Shown: in pieces, positions 1-64,000 of the stretch | Layout: each line of letters opens with the position of its first letter | Numbering within the stretch: position 1 is the first letter of the stretch | Sequence record: PZ386957.1 | DNA length: 64,000 bases | Source of the DNA: a phage | Strand: one strand, 5' to 3' | The notes under the pieces: model-generated | What the model saw: the letters and a program-made list of their open reading frames with translations, nothing else | Databases searched by the model: none | What the model was told of the DNA's origin: nothing | Program-made: the position numbers and the translations under genes

Positions 1-561
1 ACGGGTGGTTATCTTGCGGATAAAAACGAACAGATCTATAATACTGCAAGGAGCATGTATGCTGGCGCTGACCCGCGAACTAAAAACTATGTTTGGCACT
101 TAACCCCTCGTAGTATTGAAGATCTTCGAAATATACTGATTATCTACGAAACATTTTTAGAATTATCTTATGGTTCAAGTGGTATTTCCAGCACTGCAAA
201 GCAATTGAAAGCCGAAGTTGATGCATGGTATAAAAACACAATTCTTTCTAAGACGGTTCCTGATGGTGCTGATACATCAAACACGGTATTTGAAGGAATT
301 ACTGATTTTTTAACCAACGTAACCACTGTATCGAATCCGACAATTTGGATGATCTCTAATTTTGGTAAAAGATCTACCTATGAAGGAAGAAGCGATATTT
401 TCGGACCCGCTCAAATTACCAGTGTGAGACTTGATAAATCCCCTGATGGTAAATTTAATGGGTTGGCAATTTCTCCTAATTTACCTAGTACCTTTGTTCT
501 GGAAGTATCATTTAGAGAAATTCTTACTCTTTCCCGTGGTACTATATTTGGGAGTCAATAA
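1..561 (+). CDS. 48: baseplate tail-tube junction protein gp48 (5' partial; frame open from window start)
   Basis: Frame is open from position 1 with no stop; sits immediately upstream of a gp54-like ORF as in T4 (48-54-alt). Assignment is positional plus general similarity. Confidence 0.55.
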   Translation, partial: TGGYLADKNEQIYNTARSMYAGADPRTKNYVWHLTPRSIEDLRNILIIYETFLELSYGSSGISSTAKQLKAEVDAWYKNTILSKTVPDGADTSNTVFEGITDFLTNVTTVSNPTIWMISNFGKRSTYEGRSDIFGPAQITSVRLDKSPDGKFNGLAISPNLPSTFVLEVSFREILTLSRGTIFGSQ

Positions 562-1490
562 TGTTTGATTTAAATGATTTCAACGAACAAGCTGCAAACC
601 TTGATTTTCAACGTTCTAACCTATTTTCGGTGGCGTTTGCCACCGTTCCTAGTAGCAAGACGCAACAAGTTTTAGAAAATTTTGGTGGCGCTGTTTACGA
701 CCTTATTCCCGGAACTCTCAATGATGTTTTTGGTATAACTAGCGGTGAATATACCGATGCAGTAACTCATTTGGCTATACAAGGTGTGCGCAAAGTAACA
801 GGTTCCAGTGGCGTTAAAAAGTATTTGTTAGGTGCAATGTCCTCCCGTGTTGTTCAATCTCTATTGGGGCAATTCACTGTAGGTACATATGTCATGGATT
901 GGTTTAATATGGCATATCAAACAAGCGGATTGCTAGTCTATGCAGTGAAAGTGCCGGAAAATAGACTGAGCTATGAAATGGATCGTAACCATAACGCGCC
1001 AAACGTTCGTATTACCGGACGTGATTTCGACCCGCTTGTATTGAGCTTTAGAATGGACGCTAGCGCATCAAATTATAGAGCAATGCAGGATTGGGTTAAC
1101 TCGGTCGAAGATCCCGTTACAGGGCTTCGTGCGCTTCCGGTAGACGTTGAAGCAGATATTCAGGTCAACTTGCATAACCGTATGGGTGTACCTCACACTA
1201 TTATGATGTTTGGTGGTTGTATTCCTGTCGGTGTAAGTGCGCCTGAGTTGAGTTATGAAAATAACAACGAGATTACTACATTCGACGTTACCTTTGCTTA
1301 TCGTACAATGCAAGTTGGTGCGGTGGGTGAACAAGCCGCTAGAGAATGGGTTGAAGATAAGGCCATAAACCTAATTCAAAATACTATTGGTCAAGGTAAG
1401 GATAATTCATTGTCTTCTGCTGGTAGTGCATTATCTAGATTGCAAGGTGTTGGTGGTAGGGTAGTTAATACTATCACCAGATTATTTTAA
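561..1490 (+). CDS. 54: baseplate tail tube initiator gp54
   Basis: 309 aa ORF whose start overlaps the previous stop (ATGA); size and position match T4 gp54 (320 aa), followed by alt as in T4. Confidence 0.6.
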   Translation: MFDLNDFNEQAANLDFQRSNLFSVAFATVPSSKTQQVLENFGGAVYDLIPGTLNDVFGITSGEYTDAVTHLAIQGVRKVTGSSGVKKYLLGAMSSRVVQSLLGQFTVGTYVMDWFNMAYQTSGLLVYAVKVPENRLSYEMDRNHNAPNVRITGRDFDPLVLSFRMDASASNYRAMQDWVNSVEDPVTGLRALPVDVEADIQVNLHNRMGVPHTIMMFGGCIPVGVSAPELSYENNNEITTFDVTFAYRTMQVGAVGEQAAREWVEDKAINLIQNTIGQGKDNSLSSAGSALSRLQGVGGRVVNTITRLF

Positions 1491-1493
1491 TAC

Positions 1494-1521
1494 AAAAAAG
1501 GGGCATAGCGCCCCTTTTATT
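1494..1521 (+). terminator. rho-independent terminator hairpin (GGGGC-atag-GCCCC + T-run), potentially bidirectional
   Basis: aaaaaaGGGGCatagcGCCCCttttatt immediately after the gp54 stop. Confidence 0.7.
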
Positions 1522-2032
1522 ATTTGATTAGATCATCACATTGCTTACGTAGTTTATATTTGTATTCTTTAGAACGTAGCATTTGTACTTTTTCATAATC
1601 TCCTTCCTGAAATGCAGACGAGAGATCATCTTGATATGCTGCCTCCGTTCCAATAACACACATACCAAATTTACGACGTTGATCCGCTTCTTCCATAGCT
1701 TTGCGGTTCATTTCTTCAATTGAATTTTCACGACCATAATAATATTCGTAAATGCGTTTCTTCTCTGCTTCTTTATCGGCTTTAATCTTTGCGATCTGTT
1801 CTGCTGATTCCGGCTGACGGCCTAAACGCTGTAATGCCGCATCTTTCTTTTCAAGATAGTTAATCACGCAATCTTCAACACTATTGAATGGAAAACGTGG
1901 TTCTTGCTGCCATCGTGCACATGAGCGTGCAAACTCTTGTGTATTCTTAGATGCAAGTGCCAGGTCATGCACAGCGCACCCATTAAGCATAGCCACTAAA
2001 GCCGCAAGACCAATCAGTTTAATCATTTTCAT
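1520..2032 (-). CDS. putative lipoprotein
   Basis: N-terminal signal peptide MKMIKLIGLAALVAMLNGC with lipobox-like Cys; 170 aa. Confidence 0.5.
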   Translation of the reverse strand: MKMIKLIGLAALVAMLNGCAVHDLALASKNTQEFARSCARWQQEPRFPFNSVEDCVINYLEKKDAALQRLGRQPESAEQIAKIKADKEAEKKRIYEYYYGRENSIEEMNRKAMEEADQRRKFGMCVIGTEAAYQDDLSSAFQEGDYEKVQMLRSKEYKYKLRKQCDDLIK

Positions 2033-2853
2033 TTAGTCACCTCACCGAAAATTGTAAATTGTCTACGATTCTCATCACCGAAAGATTCTACTACGTCGTT
2101 TACCTTGATGCAAGTCCCACGCGGTAAAATTACTTCACATTCGCAAGGGTTCCATGCAATCGACCCAACAACAAAACCTTTATGATCTTTTACATCAATC
2201 ACCCACGAAACATTACAAGAATGTTGCATCTTTCCGGTCATTGATTCATATCGATTTTCGCAATAAAGGCTAGTGCTATTTGAAAGCCAGCCTCCAAAGA
2301 TGATCGGTGTCATGCTGGTAGATACAAAGTTTTTAAAGGTAAATTCCTTATCTTCAATAATACGCTCTATTGTCTGAATGTCAAGATGTTGACCGCGATA
2401 AAGAGTACCGTTTAACTTTTCGGTTTTATCCATGACACAATCCATCAAATCAACCATTTCTGATATTTCGTCGGTCATGTCTTCTTCCCCTAAGAGAGCA
2501 CCATTTACCCATTCGTAATGCTCGGAGATATAATCGCAGATCGCATCATACTCGGCTGGGGTAAGATTGGTGTGTCCATAATGTTTGAATACACTATCTC
2601 CGAAGTCTTCGGATTGTACTTCGTACATGACATTAATGATCTTCTTGACAAATCCATAATCTTGTGTTTCTCGCTCAAGAAAACGGATAACCTTAACGTA
2701 ATCATCAAAGTTAATATGATCGCTGATCATCTCAGTGATCATGTAACCATTAATACCCTCAATGTCATATGTTTCAATATAATTGTCCATACGTTCCATC
2801 ATGGTTTCGCGTGCTTCTTCTGAAAGACGAAAACCCTGTAATTGTTTGAACAT
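2029..2853 (-). CDS. ADP-ribosyltransferase, Alt-like paralog (R-S-E type)
   Basis: ART triad visible: YRG ... FKNFVSTS ... PCECEVILP; same motifs as the adjacent Alt. Confidence 0.7.
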   Translation of the reverse strand: MFKQLQGFRLSEEARETMMERMDNYIETYDIEGINGYMITEMISDHINFDDYVKVIRFLERETQDYGFVKKIINVMYEVQSEDFGDSVFKHYGHTNLTPAEYDAICDYISEHYEWVNGALLGEEDMTDEISEMVDLMDCVMDKTEKLNGTLYRGQHLDIQTIERIIEDKEFTFKNFVSTSMTPIIFGGWLSNSTSLYCENRYESMTGKMQHSCNVSWVIDVKDHKGFVVGSIAWNPCECEVILPRGTCIKVNDVVESFGDENRRQFTIFGEVTK

Positions 2854-2931
2854 TTTAAACCTCCCATATAACAGAAAACGGGGCTAGTATAAAACTAGTC
2901 CCCGTTTGAGTCAACCATTATTTCTTAAAAA

Positions 2932-4983
2932 TTACATTTTAAATTTATCTGGCATTGCGTCTACAGATACCAGATCAGCAATAAGCTGGCGTAGAGTTGC
3001 TTTGTCTGCTTTCTTGCGTTCTGTCTTAGCTTCGGTAATAAAGCTGGAGAAAGACAGGTCAGAAGCAGGTTTAACAACACCTTCACGGATGAATGCATCA
3101 CCGTCCGCGATCATCTCGCCAGATTCTTGTAATGCTGCCAGTTCATTTTTGGTCATAATATGTGCCTCAATGTAATAAGTTTCTTGTGAATCCGTCGATG
3201 CCGTAGCACGAGTTACCGTATCAAAGGATAACACAACACCGCGAGGAAGTAAAATCTCGCATTCTTTGTAAGCAAATGCTTTGTTACCTACTGGCAATAC
3301 AGGGATGTTTTCCGCGCCAGCAATGGAGAAAGCAACATTAGCGCCACCTTCACCGCGAGATCCAGCCATAGAATCAACACCAGCAACGGCACTAGCCACG
3401 TTTGCATTCCAGCCACCAAAGATATTAGGTGCAAGGGATGTGCTCACATAGTTTTTAAAGTAAAACGCTTTTTGCTTACGTGCAGTTTCCCACATTTGCG
3501 ACCGGAAGTCCATACCACGATACAGAATAGTACCCGGATCAAGTTTAACTCCATAGTTAGCGAAGGCATTATCCAGTGCATCACACATCTTGACCAATTC
3601 TTCTGGATCTGCTACACCTTCAAACTCTTCCAGTTTTCGATCTGTCAGGAAGTTGTTCATGTTAATGTATGCTGCATCGGCGTATTCGCTTAATACAAAA
3701 CCTTCCGCACCTGGTAGGTCAAGATCAATATCTGCCATCATTTCACCCATGTTGCTAGCAATTGCTTCAAACATACCGGAAGCAACATTACGCAGGGCAT
3801 CGGTTTTAATCTGGGTGATATGACTACGCAGCATTTCAGCTTTTATGTCTGCTGGCATAGCCGGATCTACTCGGTCCATTGCAAGGGCAGTGATCTTGTT
3901 TTCGAATACTTCCTCGCTCATGATTTCTTTTAAGCGTTTAATTGATGCCGCGATAACTTCCGCAGACAACGGATCATATTGGTCCTGAACTTTTACCAGT
4001 TCACTTACTGCGTATTTTGCATCGGCTTCGCTTTCAAAGATAGTACGCATAAAGCCATAGCGAGTGATAATATCACTTGTCCAGTCATTCAAAGAACGGG
4101 CGGTTGAACGTTCTAAGGCTTGACGATCGATCAGAGTATTAAACTGTTTCTTCGGTTCCGCTTCGGTAATGTCTTCTTCCGGTTTAAGATTAATTTTTTC
4201 TGGATGATTGACATAATCACCGTTATATGTCGCTTGAGTTTTCAGCATTTCTTCTTTAGTCAAACGAGATTTAGCCGCTACGCGTTGTTCCGCTTCCGCG
4301 TTTCGTTCTTCTTCTGCTGCAAGGCTAGCCGCATATGCTTCATCTTTAGTAAGAGATTCGCCAGTAGCTTTAGATACCCAGCGATCACCTAAATCACTTT
4401 CTACTTTAGTGAACAAGGACTCATCCAGTTTAATCCCTTTAATCTTATCAATCGCCATCCCTCGACGCTTGACAACAACTAAAGCGATCTTTTTGCTGGT
4501 CATTACTTCCTGCTGGAATACTTCAAACTTCGGAGTACGACGCACTAAACGCTCTATAACTCGTTTAACCAGTTCGGTCTTGCCTTTCATACGGGAAACA
4601 TTAAAACGGAACATAACAGCGTCTAATTGAGCTTTACGGGCGGTTTCCATCACCACATCAAAAGCACTTGCCATAACAGCAATCGGGTTATCGCCTAGAC
4701 CATTTTTAAGCTGTACAATTCGACCGCTTTTATTCATCTCACACAGGACCACATGCGCGGTTTTATCACCCACGCGAATAATTTTAGGTGTTTTGTTGGT
4801 GAAGTTGCAAAGACGAACAATCACATCTTTATCGCGTGTCTGTACTGCAAAAAGCTGTTTTGGGTTCTGCTTCGGCTTTAGGCACTGTACAGGGGCAATG
4901 CTACCAAAGTTTTCTTCCTCTTCTGTTAACAGCCATTTCTCAAAAGATTCAATCATTAGATCGTCGATTTCTAAGTTAAACAT
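2932..4983 (-). CDS. alt: ADP-ribosyltransferase Alt (packaged, modifies host RNA polymerase)
   Basis: 683 aa (T4 Alt 682 aa); C-terminal ART motifs YRGMDF / YVSTSL / KECEILLP; located after gene 54 as in T4. Confidence 0.85.
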   Translation of the reverse strand: MFNLEIDDLMIESFEKWLLTEEEENFGSIAPVQCLKPKQNPKQLFAVQTRDKDVIVRLCNFTNKTPKIIRVGDKTAHVVLCEMNKSGRIVQLKNGLGDNPIAVMASAFDVVMETARKAQLDAVMFRFNVSRMKGKTELVKRVIERLVRRTPKFEVFQQEVMTSKKIALVVVKRRGMAIDKIKGIKLDESLFTKVESDLGDRWVSKATGESLTKDEAYAASLAAEEERNAEAEQRVAAKSRLTKEEMLKTQATYNGDYVNHPEKINLKPEEDITEAEPKKQFNTLIDRQALERSTARSLNDWTSDIITRYGFMRTIFESEADAKYAVSELVKVQDQYDPLSAEVIAASIKRLKEIMSEEVFENKITALAMDRVDPAMPADIKAEMLRSHITQIKTDALRNVASGMFEAIASNMGEMMADIDLDLPGAEGFVLSEYADAAYINMNNFLTDRKLEEFEGVADPEELVKMCDALDNAFANYGVKLDPGTILYRGMDFRSQMWETARKQKAFYFKNYVSTSLAPNIFGGWNANVASAVAGVDSMAGSRGEGGANVAFSIAGAENIPVLPVGNKAFAYKECEILLPRGVVLSFDTVTRATASTDSQETYYIEAHIMTKNELAALQESGEMIADGDAFIREGVVKPASDLSFSSFITEAKTERKKADKATLRQLIADLVSVDAMPDKFKM

Positions 4984-5047
4984 TTTATATCCTCTAGTTG
5001 ATAACCTATAAACCTATATTTATGAAAAAGGGGCTTTACGCCCCATT

Positions 5048-5225
5048 AAAACATCTTAGAAATTAATTCTGCTTTGATTTCGCAGAGAACATCTAAAGAT
5101 TTCTCGTCACCTGCTTTTGCTGCTTCTGCTTGCATTTTTGAAATGGCTTCGAGGTCGGTGCAATTATAAGCCGCCTGAACTTTAGCGATTGCGATGATTG
5201 CAGATTCGATTGTTAAGTGTTTCAT
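5048..5225 (-). CDS. small hypothetical protein (~58 aa, below ORF-track cutoff)
   Basis: ATG at 5225 preceded by a consensus early promoter (TTGACA-17-TATAAT); hand-translated MKHLTIESAIIAIAKVQAAYN...; followed by a hairpin terminator near 5026-5046. Confidence 0.3.
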
Positions 5226-5257
5226 GTTTGATTCTCCTTTCGTTTCGGTATGTGTGC

Positions 5258-5286
5258 ATTATAGGGGATCGGTGATCCCCTGTCAA
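5258..5286 (-). promoter_or_regulatory. sigma70-type early promoter with palindromic spacer (TTGACA-GGGGATCaccGATCCCC-TATAAT)
   Basis: Perfect -35 and -10 hexamers separated by a 17-nt spacer that is an inverted repeat containing two GATC sites. Confidence 0.75.
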
Positions 5287-5293
5287 CAACTTT

Positions 5294-5848
5294 TTAGTTA
5301 TTTTTTAATTGCTCATCTTGCAATAATGCAATCACATGCTGGCGATGTTCTTCCGATTGAGGCACACCGAAAAAGTTTGTTTTGTAGAAATATTCTAATC
5401 GATCTTCTCGTGTGCTCTCTTCCATCATGATAGCTGGTAGACCAAGATTGCGAAAACGTCGCTTTTCTGCTGGCGTAAAATCGCTGTAATACAACATAGA
5501 ATCATCATTACCAGCAATGCTAAACTCATCCTTCATGAAAGAGAATATTGCGTTTAAACGCTGTTTACCGTCCACGATTTCGATCTCATAGCGAGAGCCA
5601 TCATCAATCTTAGCCATTGCGATAGCGCCTACCGGAAAATCATTAATAAGGTTTTCGACAAACATGCGTTTGTTTTCTGTATTCCATACCAACTCACGCT
5701 GATAATCTGGGTTCATGTTGATATAGCCATCTTCTAACCATGCCTCATAGACAGAGATGACAAAGTTTTTAGTATTGGTATAGTAACGGCGTTTAGGCGT
5801 TAAACGGTTCATATTATAGTCTCCTGAATGGATCATCACGTAGGTCAA
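5294..5848 (-). CDS. DUF262 / ParB-like NTPase-nuclease domain protein
   Basis: Motifs NPDYQRELVW ... FPVGAIAMAKIDDGSRYEIEIVDGKQRL match the ParB/Srx-fold DUF262 signature (DGQQR-type). Confidence 0.55.
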   Translation of the reverse strand: MTYVMIHSGDYNMNRLTPKRRYYTNTKNFVISVYEAWLEDGYINMNPDYQRELVWNTENKRMFVENLINDFPVGAIAMAKIDDGSRYEIEIVDGKQRLNAIFSFMKDEFSIAGNDDSMLYYSDFTPAEKRRFRNLGLPAIMMEESTREDRLEYFYKTNFFGVPQSEEHRQHVIALLQDEQLKNN

Positions 5849-6146
5849 TATCTTTTAAGAACTCATCCCATGAATGCCGGATATTGTTCTTAGTTCTCCA
5901 GATAAGAGCAGGAATCGAACGCTCTCCCATCTGGAAGTAAGGATCATATGATCCATATGCCCAATATGCTACTACAATTCCACAATCAGCGCAATAGTAT
6001 TCTATTTCACTTGCTGGCGACCAAAGACCATCAATATGATCGGTGATCTTGCTTTCGATGTTATGGCTATGACAATCAGGGCAACGGATGCAATGACCTT
6101 GTTTATCGTAATTTGACGTTAGCGAATACTTGAATAATCTCATCAT
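5814..6146 (-). CDS. small zinc-finger protein
   Basis: CIRCPDCHSH ... CADCG cysteine pairs; 110 aa. Confidence 0.4.
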   Translation of the reverse strand: MMRLFKYSLTSNYDKQGHCIRCPDCHSHNIESKITDHIDGLWSPASEIEYYCADCGIVVAYWAYGSYDPYFQMGERSIPALIWRTKNNIRHSWDEFLKDIDLRDDPFRRL

Positions 6147-6859
6147 AGATCCTTATTGGCTTCAAATACTGCCTTTGCAAATCCGCGCGGGGTAAGTGAC
6201 CGGATAGTCTTTGTTCTGGTTCCTTTCCCGCCTAGCTTAGAATGCTGTTTACTGTACCCTTTCTCAATTGGTATCGGTTTCTTTTCTGGCATTATAAAGC
6301 CTTGTCCAGTCCATAGGCAAGTCTTTTTAGGATACATGTCACGGGCGGCGATATAATCAGGGAAGGTCGGATGTATATCATCTTCCGGTAAATATCCGCC
6401 ATATTCCCACGGGTGGAACATATAATCGGGTTTACGCCACATGCTAGAGATAACGCTTACAGGATTCTCTATCATGTAGGGAACGCCCAACCATTCGCCC
6501 AAATAAGCCGATATTTTCGCTGTTTGTACATCTCTGTGTTGAATGAGTGGACCTAGAGTTTTTCTCTTACGTTCAAAGTGTGCAGCACCACTAACCGCTA
6601 AATTTGAACAGCTAGGAAATGCAAAAATCATATCCGGTTTGCCCCATTCAAGATCCATTGCTCTTTCTAGCCAATCCAAATCAATCCAGGTGTTTACATA
6701 GGTAATGTTTGGATGCTCAAATCGGGTATTATACTTTTTGTATGTACCGTGGTCGCCATCGTCAGCATTAAAGCAGATCACCTTATGACCTGCTTTAGCC
6801 CATTCTAGCCCCATTATCCCCGATCCGTCAAAGTTGCAGAATATTAATTTTTGTTTCAC
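6143..6859 (-). CDS. minimal C5-cytosine methyltransferase-like protein (no obvious target-recognition domain)
   Basis: Motif I-like FCNFDGSGIMG, motif IV-like FPSCSNLAVSG (P-S-C instead of P-C-Q), motif VI-like MIENPVSV, with canonical spacing; only 238 aa. Confidence 0.4.
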   Translation of the reverse strand: MKQKLIFCNFDGSGIMGLEWAKAGHKVICFNADDGDHGTYKKYNTRFEHPNITYVNTWIDLDWLERAMDLEWGKPDMIFAFPSCSNLAVSGAAHFERKRKTLGPLIQHRDVQTAKISAYLGEWLGVPYMIENPVSVISSMWRKPDYMFHPWEYGGYLPEDDIHPTFPDYIAARDMYPKKTCLWTGQGFIMPEKKPIPIEKGYSKQHSKLGGKGTRTKTIRSLTPRGFAKAVFEANKDL

Positions 6860-7107
6860 GCTGCCCCCATTGGTTTGATAGTAACAGAATCTAAAAGACC
6901 TTTGTTAGCCAGTTCGCGGCAAGTTTTCAGATCCGCAACTTCCCAGCCAGCCGCAATCAGATTATCGATGAGGCTGTTAGCAACGTATTCGCTCATGAAA
7001 GAGCACTGTTTGCCGATGGTGTAGCGTACACGCTGTAATTTAAGTTTACGGAAGCCTTTAACGTTCAGGTCTTTAGCGATTTTCTTTGCGGTTTCGATGT
7101 TAGCCAT
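6856..7107 (-). CDS. hypothetical early protein
   Basis: 83 aa ORF with SD and upstream early promoter cassette (palindromic spacer). Confidence 0.45.
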   Translation of the reverse strand: MANIETAKKIAKDLNVKGFRKLKLQRVRYTIGKQCSFMSEYVANSLIDNLIAAGWEVADLKTCRELANKGLLDSVTIKPMGAA

Positions 7108-7147
7108 TGTTTGATTCTCCTAAGTGGTATCTCGTCTTGATGTGTGT

Positions 7148-7176
7148 ATTATAGGGGATCTCCCGATCCCCGTCAA
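7148..7176 (-). promoter_or_regulatory. early promoter with palindromic spacer (TTGACG-GGGGATCgggaGATCCCC-TATAAT)
   Basis: Same architecture, upstream of ORF 6856..7107. Confidence 0.7.
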
Positions 7177-7190
7177 CAACTTTTTTAAAA

Positions 7191-7472
7191 TTATTCGTGA
7201 TTAGTTTCGATGTTATACATTTTGCACCAGTTCAGCCAATCACCCAGATCCTGATAGTTGATGCTTTTATCTGCTGCCATCGTTTTTGTCTTGATACCCA
7301 TATGTGCGTTATGAGTAACCATTTTTACAGTGAACTCAATTTTATCGCCTTTGGCCTTAACATCAACCAGTTTGGTCCACTGGCTACCAGCGCCGCGAAT
7401 GTTCATACCAACGATGTTTCCGATGTATGCTTCTTTGTTTTTCAGGATTTCGGTTGCTTTGATGAATTTCAT
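7191..7472 (-). CDS. hypothetical early protein
   Basis: 93 aa ORF preceded by promoter cassette. Confidence 0.45.
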   Translation of the reverse strand: MKFIKATEILKNKEAYIGNIVGMNIRGAGSQWTKLVDVKAKGDKIEFTVKMVTHNAHMGIKTKTMAADKSINYQDLGDWLNWCKMYNIETNHE

Positions 7473-7542
7473 TTTTGATTCTCCAGTTCGTTTCGGTATG
7501 GGTGTATTATGCTATGTTCTTACTTTGGTGTCAACAACTTTT

Positions 7543-7812
7543 TTAGATATTTTCAGAAATAAATTTTAAAACTTGACGTAAATGTTTCTCATCTTTGATA
7601 GTCGCCGGAAGTTCTTCTTTTACTTCCTGTGCAAGATAGATATTGCCGTTCCAAGTGAAAGATCCGTCTTCGTTTACGCGGTAGCTGAACATCCACTCGC
7701 AATCATTTTCGACTTCATAAACACACAGAAGGGTGTAATCATTAAAGTTATTGATTTCAAGGTCGAGGCCGTGACGTTTTGCAAAGTTGGTAGTGGTTTT
7801 AGTCAATGCCAT
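7543..7812 (-). CDS. hypothetical early protein
   Basis: 89 aa ORF preceded by promoter cassette. Confidence 0.45.
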   Translation of the reverse strand: MALTKTTTNFAKRHGLDLEINNFNDYTLLCVYEVENDCEWMFSYRVNEDGSFTWNGNIYLAQEVKEELPATIKDEKHLRQVLKFISENI

Positions 7813-7910
7813 TGTTTGATTCTCCTAAGTAGTATCTCGTTTCGATGGGTGTATTATGATATAGGCGTGATCTGGTGTCAACAACTTTTTTAAAATTTAG
7901 GCAATAAAAA

Positions 7911-7928
7911 GCCGACACTAAGGTCGGC
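7911..7928 (-). terminator. hairpin terminator GCCGACactaaGGTCGGC (repeated copy 1)
   Basis: Identical hairpin and flanks recur at 8411..8428; T-run follows on the - strand. Confidence 0.6.
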
Positions 7929-7933
7929 ACATT

Positions 7934-8251
7934 TTAAAAATTCTTGCTATATATGCAAGCCTCATAATCTAGAGGATGACCGCCAATCCTACCAGGCTTA
8001 ATATTCCAACCGCATCGATATTTGCTGACCATGCTAACCGTTTCGGTTCTTAGAGCATTTCTTTGCAAATCATACCCCCTAAATTCTTGTCTATAAGGAC
8101 AGTCCGCTTTGCAAGTTGGCGGTTCTACGTCATTTAGCGGGTCAGAAGCAGTTGGCTTTATTATCAATTCTTTGTTTGCAATAATCATAAGCACATCCCA
8201 TTGAAGGCAATTTAACATCTTCGCAATAAGTGTTGAATCCGTCAAATACAA
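7934..8251 (-). CDS. hypothetical protein (start uncertain; overlaps next ORF)
   Basis: 105 aa ORF overlapping 8142..8336 in another frame; several Cys residues. Confidence 0.3.
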   Translation of the reverse strand: MYLTDSTLIAKMLNCLQWDVLMIIANKELIIKPTASDPLNDVEPPTCKADCPYRQEFRGYDLQRNALRTETVSMVSKYRCGWNIKPGRIGGHPLDYEACIYSKNF

Positions 8252-8336
8252 TCACTTCGTATTTGACTCCATCGGCGATAGCTTTTACTTTATACCATCC
8301 ATGCTTGTATAAAATCTTCATCTTTATTTCCCTCAA
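8142..8336 (-). CDS. hypothetical small protein
   Basis: 64 aa; SD GAGGGA upstream of ATG and promoter cassette directly upstream. Confidence 0.4.
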   Translation of the reverse strand: MREIKMKILYKHGWYKVKAIADGVKYEVIVFDGFNTYCEDVKLPSMGCAYDYCKQRIDNKANCF

Positions 8337-8354
8337 TCTCGTTTCGATGGGTGT

Positions 8355-8383
8355 ATTATGCTATACACAGGATCTAGTGTCAA
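8355..8383 (-). promoter_or_regulatory. early promoter (TTGACA-17-CATAAT), representative of the non-palindromic cassette
   Basis: Conserved block gtgtattatgctatac...tgtcaacaacttttt recurs at more than 15 sites in the window. Confidence 0.65.
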
Positions 8384-8410
8384 CAACTTTTTAAAATTTT
8401 ATGCAATAAA

Positions 8411-8428
8411 AAGCCGACACTAAGGTCG
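8411..8428 (-). terminator. hairpin terminator GCCGACactaaGGTCGGC (repeated copy 2)
   Basis: Duplicate of 7911..7928 including the flanking aataaaaa tract. Confidence 0.6.
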
Positions 8429-8438
8429 GCTAATAAAA

Positions 8439-8747
8439 TCATTTAGACAAATAATCATTCTGTGCAATCCGGTCAGCATGTTCCGGCGTTACGTCAATCG
8501 CAATCACTTTAACGCGTGCTTTCTTGCGACCTGGGTTTTCTCGTAACCAGTGCTCATGACCGTGAACATTTTTATACTGCGATGCTTCTTCGAAGGTACG
8601 GATCGGACCTGGGTAATCAGCGTAAAGGATCTCTAGATCTTCGGTGATGTAAAAATATACATCGTAATTGCTGTTCTCTAGCTTAAGCAGAGACTTTCGG
8701 AACATTGGGAGATTTTCGCGGGTAAATTCAAAGATATTATCTTTCAT
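8439..8747 (-). CDS. H-x-H-W family small protein (paralog 1 of 6)
   Basis: ...HGHEHWL...VIAIDVTPEHADR; shares motif layout with five neighbouring ORFs. Confidence 0.5.
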   Translation of the reverse strand: MKDNIFEFTRENLPMFRKSLLKLENSNYDVYFYITEDLEILYADYPGPIRTFEEASQYKNVHGHEHWLRENPGRKKARVKVIAIDVTPEHADRIAQNDYLSK

Positions 8748-8797
8748 AGTATTATCCTCAATAGTTGGATGAAAAGGGGGCTTAACGCCCCCATATA

Positions 8798-9085
8798 TTA
8801 AAACAGCCCTTCCTGTACACCGTAGTAGAGTTCGTCACTGATAATTTCATTAATGCGACGGTGTGCATATTCCTGATTTGCGAAGTTGTCAGCAAGTTCT
8901 ACTTTAGTTTCGCCGTCATGAGTCCATTTAGTGATAACTTTACCATCTGCAAATTTGAAGTTGAACTCTTTAGCTACTGCATCGCGTACCAGACGTGCAA
9001 ACTTGTTGTTACGGATTGCATTATCGGTTTCGTGTGCAGCGTGAGCAAATTTGTTAACTTTCAGCGTGATAGTGATGTATGCCAT
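8798..9085 (-). CDS. hypothetical early protein
   Basis: 95 aa ORF with SD, preceded by promoter cassette. Confidence 0.45.
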   Translation of the reverse strand: MAYITITLKVNKFAHAAHETDNAIRNNKFARLVRDAVAKEFNFKFADGKVITKWTHDGETKVELADNFANQEYAHRRINEIISDELYYGVQEGLF

Positions 9086-9166
9086 AATTTGATTCTCCTA
9101 GTTAGAAAGTGTATCTCGTTTCGATGGGTGTATTATGCTATACACCCGATCTTATGTCAACACTTT

Positions 9167-9460
9167 TTATAAAATAATTTTTTGATATTTTTCTATGATG
9201 TTTGTGTAGGTCACGTCAACCGCTAGCACCGTTGCTTCGAATCCACCGTTTAACCAATGGCTATGATCATGGTCGTGAAAGAAACCTAGACCAGTACGAA
9301 GACCTTCTTTATATTCTGCGCGTACATTCAGTTTGTCGTCGATAAACAGATAAAACCATGAATTTTTACTAGGATTGATGATACAACCTTTCAGATTAGG
9401 GAGAATATCACGACTAAGAATAAACTTATCACCTACTTTGAACATAATATTAGTCCTCAC
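9167..9460 (-). CDS. H-x-H-W family small protein (paralog 2)
   Basis: ...HDHDHSHWL...VLAVDVT... Confidence 0.5.
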   Translation of the reverse strand: MRTNIMFKVGDKFILSRDILPNLKGCIINPSKNSWFYLFIDDKLNVRAEYKEGLRTGLGFFHDHDHSHWLNGGFEATVLAVDVTYTNIIEKYQKIIL

Positions 9461-9770
9461 TTATAAGGTCAAACCAATTGTTTTTCGCATAATGCTTAAT
9501 GCGTGCTTGATCTGCTTCCGATGGTGATAGATTCCATGCAACCACTACAACTTCTGACGCATCGTCATCCGTTTCTGATACCCAATGATTGTGATTCATA
9601 CAGTTATTTGCTATCGAGTGAGCAAATGATTTCATCACTGGAGACGTATAATCATAGTAACGGATTTTCAGATTTTCATCAACGTACAAATAGATCGTAT
9701 AAGGTTTATATTCAGTAACCAGTAACAGACAGTTACGCAATTCTGGGAAAATATTTTTAGTTAATTTCAT
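9450..9770 (-). CDS. H-x-H-W family small protein (paralog 3, divergent)
   Basis: ...NHNHWVSE...VVVVAWNLSPSEADQ... Confidence 0.45.
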   Translation of the reverse strand: MKLTKNIFPELRNCLLLVTEYKPYTIYLYVDENLKIRYYDYTSPVMKSFAHSIANNCMNHNHWVSETDDDASEVVVVAWNLSPSEADQARIKHYAKNNWFDLISED

Positions 9771-9984
9771 ATTCTAGTTCTCCGTAATACACGGTAATCC
9801 ATTTTTCTTCATACTTTGTATCTTTCCAACACACAATCCCGTTTACTGTGCAATCTTTGGAATTGACGAATGATTCATATTGTTCTGCATCTTCCATCAT
9901 TGCATGAGCGGTCTTTTCATCGAATATATCGCAGATCGCTTTATATGCTCGATAATCTTTAAATTTGCTCATAATTAAGACCAC
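9757..9984 (-). CDS. hypothetical small protein, tandem duplicate A
   Basis: MSKFKDYRAYKAICDIF...; near-identical N-terminus to the next ORF. Confidence 0.45.
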   Translation of the reverse strand: MVLIMSKFKDYRAYKAICDIFDEKTAHAMMEDAEQYESFVNSKDCTVNGIVCWKDTKYEEKWITVYYGELEYEIN

Positions 9985-10184
9985 TCAAGAGTTTTTGAAA
10001 ACACATCTATCCATTGTTGAGTATATGCGGTTTCTTTCCATGATACAATACCAGTCGAATAATGGTTTTTGTTTCCAGAAAAGGACGGGCATTTTGAGGC
10101 ATCTTCCATCATCTTTTCGGCGAACTCTGGTTCGTATACTCGCAAGATCTGTTGATATGCTTTATAATCTTTAAATTTGCTCAT
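9975..10184 (-). CDS. hypothetical small protein, tandem duplicate B
   Basis: MSKFKDYKAYQQILRVY...MMEDA...; paralog of 9757..9984. Confidence 0.45.
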   Translation of the reverse strand: MSKFKDYKAYQQILRVYEPEFAEKMMEDASKCPSFSGNKNHYSTGIVSWKETAYTQQWIDVFSKTLEWS

Positions 10185-10449
10185 AATTGTTAACTACCTT
10201 ATCAGCTTCTTTTATTGTTTTTACATCAACTGCGATAATCCGTAAAGGTTCGTCGAAGGTCCACCAATGATCGTGAATATCGGCTTGTGATTTATCACCA
10301 AAGGAATCACGAATATCATTTTTACATTTATAGCCAATGTGACCTTCATAGTCAACATAAAGGTAATTATCGAAAATCGGCGTTTTTAAGATCATACCGA
10401 AAAATCTTTCTTTGTGTGTCTTATCCAGTGTTGCAGTAATTCTCATCAT
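10171..10449 (-). CDS. H-x-H-W family small protein (paralog 4)
   Basis: ...DIHDHWW...IIAVDVKTIKEADK... Confidence 0.5.
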   Translation of the reverse strand: MMRITATLDKTHKERFFGMILKTPIFDNYLYVDYEGHIGYKCKNDIRDSFGDKSQADIHDHWWTFDEPLRIIAVDVKTIKEADKVVNNYEQI

Positions 10450-10705
10450 AATATATTCCTCTTAGAAAGGGATGGTCATTTCTTGAGCTTGTACATTCTC
10501 GTTAGGATTAAACTTCATCCAACCGATATTGTCTACCAGCATATGCACATTTTTATCATATCCTACGTGAGTAGTCAACACTAAATGTGTTTTACCTTCA
10601 ACGATGATTTCCATGTACTTCTGAACTTCGATAGCTTTCATTTTGATTCTCCGTTTGTTGTCTTGATGGGAGTATCTTACTACTCCCTTTAATCATTGTC
10701 AACTA

Positions 10706-10873
10706 TTATTTGTTAATTTCCGGTGCGTTGCTCGGATAGTAACCTTCTTTAACACCCAGATATTTCGCAACCATTCCGGTGATCTTCTGTGCTACTACGA
10801 TATCGAATTTCAGGTAGTCTTCACCGTGGTTTGCTACAATGTATGCTTCGCATTCTGCTTTAGTCTGGAACAT
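10706..10873 (-). CDS. hypothetical small protein (start trimmed to internal Met)
   Basis: The ORF-track N-terminus (MHTYQRDIGES) is a translation of the conserved promoter/leader; the likely start is MFQTK after the SD. Confidence 0.35.
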   Translation of the reverse strand: MFQTKAECEAYIVANHGEDYLKFDIVVAQKITGMVAKYLGVKEGYYPSNAPEINK

Positions 10874-10907
10874 TTTTGATTCTCCTATATCTCGTTGGTA
10901 TGTGTGC

Positions 10908-10936
10908 ATTATAGGGGATCACCGATCCCCTGTCAA
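10908..10936 (-). promoter_or_regulatory. early promoter with palindromic spacer (TTGACA-GGGGATCggtGATCCCC-TATAAT)
   Basis: Upstream of ORF 10706..10873. Confidence 0.7.
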
Positions 10937-10943
10937 CAACTTT

Positions 10944-11252
10944 TTATTCTTCATCTTCAACTTTATCTTTATATGCGTATTTCATAAATTTGTCTGCTAC
11001 TTTGTCGGCCTTTTCTGGTTTGACGTCTGACGCCAGGACAATGGCTAGATCGGTTTCGTCGTTCCCACCATACCAGTGATTATGTGTGTCGTTTTCATCA
11101 ATATAGAATTTATCACCTTCGTAAGTTCGAGCAAATACATCTAAATTCCCATCGATGTAAAAGATCCAATCTTCGTAAAGAATAACCGTATTAGCAAGGT
11201 TCTTGTTGCCTTCAACGAAAGGTTCGGTTACAAACAAATTGGTACGTTCCAT
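10944..11252 (-). CDS. H-x-H-W family small protein (paralog 5)
   Basis: ...NDTHNHWYGG...AIVLASDVKPEKADK... Confidence 0.5.
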   Translation of the reverse strand: MERTNLFVTEPFVEGNKNLANTVILYEDWIFYIDGNLDVFARTYEGDKFYIDENDTHNHWYGGNDETDLAIVLASDVKPEKADKVADKFMKYAYKDKVEDEE

Positions 11253-11308
11253 AATATTATCCTCAAATTATGGGAGAGTATTACCCTCCCAATGATTGTT
11301 ATATTACA

Positions 11309-11629
11309 TTACACAAAATGGCGTGTCAATGCTTCTTTTGCTGTTCCGCTAAGACTTTCGATCTCGCCTGGCATAACATCAACTGCCAGAACTTCTACAA
11401 CATCCTCGGACCATAACCAGTGAGTATGACCTTTGTAGAACTTGATAACCAGACTACCTTCCTCGTCCCATTTAACGCTATCGCTAGCCCACCACACATC
11501 ACCGTCGATAAAGTTGATGTAAAGTACGCTACGCCACATAGAATTAGTTACTTTTAGGACCGCGCCTTTCATCTCTTCCACGGTGTGGTCTTCCATTTTG
11601 AAGACCTCGCCTACCTGAACTTTTGCCAT
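11309..11629 (-). CDS. H-x-H-W family small protein (paralog 6)
   Basis: ...KGHTHWLWSED...VLAVDVMPGE... Confidence 0.5.
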   Translation of the reverse strand: MAKVQVGEVFKMEDHTVEEMKGAVLKVTNSMWRSVLYINFIDGDVWWASDSVKWDEEGSLVIKFYKGHTHWLWSEDVVEVLAVDVMPGEIESLSGTAKEALTRHFV

Positions 11630-11646
11630 TTAGTCACCTCTCTTTA

Positions 11647-11826
11647 TTACATAACAATCACGCCAGCCGTTGAAAGTTGATGTTTCAGTTGAGCATTTTC
11701 TGCTACCGTCAAATCAATGATTTCTTGTGACGCTGCAATCATATAACCATTGGTGATATTGTTTTGCATCAGTTCAATGGTTTCTTCGTTGTAGCGGATT
11801 TTAGCGATGATTTCGTTGAAGTTCAT
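11647..11826 (-). CDS. hypothetical small protein (start trimmed to internal Met)
   Basis: The ORF-track N-terminus (HTYRNELGES) is promoter-leader read-through; the likely start is MNFNEI after SD AGGAGAA. Confidence 0.35.
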   Translation of the reverse strand: MNFNEIIAKIRYNEETIELMQNNITNGYMIAASQEIIDLTVAENAQLKHQLSTAGVIVM

Positions 11827-11860
11827 AATTGATTCTCCTAGTTCGTTTCGGTATGTGTGT

Positions 11861-11889
11861 AGTATAGGGGATCGGTGATCCCCTGTCAA
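11861..11889 (-). promoter_or_regulatory. early promoter with palindromic spacer (TTGACA-GGGGATCaccGATCCCC-TATACT)
   Basis: Upstream of ORF 11647..11826. Confidence 0.7.
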
Positions 11890-11902
11890 CAACTTTTTTG
11901 AA

Positions 11903-12379
11903 TTATTTTTCTTGATGCTCGCGCTCATACTTTTCGAAATAAAATTCTACTGGCTGGTCGTGGATTGACAGTAAGCCAAAGCGTTTAGCCGCGCGTAATC
12001 CCATGTTACGTTGAATGTACTTCTGGAAGTTCTCGCGTATACACTTACGCCAGTATTCTAAGCCCATACAGCTTTTATAAAGATTGCATTGCACACACGA
12101 CGGATTCATGTTATCAAGTATATCATGTTCCGGTTTATGCATTCCTACAACCTTATACTTCCACGATCCATCATCATTACGGGAAATTCGTCCATTTTCA
12201 TCATAGACTACTTTTGAGCGTCGCAATACTGGTTTGATGTGGTCTGCGTGCCAGCGATCCCCTAGTTCCTCGCCACAATAGGCACAACGTCCACCGTATT
12301 TCATTTTCAGGATCTGGCGTTGCTCTTTCTTTGACAATTTTTTAGGTTTAGGGGCTTTCGCCCCTTCATTATCACACAT
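11903..12379 (-). CDS. HNH endonuclease-like zinc-binding protein
   Basis: CAYCGEEL...HADHIKP...CVQCNLYK, a classical HNH beta-beta-alpha-metal motif; overlaps the ligase stop. Confidence 0.6.
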   Translation of the reverse strand: MCDNEGAKAPKPKKLSKKEQRQILKMKYGGRCAYCGEELGDRWHADHIKPVLRRSKVVYDENGRISRNDDGSWKYKVVGMHKPEHDILDNMNPSCVQCNLYKSCMGLEYWRKCIRENFQKYIQRNMGLRAAKRFGLLSIHDQPVEFYFEKYEREHQEK

Positions 12380-13874
12380 CGAATACCTCTTTTACTGTAT
12401 TTGCAGTTGTCTTATCGTAGCGAATACGTTTGATGATTGGGAGAAATAACGAGAACTCCGGTTCATCTTCTTTACGTGACTTGCTGCGAATATACCCGTT
12501 ACATGTCATCTCAATGACTTTTCCAATCAGGTTATGACGATCAGACCATAGCATTTCTCGGTCTAGTTCATTTCGACGGTCAAACGGAATCACACGTTCA
12601 ATACCATCATCACCTTTTTCGGTTGTAGTGTCGGTTAATCCCGATCCGGTATTAGTCATCATTCGTCCACACGCACTACGGACAGTAAAACCGCCTACCT
12701 TATTAGGATCTTTACTATGCGGATATACATCAACAATTTCCGCATCGAAGTCAATCACTTCTTTAAATTTGACCTGATCTTTACTGCGACGATCTTCAAA
12801 TACGCCATGTAAATTTTTAAGGATAATGCCTTCTAAGCCCATGTTTACATAGCGATGATATACTTCGCGAGCTTCATCGATATTGTTAACTACAGTATTT
12901 TCGATTATCTGAACACGAGGATCGTTGAGTTCGTCAACAATCTGTTTTAGTTCTTCGAATCGATCTTTATATTGCTTCGTTGCTTTCTCATTTCCGTAGT
13001 ACACATCACGGTCGATAACATCCCAGACAGTGTAAACAATACACTGGGCTTCTTCTTTTGGAATAGTTCCTTTCAGTGATTTGTTGAGGATACCATTTCC
13101 GGTCTGACGATCTGCAACAACGGATTCTTTAACCGCTTCCGCTACTGGCGTTAATGGCATTTCCTCTTCTTCAAATATCCATGACAGAGTACCATCATAA
13201 ACGCTCTCAACGAAGTTCTGTGCTGGTGTTTGCGAAAGGGTAGGCATATATACCAATTCGCCATCTAGAACAATTCCACGGCCTCGTAGACGCTCTAAAA
13301 CAGCAAACAAATCATCAAGCCCCTGATAGGTATTGCCTGAACGGGTATAGATTGCTAATGTTTCCCCGTCAATGTCAGCCATCCCACGAGCGCCATCACT
13401 TTTAAGTTGTGCATACGCCGGATATTTGATATTAGCAATAGTCTTATCAGAATATGACGATGCAAGGTGACATGGTTGCTGAGGAATCAGTTTCTTCCAT
13501 ACCTTGTTTGCGGTAGTAGCGGAACAACCGCACTCCAGATCACGATTCAGGACCATCATTGCAACTTTAGCATCATCTTCTGACAAGCAAGTCAGAGTAT
13601 CGGTAACTAGCTGTAATGCAGCATTGCCAGTTACTTGACGCGTGGCAAGTTTATTTTTAAAGACCTGTAATGCACCGGATAAAGACAATACAGATGAATA
13701 ACGAGAAGGTTTATCGTATTTCTTTACGCCAAACGTAACCTGTTTGCAATATGCCAGATAAAAGCATTCTTTCAGCGTTTCATTGCTTGCAGATTCTTTC
13801 AGAATCTTTTCTTTCAGCGATGTTTTGTCCGTTGCCGAAAGCTGATTAATGATATTAAGAATTGACATTTTCAC
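12372..13874 (-). CDS. 30: ATP-dependent DNA ligase gp30
   Basis: 500 aa (T4 gp30 487 aa); adenylation motif KSDGARG (KxDG). Confidence 0.85.
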   Translation of the reverse strand: MKMSILNIINQLSATDKTSLKEKILKESASNETLKECFYLAYCKQVTFGVKKYDKPSRYSSVLSLSGALQVFKNKLATRQVTGNAALQLVTDTLTCLSEDDAKVAMMVLNRDLECGCSATTANKVWKKLIPQQPCHLASSYSDKTIANIKYPAYAQLKSDGARGMADIDGETLAIYTRSGNTYQGLDDLFAVLERLRGRGIVLDGELVYMPTLSQTPAQNFVESVYDGTLSWIFEEEEMPLTPVAEAVKESVVADRQTGNGILNKSLKGTIPKEEAQCIVYTVWDVIDRDVYYGNEKATKQYKDRFEELKQIVDELNDPRVQIIENTVVNNIDEAREVYHRYVNMGLEGIILKNLHGVFEDRRSKDQVKFKEVIDFDAEIVDVYPHSKDPNKVGGFTVRSACGRMMTNTGSGLTDTTTEKGDDGIERVIPFDRRNELDREMLWSDRHNLIGKVIEMTCNGYIRSKSRKEDEPEFSLFLPIIKRIRYDKTTANTVKEVFDV

Positions 13875-14334
13875 CTCGTTTTGTTAAACGTTCACGAATA
13901 TCATTGAGGATACTACAAAATTCTGATTCAGTCAATATAGTCTTTAATGGATCTGTTCCACCTATACTGTGACGCAATTTCTTATTTCCTGTAGCAAGCA
14001 ATGCTTTACAAAAATCTGGGTTATTCCGTGCCATCGTAACAAATGCCAGATGTACCAGTCTGTAATAATGCTCACTCATTCGATGAATCGGGCGACCCTG
14101 AAAATATAACATGTGATTCTCTATCTTTTCAGTCCTTCCGGTTCTTTTTGCTTTGCCACCGTGCATCAAAAAGATTTCTCTTTGTCTCTGAGGGTTCTTA
14201 AATCTTAACCCCTGTAAAAATCCTTCTGTGCTGTTAATATCGCAACCAAATAGACGGAATGGTCTTTTATTGAAATTACTCAACTCACCCGATGGATAAG
14301 GTCCACCAGCATAGATATCAATTTCAGAAGTCAT
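13855..14334 (-). CDS. NADAR (YbiA-like, DUF1768) domain protein
   Basis: LSNFNKRP ... STEGFLQGLRF ... ALLATGNKKL resemble the YbiA/NADAR motifs; 159 aa. Confidence 0.5.
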   Translation of the reverse strand: MTSEIDIYAGGPYPSGELSNFNKRPFRLFGCDINSTEGFLQGLRFKNPQRQREIFLMHGGKAKRTGRTEKIENHMLYFQGRPIHRMSEHYYRLVHLAFVTMARNNPDFCKALLATGNKKLRHSIGGTDPLKTILTESEFCSILNDIRERLTKRGENVNS

Positions 14335-14570
14335 TGAAACTAATCTCGCTAATCAGAGAGAACGGATCATAATCGTCATGAGGAATATCGATAGTAATCG
14401 AATGAGGATTTACCCATACACCAAACTGGTCTTCTTCGGTGAATACTTCGGTATGAATTTCGTGGATGTTTACATTCATAGTTTTCATAATAAAAATTCC
14501 TTAATAATCAATAACTTACAAAATCATATAGCCAAAATATAGGCGGGATTATTTCCCGCCGTTTAAATCA

Positions 14571-14894
14571 TTAACCGTAAACTACCACAATATTCTGTTT
14601 GTGCGTTACAGTCCATTTCAGGTCGATCTCTTCTTCCTTCTTAACGCCGTTAATAACGTCTGGATGAGGAACTTTATTAAGTTTGCCATGAGGAAGCAGT
14701 ACAATTTTACCCAGCAATTCTTTATCTACATTCTCGCCAATATCAATGATTTTACCTACTAGCGGAATCTCACCCATAGTGCGCTTTTGCTCAATGATAA
14801 TACCCATAGAGCTTTTAACTTCGGTTCCTGCGCTTTCTGCTTTAGCTTCGATAATTACATAATCACCAAGTGCTTTAGGAGTTTTAACGGTCAT
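14571..14894 (-). CDS. 31: co-chaperonin gp31 (GroES-like)
   Basis: 107 aa (T4 gp31 111 aa) with a GroES-like mobile-loop region; located between 30 and cd as in T4. Confidence 0.7.
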   Translation of the reverse strand: MTVKTPKALGDYVIIEAKAESAGTEVKSSMGIIIEQKRTMGEIPLVGKIIDIGENVDKELLGKIVLLPHGKLNKVPHPDVINGVKKEEEIDLKWTVTHKQNIVVVYG

Positions 14895-14935
14895 AATTTT
14901 ATTACCTCTTCAAATCAATACAGTTTAATGATGAA

Positions 14936-15256
14936 TTATTTATAAATTTCGACGATCTGCGCTGGAGCCAATCCGTCTACGTGAATCAGTGTATCAAGCC
15001 CGAAGCTACGAAAACCTTCAACTGCAATTTCATATACTGGCAAAGATGTTTCTGATTCTTTACGCGGTTTTTCAACATTCGGAACTAACCATTTTTCGTA
15101 TGTTTCAAATGGCATCAATGCTGGATCGCGAGTAGCAATCATATCTCGGACAGTACCATCTTTCTTAGTAAACTGTAAAGCGTGAGTACCTACCGAAAAC
15201 ATTTTCTTTAGTGCTTCACGAAGTACGATATTATCAATTTGTTCAATCATTATCAA
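14936..15256 (-). CDS. hypothetical protein
   Basis: 106 aa ORF between cd and 31. Confidence 0.4.
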   Translation of the reverse strand: MIMIEQIDNIVLREALKKMFSVGTHALQFTKKDGTVRDMIATRDPALMPFETYEKWLVPNVEKPRKESETSLPVYEIAVEGFRSFGLDTLIHVDGLAPAQIVEIYK

Positions 15257-15770
15257 TACCCTTCAAATCAGTCAATAATGCTTTTGGAATACGCGTAACC
15301 GTAATGTCGGCTTTATACAAAATATCAGCCCAATCACGCCCACCATTTCGGTCGTATGTATCGCAATAGTATAGATGTTTAATGCCACTGTTTGCAATTG
15401 CTTTAGCGCAATCTGGGCATGGTGAAGCAGTACACCACATACTAGCGCCTTCAATCGATACACCGCTACGGGCAGCAAACAAAATAGCATTTAATTCAGC
15501 GTGGATCTCGTTTTTATGCGACCATGCGCTATGTTCCGGTCGTTTTGCTGGGATCATGTTGCCGTCATCATCCAGCCATCCGCTTTTATGTGCATGACAG
15601 CTACAGTTTTCTTGCCCTGCTGGAGTGCCATTAAATCCGGTAGAAATGATTCGCCCGTCTTTTTCAATCAGTGCGCCTACCTTCCACGAAACACATTTAG
15701 AGTTCTTTGCGATCAGATAGGCGATCTGCATGTAAGTTTGTGATAACATAATATAATCCTCACTTATCAT
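15243..15770 (-). CDS. cd: dCMP deaminase
   Basis: Zinc-binding deaminase motifs HAELNAI and PCPDCAKAI; 175 aa. Confidence 0.85.
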   Translation of the reverse strand: MISEDYIMLSQTYMQIAYLIAKNSKCVSWKVGALIEKDGRIISTGFNGTPAGQENCSCHAHKSGWLDDDGNMIPAKRPEHSAWSHKNEIHAELNAILFAARSGVSIEGASMWCTASPCPDCAKAIANSGIKHLYYCDTYDRNGGRDWADILYKADITVTRIPKALLTDLKGIDND

Positions 15771-15974
15771 TTAACCGTATACGCGAAAGTATTCTACGGA
15801 CCCGTCGCTATACTGTTTTACATTGAATGTATTCACACCATGATTATTGCTCATGATGACATATACACTACGACGTTCATCGCTAAACGGCATAACTGGT
15901 GCTGGTTCAATCTCAACATTAAAACCACGTTTAGCAAGTGCTTCGCCTAATTGCTTGATTTTATCGGTAAACAT
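15771..15974 (-). CDS. hypothetical protein
   Basis: 67 aa ORF tightly packed between cd and pseT. Confidence 0.4.
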   Translation of the reverse strand: MFTDKIKQLGEALAKRGFNVEIEPAPVMPFSDERRSVYVIMSNNHGVNTFNVKQYSDGSVEYFRVYG

Positions 15975-16852
15975 TAAAAGTCTCCGTAGTTAACCTGAAA
16001 ACATTCTACACCGATTGCGCGGTACATGTCAACCACTTGATCACGGTCATCTACTGCCAAAACAACATGATAACGCGGTGCAATTTCAGAGAAGAAAATC
16101 TCTTTCTTAACTTCATGGTCCGGTCGGCGATCATTAGTTTCACGCTGAAAGTGATCACTAGGTTCGATCCCTTGTTCACGCAACCATTGCAGCGTATCTT
16201 CTTCGCAAATGTCCTCACGTCCAGAACATGTAATGATCCGATAACCATTATCACGATACAGTTTAAGCATTTCGATAACCTGCGGACGTGGTTTATCTTC
16301 TTTGACCTTTGTCCAGTCAAAAGGATGACGATCGCCCTTATCCGCTAATGTCCCATCAATATCAAAGATCACTGCTTTCGGCAGCATGGTATTCGGTTTG
16401 TATACTTCTTGACCCATATATTCCTGCATCAGATAAAATTGGTTGCGCAGATTGGAAAGCGGAATTGCTTTCTCTCCACGATAGAAATTACGTTTCTTTA
16501 GTGTCTCAAATGATTCATTGAATACTTGTTCAGTATACACTGCGTCAAATTCTTTTGCAAGTTCTTTATAGAACACTCGATGTTTTTCTTTCAGGTTAGT
16601 ATCAGAGATAATGATACTTAATCCGCGTGATAGAGTCTCGCGAGCAATCATTCTCTGTACAGACTCTACCAGCTTTTCTTTTTCTTTAGTGTATTTGTAT
16701 TTCAGAAGCGAATCAACACCAAACAACATAAGACGCAGGTCATCACGATTTACATTACGATAATTACTAAACCGTTTACACGTTTCCATCGCCCAGGTGG
16801 ATTTACCGGACCCAGAACAACCAACGGTTAAAATCACTTCACATTTCGACAT
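15974..16852 (-). CDS. pseT: polynucleotide 5'-kinase / 3'-phosphatase
   Basis: N-terminal P-loop GCSGSGKST (kinase) and HAD-type DIDGTLA (phosphatase); 292 aa (T4 PseT 301 aa). Confidence 0.85.
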   Translation of the reverse strand: MSKCEVILTVGCSGSGKSTWAMETCKRFSNYRNVNRDDLRLMLFGVDSLLKYKYTKEKEKLVESVQRMIARETLSRGLSIIISDTNLKEKHRVFYKELAKEFDAVYTEQVFNESFETLKKRNFYRGEKAIPLSNLRNQFYLMQEYMGQEVYKPNTMLPKAVIFDIDGTLADKGDRHPFDWTKVKEDKPRPQVIEMLKLYRDNGYRIITCSGREDICEEDTLQWLREQGIEPSDHFQRETNDRRPDHEVKKEIFFSEIAPRYHVVLAVDDRDQVVDMYRAIGVECFQVNYGDF

Positions 16853-17319
16853 TATTTCTCCTTCGGTTTACACCGTTCCTCGTTAAGTTCTTTTCGATAA
16901 TAACACATGATCATCTTACTTTCAAGTGTATATCTCTTAATATCCGCTAGCCATATTCTGAACTTTTGGGAATCTTCCCAACTCATCATGACCATTGCTT
17001 TTCCTCGTATTGTATCCACTTTCAGATCAATGTCAACTGGTTCTACTGGTGCTGGTAATACCGGATGCATTGCCGGATCTGCTGTATAGTGAGGAAGTGA
17101 ACATGAAGACAGAAGAAGCACTAACGGAATAGCAAATGAATGGATGATAGCAATTTTAACTCCTTTCTGAGTATTGCGAAAAATGTAATACACTATCCGT
17201 AAAGCAACGACCATTAGGAATAACGCACATACCCCGACCCCCAATTTCTCCGCAAGGTTAAATCCTTGTATCTCGCTGAATGATGGAAGACCATTCCATA
17301 GATCACTAAGAAAGTTCAT
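16852..17319 (-). CDS. membrane/lipoprotein, possible o-spanin-containing ORF (pseT.2-like position)
   Basis: Hydrophobic segment followed by lipobox-like LLLSSCS; adjacent to the putative i-spanin and to pseT, as for T4 spanins. Confidence 0.35.
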   Translation of the reverse strand: MNFLSDLWNGLPSFSEIQGFNLAEKLGVGVCALFLMVVALRIVYYIFRNTQKGVKIAIIHSFAIPLVLLLSSCSLPHYTADPAMHPVLPAPVEPVDIDLKVDTIRGKAMVMMSWEDSQKFRIWLADIKRYTLESKMIMCYYRKELNEERCKPKEK

Positions 17320-17639
17320 TGTGTGATCTCCTTAATCTCTTTGGTAAATTCTTTAAATGATTCATTGAGTTTAGGTTCTACCAACTTAGGTTTCTTTGCG
17401 ACAATATCACCCCTTACAGCGTCTTTAATCGCCTGATTTTGTTCCGATACAAAATTACTTCTGATATCGTTTATTTCTTTCTGTAAGCCGTCTAAAACCT
17501 TTAATTTTTCATTAGTCTGTTTACGGTATTCTGTGAACTCCTGATTCAGTCGTTCTACCTCCTGTTTATTTTCCCACCACATATTTCCCATGAAGCCTAA
17601 AATCAAAGACACCAAAACCACATAAACGATTTTTATCAT
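17316..17639 (-). CDS. membrane-anchored coiled-coil protein, possible i-spanin (pseT.3-like position)
   Basis: N-terminal TM segment MIKIVYVVLVSLILGFMGNMWW followed by charged coiled-coil sequence. Confidence 0.4.
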   Translation of the reverse strand: MIKIVYVVLVSLILGFMGNMWWENKQEVERLNQEFTEYRKQTNEKLKVLDGLQKEINDIRSNFVSEQNQAIKDAVRGDIVAKKPKLVEPKLNESFKEFTKEIKEITQ

Positions 17640-17681
17640 AGTACCCCCAACGACAAAAGGCGGGGCAAGCCCCGCTTATTA

Positions 17682-26853: not shown

Positions 26854-28086
26854 TTATACTGCCATCGGTGCTGGAATCGCTGGATGGCTTTGATAGTTGA
26901 GTATCTTAAAGTCTTTCGGAGTCTTTGTCAATACCTCATCTAAAGATTTAAATTCCGGTAGTTCAATTGTTGGTTTATCGAACGGAACACGTTTTAATTG
27001 CTCCATTGATTGTTCAAAGTGGTTTTTGTAAATGTGGCAATCGCCTACACTCATAACCAATTCACCAACTTCTAACCCGCAAATCTGGGCGATAATATGC
27101 GTTAACAGTGCATAGCTCGCAATGTTAAAAGACGCGCCTAAAAATAAATCTTGGCTGCGTTGCCACCACATACAAGACAGCTTACCATTATCTACATAGA
27201 ATTGCACCATCGGATGACATACGCCTAATACAGCATTATGTGTTCCTTGTACGTTCCATGAATCCATTACAATGCGACGACTATACGGATCATTCTTGAT
27301 TAAGTCAATCACGTTTTGTAACTGGTCTTCCCAAATCTTCGGGCGATAGACATATTCTTCATCGTCTTTGGTGCTCGATGTGTCTACGTCCATACTAGCA
27401 AAGATCGTGGTATCTGGTGCTAAAATATCCCCACCAAGATAATCACCATCAAGCAGATAACCGAAATAACCATCATCTACCCATTCCTGGAATCCCCACA
27501 AGCAATATGCATCATTAACAAAATTAGATTGAGTCTTCCAGTGGTCTGCTACTAAGAATAGATTATATTCAGAATCAAACTCTTCATAACGCATACCACG
27601 CCAGATAGCACATAAACGGCTTTCTGTTTCATTGGTTGGCGTAAAGTCTTCTACCCACGGGTGCTTAAATGTATGCGTGTATTTGCTTTTAACGCGCTTA
27701 ATTTTGATTTCACCGTATGGGTGAATCGGTTTGCGTCGCCATGCCATACCATACATATTACCAACATTATAACCGTTGAATCGTAGCGGATTCTTTTCTT
27801 TCATATCAAGACAGTTACCGCGCCAAATATCAAAGGCTTCTTCATCGAATTTACCGCGTGTGATTTCCTGCAATCGACGGCGGTCAAGTGATCCTTCCAT
27901 AAACCATAGCAATTCGCCAATTACAGAGGCTGTAGCCATCTTTTTAGTAGTCAGTAATGGGAAACCCTTGCTTAAATCAATTCGCATCTCTGCGCCGAAT
28001 TTAGAGAGCGTACCGACCCCCGTGCGGTCTTCACGAGGCCAGCCATTATCAAGAACATCACGCAACAGTTTCAAATATTCTTTCAT
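26854..28086 (-). CDS. td: thymidylate synthase (ThyA-type) with a large internal insertion; no intron
   Basis: ThyA motifs ...DRTGVGT..., catalytic VCHPMVQFYV, FNIASYALL; 410 aa, about 120 aa longer than typical ThyA. Confidence 0.8.
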   Translation of the reverse strand: MKEYLKLLRDVLDNGWPREDRTGVGTLSKFGAEMRIDLSKGFPLLTTKKMATASVIGELLWFMEGSLDRRRLQEITRGKFDEEAFDIWRGNCLDMKEKNPLRFNGYNVGNMYGMAWRRKPIHPYGEIKIKRVKSKYTHTFKHPWVEDFTPTNETESRLCAIWRGMRYEEFDSEYNLFLVADHWKTQSNFVNDAYCLWGFQEWVDDGYFGYLLDGDYLGGDILAPDTTIFASMDVDTSSTKDDEEYVYRPKIWEDQLQNVIDLIKNDPYSRRIVMDSWNVQGTHNAVLGVCHPMVQFYVDNGKLSCMWWQRSQDLFLGASFNIASYALLTHIIAQICGLEVGELVMSVGDCHIYKNHFEQSMEQLKRVPFDKPTIELPEFKSLDEVLTKTPKDFKILNYQSHPAIPAPMAV

Positions 28087-28345
28087 CCCACTTCACCTTT
28101 TTCTTATTGATTGCTTTCTTACGCAGTTTTGCTACTGTCTCGTCAATGTTGATAAAGACAACACCCGGATCGAATTCTGTAACTGGTCTTTCTATATCAC
28201 TGTTTTCCTGCACCGGAAGCCATGATGCTTTCGCTTCATCATAGAGATATTGTAAACCGTAATAATCTACGGATACTGCGTAGTTTTCACTGGTAGCCGA
28301 CCATAATTGAATAATGCTGATTTTCATTATTGTTCCCGTCCGCAA
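28058..28345 (-). CDS. hypothetical protein
   Basis: 95 aa ORF overlapping the td start. Confidence 0.35.
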   Translation of the reverse strand: MRTGTIMKISIIQLWSATSENYAVSVDYYGLQYLYDEAKASWLPVQENSDIERPVTEFDPGVVFINIDETVAKLRKKAINKKKVKWDERIFETVA

Positions 28346-28420
28346 TGTTTACAACGTCCACCGATAAACAGTAACACTTCACCGCAATGCTTGCACTCAT
28401 AATCTGTCAGAATTTTCATG

Positions 28421-29020
28421 TTACGCCTTCTTACGTTCTAAAATTTGTTCGCTGATCAGGTAATCATCAAGGAAGTAATTATGTTCTTCTTTTGTTGCAA
28501 AGTCAAAATATAATTCATGAATCATTTCCTTAGAGATACCAACATCATATTCAAACGGATCATTAATCCCTGCTCGTTGAACATATGTTAACACAATACG
28601 ATCCGCAAAGTCAACTGCTTTTTCAATCAGGGAAGGTCCACCGATAACACTTACCAAACCTTGCGTTTTCTCTAGGACTTTTAATAAATCCTTCAATTCA
28701 TTATCATTAGTAATCGCGGTATACACATCAGGTTGGTCGCCATTTTTTGTTTTCGGTGCTGGATTGCTTGTATCGGTGCTAACAACCACATTCAAACGTC
28801 CCCAAAGTGCTTTAGGCAGACTTTCAAAGGTATTACGTCCCATTACTACCGCAGCAAAATCAACCTCGCCAATAGTGCGAATTTTAAAGTTTTCCATATC
28901 CTTTTTGATTGGACGACCCCACGGTAAACCGCCTTTAAAACCAAAAGCCCAATTTTCATCCGACATTTTAGTGTCACCAATCGCAAATACACATTGAATC
29001 ATAATATAATCTCCTGTCAA
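28421..29020 (-). CDS. frd: dihydrofolate reductase
   Basis: DHFR-like N-terminus ...FAIGD... and GGPSLIE-type cofactor region; 199 aa (T4 Frd 193 aa); adjacent to td. Confidence 0.75.
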   Translation of the reverse strand: MTGDYIMIQCVFAIGDTKMSDENWAFGFKGGLPWGRPIKKDMENFKIRTIGEVDFAAVVMGRNTFESLPKALWGRLNVVVSTDTSNPAPKTKNGDQPDVYTAITNDNELKDLLKVLEKTQGLVSVIGGPSLIEKAVDFADRIVLTYVQRAGINDPFEYDVGISKEMIHELYFDFATKEEHNYFLDDYLISEQILERKKA

Positions 29021-29346
29021 ATCAGTTTAAAGAAGTTTTCGTTTACATTTTCTTCGTTAATTTCTGTTTTAAACACTGTGCCATCATCAGGGCAGACATA
29101 ATAGCGTTCTGAATAGTCACGATACTTTTTCAGTAGACTGACACCAACATTAACACCATTTTCCCAGAAACGGAAGATAATTTTATCGGCAGTGTAACGA
29201 TAATCACTTTGAATCAGGCTACCATCACCGCGACGAGACTCATAAATCGTAATACAATTGCGGTTGGCTGTATTAAGACATTCCTCGATAGTACCACAAG
29301 ACAGAATTTCGATTGATCCGTTAACTTCTTGTTCTACAGTCCACAT
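29017..29346 (-). CDS. hypothetical protein (start trimmed to internal Met)
   Basis: SD GTGAGGA precedes the internal ATG (MWTVEQ...); the ORF-track N-terminus is leader read-through. Confidence 0.4.
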   Translation of the reverse strand: MWTVEQEVNGSIEILSCGTIEECLNTANRNCITIYESRRGDGSLIQSDYRYTADKIIFRFWENGVNVGVSLLKKYRDYSERYYVCPDDGTVFKTEINEENVNENFFKLI

Positions 29347-29393
29347 AATGTAATCCTCACTTTGTTTCGATGTATGCATTATACAATACTATG

Positions 29394-30830
29394 TTACTTT
29401 GTCAACTCTTTTTCAAAAGATTTTACGATATACATGATGGTGCTCAATTCGGACGGTGCTACTGTCTCTGTGTAGCCATCCGGCATATCTTCTTTTGAGA
29501 TATAGGAAGTTTTACCTTTCATCGCTTCCTTGATTTTGTTCTCTAAGTCTAAGATCTTTTGTCCGTCTTGTAAAGTCAATTCATAAAAGATCTCGTGGTC
29601 GAACTTAGAAACGCGAGATTGTTGTCTCATCCTTTTGACCGCATCTTTATTTGTAATTCCAAATTTAACACCAACAAAAGAATTTTTGTATATTAATTTT
29701 TGTACATATAAACACCCACTTATAACAGTAGAATAACCAGATTTTGCGCAATTTGGACACCTGTGCCCATGAGAGACAAACTTATTATATGTGCTTTGAT
29801 ATAAGTGGTTATTTGGACACATGAATTCGATTTTCGTCTTCATCACCCCAATATATTTTCCACCAACAAACCTCAAAAATTTATGTTCTTTTGCAACAGA
29901 TTTTATTTCATCAACTACTGCTTCTTCTGTTTTTAAAGTCACCCCTTGACAAATCGCACATTTACTTCCTTTGATTAAAGAAGAAAATGACACAATATAA
30001 TCATGACCTTTTTCACATCTCATATTAAGTTTTGTTGTTACACCTTTATATTTTCCGCCAACAAAACCCAAAAAAGTATAAGACCCTTTTTTCTTGATGA
30101 TTTCTTTTATCGCTTCATTTTCGTTTCGACGAATTCCACCATAGCAAAACTCGCAGCGACATTTTTTGATGACGTTGGATACTTTTCTGTTATAGATGTG
30201 ACCTTCTTTACACATTAAAGATACTAATAAATCGGATGTAACCTTATCTTTATTGTTTTCTACACACAATACTGTATCATTCGTCGAAGTTGCCAATCGA
30301 TTTAATAATTCTTTTTCTTGTATTCTTTTTTCCTTACCGATTTTATTGTAGAAGCATTTAGCACATTTACGTCCACTTATATATGAAATATATGACGTTT
30401 CATATATATGTCCTCGGTCACACATAACACGAAGTTTCGTTTTTGTAGATCCTATATATTTTCCACCAACAAATTCAATAAATTTATAGTCGGTTCTTTT
30501 ATCTATGTTATTTCTAGCTTTATGTTCACTAATAGGATTCCTGTTTGAATTCGCGCATCGCAAGCATCTTTTTCCTTGAGATAAAGATGTTATTGTCGTT
30601 TCGTATAAGTGTCCATTTGAGCACGTTAATGAAATTTTAGTTTTACTACCCTTCCAATCATCAATAAACCCGTTAAACGTATAATTGTTATCTTCGCACA
30701 TTTTAATGATCATTTGTTCATATTCTTTCGGTGATTTAGCCAGCCCATGCAGCTTTTTTACTTGTGCGTCTTTATAAAAATAAGTTTTCATCATTTTATC
30801 CTCCGTTGTTTCGATGTGTGTATTATACAT
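29394..30830 (-). CDS. five tandem Cys4 zinc-ribbon repeats plus C-terminal T5orf172/GIY-YIG-like domain protein
   Basis: Five repeats of ~FxGGKYxGxxTK...CxxGHxY...GxxCxxC, then GCLYVQKL...VGVKFGITNKDAVKR...DGYTETV. Confidence 0.5.
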   Translation of the reverse strand: MYNTHIETTEDKMMKTYFYKDAQVKKLHGLAKSPKEYEQMIIKMCEDNNYTFNGFIDDWKGSKTKISLTCSNGHLYETTITSLSQGKRCLRCANSNRNPISEHKARNNIDKRTDYKFIEFVGGKYIGSTKTKLRVMCDRGHIYETSYISYISGRKCAKCFYNKIGKEKRIQEKELLNRLATSTNDTVLCVENNKDKVTSDLLVSLMCKEGHIYNRKVSNVIKKCRCEFCYGGIRRNENEAIKEIIKKKGSYTFLGFVGGKYKGVTTKLNMRCEKGHDYIVSFSSLIKGSKCAICQGVTLKTEEAVVDEIKSVAKEHKFLRFVGGKYIGVMKTKIEFMCPNNHLYQSTYNKFVSHGHRCPNCAKSGYSTVISGCLYVQKLIYKNSFVGVKFGITNKDAVKRMRQQSRVSKFDHEIFYELTLQDGQKILDLENKIKEAMKGKTSYISKEDMPDGYTETVAPSELSTIMYIVKSFEKELTK

Positions 30831-30881
30831 TACCGTATCAGCATGTCAACACTTTTTTATAAATTTTTAGGCAATAAAAAA

Positions 30882-30899
30882 GCCTCCCCGAAGGGAGGC
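30882..30899 (-). terminator. rho-independent terminator downstream of gene 32
   Basis: GCCTCCC-cgaa-GGGAGGC hairpin with adjacent T-run on the - strand. Confidence 0.65.
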
Positions 30900-30910
30900 C
30901 GTAAAATTCA

Positions 30911-31879
30911 TTAAAGATTCAGGAGAGAATCAAGATCATCAAGATCAGAAGCGGAAGAAGTACCGCCACTCAGGTCCAGAGATGCCATCAGATCATCAGC
31001 GGAAGAATCTGACGCCGTGCTAGCTGCGGTAATACCAGAATCGAATGCATTTAAAGCAGCGTCAAAATCATCAAGCTGGCTGTTAATAGCTGCCGCAGCA
31101 CCAGAAGCCGAAGCACCAGCTACCAGACTTACACCTTTAACTTTCTTAAATTTAGCATCCAGTTCCTCAAAAGATTTAAACTGGTCTTTTGCTACGATAA
31201 CATCAATATCTACCATGTTTTCGAACAGATATTTCTGGAATGCTTCATCTTCGATGTTCGGAATCGCTGATTGCTGCATGAAACGTGAATCATCGTAGTT
31301 CAGGAATTTATCTACTTTCTTAGCTTTCAGAAGGAAGTTAGCGCCTTCGAACGGACATACGATGTTTACAGGTTTTTCGCCCAATTCCGTGTTTACGTTG
31401 CTCATTGCCAGAATCTTGTCATAAATTTTCTTACCGAAGCGGAATTTAAATACTTTACCTTCGTTTTCCGGCGCTTTCGGATCTTTCATTACCAGAATGT
31501 TTGCGAAGTAAGAAGATTTACGCTTAACATCTTGATATTCTTTATTGTTGGTGTTGTACAGGTCATTTTCGCTAATGTATTTGCACACAGGGCAAGAATC
31601 AAAATCACCGTGGGTGCTAGGGCAGTTTTCCCAATAATACTTACCATTTACTTTGAAAGAATGGTTTACAAGGTTGATGATCGGTAAACCGTCTTCGGTG
31701 CGTGCTGGAAGAAAACGAATCACCGCTTCACCGTTACCCGCCGCGTCAGTTTTAATCTTCCACTCTTTCGGATCTTCTTTGGAGAAGCCGTTGCTACCTT
31801 TCAGTGCTGCCAGTTGAGCTTGCAGTTTGGAAGAATCTTGACGACGAAAAATGTTCATAATTATACCTCTTTTATACAT
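30911..31879 (-). CDS. 32: single-stranded DNA-binding protein gp32
   Basis: Zn-binding region [27 protein letters not shown]; acidic Ser/Asp-rich C-terminus; 322 aa. Confidence 0.85.
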
Positions 31880-31924
31880 TAACTATTAATTTGCTAGATT
31901 ATTATACAGATTTAAATTTACTTG

Positions 31925-32605
31925 TCAACTATTTGTTTCGGCTTTTAATTGAGATATTTCTTTACACTCTTTAACTACTTTAACAAATAATGCTCTTGCT
32001 TTTGCGGCGTCAATAACAAGTAGTTTCTTGTACGCCTTCATTTTAACACTGTAAGTTTGCCAAATCAAGTCTTTGGCTACCTTGTCGTGTTCGTCGATTA
32101 TATTTAGAAAGCTATCTAACAACATAAACGACTCAAACGATATAATCCGATTTTGCAGTAGTTTAAAAATACCGCTTGTTTCGGTTGCGGGATTATATGT
32201 AATTAGCTCTTTAAGAGTAACCCCGCGTTTCTCTGAGAAGTATACCAGACTTTTAATGTCATCGTCAAATCGTGTTGCAGCATCAGTGATCTTACCGATA
32301 TACTCCATGTAAAATCCGTATGCGTCAACATCAGTGATTTCACCTACCCATGCATCGGTATTAGCTACCAGATTGCTTAGGAATAGGAAGTATAATTCTC
32401 TTAGATTGTACTTATCCGCTAATTTCGCGAAATAATACTTATCTCTGCGTTTATTGAATGCGGCATCAGACAACCGCATCCTCCAATTATATTTTACGCA
32501 ATCATAACGCCCGTTCATATGAGCTTTCATCATGCAATATAACATATACACAGATTTAGCATTAACTCGCATATCTGGATCTGGAGGAAGACGGTTTCTG
32601 ATCAT
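31925..32605 (-). CDS. 59: helicase loader gp59
   Basis: 226 aa with strings recalled from T4 gp59 (KSVY.LY.M...HMNG.YD..KYNW.MR.SDAA..KRRDKY, FISNLVAN.DAW). Confidence 0.75.
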   Translation of the reverse strand: MIRNRLPPDPDMRVNAKSVYMLYCMMKAHMNGRYDCVKYNWRMRLSDAAFNKRRDKYYFAKLADKYNLRELYFLFLSNLVANTDAWVGEITDVDAYGFYMEYIGKITDAATRFDDDIKSLVYFSEKRGVTLKELITYNPATETSGIFKLLQNRIISFESFMLLDSFLNIIDEHDKVAKDLIWQTYSVKMKAYKKLLVIDAAKARALFVKVVKECKEISQLKAETNS

Positions 32606-32614
32606 ACATACCCC

Positions 32615-32884
32615 TTAAATATCGAGAGTGTTGGTCGGTTCGTCGATCACTCCCTTCCTGAGCGTTCTATTTACTATACATTCTTGTGTGATCTTGTCAA
32701 TAATGGACACCGGAATATATTTCTGATAGTGACCATATTCTATAGAGTTTTCCTCTACAAACTGCGTTGTTGCTTCAAGATAAGTCAATCCCTCTTCAAC
32801 AACCAGTTTTTCGATTGCAAGACCGTTTGCTGTTTTGTTCGCGGCTTTTACCGCATGTTCATTAAGCATTGAACACCCGATCAT
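32615..32884 (-). CDS. 33: putative late transcription co-activator gp33 (positional)
   Basis: 89 aa ORF between dsbA and 59, as in T4; no diagnostic motif. Confidence 0.35.
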   Translation of the reverse strand: MIGCSMLNEHAVKAANKTANGLAIEKLVVEEGLTYLEATTQFVEENSIEYGHYQKYIPVSIIDKITQECIVNRTLRKGVIDEPTNTLDI

Positions 32885-33137
32885 AGAGTTCTACCGCCTC
32901 GTCGCGTTCTTCTTCGAATTGTTCGCGCTGCTGCTGGTGATACAGCTTAAACAGGATACCCCACATTTTACCGTCTACGCCCAATTCTTCTTTGGCGCGT
33001 TTCTTGATTTCCTTGATCTTATCGCCGTAGGCTTCTTGAATGGTTTTCTGATCGCTGGCTTCTTTAATCAGTTGTGCCAGGGTATTGCCGTGAATAGACT
33101 CGTCGAATACTACTTTATCTGCTTTTTGTTCAGTCAT
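32862..33137 (-). CDS. dsbA: dsDNA-binding protein DsbA (positional)
   Basis: 91 aa, helical and charged; position matches T4 dsbA. Confidence 0.45.
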   Translation of the reverse strand: MTEQKADKVVFDESIHGNTLAQLIKEASDQKTIQEAYGDKIKEIKKRAKEELGVDGKMWGILFKLYHQQQREQFEEERDEAVELYDRVFNA

Positions 33138-33141
33138 AATA

Positions 33142-33744
33142 TTAACCCTCTTTACTAATTAATTGAAAACCACGTTCAGCTTTAGAAATCGTGCTAGGTT
33201 GTAAATCAGCGTTCACATATTCTAGCATCATTTCTCTGATAATGTCAAGTGCTTTTTCGTCACCTGATTTTAATTCGAACTCAAGTTCATAATGAGTATT
33301 AACAGCATCGAATTCACCATATACATCTCCATAGTAGAAATTGTCTTTGCACATTTCTACTATACCATATCCAACATCAAGTGTAAACACCCTGCGATTT
33401 GTCATTACTTGCAATCGCGGTAAAACATTATTGGAGTTTATGTCTAGACCATCAACAAACTTATCAAAATCAGAAAATGTTGAAAATGTAATTTCTTCTC
33501 GGTTGAATAACCCAGATTCACTACCACCAAACTTGACCATGATCAATTCTTTTTCAACGTCAAGTCGTGCGTAAATTCCTTTACGTCGTAGTGCTAGGTC
33601 ATCGGTGTCATAATAAAATTCGTTTTTGGTGTAGGCATTTCTGCTTACAATATGATAACCATCACACATTGCTACCCACGCATCTAATATAGAATCTTCA
33701 CCATCACATGAGCTTGCGTAGTATTTTAATTCAAGTTCTTTCAT
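33142..33744 (-). CDS. CYTH-like (triphosphate tunnel metalloenzyme / class IV adenylyl cyclase-like) domain protein
   Basis: N-terminal ExExK-type strand MKELELKYY, C-terminal YELEFELK, ~200 aa, consistent with a CYTH fold; an extra gene between rnh and dsbA relative to T4. Confidence 0.45.
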   Translation of the reverse strand: MKELELKYYASSCDGEDSILDAWVAMCDGYHIVSRNAYTKNEFYYDTDDLALRRKGIYARLDVEKELIMVKFGGSESGLFNREEITFSTFSDFDKFVDGLDINSNNVLPRLQVMTNRRVFTLDVGYGIVEMCKDNFYYGDVYGEFDAVNTHYELEFELKSGDEKALDIIREMMLEYVNADLQPSTISKAERGFQLISKEG

Positions 33745-33754
33745 ATGTCAACCC

Positions 33755-34702
33755 TTAGAATTCCCCTATTTTCTGCAACATTTTAACTAACGCATTTGTT
33801 ACAAAATAGTTATAAATTTTACCGCGTGGTGCTGGTTTAGATTTTTCCCATGACTCCAGAATCTGATTCTGGATATTGTCTGGGATCTCGTCAAAGTCAA
33901 TCAACTGACGGTTTTCATCAAATCGGCGTGCTTCTTCCTCTGTCATCAAAGACTTAGGATCTTCGGCATCGAAAATTTGCTCTAACCATTTGGTCGCAAC
34001 TGGTTTAGCTCGTTCACCTTCCAATCGAGAGATAATAAAATCACTACGGCACTTGACAGAAGCTACACCGTCTTTTGCGTCACCCTTAACACATTTTACC
34101 ATAAGGTCTTTGTACGGGCTACCATATTTGCATTTCTTCCATGCTTTTTGTACTGGTGCCCACTGCTTCACATTTTTGTATTTGTGTAACTGAGTGTAGT
34201 CACCGTCGCCGGAGTTAATAAGAACTTGACGTCCTTCAATAGAAAACTTTTTAGTTAATACAGCGATTATATCATCAGCTTCAACTTTGTCAACCTTAAT
34301 AACGTGATAAGGCATGTTTTCTTTAAACTCTTCGGTGATCTTATTGATCGCAGCAAAGATCATATCCCAATCACGCGGATCTGCGTCTCGCTTTTCCTTA
34401 CGGTTGCGCTTGTAATAAGGTGCAATATCGCGTCGCCAGTAACCTTTGCTCGAATCAAATGCAAGTACCGTAATCGGGTATTGCTCTTTGAATTTTGTCA
34501 TATTATAACGCATGGTGTCAAGGATAAGATGACGGATCATGCCTTCACTAATAGGATCTTCCGGTTTAAAGGTATGCGAGATAGTAGCAATCATAAGCTG
34601 TGACATATCAATCAAATGCACACCTTCCGGCAGTTTATCTTCTGGATCATCAAAAAAATCATTAAGTGTAGCGGTAGTTTTTGTAAACGGGTTATACGTC
34701 AT
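33755..34702 (-). CDS. rnh: RNase H / 5'-3' flap exonuclease
   Basis: 315 aa (T4 RNase H 305 aa); FEN-like acidic clusters; located upstream of the 34 region. Confidence 0.75.
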   Translation of the reverse strand: MTYNPFTKTTATLNDFFDDPEDKLPEGVHLIDMSQLMIATISHTFKPEDPISEGMIRHLILDTMRYNMTKFKEQYPITVLAFDSSKGYWRRDIAPYYKRNRKEKRDADPRDWDMIFAAINKITEEFKENMPYHVIKVDKVEADDIIAVLTKKFSIEGRQVLINSGDGDYTQLHKYKNVKQWAPVQKAWKKCKYGSPYKDLMVKCVKGDAKDGVASVKCRSDFIISRLEGERAKPVATKWLEQIFDAEDPKSLMTEEEARRFDENRQLIDFDEIPDNIQNQILESWEKSKPAPRGKIYNYFVTNALVKMLQKIGEF

Positions 34703-34704
34703 AA

Positions 34705-34890
34705 TTAAGTTCTCTCCACTCTCACAACAACATATTCGCCAAACGAGCTAGATACTTCACGGTCATATCCGTACTTCTCCATAACTCGCAGAATTGCATT
34801 GTTTAATTCAGCACGAAAATAATTGTAATCCTTATCGGGGATTCTGTCAACTATCCATTTTGCACCATCTGACAAATCAACTTTAACCAT
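34705..34890 (-). CDS. hypothetical small protein
   Basis: 61 aa ORF. Confidence 0.3.
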   Translation of the reverse strand: MVKVDLSDGAKWIVDRIPDKDYNYFRAELNNAILRVMEKYGYDREVSSSFGEYVVVRVERT

Positions 34891-34925
34891 ATTATCACCC
34901 TCTTATTATTTGTCAAGTCTCATTT

Positions 34926-34933
34926 TATAAATA
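34926..34933 (+). promoter_or_regulatory. T4-type late promoter (TATAAATA) for gene 34
   Basis: tttTATAAATAat about 30 nt upstream of the gp34 start. Confidence 0.6.
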
Positions 34934-34961
34934 ATCTCATACTATAACAGGAGATCATATA

Positions 34962-37900
34962 ATGGCAGATTTACTAAGTCAACATTTTAAGGCCACATTT
35001 GGCTTTGATGCTGGTAATGAAAAGGTCGTCAATGTAGCATTGGCTGATAAGAACACTCTCACCGATGCCGTTAACGTTGAATTTTTCAATTACCATAACG
35101 GTATTACGCAGTATGACACAACTCGCGGTTATGATCAATACGGTACTGCAATTTATCAAAACCGTCCTTACTATGCAAAGGAAAACATCGCGAAGCCAGC
35201 GGGAGAATTTGATCCGACTAAATGGCAAGCACTGCGTACTGATCCGCGTTGGGATTACATTGCAGCGACTTCCGGCGATACTCCCCTAAAGTCTGGTGAT
35301 TATATCGCTGCGGATTGCCAATTTGCAAACTTAACATTCTCCATGCCTACTAAGCCAGCCGAAGGCGATACTATAACAGTAAAAGATATCGGTGGCAAGT
35401 GCGGTGTAAACGAATTGTCGTTCCTCGCATCTGGTCATGAGTTCTATCATAATGGCACAGTATACAATAGAAAATGGTATTGCACAACTCCTTATTCGAT
35501 GATGTATTTCATCTTTGCTCGTGGACGTTGGCATGTATACCAGACTGGAACAGAGCCGCGCGGGGTATATGCACAGCCAGCTATTGATCCAATCCAGATG
35601 CAAAACGGAGATCAGGTATTCCGTCGCAGTTCATTAGGTAATATTGTATTGAAATTACCTAAGTTTGCAAATAACGGTGATATCATCAATACCACGGACC
35701 TGGATGGATTGACCGCAACAAATCACGTTACCATCAAGACACACGAAGGAGCGCCGGACCATTCTATTGGTGCAGTCGGTGTAAAAGAGATTGTAGGCAA
35801 ACGTAGTGGTCACGGTGTATTCATCTTTGATATTACTGAAAACTTATGGCGTGTTTGGGATGGTGATCAGTCTGTACGCTTAACGCCTATCGCATCGGAT
35901 ACCCGCTTGCTGCCTAACACGTATGTCGCTGTATTCGGTGATCGCAATGTCACTTTAACATTGCCTACTAACGTAGAGATCGGGGATCGTATTCAGGTCG
36001 CATTACAATACATGCACGGTACACAAACTTGCAAGATTGTAACGTCTGGGGCAGATACCAAAATTTTAATGCAGAAAAACATGCTGCAATTCCCTAAACG
36101 CAGCGAATATCCGTTTAATGGATCTGATACGTGGAAGGAAGTAACAGAGTTATCTTTCAGTGCTGCAACTGATTATGTTCCGTATCTGGAGTTCTCTTAT
36201 TCAGAAGGTGATGACGGTAAAAAACACTGGTTAGTAGCACATGCTCATCCTATCGTAGAACGGGTAGATCCGACTCGTAAAGATCGTGTGGGTGTAATTG
36301 CGCTGGCTACTCAAGACGAAACCAATAAAAACCATGAGCAGAATCCGAGCGACGAAGTAGCTGTTACCCCTCGTGTGTTGGCTAATAAAACCGCAACCGA
36401 AACACGACGCGGTATTGCAAGAATTGCTACGCAAGCAGAAACGCATCAAAATACTGGTTCTAACTTCCTTGATGATGTTATCGTTACACCTAAAAAATTA
36501 AATGATTGTGTTGCTACTGAATCACGTCGTGGTGTGCTGGAAATTGCAACGCAAGCAGAGACTAACGAAGGTTTAGACGATACCCGCGCTATTACTCCTA
36601 AGAAATTAGAAGAACGTCGCGCGAGTGAAACGTTGGCAGGGATTGCGGAAATTATTACGGCTGGCGGTAACGCTGCGGCAGTTCGTGGTCAAGCTGGTTC
36701 CGGTATCTACGATATCAATGACCATGCTAAAATCGTTACTCCCCATAACCTGAATGAAGTTAAAGCGACAGAAACATCTCGCGGTGTAGGTTATCTGGCA
36801 ACTGACGCAGAAGTACAGGGAGCGACCGAAGCAACACCGCAAGATGCATTGTTAATCACTACCCGTACTTTGACTAAGCGTATTGCAACAGAAACGCGCA
36901 CGGGGATCGCGGAAATCGCTACTCAAGCAGAAACCAATCAGGGGCAGCTTGATACCCATATTGTTACGCCGTTAAAACTCAATAACCGTCGTGCAACCGA
37001 AACGCTACATGGTCTAGCAGAAATCGCAACTCAGGTTGAATTTGACACAGGTCGAGATGATGCTCGCATTTCTACCCCATTGAAGATTAAAACCTTCTTT
37101 GAGAATGCACAGCGTTTGAAAGTAGATCCTACTCAGGGGCTTAACCTTACTGGCGATTTGTGGCAAGGTATTACTATTCGCGGTCTGGATGCTGACGAAG
37201 CAACTAAAGGCGTTGCTAAAGTCGCTACTGTCCAGTTAACCGACGCTGGTACTGATGATACCACAATCATTACGCCGAAGAAATTACAAGGTAAAAAAGC
37301 CACTGAAGTTAAAGAAGGTATTATTCGTGTTGGTACTCAAGCCGAAACCGTAGCAGGTATACTGGATGATGTGGCAGTATCGCCGAAGAACTTCAAATAT
37401 GTTGTTCAGGTTGATGACACATGGAAAGCAACGGAAGCGCGTCGCGGTTTTCTGAAAGTATCTACAAAAGAAAACTGTTTTGTTGGTAATGACCTTGCTG
37501 GTTCCACTCAAGCAATTGATCAATATCTGCATGATGGAATCGCAGTTACCCCGCGTGGTTTAAACTATGCACTGGCTAACTTCTTACCTAAAATGGCAAC
37601 CGCTCAGAATAGTTTGAAATTAGGCAACGTAGAAGCCGCTAAATGGGCGCGTAGAGACGTTGATCAGACTATCGAGGCCAATTACACGTTTAAGAAAAAT
37701 ATCAACGTGGAGGGTGATTTAGAGTGCTTAAAATCAGGTACGTTTGAAACACTGTATGTAACCAAAAATTCAACTGACGAGGCGAGCACCGGAAATCTGG
37801 TATTAGGTATCCGTGGTCAAAATGGTCATACCGGAATTGCATTGCATGGCACAACCGGAGATATTGAGAACTCATGGGCTATGCTCGTAGGCGGTACTGG

Positions 37901-38693
37901 TACTGGACAAATTACCAGCCCAACTGCAATTGCTTTCGGTGCGATTAGTGATATAGGGGCAATTGACCATTATGCATTCGCGGTAGAACGTAATGGTGAT
38001 GCGGCAGCATATCAGGACTTTATCGCAGGTCGTAACCTGTATGCTAAACAAGGTGGATTGTACATCGTCGATCACGAAAACGCAGCCATGACTTACTCAG
38101 GCGGTATTCTACATATTGGTCACGGTAAAGTCAATATTAAAGCTGGTTATCAGGAATTGACTACCGAAATCGCCGGACAAAAATATCAAATTGTCCATAA
38201 AGGAAACGCCGACGATGTTCTTGATCGTCAATTCGTCAAGAATGCTGGTGATACTATGGTCGGTAAACTGATTATGGACAATGCCGCAATTGTTTCTGTT
38301 AAGCATGAAGCTAGCGCAGCGACCGCCCCAGCCGTAGGTAATATCGGTTTCTGGAATATGCGCGTTACTACTCCATCAATCCGTGATTCTTATCCTGAAA
38401 AGAAAAACGGTACTTTGATGCAATGGGGTACTGATGCCGATGGTCTTACTCAGATGTGGTCGCCTGATGGTACACACAAACATTATATCCGTTCCGGTAC
38501 TGGTGGTCAATGGTCTGCGTGGGGTGAAATCTACACCAAACAGAACAAGCCTACCGCGCAGGAAATCGGTGCAATGGTTGCTGATGGCGGTTTAACCAAC
38601 TCTATGACCGTTCGAGATTGGGTTAAAATTGGTAACGTGAAAATCGTTGCAAATAACCTTACCCGGACAGTTGATTTTATTTGGGAAGATTAA
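34962..38693 (+). CDS. 34: long tail fibre proximal subunit gp34
   Basis: 1243 aa (T4 gp34 1289 aa); multiple ~35-aa ATETRRGIAEIATQAET...TPKKL repeats; late promoter upstream. Confidence 0.85.
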   Translation: MADLLSQHFKATFGFDAGNEKVVNVALADKNTLTDAVNVEFFNYHNGITQYDTTRGYDQYGTAIYQNRPYYAKENIAKPAGEFDPTKWQALRTDPRWDYIAATSGDTPLKSGDYIAADCQFANLTFSMPTKPAEGDTITVKDIGGKCGVNELSFLASGHEFYHNGTVYNRKWYCTTPYSMMYFIFARGRWHVYQTGTEPRGVYAQPAIDPIQMQNGDQVFRRSSLGNIVLKLPKFANNGDIINTTDLDGLTATNHVTIKTHEGAPDHSIGAVGVKEIVGKRSGHGVFIFDITENLWRVWDGDQSVRLTPIASDTRLLPNTYVAVFGDRNVTLTLPTNVEIGDRIQVALQYMHGTQTCKIVTSGADTKILMQKNMLQFPKRSEYPFNGSDTWKEVTELSFSAATDYVPYLEFSYSEGDDGKKHWLVAHAHPIVERVDPTRKDRVGVIALATQDETNKNHEQNPSDEVAVTPRVLANKTATETRRGIARIATQAETHQNTGSNFLDDVIVTPKKLNDCVATESRRGVLEIATQAETNEGLDDTRAITPKKLEERRASETLAGIAEIITAGGNAAAVRGQAGSGIYDINDHAKIVTPHNLNEVKATETSRGVGYLATDAEVQGATEATPQDALLITTRTLTKRIATETRTGIAEIATQAETNQGQLDTHIVTPLKLNNRRATETLHGLAEIATQVEFDTGRDDARISTPLKIKTFFENAQRLKVDPTQGLNLTGDLWQGITIRGLDADEATKGVAKVATVQLTDAGTDDTTIITPKKLQGKKATEVKEGIIRVGTQAETVAGILDDVAVSPKNFKYVVQVDDTWKATEARRGFLKVSTKENCFVGNDLAGSTQAIDQYLHDGIAVTPRGLNYALANFLPKMATAQNSLKLGNVEAAKWARRDVDQTIEANYTFKKNINVEGDLECLKSGTFETLYVTKNSTDEASTGNLVLGIRGQNGHTGIALHGTTGDIENSWAMLVGGTGTGQITSPTAIAFGAISDIGAIDHYAFAVERNGDAAAYQDFIAGRNLYAKQGGLYIVDHENAAMTYSGGILHIGHGKVNIKAGYQELTTEIAGQKYQIVHKGNADDVLDRQFVKNAGDTMVGKLIMDNAAIVSVKHEASAATAPAVGNIGFWNMRVTTPSIRDSYPEKKNGTLMQWGTDADGLTQMWSPDGTHKHYIRSGTGGQWSAWGEIYTKQNKPTAQEIGAMVADGGLTNSMTVRDWVKIGNVKIVANNLTRTVDFIWED
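36350..37480 (+). repeat. tandem in-frame coding repeats within gp34
   Basis: At least nine copies of an A-T-E-T-x-x-G-[IV]-A-E-I-A-T-Q-A-E-T...T-P-K-K-L unit. Confidence 0.6.
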
Positions 38694-38698
38694 TTTAA

Positions 38699-38716
38699 GG
38701 GGGCTTTGCCCCCTTT
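38699..38716 (+). terminator. hairpin after gene 34
   Basis: GGGGGCtttGCCCCC followed by T-containing tract. Confidence 0.5.
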
Positions 38717-38725
38717 GGAGTTATT

Positions 38726-39865
38726 ATGTCAGAAGAAATCGAATTGCGCAATACAGGAATTAAATTTGCACATTTTGATCAAGATTCCGTAACATTTAAC
38801 AGCATATCAGAAAACAACTCTGTGATGTATAAGCTGGAAGTGCGCGGATCTAATAGTGATTCGACTAAACCAGCAAGGATCAGATTCAATGGCGTAGAGA
38901 TTACTGGCACTGGCTATCAAGTCGGTTTGAATTTTAAAGTGTTGACTCCAACCGGACAACTCCACGAAGAAAAGATATTCTATGGACGTGGTGCAGCCTT
39001 AGCAATGCGCGATTATCTCAATACCCTGAAAGGGGATTATATCATCGCAATGGCCTCGCATGGTAAATTGACACCTGATCCAGTAAATGATGAAATATTC
39101 AATCGATTAGGATCAGTATCATATCCAAATCATATTCTATTACAACAAATGCCGCAAGTTAGTTATGCAGCAATCTATTCTACTAAAATGGGTAAAGTCG
39201 TTTGTGAAGGTATGCAAGCATCACACGGAGAAGGGCAAGATTCATCTATACAAATAGAGAAAGTCTATGATACAATAGATGATTTGGCAATTACCGGAAT
39301 CCCTCAACGATTCTTAGATTATCCAGTGGAATATGTTAGCGAAGACGCAGAACACTTTGAATTAGTACAATGGCCTAAAAACGAAATATCCGCGCCTATG
39401 ACAGACTTTAATATCAAGGCAGGAGATAAGCTATCTATTTCATTTGAGCTATTCAGAGATGATGCAGCGGCTTCTGCTGGCGTGACCGCAAGGTTCTTCC
39501 ACAATTATTTTCTGGAAGGAACTTATAAAACTGGTGTACGTTACAATGCAACAAAACGCGATCAGTGGGAAAGGTTTGATGCGGTGTATACTGTACCGGA
39601 AGGAGTTGATAGTGTAGTAACTGGCTGTATCCGGTATCCAACTAACTCCAGTGAAGGGATTGTTAAGGTGCGCAATATTCTGATTACCCAGATTAGCGGA
39701 GTAGTCAAAACCGATGGTCCTACTTCCTTTGGTGTTAACGGTGTTAGAACTACAAGCATTCAAGATAACGGTGACTTCACTAATCCGGTTATGAGTCTGC
39801 TTAAATTACCGCGAGACAACAAACATCTTACTTCCAATAACTTTAAAGAATTTGATGTTGATTAA
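38726..39865 (+). CDS. 35: long tail fibre hinge connector gp35
   Basis: 379 aa (T4 gp35 372 aa); positional. Confidence 0.65.
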   Translation: MSEEIELRNTGIKFAHFDQDSVTFNSISENNSVMYKLEVRGSNSDSTKPARIRFNGVEITGTGYQVGLNFKVLTPTGQLHEEKIFYGRGAALAMRDYLNTLKGDYIIAMASHGKLTPDPVNDEIFNRLGSVSYPNHILLQQMPQVSYAAIYSTKMGKVVCEGMQASHGEGQDSSIQIEKVYDTIDDLAITGIPQRFLDYPVEYVSEDAEHFELVQWPKNEISAPMTDFNIKAGDKLSISFELFRDDAAASAGVTARFFHNYFLEGTYKTGVRYNATKRDQWERFDAVYTVPEGVDSVVTGCIRYPTNSSEGIVKVRNILITQISGVVKTDGPTSFGVNGVRTTSIQDNGDFTNPVMSLLKLPRDNKHLTSNNFKEFDVD

Positions 39866-39870
39866 CCAAA

Positions 39871-39897
39871 AAGCCGATCCTTGTGGTCGGCTTAATT
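39871..39897 (+). terminator. rho-independent terminator after gene 35
   Basis: GCCGATCcttgtGGTCGGC hairpin + ttaattttt. Confidence 0.7.
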
Positions 39898-40030
39898 TTT
39901 ATGGGAATGGTTAAAACTTAACCAAAACGGTGATCTTTATTATCCTGAAAGATACACGTTTGATTAATAATTAATCATCAAACAAATAGTGCCTCCGGCA
40001 CTCGCGAAGCGATAATTTTTTACTTAATTT

Positions 40031-40038
40031 TATAAATA
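40031..40038 (+). promoter_or_regulatory. T4-type late promoter (TATAAATA) for gene 36
   Basis: tttTATAAATActcag about 33 nt upstream of the ATG. Confidence 0.6.
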
Positions 40039-40070
40039 CTCAGTATTATAACTAGATTTGAGGAAATCTT

Positions 40071-41561
40071 ATGGCAGATTTGAAACATGGATCTACAGTT
40101 GGTGGATCACCGATTTGGACTCAAGGTAACTTGACAATCCAACCAGCGGGAGATCAACTATTCTATAAAGGTCATAAAATATACACTGCTTCCGACCGAC
40201 CTTCTGCTGGTGATGTTGATTCGGTTAGTGCTACCGAAGGTGGTACATTTCAAAGACCAGTTCATTTCAATGAAGGATTGAGTGTAGGTAGCGCATCGGC
40301 AGGTGAGACAAAAAAGAACGGATTATTCCCCGGTCAAAGCGATGCTGCTAATTTTGACGGTGTAAGTTGGGGTTTGCATTCATGGAAGTCAATTGGCTTT
40401 GTAAATGCCCGTGATGGCGTTATAATGGCATATATTGACACAACCACAGGTGATTTTAATACTAAAGGTTCCATTAATGGTGTAAACGTCAAAGACTCAG
40501 GTCAACGCGTCTATAGTCCGGTTAATAAGCCGACAAATAATGATTTGGATTTAGTTTCTCGTCGCGGTGATACTCTCACCGGAACTTATAATCTAAACAC
40601 TGTTACCGTTAAATTGTCTGTTGATTCTAAATTGGTGGCGAGAGATCGTGATTTAATTAACTTTGATGCAAGCAAGATTTATTATGGGAATACCGTAGAT
40701 TCTTTGGTATTCCGTAGTAAAGCAGAGCCATTAATTTATGTTAATGGTAAAGAAGGTAAATTCTATCACACCAATAATAAACCGACTAAGGCCGACGTTG
40801 GTCTAGGTAATGTCACCAATGATGCACAGGTTAAGCGTGCCGGTGATATCATGGAAGGTAATTTGCAAGCGCCTAGAATGTTGGCTACAAATGATCCGGC
40901 TGGTCCTAATGAACTAGTTAGATTAAGCTATTTTGAGAAAAAATCAATGGTAGCCAATCCAACGATCATCGGTACTGCTGATTGGAATACACTTATTGAC
41001 CGTGGTATCTATCGTGTAGAGAATGCTGGTTCTGGTACTAATATACCCTCAGATAGTTATTACTATGGGGTGTTAATGATCTATCGACCAGAAGATGCAA
41101 CGGGAACTCGTCGAATTGTTCAAGTTTATTACCCAGAGTCGATTAATCATCCGGTTTGTTGGCGTTCTTGTTCTGGTACTTCGTGGACTGCATGGAACTA
41201 TGTAGATCACCGTAAATTGGCTGATGCTCGCTATGTTAATGTTACTGGCGATAAGATGTCTGGTGCTTTATCTGTTCCTGCTGGGAATGGTGTTCGTACT
41301 ATAAGCACTAACTATAACGGTGATAACTATTACGTTGGTCTTAATAGCTTAGACGGCGTTGCTATGATCGAGCGGGTGAGCGACCTTAAGGCAAAAGAGC
41401 GTTTAGGTATTACTCATGATTCTAAGATTGTATTTGTTCGTTCTAAGAACAACACACAAACACAAGAAACATTAGAATTATATCATGAAGGCCATAAACC
41501 TACTCCTGCCGAAGTTGGCGCTGTTCCGCTTAACGCAGTAATTGATTTCGGTACTTTCTAA
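40071..41561 (+). CDS. 36: long tail fibre distal connector gp36 (enlarged)
   Basis: 496 aa; MADL N-terminus shared with 34 and 37; positional. Confidence 0.55.
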   Translation: MADLKHGSTVGGSPIWTQGNLTIQPAGDQLFYKGHKIYTASDRPSAGDVDSVSATEGGTFQRPVHFNEGLSVGSASAGETKKNGLFPGQSDAANFDGVSWGLHSWKSIGFVNARDGVIMAYIDTTTGDFNTKGSINGVNVKDSGQRVYSPVNKPTNNDLDLVSRRGDTLTGTYNLNTVTVKLSVDSKLVARDRDLINFDASKIYYGNTVDSLVFRSKAEPLIYVNGKEGKFYHTNNKPTKADVGLGNVTNDAQVKRAGDIMEGNLQAPRMLATNDPAGPNELVRLSYFEKKSMVANPTIIGTADWNTLIDRGIYRVENAGSGTNIPSDSYYYGVLMIYRPEDATGTRRIVQVYYPESINHPVCWRSCSGTSWTAWNYVDHRKLADARYVNVTGDKMSGALSVPAGNGVRTISTNYNGDNYYVGLNSLDGVAMIERVSDLKAKERLGITHDSKIVFVRSKNNTQTQETLELYHEGHKPTPAEVGAVPLNAVIDFGTF

Positions 41562-41563
41562 TT

Positions 41564-41590
41564 TTAGCGGGGATTCTTTCCCCGCTTTTT
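41564..41590 (+). terminator. rho-independent terminator after gene 36
   Basis: GCGGGGAttctttCCCCGC + ttttt. Confidence 0.65.
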
Positions 41591-41632
41591 CTAAATAATA
41601 CTATTCTAATAACTGTTTAAGGATTTTATAAA

Positions 41633-44389
41633 ATGGCAGATTTAAGCAGAATCCAATTTAAACGCACTAGCACAGCCGGACGTAAACCTGATGCGAATAT
41701 TCTAACTCCGGGTGAACTTGCTATTAACCTAGCGGATCGAGAACTATATACAAAAGATGATGACAATAATGTAATTACTTTGGGACACTTTCGCGGTGAA
41801 TTGCCAACTGATGCAAATTTAGATAATTATGGACCTACTGGTAAGTTTACTGGTATTTGGTCTAAAGCAACTTCAACCAACGCTCAGCCAACACATAAAT
41901 TCCCAGAAGATAATGCTGTGGGTGTATTGGAAGTATTTGCCGCTGGACAATTTGCCGGAACTCAGCGTTATACTGTTCGGTCTGGTAACGTCTATATTCG
42001 TTCCTTATCTGCTAAATGGAATGGTGTAGATGGTCCGTGGGGTGCGTGGAGGAATATTCAAACTGGTACACGACCACTATCAACCACATTGGACTTGAAT
42101 ACTTTAGGTGATGCATCTCATTTTGGTTTATGGAGGAATAGTTCAAGTTCTATTGCATCATTTTCTCGAAATTACCCAGAAGAAGGCGGTCTCGCGCAAG
42201 GTCTTTTAGAAATTTATGAAGGCGGTAACTATTCGCGCACACAGCGTTATACTACACGTATGGGTGTTGTGTATGTTCGTTGTCTTGCTGGTGCATGGGA
42301 TTCAGAAGCACCGAATTGGGGAGCGTGGCAACAAGTTGGTAACGTGACACCAGCGACTTTCTATGACGGAGACCTTAATAATTTTCGTTCTCCTGGTTTA
42401 TATAATATTTTAGGCACTGATGCCGTTATTAACTGTCCTACAGGGGAAGGGCTACCAGCCGTTATTGTTGGTTTATTGGAAGTTAAACAACGTGCTTCTG
42501 GTGGTGCAATTTTCCAAAAATTCACTACTGCCGGAACGGGAACTACTACCCGTGGACGTATTTTCGAACGTGCGATGACCAATAATATTTGGGGTGCATG
42601 GAACGAAGTATATACGTCTTATTCTCTGCCAATTACTTTGGGTATGGGTGGTGTTAAAACTCAGTTAACCGCGCTTGACTGGCAAACTTTCGATTTTGTT
42701 CCTGGTGCTATGTATAGCGTACCGTTGAACAAGATGACCAATATACCAGCAAATATGGATTGGGGAACTATTGATGGAAACCTAGTAATGCTGGCAGTAG
42801 GTCCGAGCGAGCATACCGGAACAGGTCGCACCGTTCAGGTTTGGCGTGGTACTGTAAGTCAAGCGAACTACCGTTATTTTGTCGTTCGTGTCGCCGGTAA
42901 TCCAGGAAACAGGACTAACACTTGTCGCCGTGTTGTTGTGGAAGATGGTCGCCATACATGGACAGCACAACAAGATTTTAATGGTGCTGTTAACTTCGGT
43001 AGCTCAACAACGTTTAAATCAACTACGACATTTAATACAGAAGTTAAATTCCGCTCATCTAACGCATTTCGTATGTATGGTGGTAACTTCGGTGCATTCA
43101 TGCGCAATGACGGTGAAAGTCTTTATATTCTTTCCACCAACGAAAATGATCAAGATGGAAACTTTAACACCAATAGACCTTTCCGATATCAATTGAAAAC
43201 TGGCGATGTTACTCTTGGTGGAACTAGCGGTGCTAACGCTTTAGTATTAAAAGGTGGTTCTCTTGCTGCTACCTTTGGTGGTGACATTAACTTGAGTAAA
43301 GGATATTTGACGTTTGAGGCTGGGCGATTATATTCTCGCGATTACTTCCGGTTTAACCATTGGGGTGATAGTAATAATGCGCGTGATAACATTATTCAGT
43401 TAGAAGATAGTCAAGGAGCACATTTTTCTACTGAACGTCAAATGTCAAACGGTGCAATTAAAACTAAATTCTTTGGACAAGTTGAGTCGAATGGACGGTT
43501 AACAATCAATGCACCAGGTGATGCTATTGTATTATCAACAACTGCTGGTAATTCTTTGCATATTCGCGGTGACGTAGGCGGGAATAATAACTGGTATATT
43601 GGTAAGGGTGGTGCTGATAATTCGCTAGCATTTTATAGCTATGCTACTCAGGCGGCAGTACATATCACAAACAACGGTGAGATTGCGTTAAACCCGCAAA
43701 ATACCGCAGTGGTTAACGTTAACCGCGACCGTGTGCATATCAATGGAACAGGTTGGGTTGCCCGACATTCCGGCGCATGGGTTGGCCAATGGAGAGAAGA
43801 AGCACCATTATTCGTTGATCACGGTAACGTTGGAGAGGATAGCTATTATCCGATTTTGAAAGGAAAAAGCAACATCACGAATCAAGGATATACTACTGCC
43901 GTAGATTTTGGTATACGTCGTGTTCCTAGCAAATGGGGTCAAGCAATTATTCGAGTTGCTTCTGCGGAGGCTTCACCTGATGCTGGTCATCCTCAAGCTG
44001 TATTTGAATTTCATCATGACGGATTATTTTATTCGCCAGGTAACGGTAATTTTAACGATGTGTATATTCGTTCTGATTCTCGTCTTAAGATCAATAAAGA
44101 AGAATTGGAAGATGGTGCAGTTGAAAAGGTATGTAGACTGAAAGTTTATACCTACGATAAAGTTAAGTCTATTAAAGATCGTAGTGTTATTAAACGTGAA
44201 GTTGGTGTTCTTGCTCAAGATCTTGAAAAAGAATTGCCCGAAGCTGTATCTAAAGTTGAAGTTGATGGATCTGATGTTCTGACAATTTCTAACTCTGCTG
44301 TGAATGCTCTTTTAATTAAGGCTATTCAGGAAATGAGCGAAGAATTGAAAGCCGTTAAAGCTGAACTAGCGGAACTTAAAAAGAATTAA
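41633..44389 (+). CDS. 37: long tail fibre distal subunit gp37 with C-terminal intramolecular chaperone / autoprotease domain
   Basis: 918 aa; C-terminus ...IRSDSRLKINKEEL...LAQDLEKELPEAV... resembles S74-type self-cleaving chaperone domains; no gene 38 follows. Confidence 0.7.
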   Translation: MADLSRIQFKRTSTAGRKPDANILTPGELAINLADRELYTKDDDNNVITLGHFRGELPTDANLDNYGPTGKFTGIWSKATSTNAQPTHKFPEDNAVGVLEVFAAGQFAGTQRYTVRSGNVYIRSLSAKWNGVDGPWGAWRNIQTGTRPLSTTLDLNTLGDASHFGLWRNSSSSIASFSRNYPEEGGLAQGLLEIYEGGNYSRTQRYTTRMGVVYVRCLAGAWDSEAPNWGAWQQVGNVTPATFYDGDLNNFRSPGLYNILGTDAVINCPTGEGLPAVIVGLLEVKQRASGGAIFQKFTTAGTGTTTRGRIFERAMTNNIWGAWNEVYTSYSLPITLGMGGVKTQLTALDWQTFDFVPGAMYSVPLNKMTNIPANMDWGTIDGNLVMLAVGPSEHTGTGRTVQVWRGTVSQANYRYFVVRVAGNPGNRTNTCRRVVVEDGRHTWTAQQDFNGAVNFGSSTTFKSTTTFNTEVKFRSSNAFRMYGGNFGAFMRNDGESLYILSTNENDQDGNFNTNRPFRYQLKTGDVTLGGTSGANALVLKGGSLAATFGGDINLSKGYLTFEAGRLYSRDYFRFNHWGDSNNARDNIIQLEDSQGAHFSTERQMSNGAIKTKFFGQVESNGRLTINAPGDAIVLSTTAGNSLHIRGDVGGNNNWYIGKGGADNSLAFYSYATQAAVHITNNGEIALNPQNTAVVNVNRDRVHINGTGWVARHSGAWVGQWREEAPLFVDHGNVGEDSYYPILKGKSNITNQGYTTAVDFGIRRVPSKWGQAIIRVASAEASPDAGHPQAVFEFHHDGLFYSPGNGNFNDVYIRSDSRLKINKEELEDGAVEKVCRLKVYTYDKVKSIKDRSVIKREVGVLAQDLEKELPEAVSKVEVDGSDVLTISNSAVNALLIKAIQEMSEELKAVKAELAELKKN

Positions 44390-44431
44390 GGAAAACTCCC
44401 AGGGAAGGGAAACTACTAAGGAGAAACGGCT

Positions 44432-44671
44432 ATGGTCTATAATATCGTCATTGGTGCCTTGTCTAGTTTCGGAATGAAACTATTATCAAAGTTAATTAGT
44501 GAAAAGATGCTCACTAAAATTTTCTTCTATTGCGCTCGTCGTCTTGCGGCATATACCAATACGCCAATTGATGATCGTTTCGTGGAAGAACTTTATAAGG
44601 AGTTTAATAAAGATCAGTCAGAAGATAGCAACGAGCAGAATAAAACGGGTGACAGTCAAGTACCTAAATAA
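44432..44671 (+). CDS. hypothetical small protein
   Basis: 79 aa ORF between 37 and t. Confidence 0.35.
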   Translation: MVYNIVIGALSSFGMKLLSKLISEKMLTKIFFYCARRLAAYTNTPIDDRFVEELYKEFNKDQSEDSNEQNKTGDSQVPK

Positions 44672-44705
44672 TGGTACACTGTCATAGTTATTTTTAGGGC
44701 ATTAT

Positions 44706-45362
44706 ATGCAAGTTTCTGAAAAAGAGAAAGACTTTGCTATCTCAAATGTCCTGCGCGCTATTTTCACAACTAAAAGCACGGAGTTGCTCGTACTTCGTGT
44801 TTTTGCTGCCGTTGTGTTGTCTATATTAGCATTTGTCGTTTATAGCAAAAACGAGTTGTTTGCGCTTTATAAAGAAACTCGTTATGAGACTTATGCTCAC
44901 GTTCTCCAGGTAGAAAAAGACCGCAATTTTGATAATGCAGCACAGGAGCAGTTACAGATAGTTCATGTGTCGGCAGATGCCGATTTTTCTGCTGTTTTTA
45001 GCTTTCGTCCAAAAAACCTAAACTATTTCGTTGATTTGGTGGCATATGAAGGAAAGCTACCGCATACAATCGATGAAAAGAATTTAGGCGGATTCCCTAT
45101 CAATAAAACGAGTGAAGAATATCGTAGGCATCTTTTAGGTAAATCCTATTTTACCGATAAAGATTTCCAGTATATTCCGTCGAGGGAGAAAAAATTAGAG
45201 AATATCGATATAGGATTCATGTATTCTTGTCCTATATTCAATCTCGATAATGTCTATTCTGGTAGTATCGCCATTGCATGGAAGAATAAACCAGATATTG
45301 ACATTGAGAATTTAGATACTCTTTGTAGTCAATCTGCCAGAATCCTCGGAAGGATTAGATAA
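44706..45362 (+). CDS. t: holin T
   Basis: 218 aa, same length as T4 T; single N-proximal TMD; strings recalled from T4 T (EQLQIVHVS, FSAVFSFRPKNLNYFVDL, C-terminal ARILGR). Confidence 0.85.
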   Translation: MQVSEKEKDFAISNVLRAIFTTKSTELLVLRVFAAVVLSILAFVVYSKNELFALYKETRYETYAHVLQVEKDRNFDNAAQEQLQIVHVSADADFSAVFSFRPKNLNYFVDLVAYEGKLPHTIDEKNLGGFPINKTSEEYRRHLLGKSYFTDKDFQYIPSREKKLENIDIGFMYSCPIFNLDNVYSGSIAIAWKNKPDIDIENLDTLCSQSARILGRIR

Positions 45363-45368
45363 ATTAAA

Positions 45369-45395
45369 GGGGGAGCCTTTCGGCCTCCCCTTCTT
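45369..45395 (+). terminator. bidirectional rho-independent terminator after t
   Basis: GGGGGAGCCtttcGGCCTCCCC hairpin flanked by A-run and T-run. Confidence 0.7.
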
Positions 45396-45397
45396 TT

Positions 45398-45646
45398 TTA
45401 GTGACGCATAGAAGCGCCTGAATCGCATTTTGACGCAGTATGATGAAAACATGTGGCGTACCAGTCATCGGCTTGTTTGTCCTCGTCAGAGAACGCATAA
45501 TTTCGTTGTATGCCGTTTTCTACTTTGACCAGTGCAATAGCTGTTTCTGGAAGATCAATCAATCGGACAAAATCACCATCTTCCCACTCTACACGAGCAA
45601 TATCATAACCCATCTCAAAATATGCAATCGCTTGTTCTAATTTCAT
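45398..45646 (-). CDS. hypothetical small protein
   Basis: 82 aa ORF. Confidence 0.35.
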   Translation of the reverse strand: MKLEQAIAYFEMGYDIARVEWEDGDFVRLIDLPETAIALVKVENGIQRNYAFSDEDKQADDWYATCFHHTASKCDSGASMRH

Positions 45647-45975
45647 TCTGGAAACTTCCCGTAAATGTTCTCTGCCAACATACGCGCATCGCTAATGATA
45701 TCTTTCATGCTATGACCGTAGTGTTCAGCCATTGAGTTGATACAATCAACAAATAAATTATAACGGCGACGGTTTAAGATTTCTTCTCTGTTATAGTTTT
45801 CATACTTGACGGTCGAGTGTGCTTTCTCGATTGCCTTAATCGCTATATTGACTTCATTAATAATGGTTTTAGCATTATATGCGCCACGACGGATCAGGAT
45901 ATTTGTCAATTCTCTTGCAATATCTTGCAATTCTTCATATTCATGTTCAAACATAATCAACCTCTCAAAATACAA
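45643..45975 (-). CDS. hypothetical protein
   Basis: 110 aa ORF. Confidence 0.4.
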   Translation of the reverse strand: MYFERLIMFEHEYEELQDIARELTNILIRRGAYNAKTIINEVNIAIKAIEKAHSTVKYENYNREEILNRRRYNLFVDCINSMAEHYGHSMKDIISDARMLAENIYGKFPE

Positions 45976-45978
45976 TCC

Positions 45979-46311
45979 TTACAGATGAAAACCTGTTACG
46001 ATCACCGCATCGATCATACCGCTAGGGATAAACGGTTCGCCCTCTTTTATTTCAACTTTGAATTGATGCCATTTTGCTAATGCTTCTTCCGGTACACCCA
46101 GCGATTCGGCGTCTGCTTTAGTTTCATCCATAATCCAACTAGGCTGCATGAGGGCATAGTTTACATAGTCCATTTCTGGGGTCATGTCATCAATGTTAAT
46201 ATATTTGCAGTTGACGCGTTTCAGAATTTCAAATTCTTTATCGTCAACCTGTACCATATACAATTCAGTAGTTTCTGGAATCAGTTCCCATACAATCAGT
46301 ACATTTTTCAT
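45979..46311 (-). CDS. hypothetical protein
   Basis: 110 aa ORF. Confidence 0.4.
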   Translation of the reverse strand: MKNVLIVWELIPETTELYMVQVDDKEFEILKRVNCKYINIDDMTPEMDYVNYALMQPSWIMDETKADAESLGVPEEALAKWHQFKVEIKEGEPFIPSGMIDAVIVTGFHL

Positions 46312-46319
46312 AGTTCACC

Positions 46320-46688
46320 TCACTTAACAAAGATTTTCTTTAATGCTTTCAGGATCGTTGCTTCCGGCGCTTCTTCCGGTGGAGGAAGCAATTCTACCAC
46401 TTCCTCTTCCAACTCGATATAGTCTACCAGATATTCTACATAAAATGCAAGTGCTTCCATGAAATTAAATGCTACATCCGATTCACCGCACGCACCAACA
46501 TGCATTGTATAAACATCGCTGCGATCAAGTTTGTGGATACTGCCTAGATAGTTTCGGTTATACCAAACTTCCCACACTTTCAGTTTTCCGGTTTTGGTTG
46601 CTGTTTTATAGTCGGTTTCGTAGTGGTGCAATTGACGTTGCAGGTCATTGATAATAACACATTTTTCGTAATTGTTTTGAATTTCCAT
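46320..46688 (-). CDS. hypothetical protein
   Basis: 122 aa ORF. Confidence 0.4.
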   Translation of the reverse strand: MEIQNNYEKCVIINDLQRQLHHYETDYKTATKTGKLKVWEVWYNRNYLGSIHKLDRSDVYTMHVGACGESDVAFNFMEALAFYVEYLVDYIELEEEVVELLPPPEEAPEATILKALKKIFVK

Positions 46689-46698
46689 GATGTAATCC

Positions 46699-46890
46699 TC
46701 ACTTATCGTTAAGAAGTTCTAAAACTTTCTGTCGTACTTTGTCAATATTAGTTGATTCAAAAACTGTACGGTATCCCCAGCTTTGACCGTATGATCGCGA
46801 GCAATCCCCATATCCCCATTGTTCAACCTGATAGTATTCAAGGAATGGGTGTTGCCGAACTATGATACCATCACGATTAAAAATTACCAT
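46699..46890 (-). CDS. hypothetical small protein
   Basis: 63 aa ORF. Confidence 0.3.
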   Translation of the reverse strand: MVIFNRDGIIVRQHPFLEYYQVEQWGYGDCSRSYGQSWGYRTVFESTNIDKVRQKVLELLNDK

Positions 46891-46912
46891 AATATAATCC
46901 TCATGTCAAAAC

Positions 46913-47206
46913 TTATCTTCGGTTGTAATTCTGCCACTTTCGGTAATACTGCTTGTAAACCTGTTTTTCGTTTTCGCCATCTTTACTATACATGTTATCT
47001 ACCATCAAGTCAATAAGACCTTCCGGTGTCTGGTAGTTACCCGCTCGGATAAGTTCTTTAATTAAAGTGTCCTGATGATCTTTGTATACTACGTTAATGA
47101 TGGTCTTTTCTGCTTTCTTCGTCCCGATCATCCGGTGATTAGCTTTCATTGCATCCCACCAATCTTTTGTGATCTTCATGCTATTGAATTTCATAGTTAC
47201 TTGCAC
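46913..47206 (-). CDS. hypothetical protein
   Basis: 97 aa ORF. Confidence 0.4.
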   Translation of the reverse strand: MQVTMKFNSMKITKDWWDAMKANHRMIGTKKAEKTIINVVYKDHQDTLIKELIRAGNYQTPEGLIDLMVDNMYSKDGENEKQVYKQYYRKWQNYNRR

Positions 47207-47961
47207 CCGTACTGGTCAATGTATGTTCTTGAATAATTTTTATGTACTTCTAAGCGAATCATATCTTGATTATCACGCCACACATAATATTTTTTGTTAT
47301 CCACTTGACCTTCATATTGCATAGCACCATTCTGATGCGTCACGGTTTTTGTTTTTGCTTTATGTGCGTTATAATTATCACGATACACAAATTCAATAAT
47401 TTCCCCGTCTTTTACTTTAAGTTTAAGTTCACCAGAGTTATAACGAGGATAACCAGGGTCTTTAACTACTTTTGTTTCTACCCCGTCGTGGATTTCCCAT
47501 TCATAGTGAACATCGCATTGTAATGTCATATCGCCTGTAAATCCTTTTGGTTTCTCTTCAACCTTCGGTTCTTCCACTACCTTTTCTTCCTGCTTTGGTT
47601 GTTCTTCAACCTTCACAGAAGTCTCTGAATCGCTCTCTGGCGATGTTTCTTCTTTAGGTAATACATTCATCAAGTTTTGGATTTGAGCGTTATACACAGC
47701 TTCCAGTGGCTGAATCTGCCCGATATTGATCATTGTATCACGAACAGTTTTATTCCAGTTGCGTTGCTCTTGTTTCAGAGACGGATCAATCTTAACAGCC
47801 TTAACATATACTTCATGGAGTTTAGAATCCAGTGCGGAGATTGACTCATTAGCACAAATAAACTTCTCTGATTTGGTAGTAGCCTTAGTGCAATCGAAGG
47901 ACGCAGCATTAGCACCGAAAGCAGTAGCAGAAAGAACTATAGCAGCGATAATGTTTTTCAT
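47197..47961 (-). CDS. secreted/periplasmic protein with DUF1311 (LprI-like) N-domain
   Basis: Signal peptide MKNIIAAIVLSATAFGANA; CTKATTKSEKFICANESISALDSKLHEVY matches the DUF1311 pattern; Glu/Pro/Lys-rich linker. Confidence 0.5.
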   Translation of the reverse strand: MKNIIAAIVLSATAFGANAASFDCTKATTKSEKFICANESISALDSKLHEVYVKAVKIDPSLKQEQRNWNKTVRDTMINIGQIQPLEAVYNAQIQNLMNVLPKEETSPESDSETSVKVEEQPKQEEKVVEEPKVEEKPKGFTGDMTLQCDVHYEWEIHDGVETKVVKDPGYPRYNSGELKLKVKDGEIIEFVYRDNYNAHKAKTKTVTHQNGAMQYEGQVDNKKYYVWRDNQDMIRLEVHKNYSRTYIDQYGCK

Positions 47962-48031
47962 AATATATTCCTCAGTGTTTTGTCTTGATGGGAGTATCTT
48001 ACTACTCCCTTAATCCGGTGTCAACTACTTT

Positions 48032-48250
48032 TTAAATTTCTTCTACAGTAAAGTCTTCAATGTTGTTGTGCTCGGAGAACGTTGCCAGACCAGCATCCCA
48101 CGCATCATCCTCAGAGAAGAATACACCATAACGTTCATATCCTTTAGCGCCTTCAAATTTAACCATTAATTTGTGAGTATGTTTCATTTTGATTCTCCTT
48201 CGTTGTCTTGATGAGTTCATTGTAGGGGATCGGCGATCCCCTGTCAACAA
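48032..48250 (-). CDS. hypothetical small protein
   Basis: 72 aa ORF with promoter cassette upstream. Confidence 0.35.
   Translation of the reverse strand: MLTGDRRSPTMNSSRQRRRIKMKHTHKLMVKFEGAKGYERYGVFFSEDDAWDAGLATFSEHNNIEDFTVEEI
48219..48247 (-). promoter_or_regulatory. early promoter with palindromic spacer (TTGACA-GGGGATCgccGATCCCC-TACAAT)
   Basis: Upstream of ORF 48032..48250. Confidence 0.7.
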
Positions 48251-48257
48251 CTATTTT

Positions 48258-48470
48258 TTAATTTTTACCCGCTAGTGCATTAATACGCATTTTCTGAATA
48301 GCCATGATCTGGCTTACTGCTTCTTCTTTACGTTCTTGTGTGATAACGTGACCAGATTCCGCAAACTCCCCCGCAACATCTTCTACAATCTCGCGAACTT
48401 GAGAACGTCCAAAGATGCGGTTTCCTTCGTAGCTCATAAACTCGGTCACTACTTGCTCAATAGATTTCAT
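48258..48470 (-). CDS. hypothetical small protein
   Basis: 70 aa ORF with promoter (palindromic spacer) upstream. Confidence 0.4.
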   Translation of the reverse strand: MKSIEQVVTEFMSYEGNRIFGRSQVREIVEDVAGEFAESGHVITQERKEEAVSQIMAIQKMRINALAGKN

Positions 48471-48529
48471 GATGATTCTCCTTTCGTTTGGTATGGGAGT
48501 ATCTTACTACCGACGACCTTTGGCGTCAA

Positions 48530-48718
48530 CTAATTTTTATGGAATTTTAAATTATTTTCGACCTTCATCCATTCCGCGTATTCTTGCGCGGCTACTTTCG
48601 GATTTAGTCCGTCTTCGTACATTGCATCAAGTAATTCTTCGTCGGTGGGCTTATACCCTAGATAAGCCGCAACCTGATTTTTCCAAATCTTATACCAGTT
48701 CATATTATCACCAATCAA
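48530..48718 (-). CDS. hypothetical small protein
   Basis: 62 aa ORF. Confidence 0.35.
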   Translation of the reverse strand: MIGDNMNWYKIWKNQVAAYLGYKPTDEELLDAMYEDGLNPKVAAQEYAEWMKVENNLKFHKN

Positions 48719-48980
48719 GAGCGCGTGTCTCTGCGTCTTCCCATGCTTGATTCATTACCGCCGTGAAAACATATTCTAAAGTATCATCTTTCGCAAATCC
48801 AAAGATCTTAGACGGGATATCTTCAATTGCTACTCCAGCAACTTCTGCATTACGCGCTTGGCAATAATGCAACTCTAAGTTATCGAGATAACGACCGCCT
48901 AATTTCTCCATATCATCCCAGCATTTCCAATAGCCTACTTTATCTGCGATTGCTAACACTATGCTGTTTTCGTTGTTCAT
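48708..48980 (-). CDS. hypothetical protein (start trimmed to internal Met)
   Basis: The ORF-track N-terminus (HTYRNELGES) is leader read-through; the likely start is MNNENS. Confidence 0.4.
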   Translation of the reverse strand: MNNENSIVLAIADKVGYWKCWDDMEKLGGRYLDNLELHYCQARNAEVAGVAIEDIPSKIFGFAKDDTLEYVFTAVMNQAWEDAETRALDW

Positions 48981-49094
48981 CTTTGATTCTCCTAGTTCGT
49001 TTCGGTATGTGTGTATTATGCAATGTTGGATTCTGGAAGTCAACAACTTTTTTCAAATAAAAAAGCCGACCACAAGGGTCGGCTCAATAATCAG

Positions 49095-49475
49095 TTACTT
49101 GCTAAATTTCTTTTTAGCTTCATCGACTGCATGAGATGCCAGCACCGCCGCCGCATGTGCACTTTTATCTGTGTTACAGAGAACACCCAGATAAACATCA
49201 CGCCAAAGTTTAATCATCTCATAGATCATATCAATATCATTTTCTTGCTTGTTGGCGATGGTATTCGTCGTTATCTGGTACGGTGACGGCTTAACCTGTG
49301 CTGGATCTGCCATCGGGCTAATCGGTGTCGAATCAGTCATAGGCTTTACTTTAAATACGTCATCATACCACGGTTTAACGGTTGTACCGTACAGTTTATA
49401 AGGATTTTTGTCTGGATCAACCATCCATGTATGATGAATATCTAAACCATTTGAAGTAATGCGTCGCTCAGTCAT
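49095..49475 (-). CDS. hypothetical protein
   Basis: 126 aa ORF followed by a terminator hairpin near 49065-49083. Confidence 0.4.
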   Translation of the reverse strand: MTERRITSNGLDIHHTWMVDPDKNPYKLYGTTVKPWYDDVFKVKPMTDSTPISPMADPAQVKPSPYQITTNTIANKQENDIDMIYEMIKLWRDVYLGVLCNTDKSAHAAAVLASHAVDEAKKKFSK

Positions 49476-49681
49476 GTTTTGCCCCCCTCTGATAATTCTT
49501 TCATCAAATTGTCAATCTTTGCTCGGTGTTCTGGTGTGTTTGTTATCTCTGCTAATTTGTTCAGAGATTCAATGGTGATGCGGTTTGCCTCTTCCATCGT
49601 TTCAACAACCATTGGCACGATCTTTTTATTGTTTAATAAGAAAGCGACATACCCACCAACCGGATAATCTTTCATAATCAC
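49472..49681 (-). CDS. hypothetical small protein
   Basis: 69 aa ORF immediately downstream of gene 52. Confidence 0.35.
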   Translation of the reverse strand: MIMKDYPVGGYVAFLLNNKKIVPMVVETMEEANRITIESLNKLAEITNTPEHRAKIDNLMKELSEGGKT

Positions 49682-51036
49682 CCCTTCAATTCTTTAAGGT
49701 CTTTCTTATACTCTTTCAAAGATGTGGTTTTCATCCAATAATCATATTCCTTATGGTGTTTTTCTGCATCTTTGACCAGTCGATCATATTCTTCTTGCGT
49801 TACGCTGTACAGTGGCATAGAAACGAGTTTATCAGCGTACTGGCGCAGTTTTTCGTGTTCCTTGATGGATTGCATTACCTCGGTCTTTTTCTTTCCCTGT
49901 AACGCGATCTCGCCCTTAATTACGCGATCAATAAATTCGGCTTTAGCCATTGCATAATTGTAGGCTTCGAGTGTCTCCGCTTGCATATGCTCAATTCGTT
50001 TATCGACATACCCTAAACGAATCTCGACAAATCGACGAATTAGGTCGCTTGCTTTCTCGAATACCTCTACTCGTCCACGTTCATTAACAACGACTATATT
50101 TTGTGCGACAAGCTGTGTCAGCTTAAAATCTTTCATGATCTGCTCATGTCGATGATCTTCGTTGTCGCTTTTGAAGTAGTCACGTTTCAGAGTAACTTCA
50201 AACCGAAAACCTTCTTTAGAGCACCGATCATTATATGAGACAATAGCGCCTTTTTCTTCCAGTACATCAAGTACAGCGACATAGCTTTCACGGTCAAACT
50301 TATAGGGAACTTCTGTTATTGTCAGCTTAGTTTTGCCGTTTAGTTCATATGTACCCTCTAGAATAACACCATCTCGGTCATCACGCGGGATAACTTTACC
50401 AGTAAATTTCGGGAATTGAACACTAGGTTCTTTATCCAGTTTTCCGGCTAGTGCTAGCTCTGTGCATTCAATAAGGCTTTCCAGTGAATGCGGTAAAATG
50501 TCAGTTTTATACCCTGTAGCAATACCACTAACACCATTAGCTAATACCATTGGCACAACTGGCAAGTAGAACGCTGGCGGAATATGTTCTAAATCTTCGT
50601 GCTTTGGTGCGCATTCCATATCTTTATAGATTTTAAAGAAGTTTTCATGCACACGAGCGAAGATATAACGTGCTGCACCTGCTTTCTGGACTAAACGCGA
50701 TCCAAAGTTCCCTTGACCGTCAAGCAGTGGAGTATTATTGCTCCACGTATTCGCCATGAGTGATCCTGCTTCTACGGCATTAGTTTCCCCGTGGTGATAA
50801 CCTAACTCAGCGACACCCGATCCAATATCTGCCATCTTACGGAATTTCTTACGGTCGCCTTTACTCTTTTGTAAAGCACATTCCATAACAAAGCGTTGCA
50901 CTGGTTTAAGTCCATCTACTAATTGAGGAATACCGCGTTCCTCTGCGGAATAGATCGCATATTCCTTAGCTTCATTATGTACAATGCTTTCAAGGCTGCG
51001 GTAAGTAACTGATTTATTCATCTTCACCTCATACAC
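49678..51036 (-). CDS. 52: DNA topoisomerase II medium subunit gp52 (GyrA-like)
   Basis: 452 aa (T4 gp52 442 aa); GyrA-like N-terminus GLKPVQRFV...; active-site region ...RYIFAR... Confidence 0.8.
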   Translation of the reverse strand: MYEVKMNKSVTYRSLESIVHNEAKEYAIYSAEERGIPQLVDGLKPVQRFVMECALQKSKGDRKKFRKMADIGSGVAELGYHHGETNAVEAGSLMANTWSNNTPLLDGQGNFGSRLVQKAGAARYIFARVHENFFKIYKDMECAPKHEDLEHIPPAFYLPVVPMVLANGVSGIATGYKTDILPHSLESLIECTELALAGKLDKEPSVQFPKFTGKVIPRDDRDGVILEGTYELNGKTKLTITEVPYKFDRESYVAVLDVLEEKGAIVSYNDRCSKEGFRFEVTLKRDYFKSDNEDHRHEQIMKDFKLTQLVAQNIVVVNERGRVEVFEKASDLIRRFVEIRLGYVDKRIEHMQAETLEAYNYAMAKAEFIDRVIKGEIALQGKKKTEVMQSIKEHEKLRQYADKLVSMPLYSVTQEEYDRLVKDAEKHHKEYDYWMKTTSLKEYKKDLKELKG

Positions 51037-51391
51037 GCTTACAAATCACATTCTTTACTTTATCAGATTTATCAGCCCAATCCAATAGCCATTTTAACGG
51101 AAGGATTGACACAATAAACGGGGCAGCAATCAAAGCAAACATGATACACCGGATAATCAAGAAAACGCAAGTAACAAAGCTAGCGATAGTGATCCCGACA
51201 AAACAAAATACCATAGAAAACAGAGTAATGATATAGAAAGGCCAGAATACCCACTCCCGCATCTTAACGCCTTTGTATTCCCTGAATTGCTTAAAATCTA
51301 CAAACAATTCTCGGATAGACGCATACAGGACCGAAAAATCATCTTTCATTGCTCGAAATGAGCAATCTTCTATTTTGGAATGACCTAGCAT
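51029..51391 (-). CDS. membrane protein
   Basis: Two or more hydrophobic helices (WVFWPFYIITLFSMVFCFVGITIASFVTCVFLII...). Confidence 0.45.
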   Translation of the reverse strand: MLGHSKIEDCSFRAMKDDFSVLYASIRELFVDFKQFREYKGVKMREWVFWPFYIITLFSMVFCFVGITIASFVTCVFLIIRCIMFALIAAPFIVSILPLKWLLDWADKSDKVKNVICKRV

Positions 51392-51393
51392 TA

Positions 51394-51687
51394 TTAACCG
51401 CCTTTCATCATTGATACTGGAATTGTTTTCTGATTTGTGTATAAGTGGCCTACTTCAAATTTTTCCTGAATCACCACAACGTTACAATATCCACTGTCTT
51501 TAAGTTTTCTGATAATGTCTCGCTTTTGTTCGTCGGTGATAGGATTGACGGTTCTCACCAATTCACCGCAAATAATAGCACCATCTTTACAATTACCAGT
51601 AACTTTCATGCTACGACCGTGAACAACAACCACATCACCGTAAATCACATTTTCGTCGTCGTATTTGGTAATAATCGTGACCGTCAT
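51394..51687 (-). CDS. hypothetical protein
   Basis: 97 aa ORF. Confidence 0.4.
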   Translation of the reverse strand: MTVTIITKYDDENVIYGDVVVVHGRSMKVTGNCKDGAIICGELVRTVNPITDEQKRDIIRKLKDSGYCNVVVIQEKFEVGHLYTNQKTIPVSMMKGG

Positions 51688-51732
51688 AATGTATTCCCTC
51701 TAAGAAAGGCCGCGCAAAGCGGCCTATGTTGA

Positions 51733-52050
51733 TTATTGTTCTACAGTATAGCCGTTGTTTTCAAGCCATGCAATAACAATCTTTTCACCAATTTCATCGA
51801 GCATTTCATCAGCGCCATATTCTTTAATGAAAGTCGATGGATCGTTATTGCTTACTACGTGCTGAATAACAACATGTTCAGGGATTGCATCTAGCAGTTC
51901 GCTATGATCATACTCATTAACGATATCTTCAACGGTAACATTATTAGCCAGATCCACATCGTCTAAAGTCACCGTAACGCGTCGAGATGTATATACTACC
52001 TGTTCTACTTCAACATGTGCACTTTCGCAAGTGACCTTCATATCAATCAT
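51733..52050 (-). CDS. hypothetical protein
   Basis: 105 aa acidic ORF. Confidence 0.4.
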   Translation of the reverse strand: MIDMKVTCESAHVEVEQVVYTSRRVTVTLDDVDLANNVTVEDIVNEYDHSELLDAIPEHVVIQHVVSNNDPSTFIKEYGADEMLDEIGEKIVIAWLENNGYTVEQ

Positions 52051-52064
52051 AATTAATTCCTCTA

Positions 52065-53066
52065 TTAGTAATGGCTAAAACCTTCGGTTACATCTTCAAC
52101 CACATAGTAACGATGACAGCGCATTTTGGCATTCGCATAATCTTTCGGGATACTTACAACGTGACGCGGATCAACTTTGCATTTAATGATTCGGCCTCGC
52201 CCACCGCCATAGTGCGGAATATAGTGTTTCGCTGCAACGTGGAGGCCATTAGAGCAAGTACGGTCATCATCTGGGTCCACATCTTTACGTTTCATTTTAA
52301 CCGTTCGTCCTGGGCTATTATCAAACGTATGCGTAAAGAAATCTTTATAATCAACATCAACACGTTTCCATGCATAGAAACAACCGTCTTCCACGATCTC
52401 AATGTCGTTGTGCTCTAAGAAGTCAAACAAACGATCTACAGCCTTACGGCTAGGGTTTTTCTTGCACTTCTCAAAGAAGTTCAGATAGTGCGTATATGGC
52501 TTATTCTCTTTAATCGACTCCACAACTCGACGAGTCAGATTATTATCAAGAACAATATTATGATAATACACAATACCATTTTCGATACGGAAAGCACCGT
52601 GATAATATACTTCAACCGCTTTCTTAATGTCAATCAGCGTAATTGCTTTAATGAAATCATTCTGCTTAACTGCCTCCAGTGCTTCATTAAAGTTAACATG
52701 TGATGGATCAGCAGTATAAACAATGTCACCACATGTAATAGTAATAAATTTAGATGAGGCTATTGCTACGATTTTTGAGGAAGTAGTCACGGGCTTTTTT
52801 GCGCGTTCACCACCTTTTCCTTTACTGGTTTTACGGCGTGTTTTACGGTTTTCTAGTGCCTTGCGACCTTCCGCTACTGCGTCTTTCTGAATCAGTAATA
52901 CACGGGAGGCAGTGCGACGAGATACGCCAAATGCTGCCGCAAGTGCTTCGCGGGTAGTAAACTTACCTTCGCCCCACTGTTTAGCCAGTTTGATTTGTTT
53001 TGCAGAGTCCAGACATTGAACGTTACGGTCAGAGACGGTGATTTTTGCTTTAGTCATATTATTCAT
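52065..53066 (-). CDS. rIIB: rIIB-like membrane-associated protein (positional)
   Basis: 333 aa (T4 rIIB 312 aa) immediately downstream of rIIA; HTH-like N-terminal segment. Confidence 0.55.
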   Translation of the reverse strand: MNNMTKAKITVSDRNVQCLDSAKQIKLAKQWGEGKFTTREALAAAFGVSRRTASRVLLIQKDAVAEGRKALENRKTRRKTSKGKGGERAKKPVTTSSKIVAIASSKFITITCGDIVYTADPSHVNFNEALEAVKQNDFIKAITLIDIKKAVEVYYHGAFRIENGIVYYHNIVLDNNLTRRVVESIKENKPYTHYLNFFEKCKKNPSRKAVDRLFDFLEHNDIEIVEDGCFYAWKRVDVDYKDFFTHTFDNSPGRTVKMKRKDVDPDDDRTCSNGLHVAAKHYIPHYGGGRGRIIKCKVDPRHVVSIPKDYANAKMRCHRYYVVEDVTEGFSHY

Positions 53067-53123
53067 TCCTCTATTAGTTGGGCGACTCTCGCCGCCCGAT
53101 TCACATCATTATACCAGAATTAT

Positions 53124-53260
53124 TTTGCTTCTACAACCTTGCGGATTGTGCGGTCTGATACATTATAGATTCGTGCCAGTTCGCCTTTAGTCAAGCCGCG
53201 AGCGTATTGTTTACGGATGGTTTCTTTCTGGATAGCGGTCAGTTTAGTCATAATATCACC
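53124..53260 (-). CDS. small HTH-like ORF (~45 aa) between rIIA and rIIB
   Basis: Hand-translated MTKLTAIQKETIRKQYARGLTKGELARIYNVSDRTIRKVVEAK; starts 3 nt after the rIIA stop; below ORF-track cutoff. Confidence 0.3.
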
Positions 53261-53262
53261 TC

Positions 53263-55371
53263 TTAAAATTTAACATTCTTAACCAGTTTCATAAAGTCTT
53301 GTGCGCGTTTGTCGTTATGTAGAATACGATACCAGTTATCTACAATATCATACAGTAACGGGCTATTCTCTTTAAACTTCGCACAGACTGCTTTAATTCG
53401 TTCGTTTGCTGCCGTGAATTTTTCATCACAGATCTTTTTAGTTTCTTCGTCCATAATCCAACGAGTACGAAGGAGTAACTTGGAAACCTCTTTATTATAA
53501 TGACGACCGTACAGTCTGTCAATAAATTCTGGAATACAGCGTTCTAATTCATCGTCATGATACAGCATAGTGATCACGCCCAGATATTCGCCATACCCCA
53601 GATGGTTGGTCTTAACCTTCTTAGCCAGACCAGCCAGCTTACCGCGAACAAATTCTAGCGCACATTCCAGTTGTTCGTCAACGAGATATTTTTGTGTCTC
53701 GTTACGGGTAATAATATACTTTGTTACCCCGAAGTAGTCAAGCGCCTTGTGTAAGGTATCTTCATTGTAAATCGATTGACGGCTGCGGCTTTCAAATGCA
53801 TCACCTACACGGAACATATGCAAACCGGACAGTTCGCGGATCTCAGCCGCTTTCATGTGATGGCTGGTTTGGTGCCAATCATCACCAATCTTTTCCATGA
53901 TATACACGTTAGGCAGCTTAGGAGTCGTTTCACGCTGTGTACGCTCGGTCTTCTCCGGCTTAACTGCTTTAGCACGCAGATCATCGGCCTCAGACACTTT
54001 AATCACGGTCATTTCCGATTCATCATAATACTGTTTGATATACTCGAAAGTCTCCATGTGTTTTTCGTTGCTCTGACGGAACACCAGTACTTTTTTATTG
54101 ATGCCGTATTCCTGGACCATGCCGTTAAGAGTCAGTGCACGCAATTTCGGTTTATCGGTATCATCAATTACACACAGAATATCTTCTTTATGAATCCATA
54201 CAAAGTGCGTAATGTTGTATTGACTGCTAACGAAAGCAGGGCGCAATTTGCTGATCGTGTGTCGAGTACGATACAGAGTATACACTTGACCTTCTACGTC
54301 ATTAGGTGAATCTTTACCAGCATTCACAAACTTATTATAGATTTCTACCGGGTCATCCCACTGTCCGATCTTACCCATCTTGCTAATAATATTACGTTGA
54401 GTCGATGAATACTCGCTCATAAATTGCGCAAGTTTACGCTCTGTTTTAATGTTGGCGATCTTCTCTTTAACCTTTTCCAACATCATTTCATTGATTTCTG
54501 CAATGCGTTTTTCGATGTTCGCTTTAGTCTCAATTGACAAGTGAACTTCTTCACGCGATGGCATCAGGTCCAGATCACCTAACTCGAAATTGATGTAAAT
54601 GGTCTGGTGCTGGCGGTTTACAGCTTCTAACCATGTCCCGCGAACATATTCATACGGGATCGGATACTGGATCTTACCCATGATTGCATATACCACGTAG
54701 GAATCGTTATCACGTCCATCACAAACATAATAATTATCAAAGCTAGGGAAATAATTAATTTCGATTGCATTGATATTAGGTTTGTGTTCCCCAAAATGAC
54801 GCAGTACAAATTGCGCTTCTCGATGCCATGTCTGAATGTCTTTTTCTTTCACTGGAATAGTGATTTTCAGACCATTGTCTTCATCGGTCGGTTCGTCGAA
54901 AATCTGCACCATTTTCGGCATAGAGTTTTGCACAAATGCCGTAAAGCCATAAGCGCGACCATTGTAATAGTTTACGATTGTAAAGGTGTCGGTGTAGCTA
55001 TACGCAGATTTCGCACCTAAACCAAAAGATCCAATATAATCATTAGTCTGGTCTTTTGTTGATTCAAAGTAAACCGTAAACAGTTTTTCTAATTCCTTCT
55101 TAGATACAATGCCAGTACCATAGTCACGCACAGAGAAATAAGGTTCAATTGCGGTAGGCAAATGAATATCAAACGGACGATCTAAGGTTCCGGCTTCTTT
55201 GTGAGTGTCGGTAGCATTGCATGAATACTCACGGACGCAAGCACGCTCACAATATTGATAAGTGTTCTTAGAAAGCACCATAAAAGCCTTGCTGCTTGCT
55301 TTCAGAGAAAAATCAACCGCACCGCTCAGATCACTGCCAAATACTTCTTCATTATCAATATGCATTTTCAT
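53263..55371 (-). CDS. rIIA: rIIA protein (GHKL ATPase-like N-domain)
   Basis: 702 aa (T4 rIIA 725 aa); GHKL-like motifs E...N.TD.H, DYGTGI, GSFGLGAKSAY. Confidence 0.75.
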   Translation of the reverse strand: MKMHIDNEEVFGSDLSGAVDFSLKASSKAFMVLSKNTYQYCERACVREYSCNATDTHKEAGTLDRPFDIHLPTAIEPYFSVRDYGTGIVSKKELEKLFTVYFESTKDQTNDYIGSFGLGAKSAYSYTDTFTIVNYYNGRAYGFTAFVQNSMPKMVQIFDEPTDEDNGLKITIPVKEKDIQTWHREAQFVLRHFGEHKPNINAIEINYFPSFDNYYVCDGRDNDSYVVYAIMGKIQYPIPYEYVRGTWLEAVNRQHQTIYINFELGDLDLMPSREEVHLSIETKANIEKRIAEINEMMLEKVKEKIANIKTERKLAQFMSEYSSTQRNIISKMGKIGQWDDPVEIYNKFVNAGKDSPNDVEGQVYTLYRTRHTISKLRPAFVSSQYNITHFVWIHKEDILCVIDDTDKPKLRALTLNGMVQEYGINKKVLVFRQSNEKHMETFEYIKQYYDESEMTVIKVSEADDLRAKAVKPEKTERTQRETTPKLPNVYIMEKIGDDWHQTSHHMKAAEIRELSGLHMFRVGDAFESRSRQSIYNEDTLHKALDYFGVTKYIITRNETQKYLVDEQLECALEFVRGKLAGLAKKVKTNHLGYGEYLGVITMLYHDDELERCIPEFIDRLYGRHYNKEVSKLLLRTRWIMDEETKKICDEKFTAANERIKAVCAKFKENSPLLYDIVDNWYRILHNDKRAQDFMKLVKNVKF

Positions 55372-55385
55372 AATATAATCCTCAA

Positions 55386-55643
55386 TTAATTAAACTCTTC
55401 TTTGTCCATTTCTGCGTAGATTACATCCCACGCCCACAAATCAACAAATGCATTATATGTCACTGTGCAATCGTTGTCAATCACTTCTTTCGCATATTTC
55501 TTGATGTTTTGGTAGGAAATTTGCGAATCAATTTTGTGCTTACGAAGGTGCGCATATTCAAACCTCAAGCATTTCATAAACAAATCCATTGATTTCTTGT
55601 CTCTGTTGTGATGCGAGACCATAAAATCAAAACTTCGATTCAT
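55386..55643 (-). CDS. hypothetical protein
   Basis: 85 aa ORF. Confidence 0.35.
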   Translation of the reverse strand: MNRSFDFMVSHHNRDKKSMDLFMKCLRFEYAHLRKHKIDSQISYQNIKKYAKEVIDNDCTVTYNAFVDLWAWDVIYAEMDKEEFN

Positions 55644-55654
55644 TTTTCTACTCC

Positions 55655-55849
55655 TTATACATTTTCAATCACCCATTGCAGATGGGCTTCTGCGTCAACC
55701 AGTTCAGCGCGGCTTTTCTCTAAGCACTTGCTGTATTCTTTACGTTCCCAATCAGCAATTTCGTTATTCAGGACTTCTTCATAGTAAGCAATTACGCCTT
55801 TCAGGTCTGAAACTTTACGGCTTGCCAGTTCGATGTAATGGTTACGCAT
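55655..55849 (-). CDS. hypothetical small protein
   Basis: 64 aa ORF with promoter cassette upstream. Confidence 0.35.
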   Translation of the reverse strand: MRNHYIELASRKVSDLKGVIAYYEEVLNNEIADWERKEYSKCLEKSRAELVDAEAHLQWVIENV

Positions 55850-55924
55850 TTTGATTCTCCTACTTGGTATCTCGTTTCGATGGGGACATTATGATATATC
55901 CCCGATCCAGTGTCAACAACTTTT

Positions 55925-56305
55925 TTAATCTTTTTTCAGTGCATCCATTACTCGCTCTGCGATCAGTTCTCTTAAGCACTGATAACCATGATATTTGATT
56001 GCAATGTCACGCAGATCATTAACCAGTTCCCGTACTTCATGGTCTTTCAAATCGTCTCTGTATTTCGATTTAACCGTGTCTTTAGGTGGATTGCGGATAA
56101 CCTGAAAACCTTGTTCTGCAATCACTGCGGCTTCTCGTTGGCGTTCATGCTGTACGGTGTTTTTGATCAAATCAGCTTCCATGAACTTTAATACATTAGC
56201 CATCATATTACCTTTCTTACTCATTGTTAAATCCTCATAAAATAAAAGGGAGACTCTCATTATAGAGAATCTCCCTTGTATGTCAAGTGTTATGATTGCA
56301 TCCAA
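55925..56305 (-). CDS. hypothetical protein
   Basis: 126 aa ORF. Confidence 0.4.
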   Translation of the reverse strand: MDAIITLDIQGRFSIMRVSLLFYEDLTMSKKGNMMANVLKFMEADLIKNTVQHERQREAAVIAEQGFQVIRNPPKDTVKSKYRDDLKDHEVRELVNDLRDIAIKYHGYQCLRELIAERVMDALKKD

Positions 56306-56815
56306 TCACGGCGTAAACTTGGATCATCGCCGTAGAGCATATCGAATAGCTCTTTGTAATTTTCTGGTAAAGTGATAATTTCCGTAACTGGTTCGTTAAT
56401 CACCTTGTGATAGTCTGATTCAGTCAAAGATGCCAACCCTTTGATGTATCGAATGTTATAACCTTTGATGTTATCACGGTCGGCTTCAAAGTCGTCAAGG
56501 CTATAGTACCAGCGTACATCATCACCTTTCTTTGGTTCCGCAATGATAATAGGTGTTTTCACAAACTTAATTCTACCTTCCTCGAACATTTCAGGCCAGC
56601 GAGCAAAGAAAGAAATAAGAGACGGTTTAATAGACCCTAAGCCAATAATCTCGATGTAAAGTTAGTTAGCCCGAAGGCTAACCATCGGTATCTGCGTCAG
56701 TCATTATCGCGATGTTTTTATACATTGTCGTTGGAGTCCGACGACGGCGTACATTCGTTTGCGCTTTGTATGCTACCATGTTCACATTCTGTGTGTCGAT
56801 TTTCTTTAATTTCAT
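56290..56815 (-). CDS. 60: DNA topoisomerase II subunit gp60 expressed by programmed translational bypass: join(56815..56681, 56640..56290), ~161 aa
   Basis: 5' segment MKLKKIDTQNVNMVAYKAQTNVRRRRTPTTMYKNIAIMTDADTDG ends at GGT followed by TAG in a hairpin; after a 37-nt gap, GGC-TTA-GGG resumes in the +1 frame as LGSIKPSLISFFARWPEMFEEGRIKFVKTP..., parallel to T4 gp60 as recalled. Confidence 0.7.
56664..56683 (-). promoter_or_regulatory. take-off stem-loop of the bypass element (GGU take-off codon + UAG stop in stem, UUCG tetraloop)
   Basis: mRNA 5'-GGUUAGCC-UUCG-GGCUAACU-3': 7 Watson-Crick pairs plus a G-U; landing codon GGC at 56641..56643 with GAG 6 nt upstream. Confidence 0.65.
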
Positions 56816-57650
56816 CGATATACCTCACTAATTCTTCGTCATTATATGGATTATAACCATCTTTAAATCTGTCAAACATCTTAACGACCGATTTTCTAGG
56901 ACAGCTAAGGTTTAACGCTTTATGACATTTAGCCGCGCCAGTAGCTTTAAATCGATTAGGATCGTAGTTTGACACAAACCAATCATAAATGTCAATCGTG
57001 TGGATAATCGCTTCTTTTGGTGTTAATGGTTGTTTATACCATTTCATGCTACGCATTACAGCAGCACCAGCAAGAGACGCTTTTCTAATTAATTCTTTGT
57101 TGTGTTTGTTTATTCCGTAGAACTCACCTGATAGAACAAGCGGATCATCGACCGCTAATTGTCTACGTTCGCCTTTATCGTTGATATAGATTGTTCTGCC
57201 TTTTGCTTTCTTATTATCAAAGTGTCGGCCTTTATTCAGTCCTACATAAAGATCCTTGTTTTGTTTGTATTCCTCTTTAGAAATTATAACACATTTACCA
57301 TCACTGACGCGTTTAACAGACAAACGACCTACCATCATTTCTTTAGAGAAGTTGGAAACTACTGTTCTATGTTGTTCTCTCGCGAATTGGTACATTGCAC
57401 CTGTCTTATATTTTCCGCTATTTGTCATGCGGTTTAAGGCGTAGTGCATTTTTCTGTTGTTATAAATCTTGGTTAACAGTATATGAGCAAGAAAGTGCTC
57501 TCTATATGTAAACGAAACAAGATTGGAATCGTCATCACTCCCACCCATAGATTTGGGTAGGATGTGATGAACTTCGATACCTTTATCACGAACGAGACCT
57601 CGTAACCGGCCTTTTTCTACTAGTTGGTTATAGATCTTTTGATAATTCAT
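56718..57650 (-). CDS. mobA-like HNH homing endonuclease inserted between topoisomerase genes 39 and 60
   Basis: HNH motif GIEVHHILPKSMGGSDDDSNLVSFTYREHFLAH; 310 aa; 3' end overlaps the gp60 5' segment in another frame. Confidence 0.75.
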   Translation of the reverse strand: MNYQKIYNQLVEKGRLRGLVRDKGIEVHHILPKSMGGSDDDSNLVSFTYREHFLAHILLTKIYNNRKMHYALNRMTNSGKYKTGAMYQFAREQHRTVVSNFSKEMMVGRLSVKRVSDGKCVIISKEEYKQNKDLYVGLNKGRHFDNKKAKGRTIYINDKGERRQLAVDDPLVLSGEFYGINKHNKELIRKASLAGAAVMRSMKWYKQPLTPKEAIIHTIDIYDWFVSNYDPNRFKATGAAKCHKALNLSCPRKSVVKMFDRFKDGYNPYNDEELVRYIDEIKENRHTECEHGSIQSANECTPSSDSNDNV

Positions 57651-59185
57651 AACATTCTCTTAACCTCCACCCATTCACCGTTAATCAATACTTCATCGTT
57701 AATATTAACAATAATTTTCTCACCTTGCAAGTCTAGCTCGAAAAACTCACCATCTACCATTTCTTCGGAGGTGGGAACACCAAACTGTAAACCAGTGATC
57801 GCCATAATGTTAAAAATTTCGGCATTTTTAACAATTGCAGTTTCTGGTTGTCCCCACGTTGTAAGAGTTTTACCTCGCAACGGGAAACCGCCATGTAAAT
57901 CTTGATCACGTACAGAGATCAGATAGTTGATCGCGGAATCACCTTCCGTCAAAAACAGGGTAGTTTCTGCGTCAGTTCCAATAAGGTTAGCTTTAACGTG
58001 TTTTGCTACCTTAGCCCGTTTTGCTGCCTTTGCTGCCTTAGTCGCTGCCGCTTTATCTGCTGCCTCTTTGCGTGCCAATACGACCGCGATAATAGGCATG
58101 ATAATATTTTCTTTCTTCGCAATGACTTTAGCCAGCTTTTTAAAATCCAGATCAATGTGACGCTTGATATCACCAGTAGGGTTAGTCAAACGTTCTTTCG
58201 TCTGGGAATCAAAACGCAAGTTAGGCAATTCACGAACAATCAAAATACAGGTCAAACCAGACTTAACCGCAGCTTTAGTAACATCAACTTTATATTCTTT
58301 CTTGATTCGTTTTACAATTTCCTCACATAGATCATCTGTTACATAGTCTACGTGTGTTCCCCCGTTTTTGGTAAACAGACCATTAGCAAAGGATACTGAT
58401 TTAAAACCTTCACCTTCAACCGCAGGAACTAGAGCAAGTGAAAAGTTTTTATCCTCGATGACAAACGGATCATCATTGTAGAGTTTAGCATACTCTTTGA
58501 ACTTGCTGGTGATTCTCTTTCCGTTAAACTTAAACGTGATTTTAGGAAAGATAACACTCAAAGAATACAGACGGTCACAAATCACATCTGCAATCTCTTG
58601 TGACATAATCATCCCTTCAAAATGATCAAAATCAGGACAAAATGTAACCTTTGTTCCCTTTAATTTTGATGGCTTAGATGACCATGTAATATTTTCCGCA
58701 CCGTTGGTACATTGTACGGTTAATTCATTCTCGCCATCGCACGTTACACCCGTAAACCATGCGGAGAAGTATGCAGTTAACGCGCTGCCGATCCCATTCA
58801 TTCCCATAGTAACGCGGTTGGTATCATCAAAGTTAGATCCGGCTTTAGCTCGTGTCCATGCAGCGACTGGTTGCGGGATCTGTTTTCCTTCCGGTGTCGT
58901 TACGATATGTTGAGGAATACCGCGACCATTATCCGTTACCGATACAATGTTATCTTGAATATCTACGCTGATTACATTAGCAAAATCAAAATTTGTTCGG
59001 ATTGCTTCGTCTACAGAGTTGTCGATGATCTCATCGATGATTTTAACTAGCCCAGGAACATATGATACAGTTGTCCATTTACCATACAGGAATCTATTAT
59101 GTGATTCGTATGTAGTAGACCCGATATACATCGATGGTCTCTTAAGGCAGTGAGCACGATCATCTAAGAGTAAAAATTCACTCAT
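57647..59185 (-). CDS. 39: DNA topoisomerase II large subunit gp39 (GyrB-like ATPase + start of Toprim)
   Basis: 512 aa; GHKL ATPase N-terminus; Toprim glutamate motif LTEGDSA near the C-terminus; the Toprim DxD motif (IMTDADTDG) is in downstream gene 60. Confidence 0.8.
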   Translation of the reverse strand: MSEFLLLDDRAHCLKRPSMYIGSTTYESHNRFLYGKWTTVSYVPGLVKIIDEIIDNSVDEAIRTNFDFANVISVDIQDNIVSVTDNGRGIPQHIVTTPEGKQIPQPVAAWTRAKAGSNFDDTNRVTMGMNGIGSALTAYFSAWFTGVTCDGENELTVQCTNGAENITWSSKPSKLKGTKVTFCPDFDHFEGMIMSQEIADVICDRLYSLSVIFPKITFKFNGKRITSKFKEYAKLYNDDPFVIEDKNFSLALVPAVEGEGFKSVSFANGLFTKNGGTHVDYVTDDLCEEIVKRIKKEYKVDVTKAAVKSGLTCILIVRELPNLRFDSQTKERLTNPTGDIKRHIDLDFKKLAKVIAKKENIIMPIIAVVLARKEAADKAAATKAAKAAKRAKVAKHVKANLIGTDAETTLFLTEGDSAINYLISVRDQDLHGGFPLRGKTLTTWGQPETAIVKNAEIFNIMAITGLQFGVPTSEEMVDGEFFELDLQGEKIIVNINDEVLINGEWVEVKRML

Positions 59186-59284
59186 TATTAAACCTCTTCA
59201 TAACATATCCATAACTTACTGCAACCGACACAAAGACGGCTGCAACAATCATATTAAAAATTGAGTGATTGTCAAGTATATGAC

Positions 59285-59458
59285 TCATGATACGCGAACA
59301 TTTTTATCATAATACCCGCCATTGATACCGCGCGGGGCAGTTAATCCCTGTTTGCATTCTTTACCACATTCAGGGCATTCTGCCTTTTCACGCTCTGAAA
59401 TTTTGCGGATTTTCTGAAACTGACCGTGTTCTTCACAAGAATAATCATATAACGGCAT
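59285..59458 (-). CDS. FmdB-like zinc-ribbon small protein (start trimmed to internal Met)
   Basis: MPLYDYSCEEHG...CPECGK; starts right after the dexA stop. Confidence 0.45.
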   Translation of the reverse strand: MPLYDYSCEEHGQFQKIRKISEREKAECPECGKECKQGLTAPRGINGGYYDKNVRVS

Positions 59459-59459
59459 A

Positions 59460-60128
59460 TTATCCCCTTTGTTTCTTAACTGAATTTGGATCTGGATTTT
59501 CTGGTAGGTCTTCCAGACCCATAGCATAACGTTGTGCATAGATTAGCATAAGAATATCGCGAGCGCAATCATGAATTGCATCATGCGCGATAAATCCGTC
59601 TAGCGTACCCATTGGTAAAGGACATTCACACATACCACGATGCATTAATGTACGCTCAATGGCGGTACGAACATCTCGGATATTCCAGAATCGCACAGGT
59701 TCAAGATTGAACGTCTCACGGGTATTATGAGCACGTCGAATCATATCAACTAGCAACGGAATATCAAAAGCATTACCGCGTGACCACATTACGGATTTAA
59801 CCGGATCTACCCCTATAGACTCACAGAAAGCGTTAAAACGAGCTAATCCGGTGTTGGTTGATACTTCCGTACCATTTGTGATTAATTGCTTTCTCATGCC
59901 TTCTGAGGCGGTATTCTTCCACCATTCAACCACACCATGATCAAACACCCTTACACCTTTCTGGGAAGGAATATCAAATTTTACCAGAAAGGAATTATCA
60001 ACCAGTTCTTTAAAAGTCGGTGGATTGTGCGGATCTTCTTTAAAACCAATTGCAGCCATATTGATTACCGCTCCATCAGGCGGATAACCTAGACTTTCAA
60101 AGTCAATCATTAAATCCACTGGAAGCAT
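59460..60128 (-). CDS. dexA: 3'-5' exonuclease A
   Basis: 222 aa (T4 DexA 227 aa); DEDD-type N-terminal acidic motif MIDFESLG; positional (between 39 and dda). Confidence 0.65.
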   Translation of the reverse strand: MLPVDLMIDFESLGYPPDGAVINMAAIGFKEDPHNPPTFKELVDNSFLVKFDIPSQKGVRVFDHGVVEWWKNTASEGMRKQLITNGTEVSTNTGLARFNAFCESIGVDPVKSVMWSRGNAFDIPLLVDMIRRAHNTRETFNLEPVRFWNIRDVRTAIERTLMHRGMCECPLPMGTLDGFIAHDAIHDCARDILMLIYAQRYAMGLEDLPENPDPNSVKKQRG

Positions 60129-60371
60129 TTAAATATCCTCCGCGATGTGTCGGCATAACTCCAGATCGTTTTTATCCAGAATGAAACCGCTACAATCAAT
60201 AATTCCTTTACCGTAATTATCGGCTAACAGTCGGTCCGTTGCCATGTATGCGCGTACCTTGTTGTTAAAATTCATTACATGTTGTGCATAATCACAATGA
60301 ATCTTTTGACGGTTCCACGCAACAATTGATTGTAGATGTATTACATTAGCCATATCATTAATAACAACCAT
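60129..60371 (-). CDS. hypothetical small protein
   Basis: 80 aa ORF. Confidence 0.35.
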   Translation of the reverse strand: MVVINDMANVIHLQSIVAWNRQKIHCDYAQHVMNFNNKVRAYMATDRLLADNYGKGIIDCSGFILDKNDLELCRHIAEDI

Positions 60372-60372
60372 A

Positions 60373-60555
60373 TCAAAAACCTCGCTTAGTGAAATGTTCG
60401 ATCATTTTATTGATACATGCAGCTTCACTATCGCCGGACACGTTCCAGCCGTATAGACCCCATCTAAAACACATGGTAACAGTTCCATTGTGACGGCTGA
60501 CCGTCACATTATCAAATTCTGGGATACTTCGCATAATCATAATAATATTCCTCAA
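60373..60555 (-). CDS. hypothetical small protein
   Basis: 60 aa ORF. Confidence 0.3.
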   Translation of the reverse strand: MRNIIMIMRSIPEFDNVTVSRHNGTVTMCFRWGLYGWNVSGDSEAACINKMIEHFTKRGF

Positions 60556-61943
60556 ATATAGTCTACACGATACCGCGCACGGGTAACACCGACATATAAT
60601 AACTGCATTGCCAATTCAAAGTCAACATTATCTGTACACATGCAAGGAGTATACAGGAACACGCGGTCTACGCTGATCCCTTGTGACTTATGAATGGTGC
60701 AAGCTGGCAATGCTTTTACATTCAAGAACATACGTTTCATCGTCCAGAAGGAATCCCAATCTGGTTTAAATTTTGGATTCTCTTTCTTCATTTCGCGATA
60801 TTGTCCGGCGACCGTATTCAGATAGATATAGAAAATGTTCTTCTGACGTTGTTCTGTCAGAATGTTGATTTCTACCAAATCTGGTTTATCTGTAGTGATT
60901 CCGACTGCATCTAAACCGACTTTCTGATTTAGGATTTCTTTGTCTTCGTCATCATCGACGCTTTCCACTTTCAGAGTATAGCCTAAAACTGGTTGCGGAT
61001 CTACCCCCGTGCAACGTAATGTAAATTCGCGCGGGATAACCTCTTTAACTCGGATCATCTCACCATTGTTAAAAATAACATTGGGAATCTTCTTCCCGCG
61101 TTCATCTCGCAGATATTCGATCAACGGTTCCTGAGTAACCAGAATTTCATCTACAATCACGGGTTCATCGGTGTTATAAACGCGCTTACGCACAATTTCA
61201 TTGAGTTTTTCGACGCTCTTGTTAGTGTAGGCCAGAATACGGTTTTCCAGCAAGTCTTCCGGCGTTTTAACGGCTTCAAAATAATGCTTCATGAACTCTG
61301 GCAGCGTTGAGCTATGGAATACACCCTCGTTGTCGCACTGCTTTTCGAATACCCATTTACCATTACGGACAGCGGTCGCCACATCAATTATTGGTGCATT
61401 GGATCGTTTAATCTCTGTAAGTTCTACATTCTGGAACTTTTCATCCGTGAAGAAAGGAGAAATTGACGTTGCACCACTCGGATCGACTGGTCGCAACTGG
61501 TGCGGATCTCCTACTGCAATAACCACAATTCGCCCGTTGATACTCTTCATGAGGATATCAAATAGTTTCTTATCGACCATACTCGCTTCATCAACAATGA
61601 TGATCTGCACATCATCAAGTTTAGGAGTATCTTTTTGCTCAAATACTTGAGTGTCTTCATAGTTGGTCGGATTGAGTCGCAGAAGTGCATGTAAGGTAAA
61701 CGCTTGACGGCCTACCGCTTTACTCAAAACCTTTTTAGCCTGGTGGGTAGGTGTTGCCAAAACCACACCAGTTACACCACGGCGGACCATTTCTTGAACA
61801 ATGAATTTCATCATTGCAGTTTTACCAGTACCAGCCGCACCACGGACCGTTGTGTGCTTCTTTTGTTCAATGCGTTTCATTAGAACATCAAAAGCATGTT
61901 TTTGTCCGTCTGTCAACATATCGAAAGTTAATACTCTGCTCAT
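60552..61943 (-). CDS. dda: SF1B DNA helicase Dda
   Basis: Walker A GAAGTGKT; 463 aa (T4 Dda 439 aa); helicase motifs IIVDEASM, C-terminal ...VGVTRAR... Confidence 0.8.
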   Translation of the reverse strand: MSRVLTFDMLTDGQKHAFDVLMKRIEQKKHTTVRGAAGTGKTAMMKFIVQEMVRRGVTGVVLATPTHQAKKVLSKAVGRQAFTLHALLRLNPTNYEDTQVFEQKDTPKLDDVQIIIVDEASMVDKKLFDILMKSINGRIVVIAVGDPHQLRPVDPSGATSISPFFTDEKFQNVELTEIKRSNAPIIDVATAVRNGKWVFEKQCDNEGVFHSSTLPEFMKHYFEAVKTPEDLLENRILAYTNKSVEKLNEIVRKRVYNTDEPVIVDEILVTQEPLIEYLRDERGKKIPNVIFNNGEMIRVKEVIPREFTLRCTGVDPQPVLGYTLKVESVDDDEDKEILNQKVGLDAVGITTDKPDLVEINILTEQRQKNIFYIYLNTVAGQYREMKKENPKFKPDWDSFWTMKRMFLNVKALPACTIHKSQGISVDRVFLYTPCMCTDNVDFELAMQLLYVGVTRARYRVDYI

Positions 61944-62257
61944 TATCCTAAAATCCTCACCTTGCGAACACAGATAGTATTGAGTTCTCGTCGTACCCGT
62001 TCTTTTTCATATTCAGGAATTTTGTATTCTATACCATCCCGAACAATTTCAGAAGACCGGATTATACCAAATTTTCGTTTAGGTACAACCTTGTATTTCG
62101 GTTCACCCGCCAATAGACTCTCACAATAATCTATCTGATCACACATTGACGCTAACGCAGCATCATGTGTTTCGCAAGTTAGGACGCGACCTTTAGCGTC
62201 CACCGAGTATTGAAAGAATCCGTCTTTATCACGATAACATACAGCAAATACATGCAT
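61943..62257 (-). CDS. hypothetical protein
   Basis: 104 aa ORF downstream of dda. Confidence 0.4.
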   Translation of the reverse strand: MHVFAVCYRDKDGFFQYSVDAKGRVLTCETHDAALASMCDQIDYCESLLAGEPKYKVVPKRKFGIIRSSEIVRDGIEYKIPEYEKERVRRELNTICVRKVRILG

Positions 62258-63012
62258 TATAAACCTACCTTCGCTTTCATCAATTCAATCCACGACGCAT
62301 CAATCGGAAGCCCGTATTTCACGCGTTCTTTTTGTGCTGGCGTTAAGTTCTCATACTTAGAAAGAGATTCAATCAAAACGCTGGTATATTTTAGCACGAT
62401 TTCGGTATTGTTTGCAATAGCCTTAAGTTTTTCCTCTTTCTTGTTTATTTCGCTAAGGGCTTGCTTGAGATCTGCGATTTTCTGATAACGTTCCTCCATA
62501 CGGAAGAGAGTATTTTTAATCGCTCTTTCTGCTGCCTCTGCTTTCTCCGGTTCGTTGTGCTTTTTGTGGCGCTCGATTGCTAATTTCTTTTCTTCGATCG
62601 CCATTTCCTGATTCTTAATGCGACTCTCGTTAAGTTCGATCCATTCGATGTACTTCGCACGTAGGGCAATTTCATCATCAGAAAGTTTACCGTTAGTTCC
62701 TAGTTCCTGGATCTCTTTAAGAGATTCGATAGTGTGATTACCACGGAAAGAATTGTATTTCAGTTTAACCGGAATTACGTTGCCATCAACATAGCCCAGA
62801 TTGCAATCAATGCGCTCTAAGGAGAGTCCATCATCACCTTCACCGAAAGCCTCACCGGAATAGGCGCAATGAGTCTGACGGTAAATGTTGCGAACAGTGA
62901 CTAAGCTCATAGAGAAGTCTTTGTTACGACGTGAAGCGCCAGCCATGATAGAGTTCAGACGGAAAACAACCAGCGCCAATTCTTCGTTAGATTTAAAAGC
63001 AAACAGTTTCAT
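62257..63012 (-). CDS. hypothetical protein with degenerate HNH-like motif and C-terminal coiled coil
   Basis: CAYSGEAF...LSLERID...GNVIPV...N.FRGNH; C-terminal heptad-rich region; 251 aa. Confidence 0.35.
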   Translation of the reverse strand: MKLFAFKSNEELALVVFRLNSIMAGASRRNKDFSMSLVTVRNIYRQTHCAYSGEAFGEGDDGLSLERIDCNLGYVDGNVIPVKLKYNSFRGNHTIESLKEIQELGTNGKLSDDEIALRAKYIEWIELNESRIKNQEMAIEEKKLAIERHKKHNEPEKAEAAERAIKNTLFRMEERYQKIADLKQALSEINKKEEKLKAIANNTEIVLKYTSVLIESLSKYENLTPAQKERVKYGLPIDASWIELMKAKVGL

Positions 63013-63073
63013 AATTGATTCTCCTTAGTTGGTATGTGTGTATTATTGTCTATCTGGTTTGTGTTGTCAACAC

Positions 63074-63622
63074 TTAAATTAAAGAAAATTTGTAAATTTC
63101 TATCAGGTCGCCGTTGCACGCGTAAACTTCCTCGATCTCATCTAAGATCATGGTCGTTCCGATCTTGTAAATGCACTCTCGCTCATCCGCTAACATCGCA
63201 TACAGAGACAAACGGGTAGTCGGGTTATCATATTCTTTCGACACCACGCGATCAATAGCATGTTCGTAATAATTCATGCAAGGCTTAGTTGGTTTTATTG
63301 CAATAACCTTCCCGGTTGCATAAACATCTGTTGCAAAGTCTTCTGCTGTTGATTGTAGTGGCGTAAAGCTCATAGGACGCTCTACAACGAAAGAATCACC
63401 CACAATTAAGGTATCCAGCTTACGACCTTCTCTTTTGCTCACACCGCGATACAGGGCTTCGTGGTGCACTAATCTTTCTGTCTTCTCAATAAGTGAATTA
63501 AGGATGTTCATGTCGATGTTATCCTTAGAGTTCATCACTTCATCAATAACATTAAGTTCTTCCGGTGTAAATTGCATAATAAAAAGCCTCCAATCTTTCG
63601 ACTGGAGGCATGATAAAACCAT
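63074..63622 (-). CDS. putative ADP-ribosyltransferase (ModA/ModB-like, positional)
   Basis: 182 aa; ...ALYRGV..., ...PLQSTA... are ART-like; lies after dda where T4 has modA/modB. Confidence 0.4.
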   Translation of the reverse strand: MVLSCLQSKDWRLFIMQFTPEELNVIDEVMNSKDNIDMNILNSLIEKTERLVHHEALYRGVSKREGRKLDTLIVGDSFVVERPMSFTPLQSTAEDFATDVYATGKVIAIKPTKPCMNYYEHAIDRVVSKEYDNPTTRLSLYAMLADERECIYKIGTTMILDEIEEVYACNGDLIEIYKFSLI

Positions 63623-63644
63623 TATAGAGTAGTGTCAACTAATT

Positions 63645-63953
63645 TTAGTAGCCGCGTTCTTGACGGGCGAAATTTTCGGCATTTTTCAGGTAATACAGAA
63701 TAAACAATTCTTTAGCATCAATGCCCAACGGAATCAACTTAGACAAAATGAAATGGAGTGCGTCCACGGCCTCAAATTTCGCCTCAAGTTGGTCTTCTGG
63801 TGACAGTTCGGAGAATTTACGCGCTCGCGCTTCCCCGTGGTTCTTTTTCCATACTTTCCAAACCGCGCTTGCATCTTTACCGTTAGACATTCCACCTAGT
63901 GATGTGTAAAGCTCTCGTGTTTCGTCTGCGATTGCGTCATCCATCAGGCGCAT
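63645..63953 (-). CDS. hypothetical protein (possibly MazG-like helical NTP-pyrophosphatase fold)
   Basis: 102 aa, helical; weak resemblance only. Confidence 0.25.
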   Translation of the reverse strand: MRLMDDAIADETRELYTSLGGMSNGKDASAVWKVWKKNHGEARARKFSELSPEDQLEAKFEAVDALHFILSKLIPLGIDAKELFILYYLKNAENFARQERGY

Positions 63954-64000
63954 CCAATCAAGGATTTCACCACAAGTCTCTAGCTTAGTTGGGTTCGCCA

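Follow-up and report, generated by a model that had tools for sequence, protein, structure and literature searches.

The gene between frd and gene 32 in the phage DNA studied here (record PZ386957.1; the whole stretch analysed, 64,000 nucleotides, is referred to as the window) belongs, in our reasonably confident reading, to the CapR/T5orf172 class of homing-endonuclease-type genes, as a free-standing member in a Krischvirus phage. Judging from its sequence, the gene product is probably a selfish site-specific DNA-cutting enzyme. The original prediction had proposed a sequence-specific DNA-binding nuclease or a degenerate homing endonuclease. The core of that proposal is supported and is the most likely reading; degeneracy is not favoured, because the family-invariant residues are intact and the catalytic-type domain is under purifying selection. 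An architecture of CapR repeats joined to a T5orf172 domain has already been described in other phages (Barth, Dunham and Seed 2023, PMC10448857).

The gene and its expression signals

The phage is an RB49-like (Krischvirus), T4-type phage. The mechanically called ORF of 478 aa was confirmed at 29394..30830 on the minus strand, flanked by gene 32 (30911..31879) and frd (28421..29020), so that frd/td and gene 32 are its neighbours. The placement between frd and gene 32 therefore stands, with the addition of one small ORF (29017..29346, phrog_16287) that lies between the nuclease gene and frd. The 5′ end had been extended too far, by 36-39 nt. Since the first ATG of the mechanical ORF (30830) falls within the -10 hexamer of the gene's own promoter (30849..30822), translation probably starts at ATG 30794 or 30791, behind the sequence GGAGGA; homologues have N-termini of the type MKTYF... 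With the second of these starts the product would have 465 aa; the stop codon occupies 29394-29396. The features of the gene and its surroundings are as follows.

29394..30794, minus strand: probable real coding sequence of the CapR-repeat/T5orf172-like nuclease, 466 aa from ATG 30794
30799..30804, minus strand: Shine-Dalgarno sequence GGAGGA, 4 nt from ATG 30794 and 7 nt from ATG 30791
30822..30849, minus strand: perfect sigma-70 early-type promoter TTGACA-16-TATAAT, 12/12 matches
30881..30900, minus strand: terminator-like stem-loop downstream of gene 32, GGCCTCCC-TTCG-GGGAGGCT and then a T run
29364..29405, minus strand: second copy of the promoter cassette, TTGACA-16-TATAAT plus RCAYACATCGAAAC, overlapping the nuclease stop codon

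The gene thus has its own expression signals (terminator, consensus promoter and Shine-Dalgarno sequence) and a site beside conserved essential genes, which is a trait of homing genes. Some T4 seg and mob genes have a hairpin that sequesters the ribosome-binding site; no such hairpin was found for the nuclease gene (z = 0.68). The window holds no paralogue of the gene, and a collection of 5.8 billion proteins did not contain the exact protein. Other endonuclease genes are close by, namely an HNH ORF within nrdA and an HNH_3+AP2 ORF, which bears out the view of the locus as rich in mobile endonucleases.

The terminator-like element supplies the stem-loop half of a cassette of the PeSL type (as defined in PMC2839356). 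The upstream copy of the cassette (30900..30822) comprises promoter and stem-loop, the downstream copy the promoter part only, and the latter drives the small ORF 29017..29346. Together the two copies form a direct repeat of about 70-80 bp on both sides of the nuclease gene; the 42-nt promoter cassette occurs twice in the window, with 0 occurrences expected. Insertion, deletion and replacement mediated by PeSLs have been documented in RB49 and phi1 (Arbiol et al. 2010, PMC2839356), in a paper that does not discuss the nuclease ORF.

An array of CapR-type zinc modules

The N-terminal part of the protein consists of five tandem repeats of about 65 aa, four of them well formed and one, repeat 3, degenerate. 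That there are five repeats, as first noticed by eye, is real: by BLOSUM62 local scores nine of the ten repeat pairs lie 6-24 sd above shuffles, and the pair of repeats 3 and 5 lies 3 sd above. Residue numbers refer to the 478-aa ORF.

30549..30791, minus strand: repeat 1, aa 14-94, C70-x3-H74 ... C89-x2-C92
30348..30548, minus strand: repeat 2, aa 95-161, FIEFVGGKYIG ... C137-x3-H141 ... C156-x2-C159
30138..30347, minus strand: repeat 3, degenerate, aa 162-231, C207-x3-H211 ... C226-x2-C229 kept
29943..30137, minus strand: repeat 4, aa 232-296, FLGFVGGKYKG ... C272-x3-H276 ... C291-x2-C294
29742..29942, minus strand: repeat 5, aa 297-363, FLRFVGGKYIG ... C338-x3-H342 ... C358-x2-C361

Each repeat contains two putative ligand pairs, at aa 70-92, 137-159, 207-229, 272-294 and 338-361, in the order C-x3-H, 14-15 residues, C-x2-C. 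This agrees with the two metal-ligand pairs, some 15-26 residues apart, that characterize CapR/DUF4379 modules. The modules had been described as Cys4 zinc ribbons. Neither half of that description was borne out: the ligand set is Cys-His-Cys-Cys (Cys3His) in all five units, repeat 3 having one additional Cys at position 224, and Pfam assigns the array to the CapR homology domain (PF21817; 3.5e-25, 88.4 bits against a gathering cut-off of 24.2, in four stretches) and to DUF4379, annotated as "probable treble clef" (PF14311; 2.9e-14, 53.5 bits against a cut-off of 24.5). Repeat 1, with a helix and three strands, gives the best CapR stretch of the array. In the predicted structure a helix starts at the C-x2-C pair of repeats 1 and 2, as is the case in a treble clef. 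The strand motif F-[LI]-x-F-V-G-G-K-Y, which had been ascribed to every repeat, is found only in repeats 2, 4 and 5; repeat 1 has a weak version of it (FNGFIDDWKG) and repeat 3 lacks it.

Most of repeats 1, 2, 4 and 5 are modelled with pLDDT of at least 90, and the pTM of the model is 0.40, which indicates that the modules are independent beads. Repeat 3 is the sole poorly predicted module (pLDDT 44-67); it shares at most 37% identity with any known repeat compared. Repeat 3 has a decayed appearance. A recent duplication of the repeats at the DNA level was considered and rejected: the repeats share only stretches of 49-68 nt with 71-73% identity and are therefore old.

A C-terminal domain of the T5orf172/MUG113 branch

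The array is followed by a domain of nuclease type, in which the C-terminal motifs quoted in the original prediction are indeed present.

29397..29741, minus strand: C-terminal nuclease-type domain, aa 364-478 (115 aa), element order beta-beta-alpha-beta-alpha-alpha

When the whole protein and its C-terminal 124 aa alone were scanned with hmmscan, none of the PF10544, PF13455 and GIY-YIG profiles matched directly at E <= 10, nor did an NCBIfam scan for T5orf172/GIY-YIG give a match. The protein is, however, matched by phrog_681, annotated "endonuclease", at 1.6e-85. At E <= 1e-3, 2,136 cluster representatives match a profile built from the C-terminal domain; the matched region is C-terminal in nearly all of the matches listed. 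Among the best 121 of these 2,136 relatives (E <= 4e-21), 53 match PF13455 (MUG113) and 29 match PF10544 (T5orf172) at E <= 0.01. When ten relatives were scanned singly, four matched PF13455 or PF10544, in each case within the aligned C-terminal region (for example residues 520-588 of P0094 and 421-479 of P0054), some with scores above Pfam's cut-offs. The domain is thus homologous to proteins that match the two families in the same region. Since relatives found with the domain profile match PF13455 and PF10544, a lack of profile support, which was to have counted against the assignment, applies only in its narrowest form: the link to the T5orf172 branch runs through relatives, not through a direct match. 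Some of the BFVD matches (E 1e-8 to 4e-6) carry the names GIY-YIG domain, homing endonuclease or T5 Orf172 domain.

The fold is GIY-YIG-like, with a three-stranded sheet in the order beta-beta-alpha-beta-alpha, in agreement with the original assignment, and in the model the domain is complete and confidently folded. Across 122 sequences there is no variation in Y, K-x-G, R, E and G-x-x-E-T (Y375, K389, G391, R400, E430, G452, E455 and T456). The model places the invariant Tyr in strand 1, K-x-G in strand 2, Arg in helix 1 and Glu in helix 2. By motif order and predicted secondary structure, Y375, R400 and E430 would correspond to Y6, R27 and E75 of I-TevI. K-F-G replaces Y-x-G, so that the second Tyr that is canonical for GIY-YIG is a Lys here. 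In the final 75 codons dN/dS is 0.06-0.22; the domain is under purifying selection.

Against PDB sequences the domain profile retrieved only chance matches to designed repeat proteins, the top Foldseek match in the PDB was Slx1 (E 0.31), and hhalign with T4 I-TevI and SegG returned probabilities below 1%. PF01541 did not match, and the GIY...YIG motifs and N-terminal catalytic domain of canonical I-TevI/Seg-type enzymes are not found.

Alleles of the gene in related phages

A comparison of presence and absence across related phages, which had been suggested as a check, revealed alleles of 392-541 aa with 2-6 repeats in the same slot of Skers, JK32, Phi1, RB49 and JEP8. RefSeq names the Krischvirus alleles "endonuclease", and in Skers the allele is annotated "GIY-YIG nuclease family protein". 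In ECD7 an unrelated 109-aa ORFan lies between the same cassettes. The gene is therefore patchily present at an otherwise conserved locus, another trait of homing genes. The ECD7 ORF had no PHROG match. Its origin as a decayed remnant of the nuclease gene (by blastn the slot sequence has no similarity to that gene) or as a duplicate of the adjoining ORF, to which it also lacks similarity, was rejected. The gene replacement in ECD7 could equally stem from PeSL-mediated shuffling without nuclease action.

When the alleles are aligned, the gene divides into two parts.

29622..30768, minus strand: hypervariable segment, comprising the entire repeat array and ~29 codons at the start of the nuclease domain
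29397..29621, minus strand: conserved block at the 3′ end, comprising the last 75 codons

In the comparison with five other Krischvirus loci, the array (29712-30768) gave no usable similarity in DNA, and codons -104 to -76 show 61-72% identity with dS near saturation. The last 75 codons share 91-95% nucleotide and 93-97% amino acid identity with Phi1, RB49, JK32 and Skers, and by tblastn the block is 92-99% identical at the amino acid level in 24 phage records. RB49p240, Phi1 ORF240, JEP8_086 and other Krischvirus alleles have the slot, the promoter and the last 75 codons in common with the studied gene. The 3′ breakpoint of similarity lies inside the nuclease domain, ~225 nt upstream of the stop, and not at the downstream cassette; on the upstream side the breaks in DNA homology coincide with the cassette. 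Over most of their length the Krischvirus alleles are 41-47% identical to the studied protein, local matches of about half its length reaching 56%, and none of the repeats exceeds 49% identity to any repeat among 51 other proteins compared. The flanks are mosaic: on the gene 32 side identity is 96% with ECD7 and 81-82% with Phi1, RB49 and Skers, and on the frd side it is 84-89% with all five relatives.

Proposed mode of action and alternatives

From these features it is reasonable to propose the following scenario. Transcription would start early, at the consensus sigma-70 promoter of the gene. Like beads on a string, four well-formed Cys3His CapR-type modules and one degenerate module may each touch a short stretch of DNA and jointly read a long asymmetric site, as suggested by the Cys-dependent DNA binding of CapR (PMC8096241). 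The C-terminal T5orf172/MUG113-branch domain would then cut nearby by means of its conserved Tyr, Arg and Glu; here the model is ICP1 Odn, a T5orf172 nuclease that is inactive when the equivalent Glu is mutated (E180A; PMC8263062). By the same analogies we predict that the modules bind zinc and specific DNA sequences and that the C-terminal domain cleaves DNA in a metal-dependent manner. A break in a co-infecting relative without this allele would be repaired from the nuclease-carrying genome, and repair would spread the gene together with its neighbouring markers gene 32 and frd, making the locus a recombination boundary. Both flanking promoter cassettes and the final 75 codons are conserved, a pattern that could provide homology arms, through which arrays differing in repeat number and kind might be exchanged between phages.

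Rather than a homing element, the enzyme might be a weapon that cuts competitors such as co-infecting Krischvirus phages, satellites or host DNA, so that the diverse arrays would reflect an arms race over targets and not gene spread. We regard this as rather unlikely, even if there is a precedent: the T5orf172 nuclease Odn of ICP1 was domesticated for defence against satellites and cuts the PLE replication origin (PMC8263062). The gene is present in most of the close relatives sampled, including the 24 records with the 3′ block, and its nuclease half shows strong conservation next to arrays that differ greatly, both of which would suit a weapon. However, the DNA-binding modules are of the CapR type, which is typical of putative homing endonuclease genes, and not of the RepA_N type that Odn borrowed from a satellite, and a site beside essential genes at a mosaic junction is the classic pattern of a homing gene. 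T4 Seg and Mob enzymes both home and cut competitors, so the two readings are not exclusive.

It is decidedly unlikely that the gene is a mere passenger of PeSL cassette shuffling, its patchiness and allele diversity arising without any contribution of its own nuclease. Repeated promoter/terminator cassettes flank many non-essential genes in RB49-type phages, and the surroundings of the nuclease gene would fit such shuffling in several respects: the two copies of the 42-nt cassette bracket the gene, a stem-loop lies upstream, homology breaks at the upstream cassette, cassette-mediated rearrangements are on record for RB49 and phi1, and the ECD7 ORFan sits between the same cassettes. Against this, the 3′ breakpoint falls within the nuclease domain and not at the downstream cassette. 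As PeSL shuffling explains how the gene moves and not what the protein does, it is better seen as a complement to homing. A domesticated DNA-binding regulator, i.e. a non-cutting repressor or architectural protein that acts through its zinc modules like CapR of PLE, is highly improbable. CapR, the founder of the repeat family, descends from such genes and acts as a transcriptional repressor (PMC8096241), and both the missing direct match to nuclease profiles and the Lys at the second Tyr position would fit a loss of cleavage. Yet CapR has no nuclease domain, whereas here the domain is complete and confidently folded, its Tyr, Arg and Glu are invariant in the 122 relatives, and its dN/dS is low. 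The Lys itself is part of a Lys-x-Gly motif that is invariant across the family, of which many members match T5orf172/MUG113.

A bolder extension of the homing reading, which we consider unlikely, is a platform of one nuclease and many arrays. The fixed last 75 codons and the promoter would act as arms between which arrays are swapped, and, with each module reading a few base pairs and the contributions roughly adding up, alleles could retarget quickly. The alleles would then perhaps cut one another's locus in competition for one slot, and, if module-to-sequence rules exist, the array could in principle serve as a compact programmable scaffold for DNA recognition, like zinc-finger or TALE arrays.

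Significance of the gene

Work on homing in T4-type phages has dealt almost exclusively with Seg, Mob and intron enzymes, and the present gene extends the CapR/T5orf172 class into this group. The current understanding of the CapR/T5orf172 family itself is unchanged by these findings. Their practical value lies in correct annotation, as what is listed as a hypothetical protein in many RB49-like phages that are therapeutic candidates is a probable site-specific nuclease, and its gene probably drives or marks recombination in the surroundings of gene 32 and frd. The alleles, with the same promoter and catalytic C-terminal half and with unrelated arrays of 2-6 modules, constitute a ready-made natural experiment that could show how zinc modules specify targets and whether alleles compete for one slot.

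Comparison with known systems

The closest counterparts are T5orf172 homing endonuclease genes with repeated CapR/DUF723/DUF4379 zinc fingers, such as ICP1 gp174, a gene of Vibrio phage Helene and T5.141 (PMC10448857). T5.141 matches the studied protein at 2e-24, and ICP1 proteins match repeats 1-2. As in those genes, an N-terminal CapR-type array precedes a C-terminal T5orf172-type domain, the beads-on-a-string arrays vary in repeat number between alleles, and the genes lie next to essential genes at boundaries of genetic exchange. Unlike them, the studied gene belongs to a T4-type phage lineage (T4 itself has no T5orf172 genes; PMC10448857), its nuclease domain has diverged too far for a direct match to PF10544 or PF13455, and the last 75 codons are almost the same from allele to allele, the arrays being unrelated in DNA.

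CapR of PLE, the founder of PF21817, belongs to the same zinc-module family (Netter et al. 2021, PMC8096241). Its paired Cys residues are needed for DNA binding, as gel shifts with Cys-to-Ser mutants demonstrated (PMC8096241). It is, however, a single 15.5-kDa module that acts as a repressor without a nuclease domain, whereas five modules and an intact nuclease-type domain are joined here, and its first zinc knuckle is C-x2-C instead of C-x3-H. The catalytic domain of ICP1 Odn (gp88; Barth et al. 2021, PMC8263062) is of the same superfamily branch, and Odn is the only member for which site-specific cleavage and a catalytic Glu have been shown. Unlike the studied protein, it has a satellite-derived RepA_N DNA-binding domain and a role in anti-satellite defence.

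I-TevI and SegG of T4 also combine a nuclease with a tethered DNA-binding region and belong to the same general fold class. They show no detectable sequence similarity to the studied protein, in which Lys replaces the second Tyr, and the nuclease is N-terminal in I-TevI and Seg and C-terminal here. The DNA-binding part also differs, a zinc-module array here as against a single zinc finger in I-TevI's DNA-binding domain (PMC8096241). In T4 the slot between gene 32 and frd is occupied by frd.1-3, and SegG lies on the opposite side of gene 32; phage Skers has an HNH gene on that same side. Gene 32 is therefore a recurrent neighbourhood of homing genes.

Locus and start of the probable nuclease gene

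In the ORF listing of the window, the minus strand at 29394..30830 encodes a 478-aa ORF that lies between gene 32 and frd, with td as a further downstream neighbour. The locus contains the following elements:

30911..31879, gene 32, upstream of the nuclease gene
30900..30881 (minus), terminator-like stem-loop, 5' of the nuclease ORF
30849..30822 (minus), perfect promoter TTGACA-16-TATAAT, 5' of the nuclease ORF
30804..30799 (minus), GGAGGA, before ATG ATG at 30794 and 30791
29017..29346, 109-aa ORF of unknown function (phrog_16287), downstream
28421..29020, frd, downstream

Since the first ATG of the ORF (30830) falls within the -10 hexamer of this promoter, GGAGGA precedes the ATGs at 30794 and 30791, and the N-termini of homologues read MKTYF... 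or MLKTYF..., the true start probably lies 12-13 codons later than originally predicted, which would give a protein of about 465-466 aa. A search for an RBS-masking hairpin at the gene start found none.

The repeat array

The five tandem repeats (R1-R5, from N- to C-terminus) recognized in the original prediction are well supported. In pairwise local alignments nine of the ten pairs score 6-24 sd above shuffles, and only R3-R5 reaches no more than 3 sd. Each unit is closed by C-x2-C (aa 89, 156, 226, 291 and 358), and in all five C-x3-H lies 14-15 residues ahead of it. Therefore, the conserved ligands are Cys-His-Cys-Cys and not Cys4, as had been proposed. The motif F-x-x-F-V-G-G-K-Y is present in R2, R4 and R5, variant in R1 and lost from R3. 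As DNA similarity among the repeats is limited to stretches of 49-68 nt with 71-73% identity, the duplications must be old. In Pfam, the modules are matched by the CapR homology domain (PF21817, 3.5e-25, four stretches) and by DUF4379, a 'probable treble clef' (PF14311, 2.9e-14). A full-length AlphaFold model (mean pLDDT 86.8, pTM 0.40) predicts a helix, three strands and a short helix in each repeat, with pLDDT mostly at least 90 in R1, R2, R4 and R5 whereas R3 shows 44-67. In the model, C-x2-C of R1 and R2 opens a helix in treble-clef-like fashion.

The C-terminal domain

The C-terminal segment had been likened to T5orf172/GIY-YIG domains. In a direct search, hmmscan matched none of PF10544 (T5orf172), PF13455 (MUG113) and GIY-YIG at E <= 10, even with the isolated domain; an NCBIfam scan of the protein yielded nothing useful, and PHROGs returned phrog_681, 'endonuclease' (1.6e-85). 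The likeness is supported indirectly by transitive homology and conserved residues. At E <= 1e-3, a domain profile built from 15 sequences matched 2,136 cluster representatives, of which 1,049 remained at E <= 1e-10; in nearly all listed cases the match fell at the C-terminus. Among the best 121 of these 2,136 relatives, CapR was found in 86, PF13455 in 53 and PF10544 in 29 (E <= 0.01). Four of ten relatives scanned singly matched PF13455 or PF10544, in all four cases at the aligned C-terminal region and in some above Pfam cut-offs. Invariant in 122 sequences are Y, K-x-G, R, E and G-x-x-E-T, which in the predicted structure of the domain lie, in this order, on strands 1 and 2, on helices 1 and 2 and in the loop after helix 2. 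Mapped by inspection, this is the order of GIY, YxG, R27, E75 and GYN in I-TevI. Neither profile comparison with I-TevI or SegG nor a search of PDB sequences with the domain profile found anything. Taken together, these comparisons place the protein on the T5orf172/MUG113 branch as a diverged member, and not among the canonical GIY-YIG enzymes.

Strand 2 of the domain contains FVGVKF, and the DNA for this stretch (29663..29678) resembles that encoding FVGGKY in R5, R4 and R2 (located at 29855..29870, 30050..30065 and 30458..30473, respectively), with 81-88% identity over 16 nt. This may be due to chance or represent a short homology usable in recombination.

Alleles and promoter cassettes

A megablast search with 28400-32000 as query assigns the window to RB49-like coliphages of the genus Krischvirus, with top DNA identities of 90-92%. 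Query coverage does not exceed 71% in any record because the middle of the query is unmatched. Comparison of related phages, proposed with the original prediction, revealed alleles in the same slot of five phages:

Phi1 ORF240, 460 aa
RB49p240, 485 aa, RefSeq name 'endonuclease'
JK32_00236, 412 aa
Skers_100, 392 aa, named 'GIY-YIG nuclease family protein'
JEP8_086, 541 aa

In ECD7 the slot is occupied by an unrelated 109-aa ORFan without PHROG match (ECD7 locus sequence 1303..1632), flanked by the same promoter cassettes as the nuclease gene elsewhere in Krischvirus. Alleles carry 2-6 repeats. Among 5.8 billion proteins searched, the closest is at most 56% identical to the present one, and over most of the length identity is only 41-47%. 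None of the repeats of this allele exceeds 49% identity to any repeat in the 51 other proteins compared, and R3 has no real relative among those repeats. One homologue, P0035, is a two-repeat allele with a Krischvirus-type C-terminus on a 4.4-kb contig labelled Bacillus atrophaeus at NCBI; this is probably phage contamination of the assembly.

By blastn, homology with the other loci extends from frd to 29711 and resumes at about 30769-30795; the array DNA shows none except for one 68-nt Phi1 match (74%). By tblastn, 24 phage records share the last 75 aa at 92-99% identity. Codon analysis of these last 75 codons gave 91-95% nucleotide identity, dS of 0.2-0.33 and dN/dS of 0.06-0.22; in the 29 codons before them, identity drops to 61-72% and dS is close to saturation. 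This sharp step relative to other Krischvirus alleles, at 29621/29622 within the nuclease domain, places an old recombination boundary midway through the catalytic domain rather than at a domain border.

The flanks also differ in their nearest relatives. The gene 32 side (30795..32000) is 96% identical to ECD7, 94% to JK32 and 81-82% to Phi1, RB49 and Skers, and the frd side (28400..29711) shows 84-89% identity to each of the five, which puts the gene at a mosaic junction. Two copies of a 42-nt consensus early-promoter cassette flank the gene, with 0 expected by chance:

30808..30849 (minus), upstream copy, adjoining the terminator stem-loop 30881..30900
29364..29405 (minus), downstream copy, overlapping the last codons and stop codon of the nuclease gene

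Owing to the adjoining stem-loop, the upstream copy is of the PeSL type (promoter plus stem-loop). The arrangement corresponds to the PeSL cassettes of RB49 and phi1, which mediate modular shuffling (PMC2839356), and the nuclease gene may be merely a passenger of such shuffling.

Relation to known systems and probable function

CapR, a PLE-encoded repressor, resembles the N-terminal domains of putative ICP1 homing endonucleases bearing a T5orf172 domain, and its DNA binding requires paired cysteines (PMC8096241). Barth, Dunham and Seed found CapR, DUF723 or DUF4379/4397 zinc-finger domains in 200 of 229 T5orf172 homing endonuclease genes, often several per protein as 'beads on a string'; the repeats recombine within and between genes, the genes are located at genetic-exchange boundaries, and T4 lacks them (PMC10448857). 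Thus, the architecture has already been described, and the present gene adds a member from a T4-type phage, a strongly diverged new allele and not a new class. For one T5orf172 protein, ICP1 Odn, site-specific DNA cleavage was shown, and the E180A mutant is inactive (PMC8263062).

We regard the structural assignment, a CapR-type array joined to a T5orf172-type nuclease domain, as highly probable. With moderate confidence, the most likely function is that of a free-standing homing-type endonuclease. The protein would be expressed early, use its four well-formed zinc modules and the degenerate one to read a long DNA site, and cleave by means of the tethered T5orf172-type domain; in this way it would favour both its own spread and recombination in the gene 32-frd region. 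The invariant residues are intact and dN/dS is low, which argues against a purely regulatory protein and also against the degenerate enzyme envisaged originally. Instead of homing, the nuclease may serve mainly to exclude competitors. Three details deserve attention: the Cys3His first knuckle of the repeats, the breakpoint midway through the nuclease domain, and a Krischvirus allele set with a common promoter and catalytic C-terminal half but unrelated arrays.

Other genes in the window

nrdA is spread over three ORFs (23141..26788, minus strand). This looks like a NrdA intein or split intein with an HNH endonuclease gene either carried by it or interrupting it. These ORFs and other features of the window are:

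25181..26788 (minus), nrdA ORF: ATP-cone, RNR N-terminal part, first half of the barrel, N-terminal part of the intein splicing domain
24171..25145 (minus), HNH ORF within nrdA, 324 aa, PF01844
23141..24178 (minus), nrdA ORF: C-terminal part of the intein splicing domain, remaining barrel
22011..22550 (minus), HNH_3 + AP2 protein, 179 aa, between the nrdA pieces and nrdB
20848..22011, nrdB
26854..28086 (minus), thymidylate synthase, 410 aa, Pfam match in two stretches
33142..33744 (minus), CYTH-domain protein, 200 aa, PF01928 (5.5e-8), adjoining the RNase H gene

The HNH_3 + AP2 protein represents a typical free-standing homing endonuclease. In thymidylate synthase, the second Pfam stretch (aa 254-410) begins at profile position 110, so the first ~250 residues must contain an insertion of about 125-140 aa, to which no domain was assigned.

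Follow-up and report, generated by a model that had tools for sequence, protein, structure and literature searches.

In T4-type phages, the distal subunit of the long tail fibre, gp37, has a needle tip with a C-terminal His-x-His, and gp38 serves as a chaperone only. In the S16/T2/T6 fibre class, host range is set by gp38. Cleavage of gp37 uncovers the docking surface for gp38 (PMC7917993, PMC9569957), and in T6 gene 38 (g38) is essential (PMC3157838). A further arrangement has been described in Krischvirus, a genus of RB49-like T-even relatives, where g38 is displaced from its usual position (PMC3157838; PMC12032242; bioRxiv 10.64898/2026.04.02.716166, "approximately 55 kb downstream of gp37"). 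For example, the g38 of RB49 is RB49p079 (45367-46143), ~55 kb downstream of g37, and g38 was found at the displaced locus in 44 phage records of a phage collection. Host-range prediction in T-even-like phages depends on locating the true receptor binder, and in Krischviruses, given that distance, an empty slot behind gene 37 would be misleading if taken for the lack of an adhesin.

The locus examined here lies in a 64-kb stretch of phage DNA (sequence record PZ386957.1), all of which is called the window. The window shares synteny and >70% nucleotide identity with RB49, the two criteria that place it in Krischvirus. RB49, G5211, ECD7, Brandy and JK32 are 87-89% identical to it at the nucleotide level over 83-86% of a 20-kb query. 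It runs collinear with RB49 across RB49's coordinate origin and is equivalent to ~111-164 kb plus 1-9.8 kb (1-9840) of that genome. The displaced g38 locus is therefore not inside the window; its position is ~35 kb past the window's end. The features of the locus are summarized in Table 1.

Table 1. Features of the gp36-holin t region (positions are those of the window; aa, amino acids of gp37 where a range is given)
Feature	Position	Strand	Basis or remark
Late-promoter motif TATAAATA	40031-40038		Upstream of gp36 ORF
gp36, distal hinge connector of long tail fibre, Krischvirus type, 496 aa	40071..41561	+	phrog_16472 full length; Pfam Phage_T4_gp36 26.2 bits
gp37, long tail fibre distal subunit, mosaic, 918 aa plus stop	41633..44389	+	phrog_1699 E 2e-182
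Krischvirus-type N-terminus (gp36 attachment end), aa 1-30	41633..41722	+	Block identity to relatives
T2/T6-type shaft and distal tip, closing with DVYIR strand, aa 31-813	41723..44071	+	Block identities
Predicted autocleavage site Arg813^Ser814, DVYIR^SDSRLK	44069..44074	+	Alignment to S16 and fPS-phage sites
Intramolecular chaperone/Peptidase_S74 domain, aa 814-918, 105 aa	44072..44386	+	PF13884; AF2 fold
RB49-type C-terminal tail LKAVKAELAELKKN, aa 905-918	44345..44386	+	Comparison of gp37 ends
42-nt spacer with ribosome-binding site AAGGAG; canonical gene 38 position, empty	44390..44431	+	Comparison with RB49, G5211
79-aa ORF, homolog of RB49p252/Dc5, hydrophobic N-terminus	44432..44671	+	phrog_402 (annotated unknown function)
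Holin t, 218 aa	44706..45362	+	Pfam Phage_holin_T E 1.3e-61; phrog_860

The gp37 of the window is a mosaic, in which a Krischvirus N-terminus is followed by a T6-type body, tip and chaperone and by 14 last residues of RB49 type. It is this mosaic that is unusual here; an S74 chaperone is normal for the fibre class. The first 30 residues are 97% identical to G5211 and UPWr_E1, 80% to RB49 and 60% to Tequatrovirus Bas37. Over aa 31-813, the identity per 30-aa block is 63-100% to G5211/Bas37 versus 7-87% to RB49, and over the whole protein it is 88% to G5211 and 83% to Bas37, whereas RB49 gp37 reaches just 37-61%, patchwise. A Pfam Gp34_trimer match falls at aa 457-518. In the distal part (aa 691-813), blocks are 63-87% identical to G5211 and Bas37 with DVYIR^SD conserved, and the tip just 5' of the cleavage site is ~90% identical to gp38-docking tips such as that of contig L008. 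The protein thus has the marks of the S16/T2/T6 class, that is, a tip homologous to gp38-docking tips and a conserved strand before the cleavage site. The DVYIR stretch has been read as the docking strand (PMC7917993), and aa 31-813, which include the predicted gp38 docking end, would be mature gp37 once cleaved. At the C-terminus an S74 chaperone domain stands in place of the T4 gp37 needle, to which nothing matched, and the T4-type combination of a His-x-His needle domain with a T4-type gp38 chaperone gene was not found.

The right-hand end of the mosaic was placed by comparing gp37 ends, which read ...EELKAVKAELEELKKN in RB49 and ...EEIKELKTPFFTKIARKISKYFKF in G5211 and Bas37; the crossover lies at about 44327-44350. 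Loss of g38 by a mere deletion in an ancestor like G5211 was rejected, as the window holds ~20 nt of RB49-type coding sequence absent from G5211 and its tail matches RB49. After the g38 of G5211, "CCGTTAAAAAAGAATTAAGG" resembles a relic of an RB49-type gp37 3' end, although it is short and a hint only. The tip motifs "NGNFND" and "NGSFSD" were also tried as markers of gp38-less and gp38-bearing fibres and discarded, since P0002-P0004 pair NGNFND with the gp38-associated KISKYFKF tail.

The sequence at the C-terminal domain reads ...DVYIR SDSRLKINKEELEDGAVEKV...LAQDLEKELPEAV...ELKAVKAELAELKKN. In the profile search proposed with the original prediction, aa 814-872 matched positions 1-57 of 58 of Peptidase_S74 (PF13884) with 42.3 bits, above the gathering cutoff of 22 bits (E 9.2e-11). 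An AlphaFold2 model of aa 794-918 (pLDDT 84) has the small alpha/beta core plus long C-terminal helix of the intramolecular chaperone fold. Its best PDB fold matches, 7DC3, 3GUD, 3GW6 and 4UW8, are all intramolecular chaperone domains, the top one being 7DC3 (MyRF; TM 0.74, E 3e-5). Among the solved structures matched by sequence are the S16 gp37 tip construct 6F45 and the tail fibre 8JOV; the MyRF ICA domain 7DC3 is a weak sequence match (E 0.68). The original prediction had described a 918-aa gp37 whose last ~105 residues (44072..44386) form an S74-type domain like those of K1F endosialidase and T5 pb1; the coordinates and the residues that it quoted hold, and the likeness is confirmed by the profile score and the fold matches 3GW6 and 4UW8.

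R813, S814, D815 and K819 do not vary among 30 aligned homologs, and the Ser-x4-Lys spacing at the start of the domain is present (S814-D-S-R-L-K819, aligned with SDRRIK of S16). The catalytic dyad is reportedly Ser911/Lys916 in the numbering of endoNF. The site aligns with DLNVS^SDRRIKK of S16 and has its counterpart in DVYIR^SDGRLKI of the fPS phages (PMC7917993), from which we infer autocleavage at Arg813^Ser814 and a mature gp37 of 813 aa. It had also been proposed that autoproteolysis defines both fibre length and the receptor-binding tip. The first part stands, with the 813-aa length predicted from the aligned cleavage sites, while the second is not supported, as gp38 sets host range in this class.

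Downstream of gp37, the order of the 79-aa ORF and holin t was identified correctly from the start, and it reproduces the RB49 layout of gp37, 42 nt, RB49p252 and t. The RB49 spacer has the same length and a nearly identical sequence; in G5211, ~0.9 kb including g38 is inserted there. The presence of gp38 within the window is ruled out, as no tblastn match of the gp38 of G5211, Bas37 or RB49 in the 64 kb had an E value below 0.4 and none of its ORFs is glycine-rich. The earlier claim that gp38 is lacking is hence right for the slot between g37 and t and for all 64 kb, but it cannot be extended to the genome: with the displaced locus ~35 kb beyond the window, absence of gp38 cannot be concluded. 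It is important to note that in S16/T2/T6-class fibres the chaperone and gp38 do not replace each other; they co-occur in six gp37 relatives, namely G5211, Bas37/KarlGJung and the contigs L007, L008, L014 and L018.

We consider it probable (roughly 0.7) that the fibre consists of a cleaved T6-type gp37, the product of a recombinant gene, capped by a gp38 encoded outside the window; from the comparison with relatives, g38 most likely lies elsewhere in the genome. In this account, three gp37 chains would be folded and brought into register by the C-terminal S74 chaperone, which would then cut itself off between Arg813 and Ser814 in an autoproteolytic reaction that depends on Ser814 and Lys819, so that the 813-residue mature protein remains. 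The exposed DVYIR strands would not bind the receptor but would provide the surface on which a single gp38 docks, a PGII-sandwich adhesin whose glycine-rich tip would do so. The g38 gene would be expected in the interval that separates the dam/nrdC from the rI/tk regions, ~55 kb downstream, as is usual in RB49-like genomes, which would also explain the empty classical slot. As for the gp37 gene, its right-hand crossover would fall within the conserved 3' end of the chaperone, keeping the native RB49-type last 14 codons and leaving any T6-type g38 behind.

In favour of a gp38 encoded elsewhere, DVYIR^SD is common to RB49-type and T6-type gp37, and the RB49 and T6-type gp38 proteins are 58% identical and look similar in the N-terminal attachment region (by eye, two sequences). 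Against it stand a Tyr in RB49 gp38 where T6-type gp38 has its third docking Trp, and the distribution in relatives. In the phage collection, the examined Krischviruses with a T6-type gp37 tip have all lost the displaced g38 (G5211, G2494, KMB43, LF73P4, FL15; also UPWr_E1 and G2248), and they all carry either an adjacent gp38 or a module of three small ORFs, while an RB49-type tip is found in each of the four displaced-g38 phages whose gp37 was compared (RB49, ECD7, JK32, Brandy). JK32, with a 922-aa gp37 and a displaced g38, was considered as a full-genome analogue and set aside, as its RB49-type tip is only 39% identical. T6-type tip and displaced g38 were never found together in the examined phages, so the window would need a heterologous gp37-gp38 pairing or another g38 site, and neither was seen in any complete genome examined.

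This distribution can also be read to mean that the phage truly lacks gp38, either with the bare cleaved gp37 tip as the receptor-binding end or with long fibres that only position the particle while another protein sets host range. The gp38-free window would fit, as would a backbone that had lost g38 like the other examined Krischviruses with the same gp37 body type. The gp38-less junction also recurs in a second, independently recombined contig (L006/L024), and in prophage-like fibres (L011) the tip and chaperone are 59% identical with no adjacent adhesin ORF. We nevertheless regard this as unlikely: the ~90% identity of the tip to gp38-docking tips, the requirement of T6 for g38 and the displaced locus as the genus norm all speak against it, and in the gp38-less Krischviruses of the UPWr_E1 type gp37 ends differently, with an extended C-terminus, and three extra ORFs are present; the window has neither. 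The more specific proposal that in this lineage and the L006 contig a T6-class gp37 works without any gp38, its bare trimeric DVYIR tip engaging the receptor after cleavage, is quite doubtful; if true, the docking face would double as adhesin, and gp38 would have been lost where it is considered essential.

It is improbable, too, that the 3' junction of gp37 is an assembly chimera, in which G5211-type and RB49-type reads of one sample were joined over a ~60-nt near-identical stretch, so that no real phage would have a gp38-less gp37 of T6 type. The crossover does fall in a short 3' segment of the chaperone where the two parental types hardly differ. None of the complete phage genomes searched has the combination, and its sole sibling in IMG/VR (protein and DNA), a large protein database and JGI metagenome scans is the L006/L024 contig, itself a 9-kb metagenome assembly. 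But the two flanks of the junction differ from all known Krischviruses to a similar degree (82-89% nt), as they would in a single lineage, and the reading frame and invariant chaperone residues are intact. In addition, L006 is built alike but crosses over elsewhere, where the chaperone begins, which argues for real, recurrent recombination. Recombination is very frequent in T-even phages. Finally, the 79-aa ORF sits at the canonical g38 position, but that it replaces gp38, as a small adhesin or fibre chaperone of a new kind, is very improbable and was rejected, since it is kept at 94-97% identity (G5211, UPWr_E1) across three fibre-tip solutions, including one with adjacent gp38, and so is not a tip-specific partner, has a hydrophobic N-terminus directly before holin, and lacks similarity to adhesins or Tfa-type chaperones in Pfam and phrog searches.

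The gp37 of the window is a natural chimera in which a T6-type tip is parted from the gp38 that usually adjoins it. If an RB49-type gp38 is used in trans, lineages would be able to exchange the docking interface, a property useful for engineering fibre tips; if there is no gp38 at all, this would be a new mode for the S16/T2/T6 fibre class.

Among known systems, the RB49/Krischvirus fibre locus shares with the window the gene order, the 42-nt spacer, the gp37 tail (...EELKAVKAEL.ELKKN), the 79-aa ORF and the holin, but differs in aa 31-813, which in the window are not RB49-type (7-87% per block). The UPWr_E1/G2248-type Krischviruses are alike in gp37 to about aa 802 (85% identical) and in having gp38 at neither locus; however, they carry an extra ~90-aa domain, their chaperone has diverged (to about 30% identity), and their g38 slot is filled by three ~100-aa ORFs that are paralogs. 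With the T2/T6/S16-class tips (fPS-65, Bas37 KarlGJung, G5211; PDB 6F45), aa 31-904 are 83-88% identical overall, and the DVYIR^SD cleavage motif and chaperone domain are common to both (PMC7917993), but those phages have g38 directly after gp37 and a chaperone ending in ...KTPFFTKIARKISKYFKF, and the window has neither. The S74 chaperones of K1F endosialidase (3GW6), the GA-1 neck appendage (3GUD), T5 pb1 (4UW8) and MyRF (7DC3) share the profile match, the Ser-x4-Lys dyad, the alpha/beta core with long C-terminal helix and the place at the C-terminus of a trimeric fibre, despite a sequence identity of no more than 12-20%. Cleavage leaves the functional tip itself in endoNF and T5, whereas the end that it leaves in the fibre class of the window docks a separate adhesin.

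In the HMM search that the original prediction had proposed, gp37 hits Peptidase_S74 with its last 105 residues (aa 814-918, nt 44072-44386), the match beginning at profile position 1 (E 9.2e-11, 42.3 bits; Pfam cutoff 22 bits). In sequence searches, this C-terminus matches the solved structures of the S16 gp37 tip construct (6F45) and a tail fibre (8JOV), and weakly the MyRF ICA domain (7DC3, E 0.68); R813, S814, D815 and K819 do not vary when gp37 is aligned with 29 homologs. Modelled with AlphaFold2 (pLDDT 84), aa 794-918 form a small alpha/beta core followed by a long C-terminal helix, as expected, and the model's best PDB fold matches, all intramolecular chaperone domains, are MyRF ICA 7DC3 (TM 0.74), GA-1 3GUD, endoNF 3GW6 and T5 pb1 4UW8. 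On these grounds gp37 does carry a chaperone domain, and the predicted S74-type likeness to K1F and T5 holds in both profile score and fold (3GW6, 4UW8). The predicted coordinates and frame of gp37 were also confirmed, as was the succession of the 79-aa ORF and holin t 3' of it, by ORF positions and the holin match (table below).

The S16 chaperone comprises the last 113 residues and cuts itself off at DLNVS^SDRRIKK, a site that aligns with DVYIR^SDGRLKI of fPS-phage gp37 (PMC7917993). The window gp37 reads DVYIR^SDSRLK at this site, from which a mature gp37 of 813 aa and a released chaperone of 105 aa are predicted.

Tail-fibre locus of the window and blocks of gp37 called by identity
Feature	Position	Size, strand or place	Assignment
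gp34	34962-38693	upstream of gp37	PHROG/Pfam long-tail-fibre match
gp35	38726-39865	upstream of gp37	PHROG/Pfam long-tail-fibre match
gp36	40071-41561	upstream of gp37	PHROG/Pfam long-tail-fibre match
gp37	41633-44389	+, 918-aa ORF	PHROG/Pfam long-tail-fibre match
gp37 block	residues 1-30		Krischvirus type
gp37 block	residues 31 to ~904	distal tip and nearly entire chaperone	T2/T6 type
gp37 block	residues 905-918	LKAVKAELAELKKN	RB49 type
Spacer 3' of gp37		42 nt, before 79-aa ORF	RB49 type
79-aa ORF	44432-44671		phrog_402, no function attached to family
Holin t	44706-45362	218 aa	Pfam Phage_holin_T, E 1e-61

Around these genes, the gp36-gp37 gap contains a strong T-run hairpin (41566-41586). 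The T4-type late-promoter motif TATAAATA precedes gp34 (34926-34933) and gp36 (40031-40038), and none was found upstream of gp37, the 79-aa ORF or t. The 79-aa ORF has a hydrophobic N-terminus, to which a minus-strand ORF (50154-50246) is ~45% identical over 31 residues (E 0.009); this second ORF may be a paralogous membrane segment. In the nrd/td region, a 483-aa ORF (29397-30845, minus strand) has several internal Cys-rich repeats (…GH.Y…S…G..C..C…) reminiscent of homing-endonuclease or zinc-ribbon repeat proteins.

Nucleotide identity of the window to the Krischviruses RB49, ECD7, Brandy, JK32 and G5211 is 87-89%, and as nucleotide comparison gave no closer record, it is a distinct lineage of the Krischvirus group. 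Its gp37 shares 88% identity with the Krischvirus G5211 protein and 83% with the one from Tequatrovirus KarlGJung (Bas37); RB49 gp37 matches in patches only. Block-wise identity comparison shows a mosaic, with a crossover at ~44327-44350, where both parental types are nearly identical. RB49 gp37 ends in …EELKAVKAELEELKKN, whereas those of G5211 and Bas37 end in …EEIKELKTPFFTKIARKISKYFKF.

Close gp37 relatives with a T6-type tail all carry a glycine-rich gp38 adhesin directly 3' (G5211, Bas37, contigs L007, L008, L014 and L018). Chaperone and gp38 are partners rather than alternatives. In this fibre class, autocleavage 'exposes the Gp38 docking surface' (PMC7917993), and the gp37 end has pockets for three conserved Trp of the gp38 N-terminal helices (PMC6851490). 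In the GenBank record of G5211 (MK327947, L001 5818-6617), a frameshift near codon 30 breaks g38 into ORFs of 37 aa and 245 aa, the gene being either wrongly sequenced or truly a pseudogene; its homolog on L008 is intact (266 aa). After the G5211 g38 stop codon, CCGTTAAAAAAGAATTAAGG (L001 6617-6640) resembles a collapsed RB49-type gp37 3' end (GCCGTTAAAGCTGAA…CTTAAAAAGAATTAAGG), a remnant that suggests insertion of a T6-type g37-g38 cassette into an RB49-like ancestor.

Gp38 is absent from the canonical slot between g37 and t and from the rest of the 64-kb window. RB49 has the same layout (gp37, 42 nt, RB49p252 of 79 aa, t), and its g38 (RB49p079, 45367-46143) lies between dam/nrdC and rI/tk; on the circular map this is 54.7 kb downstream from g37. 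Such displaced g38 genes of RB49-like phages are described in three papers (Trojet et al., PMC3157838; PMC12032242, which notes them in FL37 and FL38; bioRxiv 10.64898/2026.04.02.716166), and the displaced gp38 of RB49 carries host-range mutations (PMC9569957). Because the window aligns collinearly to RB49 positions from ~111 kb, across the coordinate origin, to 9.8 kb, the displaced locus is expected ~35 kb past its right end. The claim that gene 38 is absent therefore stands for slot and window, but not for the genome; that no adhesin is present is probably wrong, since relatives with the same chaperone carry gp38 and the genus displaces g38. Within the window, an intergenic segment of ~100 nt (9080-9182) between minus-strand ORFs 8798-9085 and 9167-9460 shares 84.6% identity with positions 46414-46509 of RB49, the intergenic stretch beside the displaced g38. 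It has a near-consensus promoter (TTGACA-N17-CATAAT) and looks like a repeated early promoter/stem-loop (PeSL) element; PeSL elements are proposed agents of gene shuffling among RB49-like phages (PMC4122927).

The displaced locus was surveyed over the phage collection, and gp37 was inspected in selected genomes. The tip is of RB49 type in 4/4 displaced-g38 phages with gp37 examined (RB49, ECD7, JK32, Brandy); Phi1 and JSE are among the other phages that carry the displaced g38. Phages with a T6-type tip (G5211, G2494, KMB43, LF73P4, FL15) carry gp38 next to gp37 and no longer have the displaced copy, at whose locus only 629 bp of flanks are left. UPWr_E1 and G2248 have an extended gp37, a divergent chaperone, three ~100-aa ORFs and gp38 at neither site. 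The window departs from this pattern because its T6-type tip has no adjacent gp38. In scans of IMG/VR, a large protein database and JGI metagenomes, its sole sibling is a 9-kb IMG/VR contig (L006/L024) of the same architecture, which is an independent recombinant, as its crossover lies at the chaperone start rather than the end; exact protein look-ups gave no match.

Three tandem paralogous ~100-aa ORFs replace gp38 after a chaperone-bearing fibre gene in some Krischviruses and ~35-kb prophage-like contigs (L003 5084-5984, from UPWr_E1; L009 3993-4899, IMGVR_UViG_2548876867_000017). One marginal match aside, they hit no Pfam or PHROG family and may be an uncharacterised fibre-tip module. IMG/VR contigs L009-L013 and L016 (30-43 kb, isolate genomes) encode fibres of 1136-1142 aa whose last ~316 residues are 59-62% identical to the window gp37 tip plus chaperone; T-even-like phages and smaller, unrelated ones evidently exchange this module. 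The L011 fibre has an RB49-like tail (EELKAVKAELAAIKSCK) without an adjacent adhesin ORF.

We consider a normal S16/T2/T6-class fibre the best explanation (confidence about 0.7): the chaperone would drive gp37 assembly, gp37 would autocleave at R813^S814, and gp38 would then cap the fibre end, its gene lying outside the window, most probably at the displaced position usual in Krischviruses. A cap encoded elsewhere is supported by the ~90% identity of the tip to gp38-docking tips, by the DVYIR docking strand common to RB49-type and T6-type gp37, and by the essentiality of g38 in T6 (PMC3157838). It is also supported by the 58% identity of RB49-type and T6-type gp38, whose N-terminal attachment regions are, on our reading, similar; the third docking Trp is Tyr in RB49. 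That the fibre truly lacks gp38 is unlikely, its main support being the loss of the displaced g38 from every known Krischvirus that has this gp37 body; a T6-class fibre functional without gp38 is slightly less likely still. Equally doubtful is an assembly chimera across the conserved chaperone 3' end, against which stand divergence that is uniform across the junction and the independent recombinant L006. The 79-aa ORF as substitute adhesin is rejected on account of its 94-97% conservation irrespective of tip type.

The original finding is largely known, since publications already cover the gp37 chaperone, its cleavage site and the displacement of g38 in RB49-like phages. What is new here, and of modest interest to specialists in fibre engineering, is a particular mosaic gp37 whose T6-type tip is parted from the gp38 gene that usually lies beside it.

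Follow-up and report, generated by a model that had tools for sequence, protein, structure and literature searches.

A diverged homolog of the T4 gene 60 bypass element and its mobA cassette in the topoisomerase II gene of a Krischvirus coliphage

The phage DNA analyzed here (64,000 nucleotides of sequence record PZ386957.1, hereafter the window) comes from a Krischvirus, an RB49-like phage of E. coli, with ~92% identity. The topoisomerase II large-subunit gene lies on the minus strand, as do all features described below, and is divided into gene 39 (59185..57647) and a gene 60 that is itself interrupted, with an HNH gene (57650..56718) between the two, which confirms what an earlier sequence-only reading of this DNA had noted. 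The host-phage part of gene 39 (ORF1; 57776..59185) encodes residues 1-470 of the subunit, comprising the GHKL ATPase, the GyrB transducer and the first half of the Toprim domain, with Pfam matches to HATPase_c and DNA_gyraseB. This part is 89% identical at the amino acid level to residues 1-476 of RB49 gp39, and gp39 is intact. Homology with RB49, GEC-3S and SSG23 ends after ...TTTGGTGTT at 57776, and the frame continues into an element-supplied C-terminal extension (CTE; PTSEEMVDGEFFELDLQGEKIIVNINDEVLINGEWVEVKRML and a stop; 57647..57775) that is not present in unsplit Krischvirus genes. The 42-aa CTE is fused in frame to gp39, as are the ~44-aa extensions of MobA elements, and is homologous to the CTEs of seven other elements, including those of T4T, S16, KARL-1, Pm5461, Thanatos-1 and an Aeromonas phage, which have the motif DGxW/F...IVNxNDExxIxGxW in common. 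Upstream of gene 39, a consensus scan predicts a sigma-70-like promoter (TTGACA-16-TATGAT, 11/12 matches; 59248..59275), a possible start of the 39-mobA-60 transcript.

The HNH gene is an intact mobA ortholog of 310 aa (56718..57650), homologous over its full length to known HNH homing endonucleases of this family. Its ATG overlaps the gene 39 stop codon (ATGA), and its final 98 nt are shared with the beginning of gene 60, which is read in a different frame; both the protein size and this overlap exceed the published ranges (269-279 aa and 8-32 nt). The best tblastn matches are HNH genes located between split topoisomerase halves in Aeromonas, Acinetobacter, Proteus and T4-like phages (37-41% identity, E 1e-43 to 5e-64). 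Full-length alignment gives 34-42% identity, 42 columns being invariant, the EVHHI...N...H core among them, and homology extends into the C-terminal, non-HNH part. The protein also matches the homing endonuclease family phrog_655 (E=4e-51), with a Pfam HNH score of 20.4 bits, just under the curated cut-off of 21.4 bits. Against an 80%-identical metagenomic copy (contig L012) its dN/dS is 0.10. A word-indexed protein search with MobA returned one match, which reflects the sensitivity limit of that tool rather than rarity, as tblastn finds hundreds of homologs. Mobility of the T4 element was demonstrated by Bonocora et al. (2011; cited in bioRxiv 10.1101/2022.08.31.505936). T4-type MobA acting on T2 has been shown to nick the insert-free allele and mobilize the cassette, the carrier being protected from cleavage by its gap. 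By analogy, the gap in the DNA probably shields the carrier genome from its own endonuclease.

Gene 60 begins at an ATG at 56815, preceded at 7 nt by a GAGG Shine-Dalgarno sequence, and consists of 45 codons (MKLKKIDTQNVNMVAYKAQTNVRRRRTPTTMYKNIAIMTDADTDG) ending in GGT-TAG, a 37-nt gap, a GGC codon and then 116 in-frame codons. All previously noted coordinates and sequences check out (GGT 56683-56681, gap 56680-56644, GGC 56643-56641). Codons 1-30 (MKLKKIDTQNVNMVAYKAQTNVRRRRTPTT; 56726..56815) form the part of the N-terminal extension (NTE) that is unique and are the region of the nascent-peptide signal. A profile search of the NTE against its homologs, which yielded 38 clusters, gives E ~1e-20, far past chance, and phrog_19082 is matched over positions 1-45 of 45. 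Alignment with nine other elements shows Y16, Q19 and R24 to be invariant, with V22 and R23 nearly so, and these five residues are among those listed as conserved or functionally implicated (bioRxiv 10.1101/2022.08.31.505936). At 45 codons the upstream part falls within the ~44-46 aa of known examples, and Y16, Q19, V22, R24, Y33, M39 and T40 (T4 numbering) are all present. The NTE is followed by HomR (MYKNIAIMTDADTDG; 56681..56725), an element-borne copy of Toprim sequence. This 45-nt segment stands in for ~63 nt of deleted host sequence; it is ~80% identical in nucleotides to RB49 ATACAAAAATATTGCGATTATGACAGACGCTGATACTGA, and the host DALDVMQ codons are missing.

The take-off codon is GGU (Gly45; 56681..56683), equivalent in position to T4 Gly46, and it is the last sense codon before an in-frame UAG (56680-56678). 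Both codons are located in the 5' arm of a predicted stem-loop (56663..56684) of 9 bp (U-A, G.U, then seven Watson-Crick pairs) that is closed by a UUCG tetraloop (56675-56672). This hairpin, GGUUAGCC-UUCG-GGCUAACU, had been proposed in the sequence-only reading and is now predicted for the window and its relatives by MFE as well as centroid folding. When eight sequences from six clades are compared, 95% of cells pair, as against at most 45% in slid controls, and 4 of 10 pairs are altered on both sides across clades. Such covariation reaches the third base of the take-off codon itself (A-U in T4, U-A here, G-C in Pm5461). The 37-nt coding gap (UAGCCUUCGGGCUAACUAACUUUACAUCGAGAUUAUU; 56644..56680) and the T4 gap have a 14-nt TAGCCTTCGGGCTA and GAGATTATTGG in common. 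Past the hairpin on the 3' side, the gap has an A+U content of 76% and contains no GGN triplet at which ribosomes could land prematurely. The GAG reported before the landing codon is present at 56652-56650, 6 nt 5' of it and within the 5-7 nt range of a mini Shine-Dalgarno, with motif and spacing as in T4 GAGAUUAUU-GGA. Under established E. coli decoding rules a single tRNA-Gly (anticodon GCC) reads both GGU and the landing codon GGC (56641..56643). A cognate GGC also lies within the hairpin 3' arm (gap nt 10-12), with UAA next to it, and might abort some ribosomes by analogy with GGG 9-11, which does so in T4 mutants.

Downstream of the landing codon, the 3' segment of gene 60 (LGSIKPS...DWMQS, 116 codons plus stop; 56290..56640, stop codon 56292-56290) encodes the second half of the Toprim domain and TOPRIM_C. 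Joined at the two glycine codons, the conceptual 161-aa product aligns with residues 478-607 of unsplit RB49 gp39 without gaps and collinearly at 85% identity, and with phrog_7229 positions 1-160 in one unbroken stretch. The conceptual junction reads ...DADTDG-LGSIKPS..., and the predicted tryptic junction peptide is NIAIMTDADTDGLGSIKPSLISFFAR. Just after the gene 60 stop codon lies a perfect-consensus predicted promoter overlapping a 13-bp terminator hairpin (56246..56286); a promoter and terminator are annotated at the homologous position in GEC-3S too.

Removal of the 37 nt from the RNA before translation, whether as an intron or by editing or processing, is a generic alternative for interrupted ORFs, and nothing specific speaks for it here. 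The interruption is far smaller than self-splicing group I or II introns, mobA is free-standing outside the gap, and an Rfam scan of 56200-57900 returned neither an intron match nor a family for the hop. Furthermore, the homologous T4 gap remains in the mRNA and is bypassed by ribosomes according to the summarized literature, and the conserved signals are translational ones, namely a stop codon, matched codons, a nascent peptide and a mini Shine-Dalgarno. RNA removal is thus extremely unlikely.

The insertion is absent from every sequenced phage in the collection searched, and relatives were found only in metagenomes. These comprise one contig with mobA and a 37-nt gap (L012) and at least 17 mobA-less contigs with a 38-nt gap. 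Eleven of the latter, from 11 different samples or assemblies, were read and have Krischvirus synteny. The clade as compared here numbers 13 contigs (the window and 12 from independent assemblies) that represent only three distinct alleles, and GGT and GGC are kept in 13/13. L012 retains the GGT, TAG, hairpin, GAG, GGC and 37-nt length, the GAG persisting despite a changed 6-nt spacer; the 38-nt allele has its GAG at 7 nt. The 5' part of the gap is conserved, with 0/31 changes between the window and L012 at a flanking-codon pS of 0.41-0.54, although this identity could stem partly from recent gene conversion rather than selection. Exact-pattern scans returned no match to TAGCCTTCGGGCTAACTAAC and one contig only for GAYGGNTAGCCTTCGGGCTA among viral contigs, no match to GAYGGTTAGCCTTCGGGCTAA among metagenome contigs and no match to GGTTAGCCTTCGGGCTAACTAAC among genome contigs. 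Such scans cover only part of the public data, and an empty result carries little weight, as the JGI contig L013 carries GAYGGTTAGCCTTCGGGCTAA yet was not returned. Exact matching of the proteins encoded in the window gave no identical entry in the collection. The mobA-less relatives document a loss stage known from other clades, in which the endonuclease has been lost and the hop retained.

Both halves of gene 60 are under purifying selection, and the segment after the landing codon has a dN/dS of 0.04-0.11 at a pS of 0.58-0.71. The additional nucleotide of the 38-nt allele changes the frame relation from +1 to +2, with the take-off/landing pair and the downstream ORF preserved. This change of frame with GGT and GGC kept, together with the low dN/dS, argues for bypassing and not for frameshifting or decay. 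A programmed +1/-1 frameshift would put gap-encoded residues in the junction, such as ...VSLRAN or RLAFGLTNFYSRIF, and could draw on the +1 frame of the downstream ORF in the window or on the landing frame of the 38-nt allele, which is open through the gap and in which a -1 shift could add 13 residues. However, in the window and L012 a UAA (56664-56662) ends the +1 frame, UAG and UAA end frame 0, and the alleles would need different shifts (+1 vs. -1) despite identical sequence signals. The sequence-only reading had placed stops in all three gap frames, which holds for frame 0 (TAG, TAA) and +1 (TAA 56664-56662), whereas the third frame runs open through the gap and meets a stop 2 nt beyond the landing codon; its conclusion that no single frameshift can join the halves still stands. 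A sequencing or assembly error would also account for an interrupted gene, but the interruption recurs in 13 contigs and is homologous to that of T4, and it is therefore not an error. Frameshifting and error together retain next to no probability.

It could also be argued that the locus is a decaying relic, with bypassing that is inefficient or lacking altogether, a gene 60 that amounts to a pseudogene, and a phage that uses host gyrase or topoisomerase IV. The stem is weaker (8-9 bp vs. 10 bp in T4 and 12 bp in S16), the gap is 10 nt shorter than that of T4, and mobA is lost in many relatives. The T4 topoisomerase is not strictly essential, its mutants being DNA-delay rather than absolute lethals, and phage persistence alone is thus no proof of gene 60 expression. 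Nevertheless, 116/116 downstream codons are intact in 13/13 contigs from several samples, dN/dS remains at 0.04-0.11 where synonymous divergence is near-saturated, the non-coding gap is conserved above synonymous sites, and gp39 is intact as well. Decay is accordingly highly unlikely. Internal initiation near the landing site, with GAG as a true Shine-Dalgarno sequence, would instead produce a three-piece subunit of gp39, a 45-aa peptide and a 116-aa protein. With GAG 6 nt before the landing codon and AUU AUU in frame just ahead of GGC, such a start would have suitable surroundings, and the gp39/gp60 precedent shows that a split subunit can reassemble. However, no AUG, GUG or UUG is found in frame between the in-frame UAA and GGC, and AUU AUU is replaced by ACA UCU in L012 and by AUA UUU in the 38-nt allele, which leaves no conserved candidate for a start codon. 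Initiation at the first in-frame AUG (56589) would lose 17 conserved residues, and the DxDxDG metal-binding motif would be cut from the residues after it. Moreover, the conserved GGU/GGC pair, the stop-in-stem hairpin and the NTE residues found across clades would be left unexplained, and only a very slim probability attaches to internal initiation.

MobA elements have been defined as Toprim insertions whose end coincides with the invariant Asp/Gly of DxDxDG and in which a diverged HomR takes the place of 55-75 deleted nt of host sequence (bioRxiv 10.1101/2022.08.31.505936). The boundaries found here are of this kind: the insertion lies after ...GV (57776) and just past the DxDxDG glycine, which matches the site used in other clades, its 3' end is at GGC UUA (56643-56638), and ~63 nt of RB49 sequence has given way to the 45-nt HomR. 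When the region was aligned with T4 gene 60 and T4-like 39/60 loci, as the sequence-only reading had advised, every component of the T4 element proved to have a homologous counterpart. Homology of the Krischvirus locus, though diverged, to the bypass element of T4 gene 60 and to the mobA homing-endonuclease cassette that goes with it is strongly supported by these sequence comparisons, as is the proposed gene 60-type programmed bypass from GGU to GGC over 37 nt with a mobA HNH gene. Very probably, 57775..~56638 (~1138 nt) is a MobA mobile element in the Toprim-coding part of the Krischvirus topoisomerase II large-subunit gene, and gene 60 is most likely decoded by T4-type bypassing. Each of three pairwise comparisons, among the window, RB49 and L018 (a contig with the 38-nt gap), shows unusual divergence of the topoisomerase gene. 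As this divergence is not confined to the surroundings of the insert, we draw no conclusion as to whether the divergent flanks are a co-conversion tract from a foreign donor.

The mechanism of T4 gene 60 bypass is experimentally established, as summarized in the literature, and a similar sequence of events can be proposed here. The element splits the topoisomerase gene, giving gp39 a new C-terminal tail and supplying gene 60 with a new N-terminus, replacement Toprim codons and a 37-nt untranslated gap. After 45 codons the ribosome would stall, with UAG occupying its A site and peptidyl-tRNA-Gly(GCC) paired to GGU. Dissociation of the anticodon would be promoted by the UUCG hairpin together with the nascent peptide (YKAQTNVRRRR...), and the ribosome would then slide across the gap, aided by pairing of GAG with 16S rRNA. 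Finally, the tRNA would re-pair at GGC and translation would resume at UUA to give a 161-aa gp60. That bypassing actually takes place is inferred from collinearity, purifying selection and the frame-independent 37/38-nt polymorphism, and MobA activity likewise from an intact ORF with a dN/dS of 0.10.

The sequence-only reading regarded the gene 60 hop as essentially unique to T4, a view that is outdated. Manning and Atkins (2022; bioRxiv 10.1101/2022.08.31.505936) described 28 genomic and 13 metagenomic gene 60-type homologs, among which GGU/GGC pairs are already seen in S16, Stupor, Abraxas, MGS1 and MGS12, a 37-nt GGU..GGC gap in MGS1 and a 20-nt bypass in Aeromonas. GenBank records, such as that of fHyAci03, already annotate a probable bypass. 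Since the element is widespread, the Krischvirus copy adds a new lineage to a known kind rather than making a second unique case, and only the host lineage and the particular combination of features are new. It is likely that this is a previously undescribed MobA/bypass clade in Krischvirus coliphages, the sole clade outside the T4 group with E. coli as its natural host. It would combine an apparently active MobA with a tRNA-Gly(GCC) GGU to GGC hop of only 37 nt, a hairpin of just 9 bp and a natural length polymorphism (37/38 nt) by which the frame relation is switched. The 2022 picture is unchanged with one clade added, and the host range of the MobA element is extended to another Straboviridae genus. 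Gene 60 bypassing is a textbook exception to collinear triplet decoding, and natural variants reveal which signals are indispensable. The Krischvirus variant retains the stop-in-stem UUCG hairpin, the matched codons, the GAG and the nascent-peptide core, while 10 nt of the T4 gap are lost, a different tRNA-Gly is used and a 1-nt length change is tolerated. If functional, it would offer a second, diverged bypass signal testable against native ribosomes, and this phage and RB49 would form a natural donor/recipient pair for homing. Since the carrier infects E. coli, the standard host can be used for reporter, mass-spectrometry and homing work.

A close counterpart is the 50-nt bypass of T4 gene 60 (clade 1 of Manning and Atkins, 2022), which has the same insertion site and the same order of gp39 with CTE, mobA, NTE, HomR and gap. 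The two elements (that of T4 resides in the genus Tequatrovirus) also have in common the UAG after the take-off glycine, the CC-UUCG-GG hairpin, GAGAUUAUU before landing and the UUA resume codon, and the NTEs are 56% identical with Y16, Q19, V22 and R23-R24 kept. They differ in that T4 hops from GGA to GGA (tRNA-Gly UCC) over 47 nt, whereas the window has GGU to GGC (tRNA-Gly GCC) with 37 nt between the codons. The T4 stem has 10 bp rather than 9, and the mid-gap T4 AGAAAUACCUCAUAAUUAA is absent from the gap of the window. The MobA encoded here is only 41% identical to that of T4 and is intact (310 aa vs. 272 aa in T4T), whereas the laboratory T4 copy is a pseudogene, and the mobA/NTE overlap is 98 nt rather than 20 nt. 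The Salmonella phage S16 (Gelderlandvirus, clade 3) resembles the window in its GGU/GGC pair, in-frame UAG, UUCG hairpin and intact MobA (MobA 38% and NTE 58% identical), but has a 45-nt gap (a multiple of three that leaves the frame unchanged), a 12-bp stem and an ACA resume codon.

Over the NTE and gap, the nearest relatives by nucleotide are the clade 5 Acinetobacter phages (KARL-1, fHyAci03) and the metagenomic MGS1, with 68-69% identity across 98% of the query and similarly short gaps, although clade 5 MobA is only 36% identical to the Krischvirus protein. MGS1 has exactly 37 nt from GGU to GGC, and its end ...CUUCGAGAUGAUU-GGC-UUA-GG nearly matches the 3' end in the window; however, it has a hungry AGG instead of the in-frame stop and a GNRA instead of a UUCG loop. 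The gap of KARL-1 is 40 nt with ...CUUCGAG, and in both KARL-1 and fHyAci03 take-off occurs one codon earlier, from GAU to GAC (tRNA-Asp). The nearest MobA (42%) is that of Aeromonas clade 6 (e.g., 60AhydR15PP), with common insertions such as ...GINKHNKELIRKA / GINAWNPERTRKA and PY before DEE, yet there the bypass spans ~14 nt between GAC codons and the hairpin is much reduced. Programmed long-distance bypassing is also known from the byp elements of Magnusiomyces capitatus mitochondria, inserts of 27-55 nt with matched or wobble-related take-off and landing codons. These are unrelated in sequence, lack a Shine-Dalgarno, a stop-in-stem UUCG hairpin and a homing endonuclease, and function in mitochondrial translation; their likeness to the Krischvirus element is one of analogy only.

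Read on the minus strand, the topoisomerase locus has the split layout proposed in the sequence-only reading, with gene 39 (59185..57647), an HNH endonuclease ORF of 310 codons (mobA, 57650..56718) whose ATG overlaps the gene 39 stop, and an interrupted gene 60. The 5' ORF of gene 60 starts at 56815 and comprises 45 codons, the last being the predicted take-off codon GGT (56683-56681), followed by TAG. A 37-nt coding gap separates it from the predicted landing codon GGC (56643-56641), after which 116 sense codons lead to the stop at 56292-56290. Folding recovers the expected stop-in-stem hairpin (GGUUAGCC-UUCG-GGCUAACU), and the GAG described 6 nt upstream of GGC is present at 56652-56650. Stops were also thought to close all three frames between the glycine codons. 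This is true of frame 0 (TAG, TAA) and of the landing frame (TAA, 56664-56662), however, the third frame is open within the gap and its stop lies 2 nt beyond the landing codon. Despite this correction, it still holds that one frameshift cannot unite the halves of gene 60. The mobA ORF runs 98 nt past the gene 60 ATG in another frame (56718-56815), unlike in other clades, where mobA stops soon after this ATG. The overlap adds a MobA tail of ~22-26 aa (…RHTECEHGSIQSANECTPSSDSNDNV) with no counterpart in other MobA proteins, and the mobA stop TAA falls within the codons ATG TAT AAA of HomR, an element-borne copy of a Toprim segment.

The 19 kb around the cassette are ~92% identical to Krischvirus (RB49-like) coliphages, in which the large topoisomerase subunit is a single uninterrupted gene. 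Neither the HNH gene nor the interrupted segment was found in any of 55-69 matching phage records, whose similarity ends at the landing site. Alignment with the unsplit genes of RB49, GEC-3S and SSG23 gives an insertion of ~1138 nt, with homology lost after ...TTTGGTGTT (57776) and regained at GGGTCTATTAAACC, directly after GGC TTA (56643-56638). A stretch of the host gene (~63 nt; codons DALDVMQYKNIAIMTDADTDG) is absent from the window and is replaced at the insert end by HomR, a 45-nt copy with ~80% identity (MYKNIAIMTDADTDG). The joined 161-aa product aligns with RB49 gp39 478-607 without gaps at 85% identity, and PHROG profiles for gp60 and the full-length subunit span the conceptual junction in one stretch.

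Alignment to T4 gene 60 and other 39/60 loci, as the sequence-only reading had suggested, yielded a counterpart for every part of the insert. All parts are matched in the T4 gene 39/mobA/gene 60 region, with counterparts also at the corresponding loci of S16, KARL-1, fHyAci03, Pm5461, Thanatos-1 and an Aeromonas phage. The tail of gp39 (…DGEFFELDLQGEKIIVNINDEVLINGEWVEVKRML) shares homology with the C-terminal extensions of T4 and these other phages, and the HNH protein aligns over its full length with MobA proteins at 34-42% identity, the closest being that of the Aeromonas phage, with which it has indels in common. The 45-aa N-terminal extension of gene 60 (NTE) is alignable with those of other elements; Y16, Q19, R24, Y32 and the IAIMTDAD block show no variation, and V22 and R23 scarcely any. 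The T4 gap begins with TAGCCTTCGGGCTA and ends with GAGATTATT-GGN-TTA-GG, as does that of the window.

The take-off hairpin is predicted by folding in all homologs. When eight sequences representing six clades are aligned without gaps, standard pairs occupy 95% of cells (at most 45% in slid controls), both sides have changed in four of the ten hairpin pairs, and the observed covariation score was reached by none of 500 shuffles. Where the take-off codon's third base pairs, T4 has A-U, the window U-A and Pm5461 G-C. In the window's minimum free energy fold, CGAUG (56687-56683), which lies just 5' to the take-off codon and includes its first G, pairs with CAUCG in the gap (56656-56652), immediately before GAG, and lengthens the hairpin beneath an 8-nt bulge. 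Coding constraint is also evident, with dN/dS of 0.04-0.11 in the post-landing segment (pS 0.58-0.71) and 0.10 in mobA; therefore, both gene 60 halves and the endonuclease are maintained by selection.

Metagenomes hold relatives of this cassette. A protein search identified L012, a contig from Logan (SRR7892483) whose MobA is 80% identical and likewise 310 aa long, and whose gap is also 37 nt. The first 31 nt of this gap are identical to the window's and all four differences are confined to the 6 nt that separate GAG from GGC, while synonymous sites in the adjoining codons differ by 41-54%. In L012, a 4-bp pairing (GAUG/CAUC) resembling the window's CGAUG/CAUCG could form, but it is absent from the predicted fold. 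The NTE peptide led to JGI contig Ga0074275_113645 (L013), and its cluster to a mobA-less allele in at least 17 metagenome contigs (Logan and ENA assemblies). Eleven of these were read (L013 and ten others, L015-L024), from 11 samples or assemblies, the longest being 174,881 nt. All mobA-less contigs have Krischvirus gene order, and the cassette (L013 1350-2100; L015-L024 ~2900-3530) consists of gp39 with its C-terminal extension, 11 nt and a 43-aa NTE; its GGT and GGC lie 38 nt apart (gap …CTAACTTTTATTCGAGAATATTT), and TTA GGG follows. The endonuclease has been cleanly lost and the hop retained, and comparison of the window, L012 and these contigs shows three alleles in the clade. Pairing of the GAUG/CAUC type is impossible in the 38-nt allele. 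L013 contains GACGGTTAGCCTTCGGGCTAA, although a metagenome_contigs scan for a pattern that it fits gave no hit; this collection therefore lacks some JGI metagenomes and its negative scans need caution.

The change from 37 to 38 nt shifts the frame relation of the gene 60 halves from +1 to +2, and yet the matched codons, hairpin, GAG and downstream ORF are all kept. This is the behavior expected of frame-independent re-pairing by a retained peptidyl-tRNA and not of a ribosomal frameshift joining the halves; in the 38-nt allele no stop interrupts the landing frame anywhere in the gap, but this route is closed within the gap of both 37-nt alleles. Bypassing is very probably how gene 60 is decoded, and good support for the proposed gene 60-type bypass, carried in a mobA cassette, comes from the homology of every part, the ungapped collinearity with RB49, selection and covariation. 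The bypass mechanism of T4 is experimentally established, and by homology the ribosome would stall at GGU while UAG occupies the A site, the nascent peptide and A-site hairpin would promote dissociation of peptidyl-tRNA-Gly, and the ribosome would slide over the gap until the tRNA re-pairs at GGC and decoding restarts at UUA. E. coli tRNA-Gly(GCC) reads GGU and GGC alike, and no tRNA genes are encoded in the window. The hairpin stem there has 9 bp, compared with 10 bp in T4 and 12 bp in S16, and its 3' arm contains a cognate GGC followed by UAA; these features and the shorter gap may bear on bypass efficiency.

The topoisomerase gene is itself a mosaic hot spot. Among the window, RB49 and a hop-bearing metagenomic phage (L018), identity is only ~70-85% in the 5' third of gene 39 (59193-58474) and the gene 60 3' segment (56673-56195) in all three pairwise comparisons, and ~83-100%, mostly at least 90%, in mid gene 39 (58473-57874) and neighboring genes (flanks 60150-59194 and 56088-55400). 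This mosaicism may reflect co-conversion during homing from divergent donors. Directly 3' of the gene 60 stop, a perfect-consensus sigma-70 promoter (TTGACA-16-TATAAT, 56286-56246, minus strand) is interleaved with a 13-bp terminator hairpin and T-run, and the same pair is annotated in GEC-3S.

The premise of a hop confined essentially to T4 is outdated and the novelty claimed for this locus unsupported, as the element is already known in many phages. Manning and Atkins (bioRxiv 10.1101/2022.08.31.505936), since cited by a later preprint of the field, surveyed 28 genomic and 13 metagenomic cassettes with the architecture seen here (gp39 extension, MobA, NTE, HomR, gap). Their variants include GGU/GGC pairs (S16, Stupor, Abraxas, and the metagenomic MGS1 and MGS12), a 20-nt bypass in Aeromonas phages and loss of the endonuclease with the hop kept; in MGS1, 37 nt separate GGU and GGC, as counted from their Table S2. 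RB49, Krischvirus and the window's cassette do not appear in the preprint's text or the supplements examined, and searching the literature brought up no other description of this cassette. An exhaustive NTE profile search gave 38 clusters at 50% identity, ~30 of them short ORFs terminating at ...DxD(G), the take-off position. Given the known architecture and variants, what the window carries is a further clade of an element already described. It is of moderate interest, chiefly as a variant that resides in an E. coli phage, has an intact MobA and shows a natural 37/38-nt polymorphism open to direct testing. Its MobA (310 aa vs. 269-279 aa) and mobA/NTE overlap (98 nt vs. 8-32 nt) exceed the published ranges. 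Overall, the window's features recombine those of known variants, with a codon pair as in S16, a gap as long as that of MGS1, and the stop and UUCG loop seen in T4.
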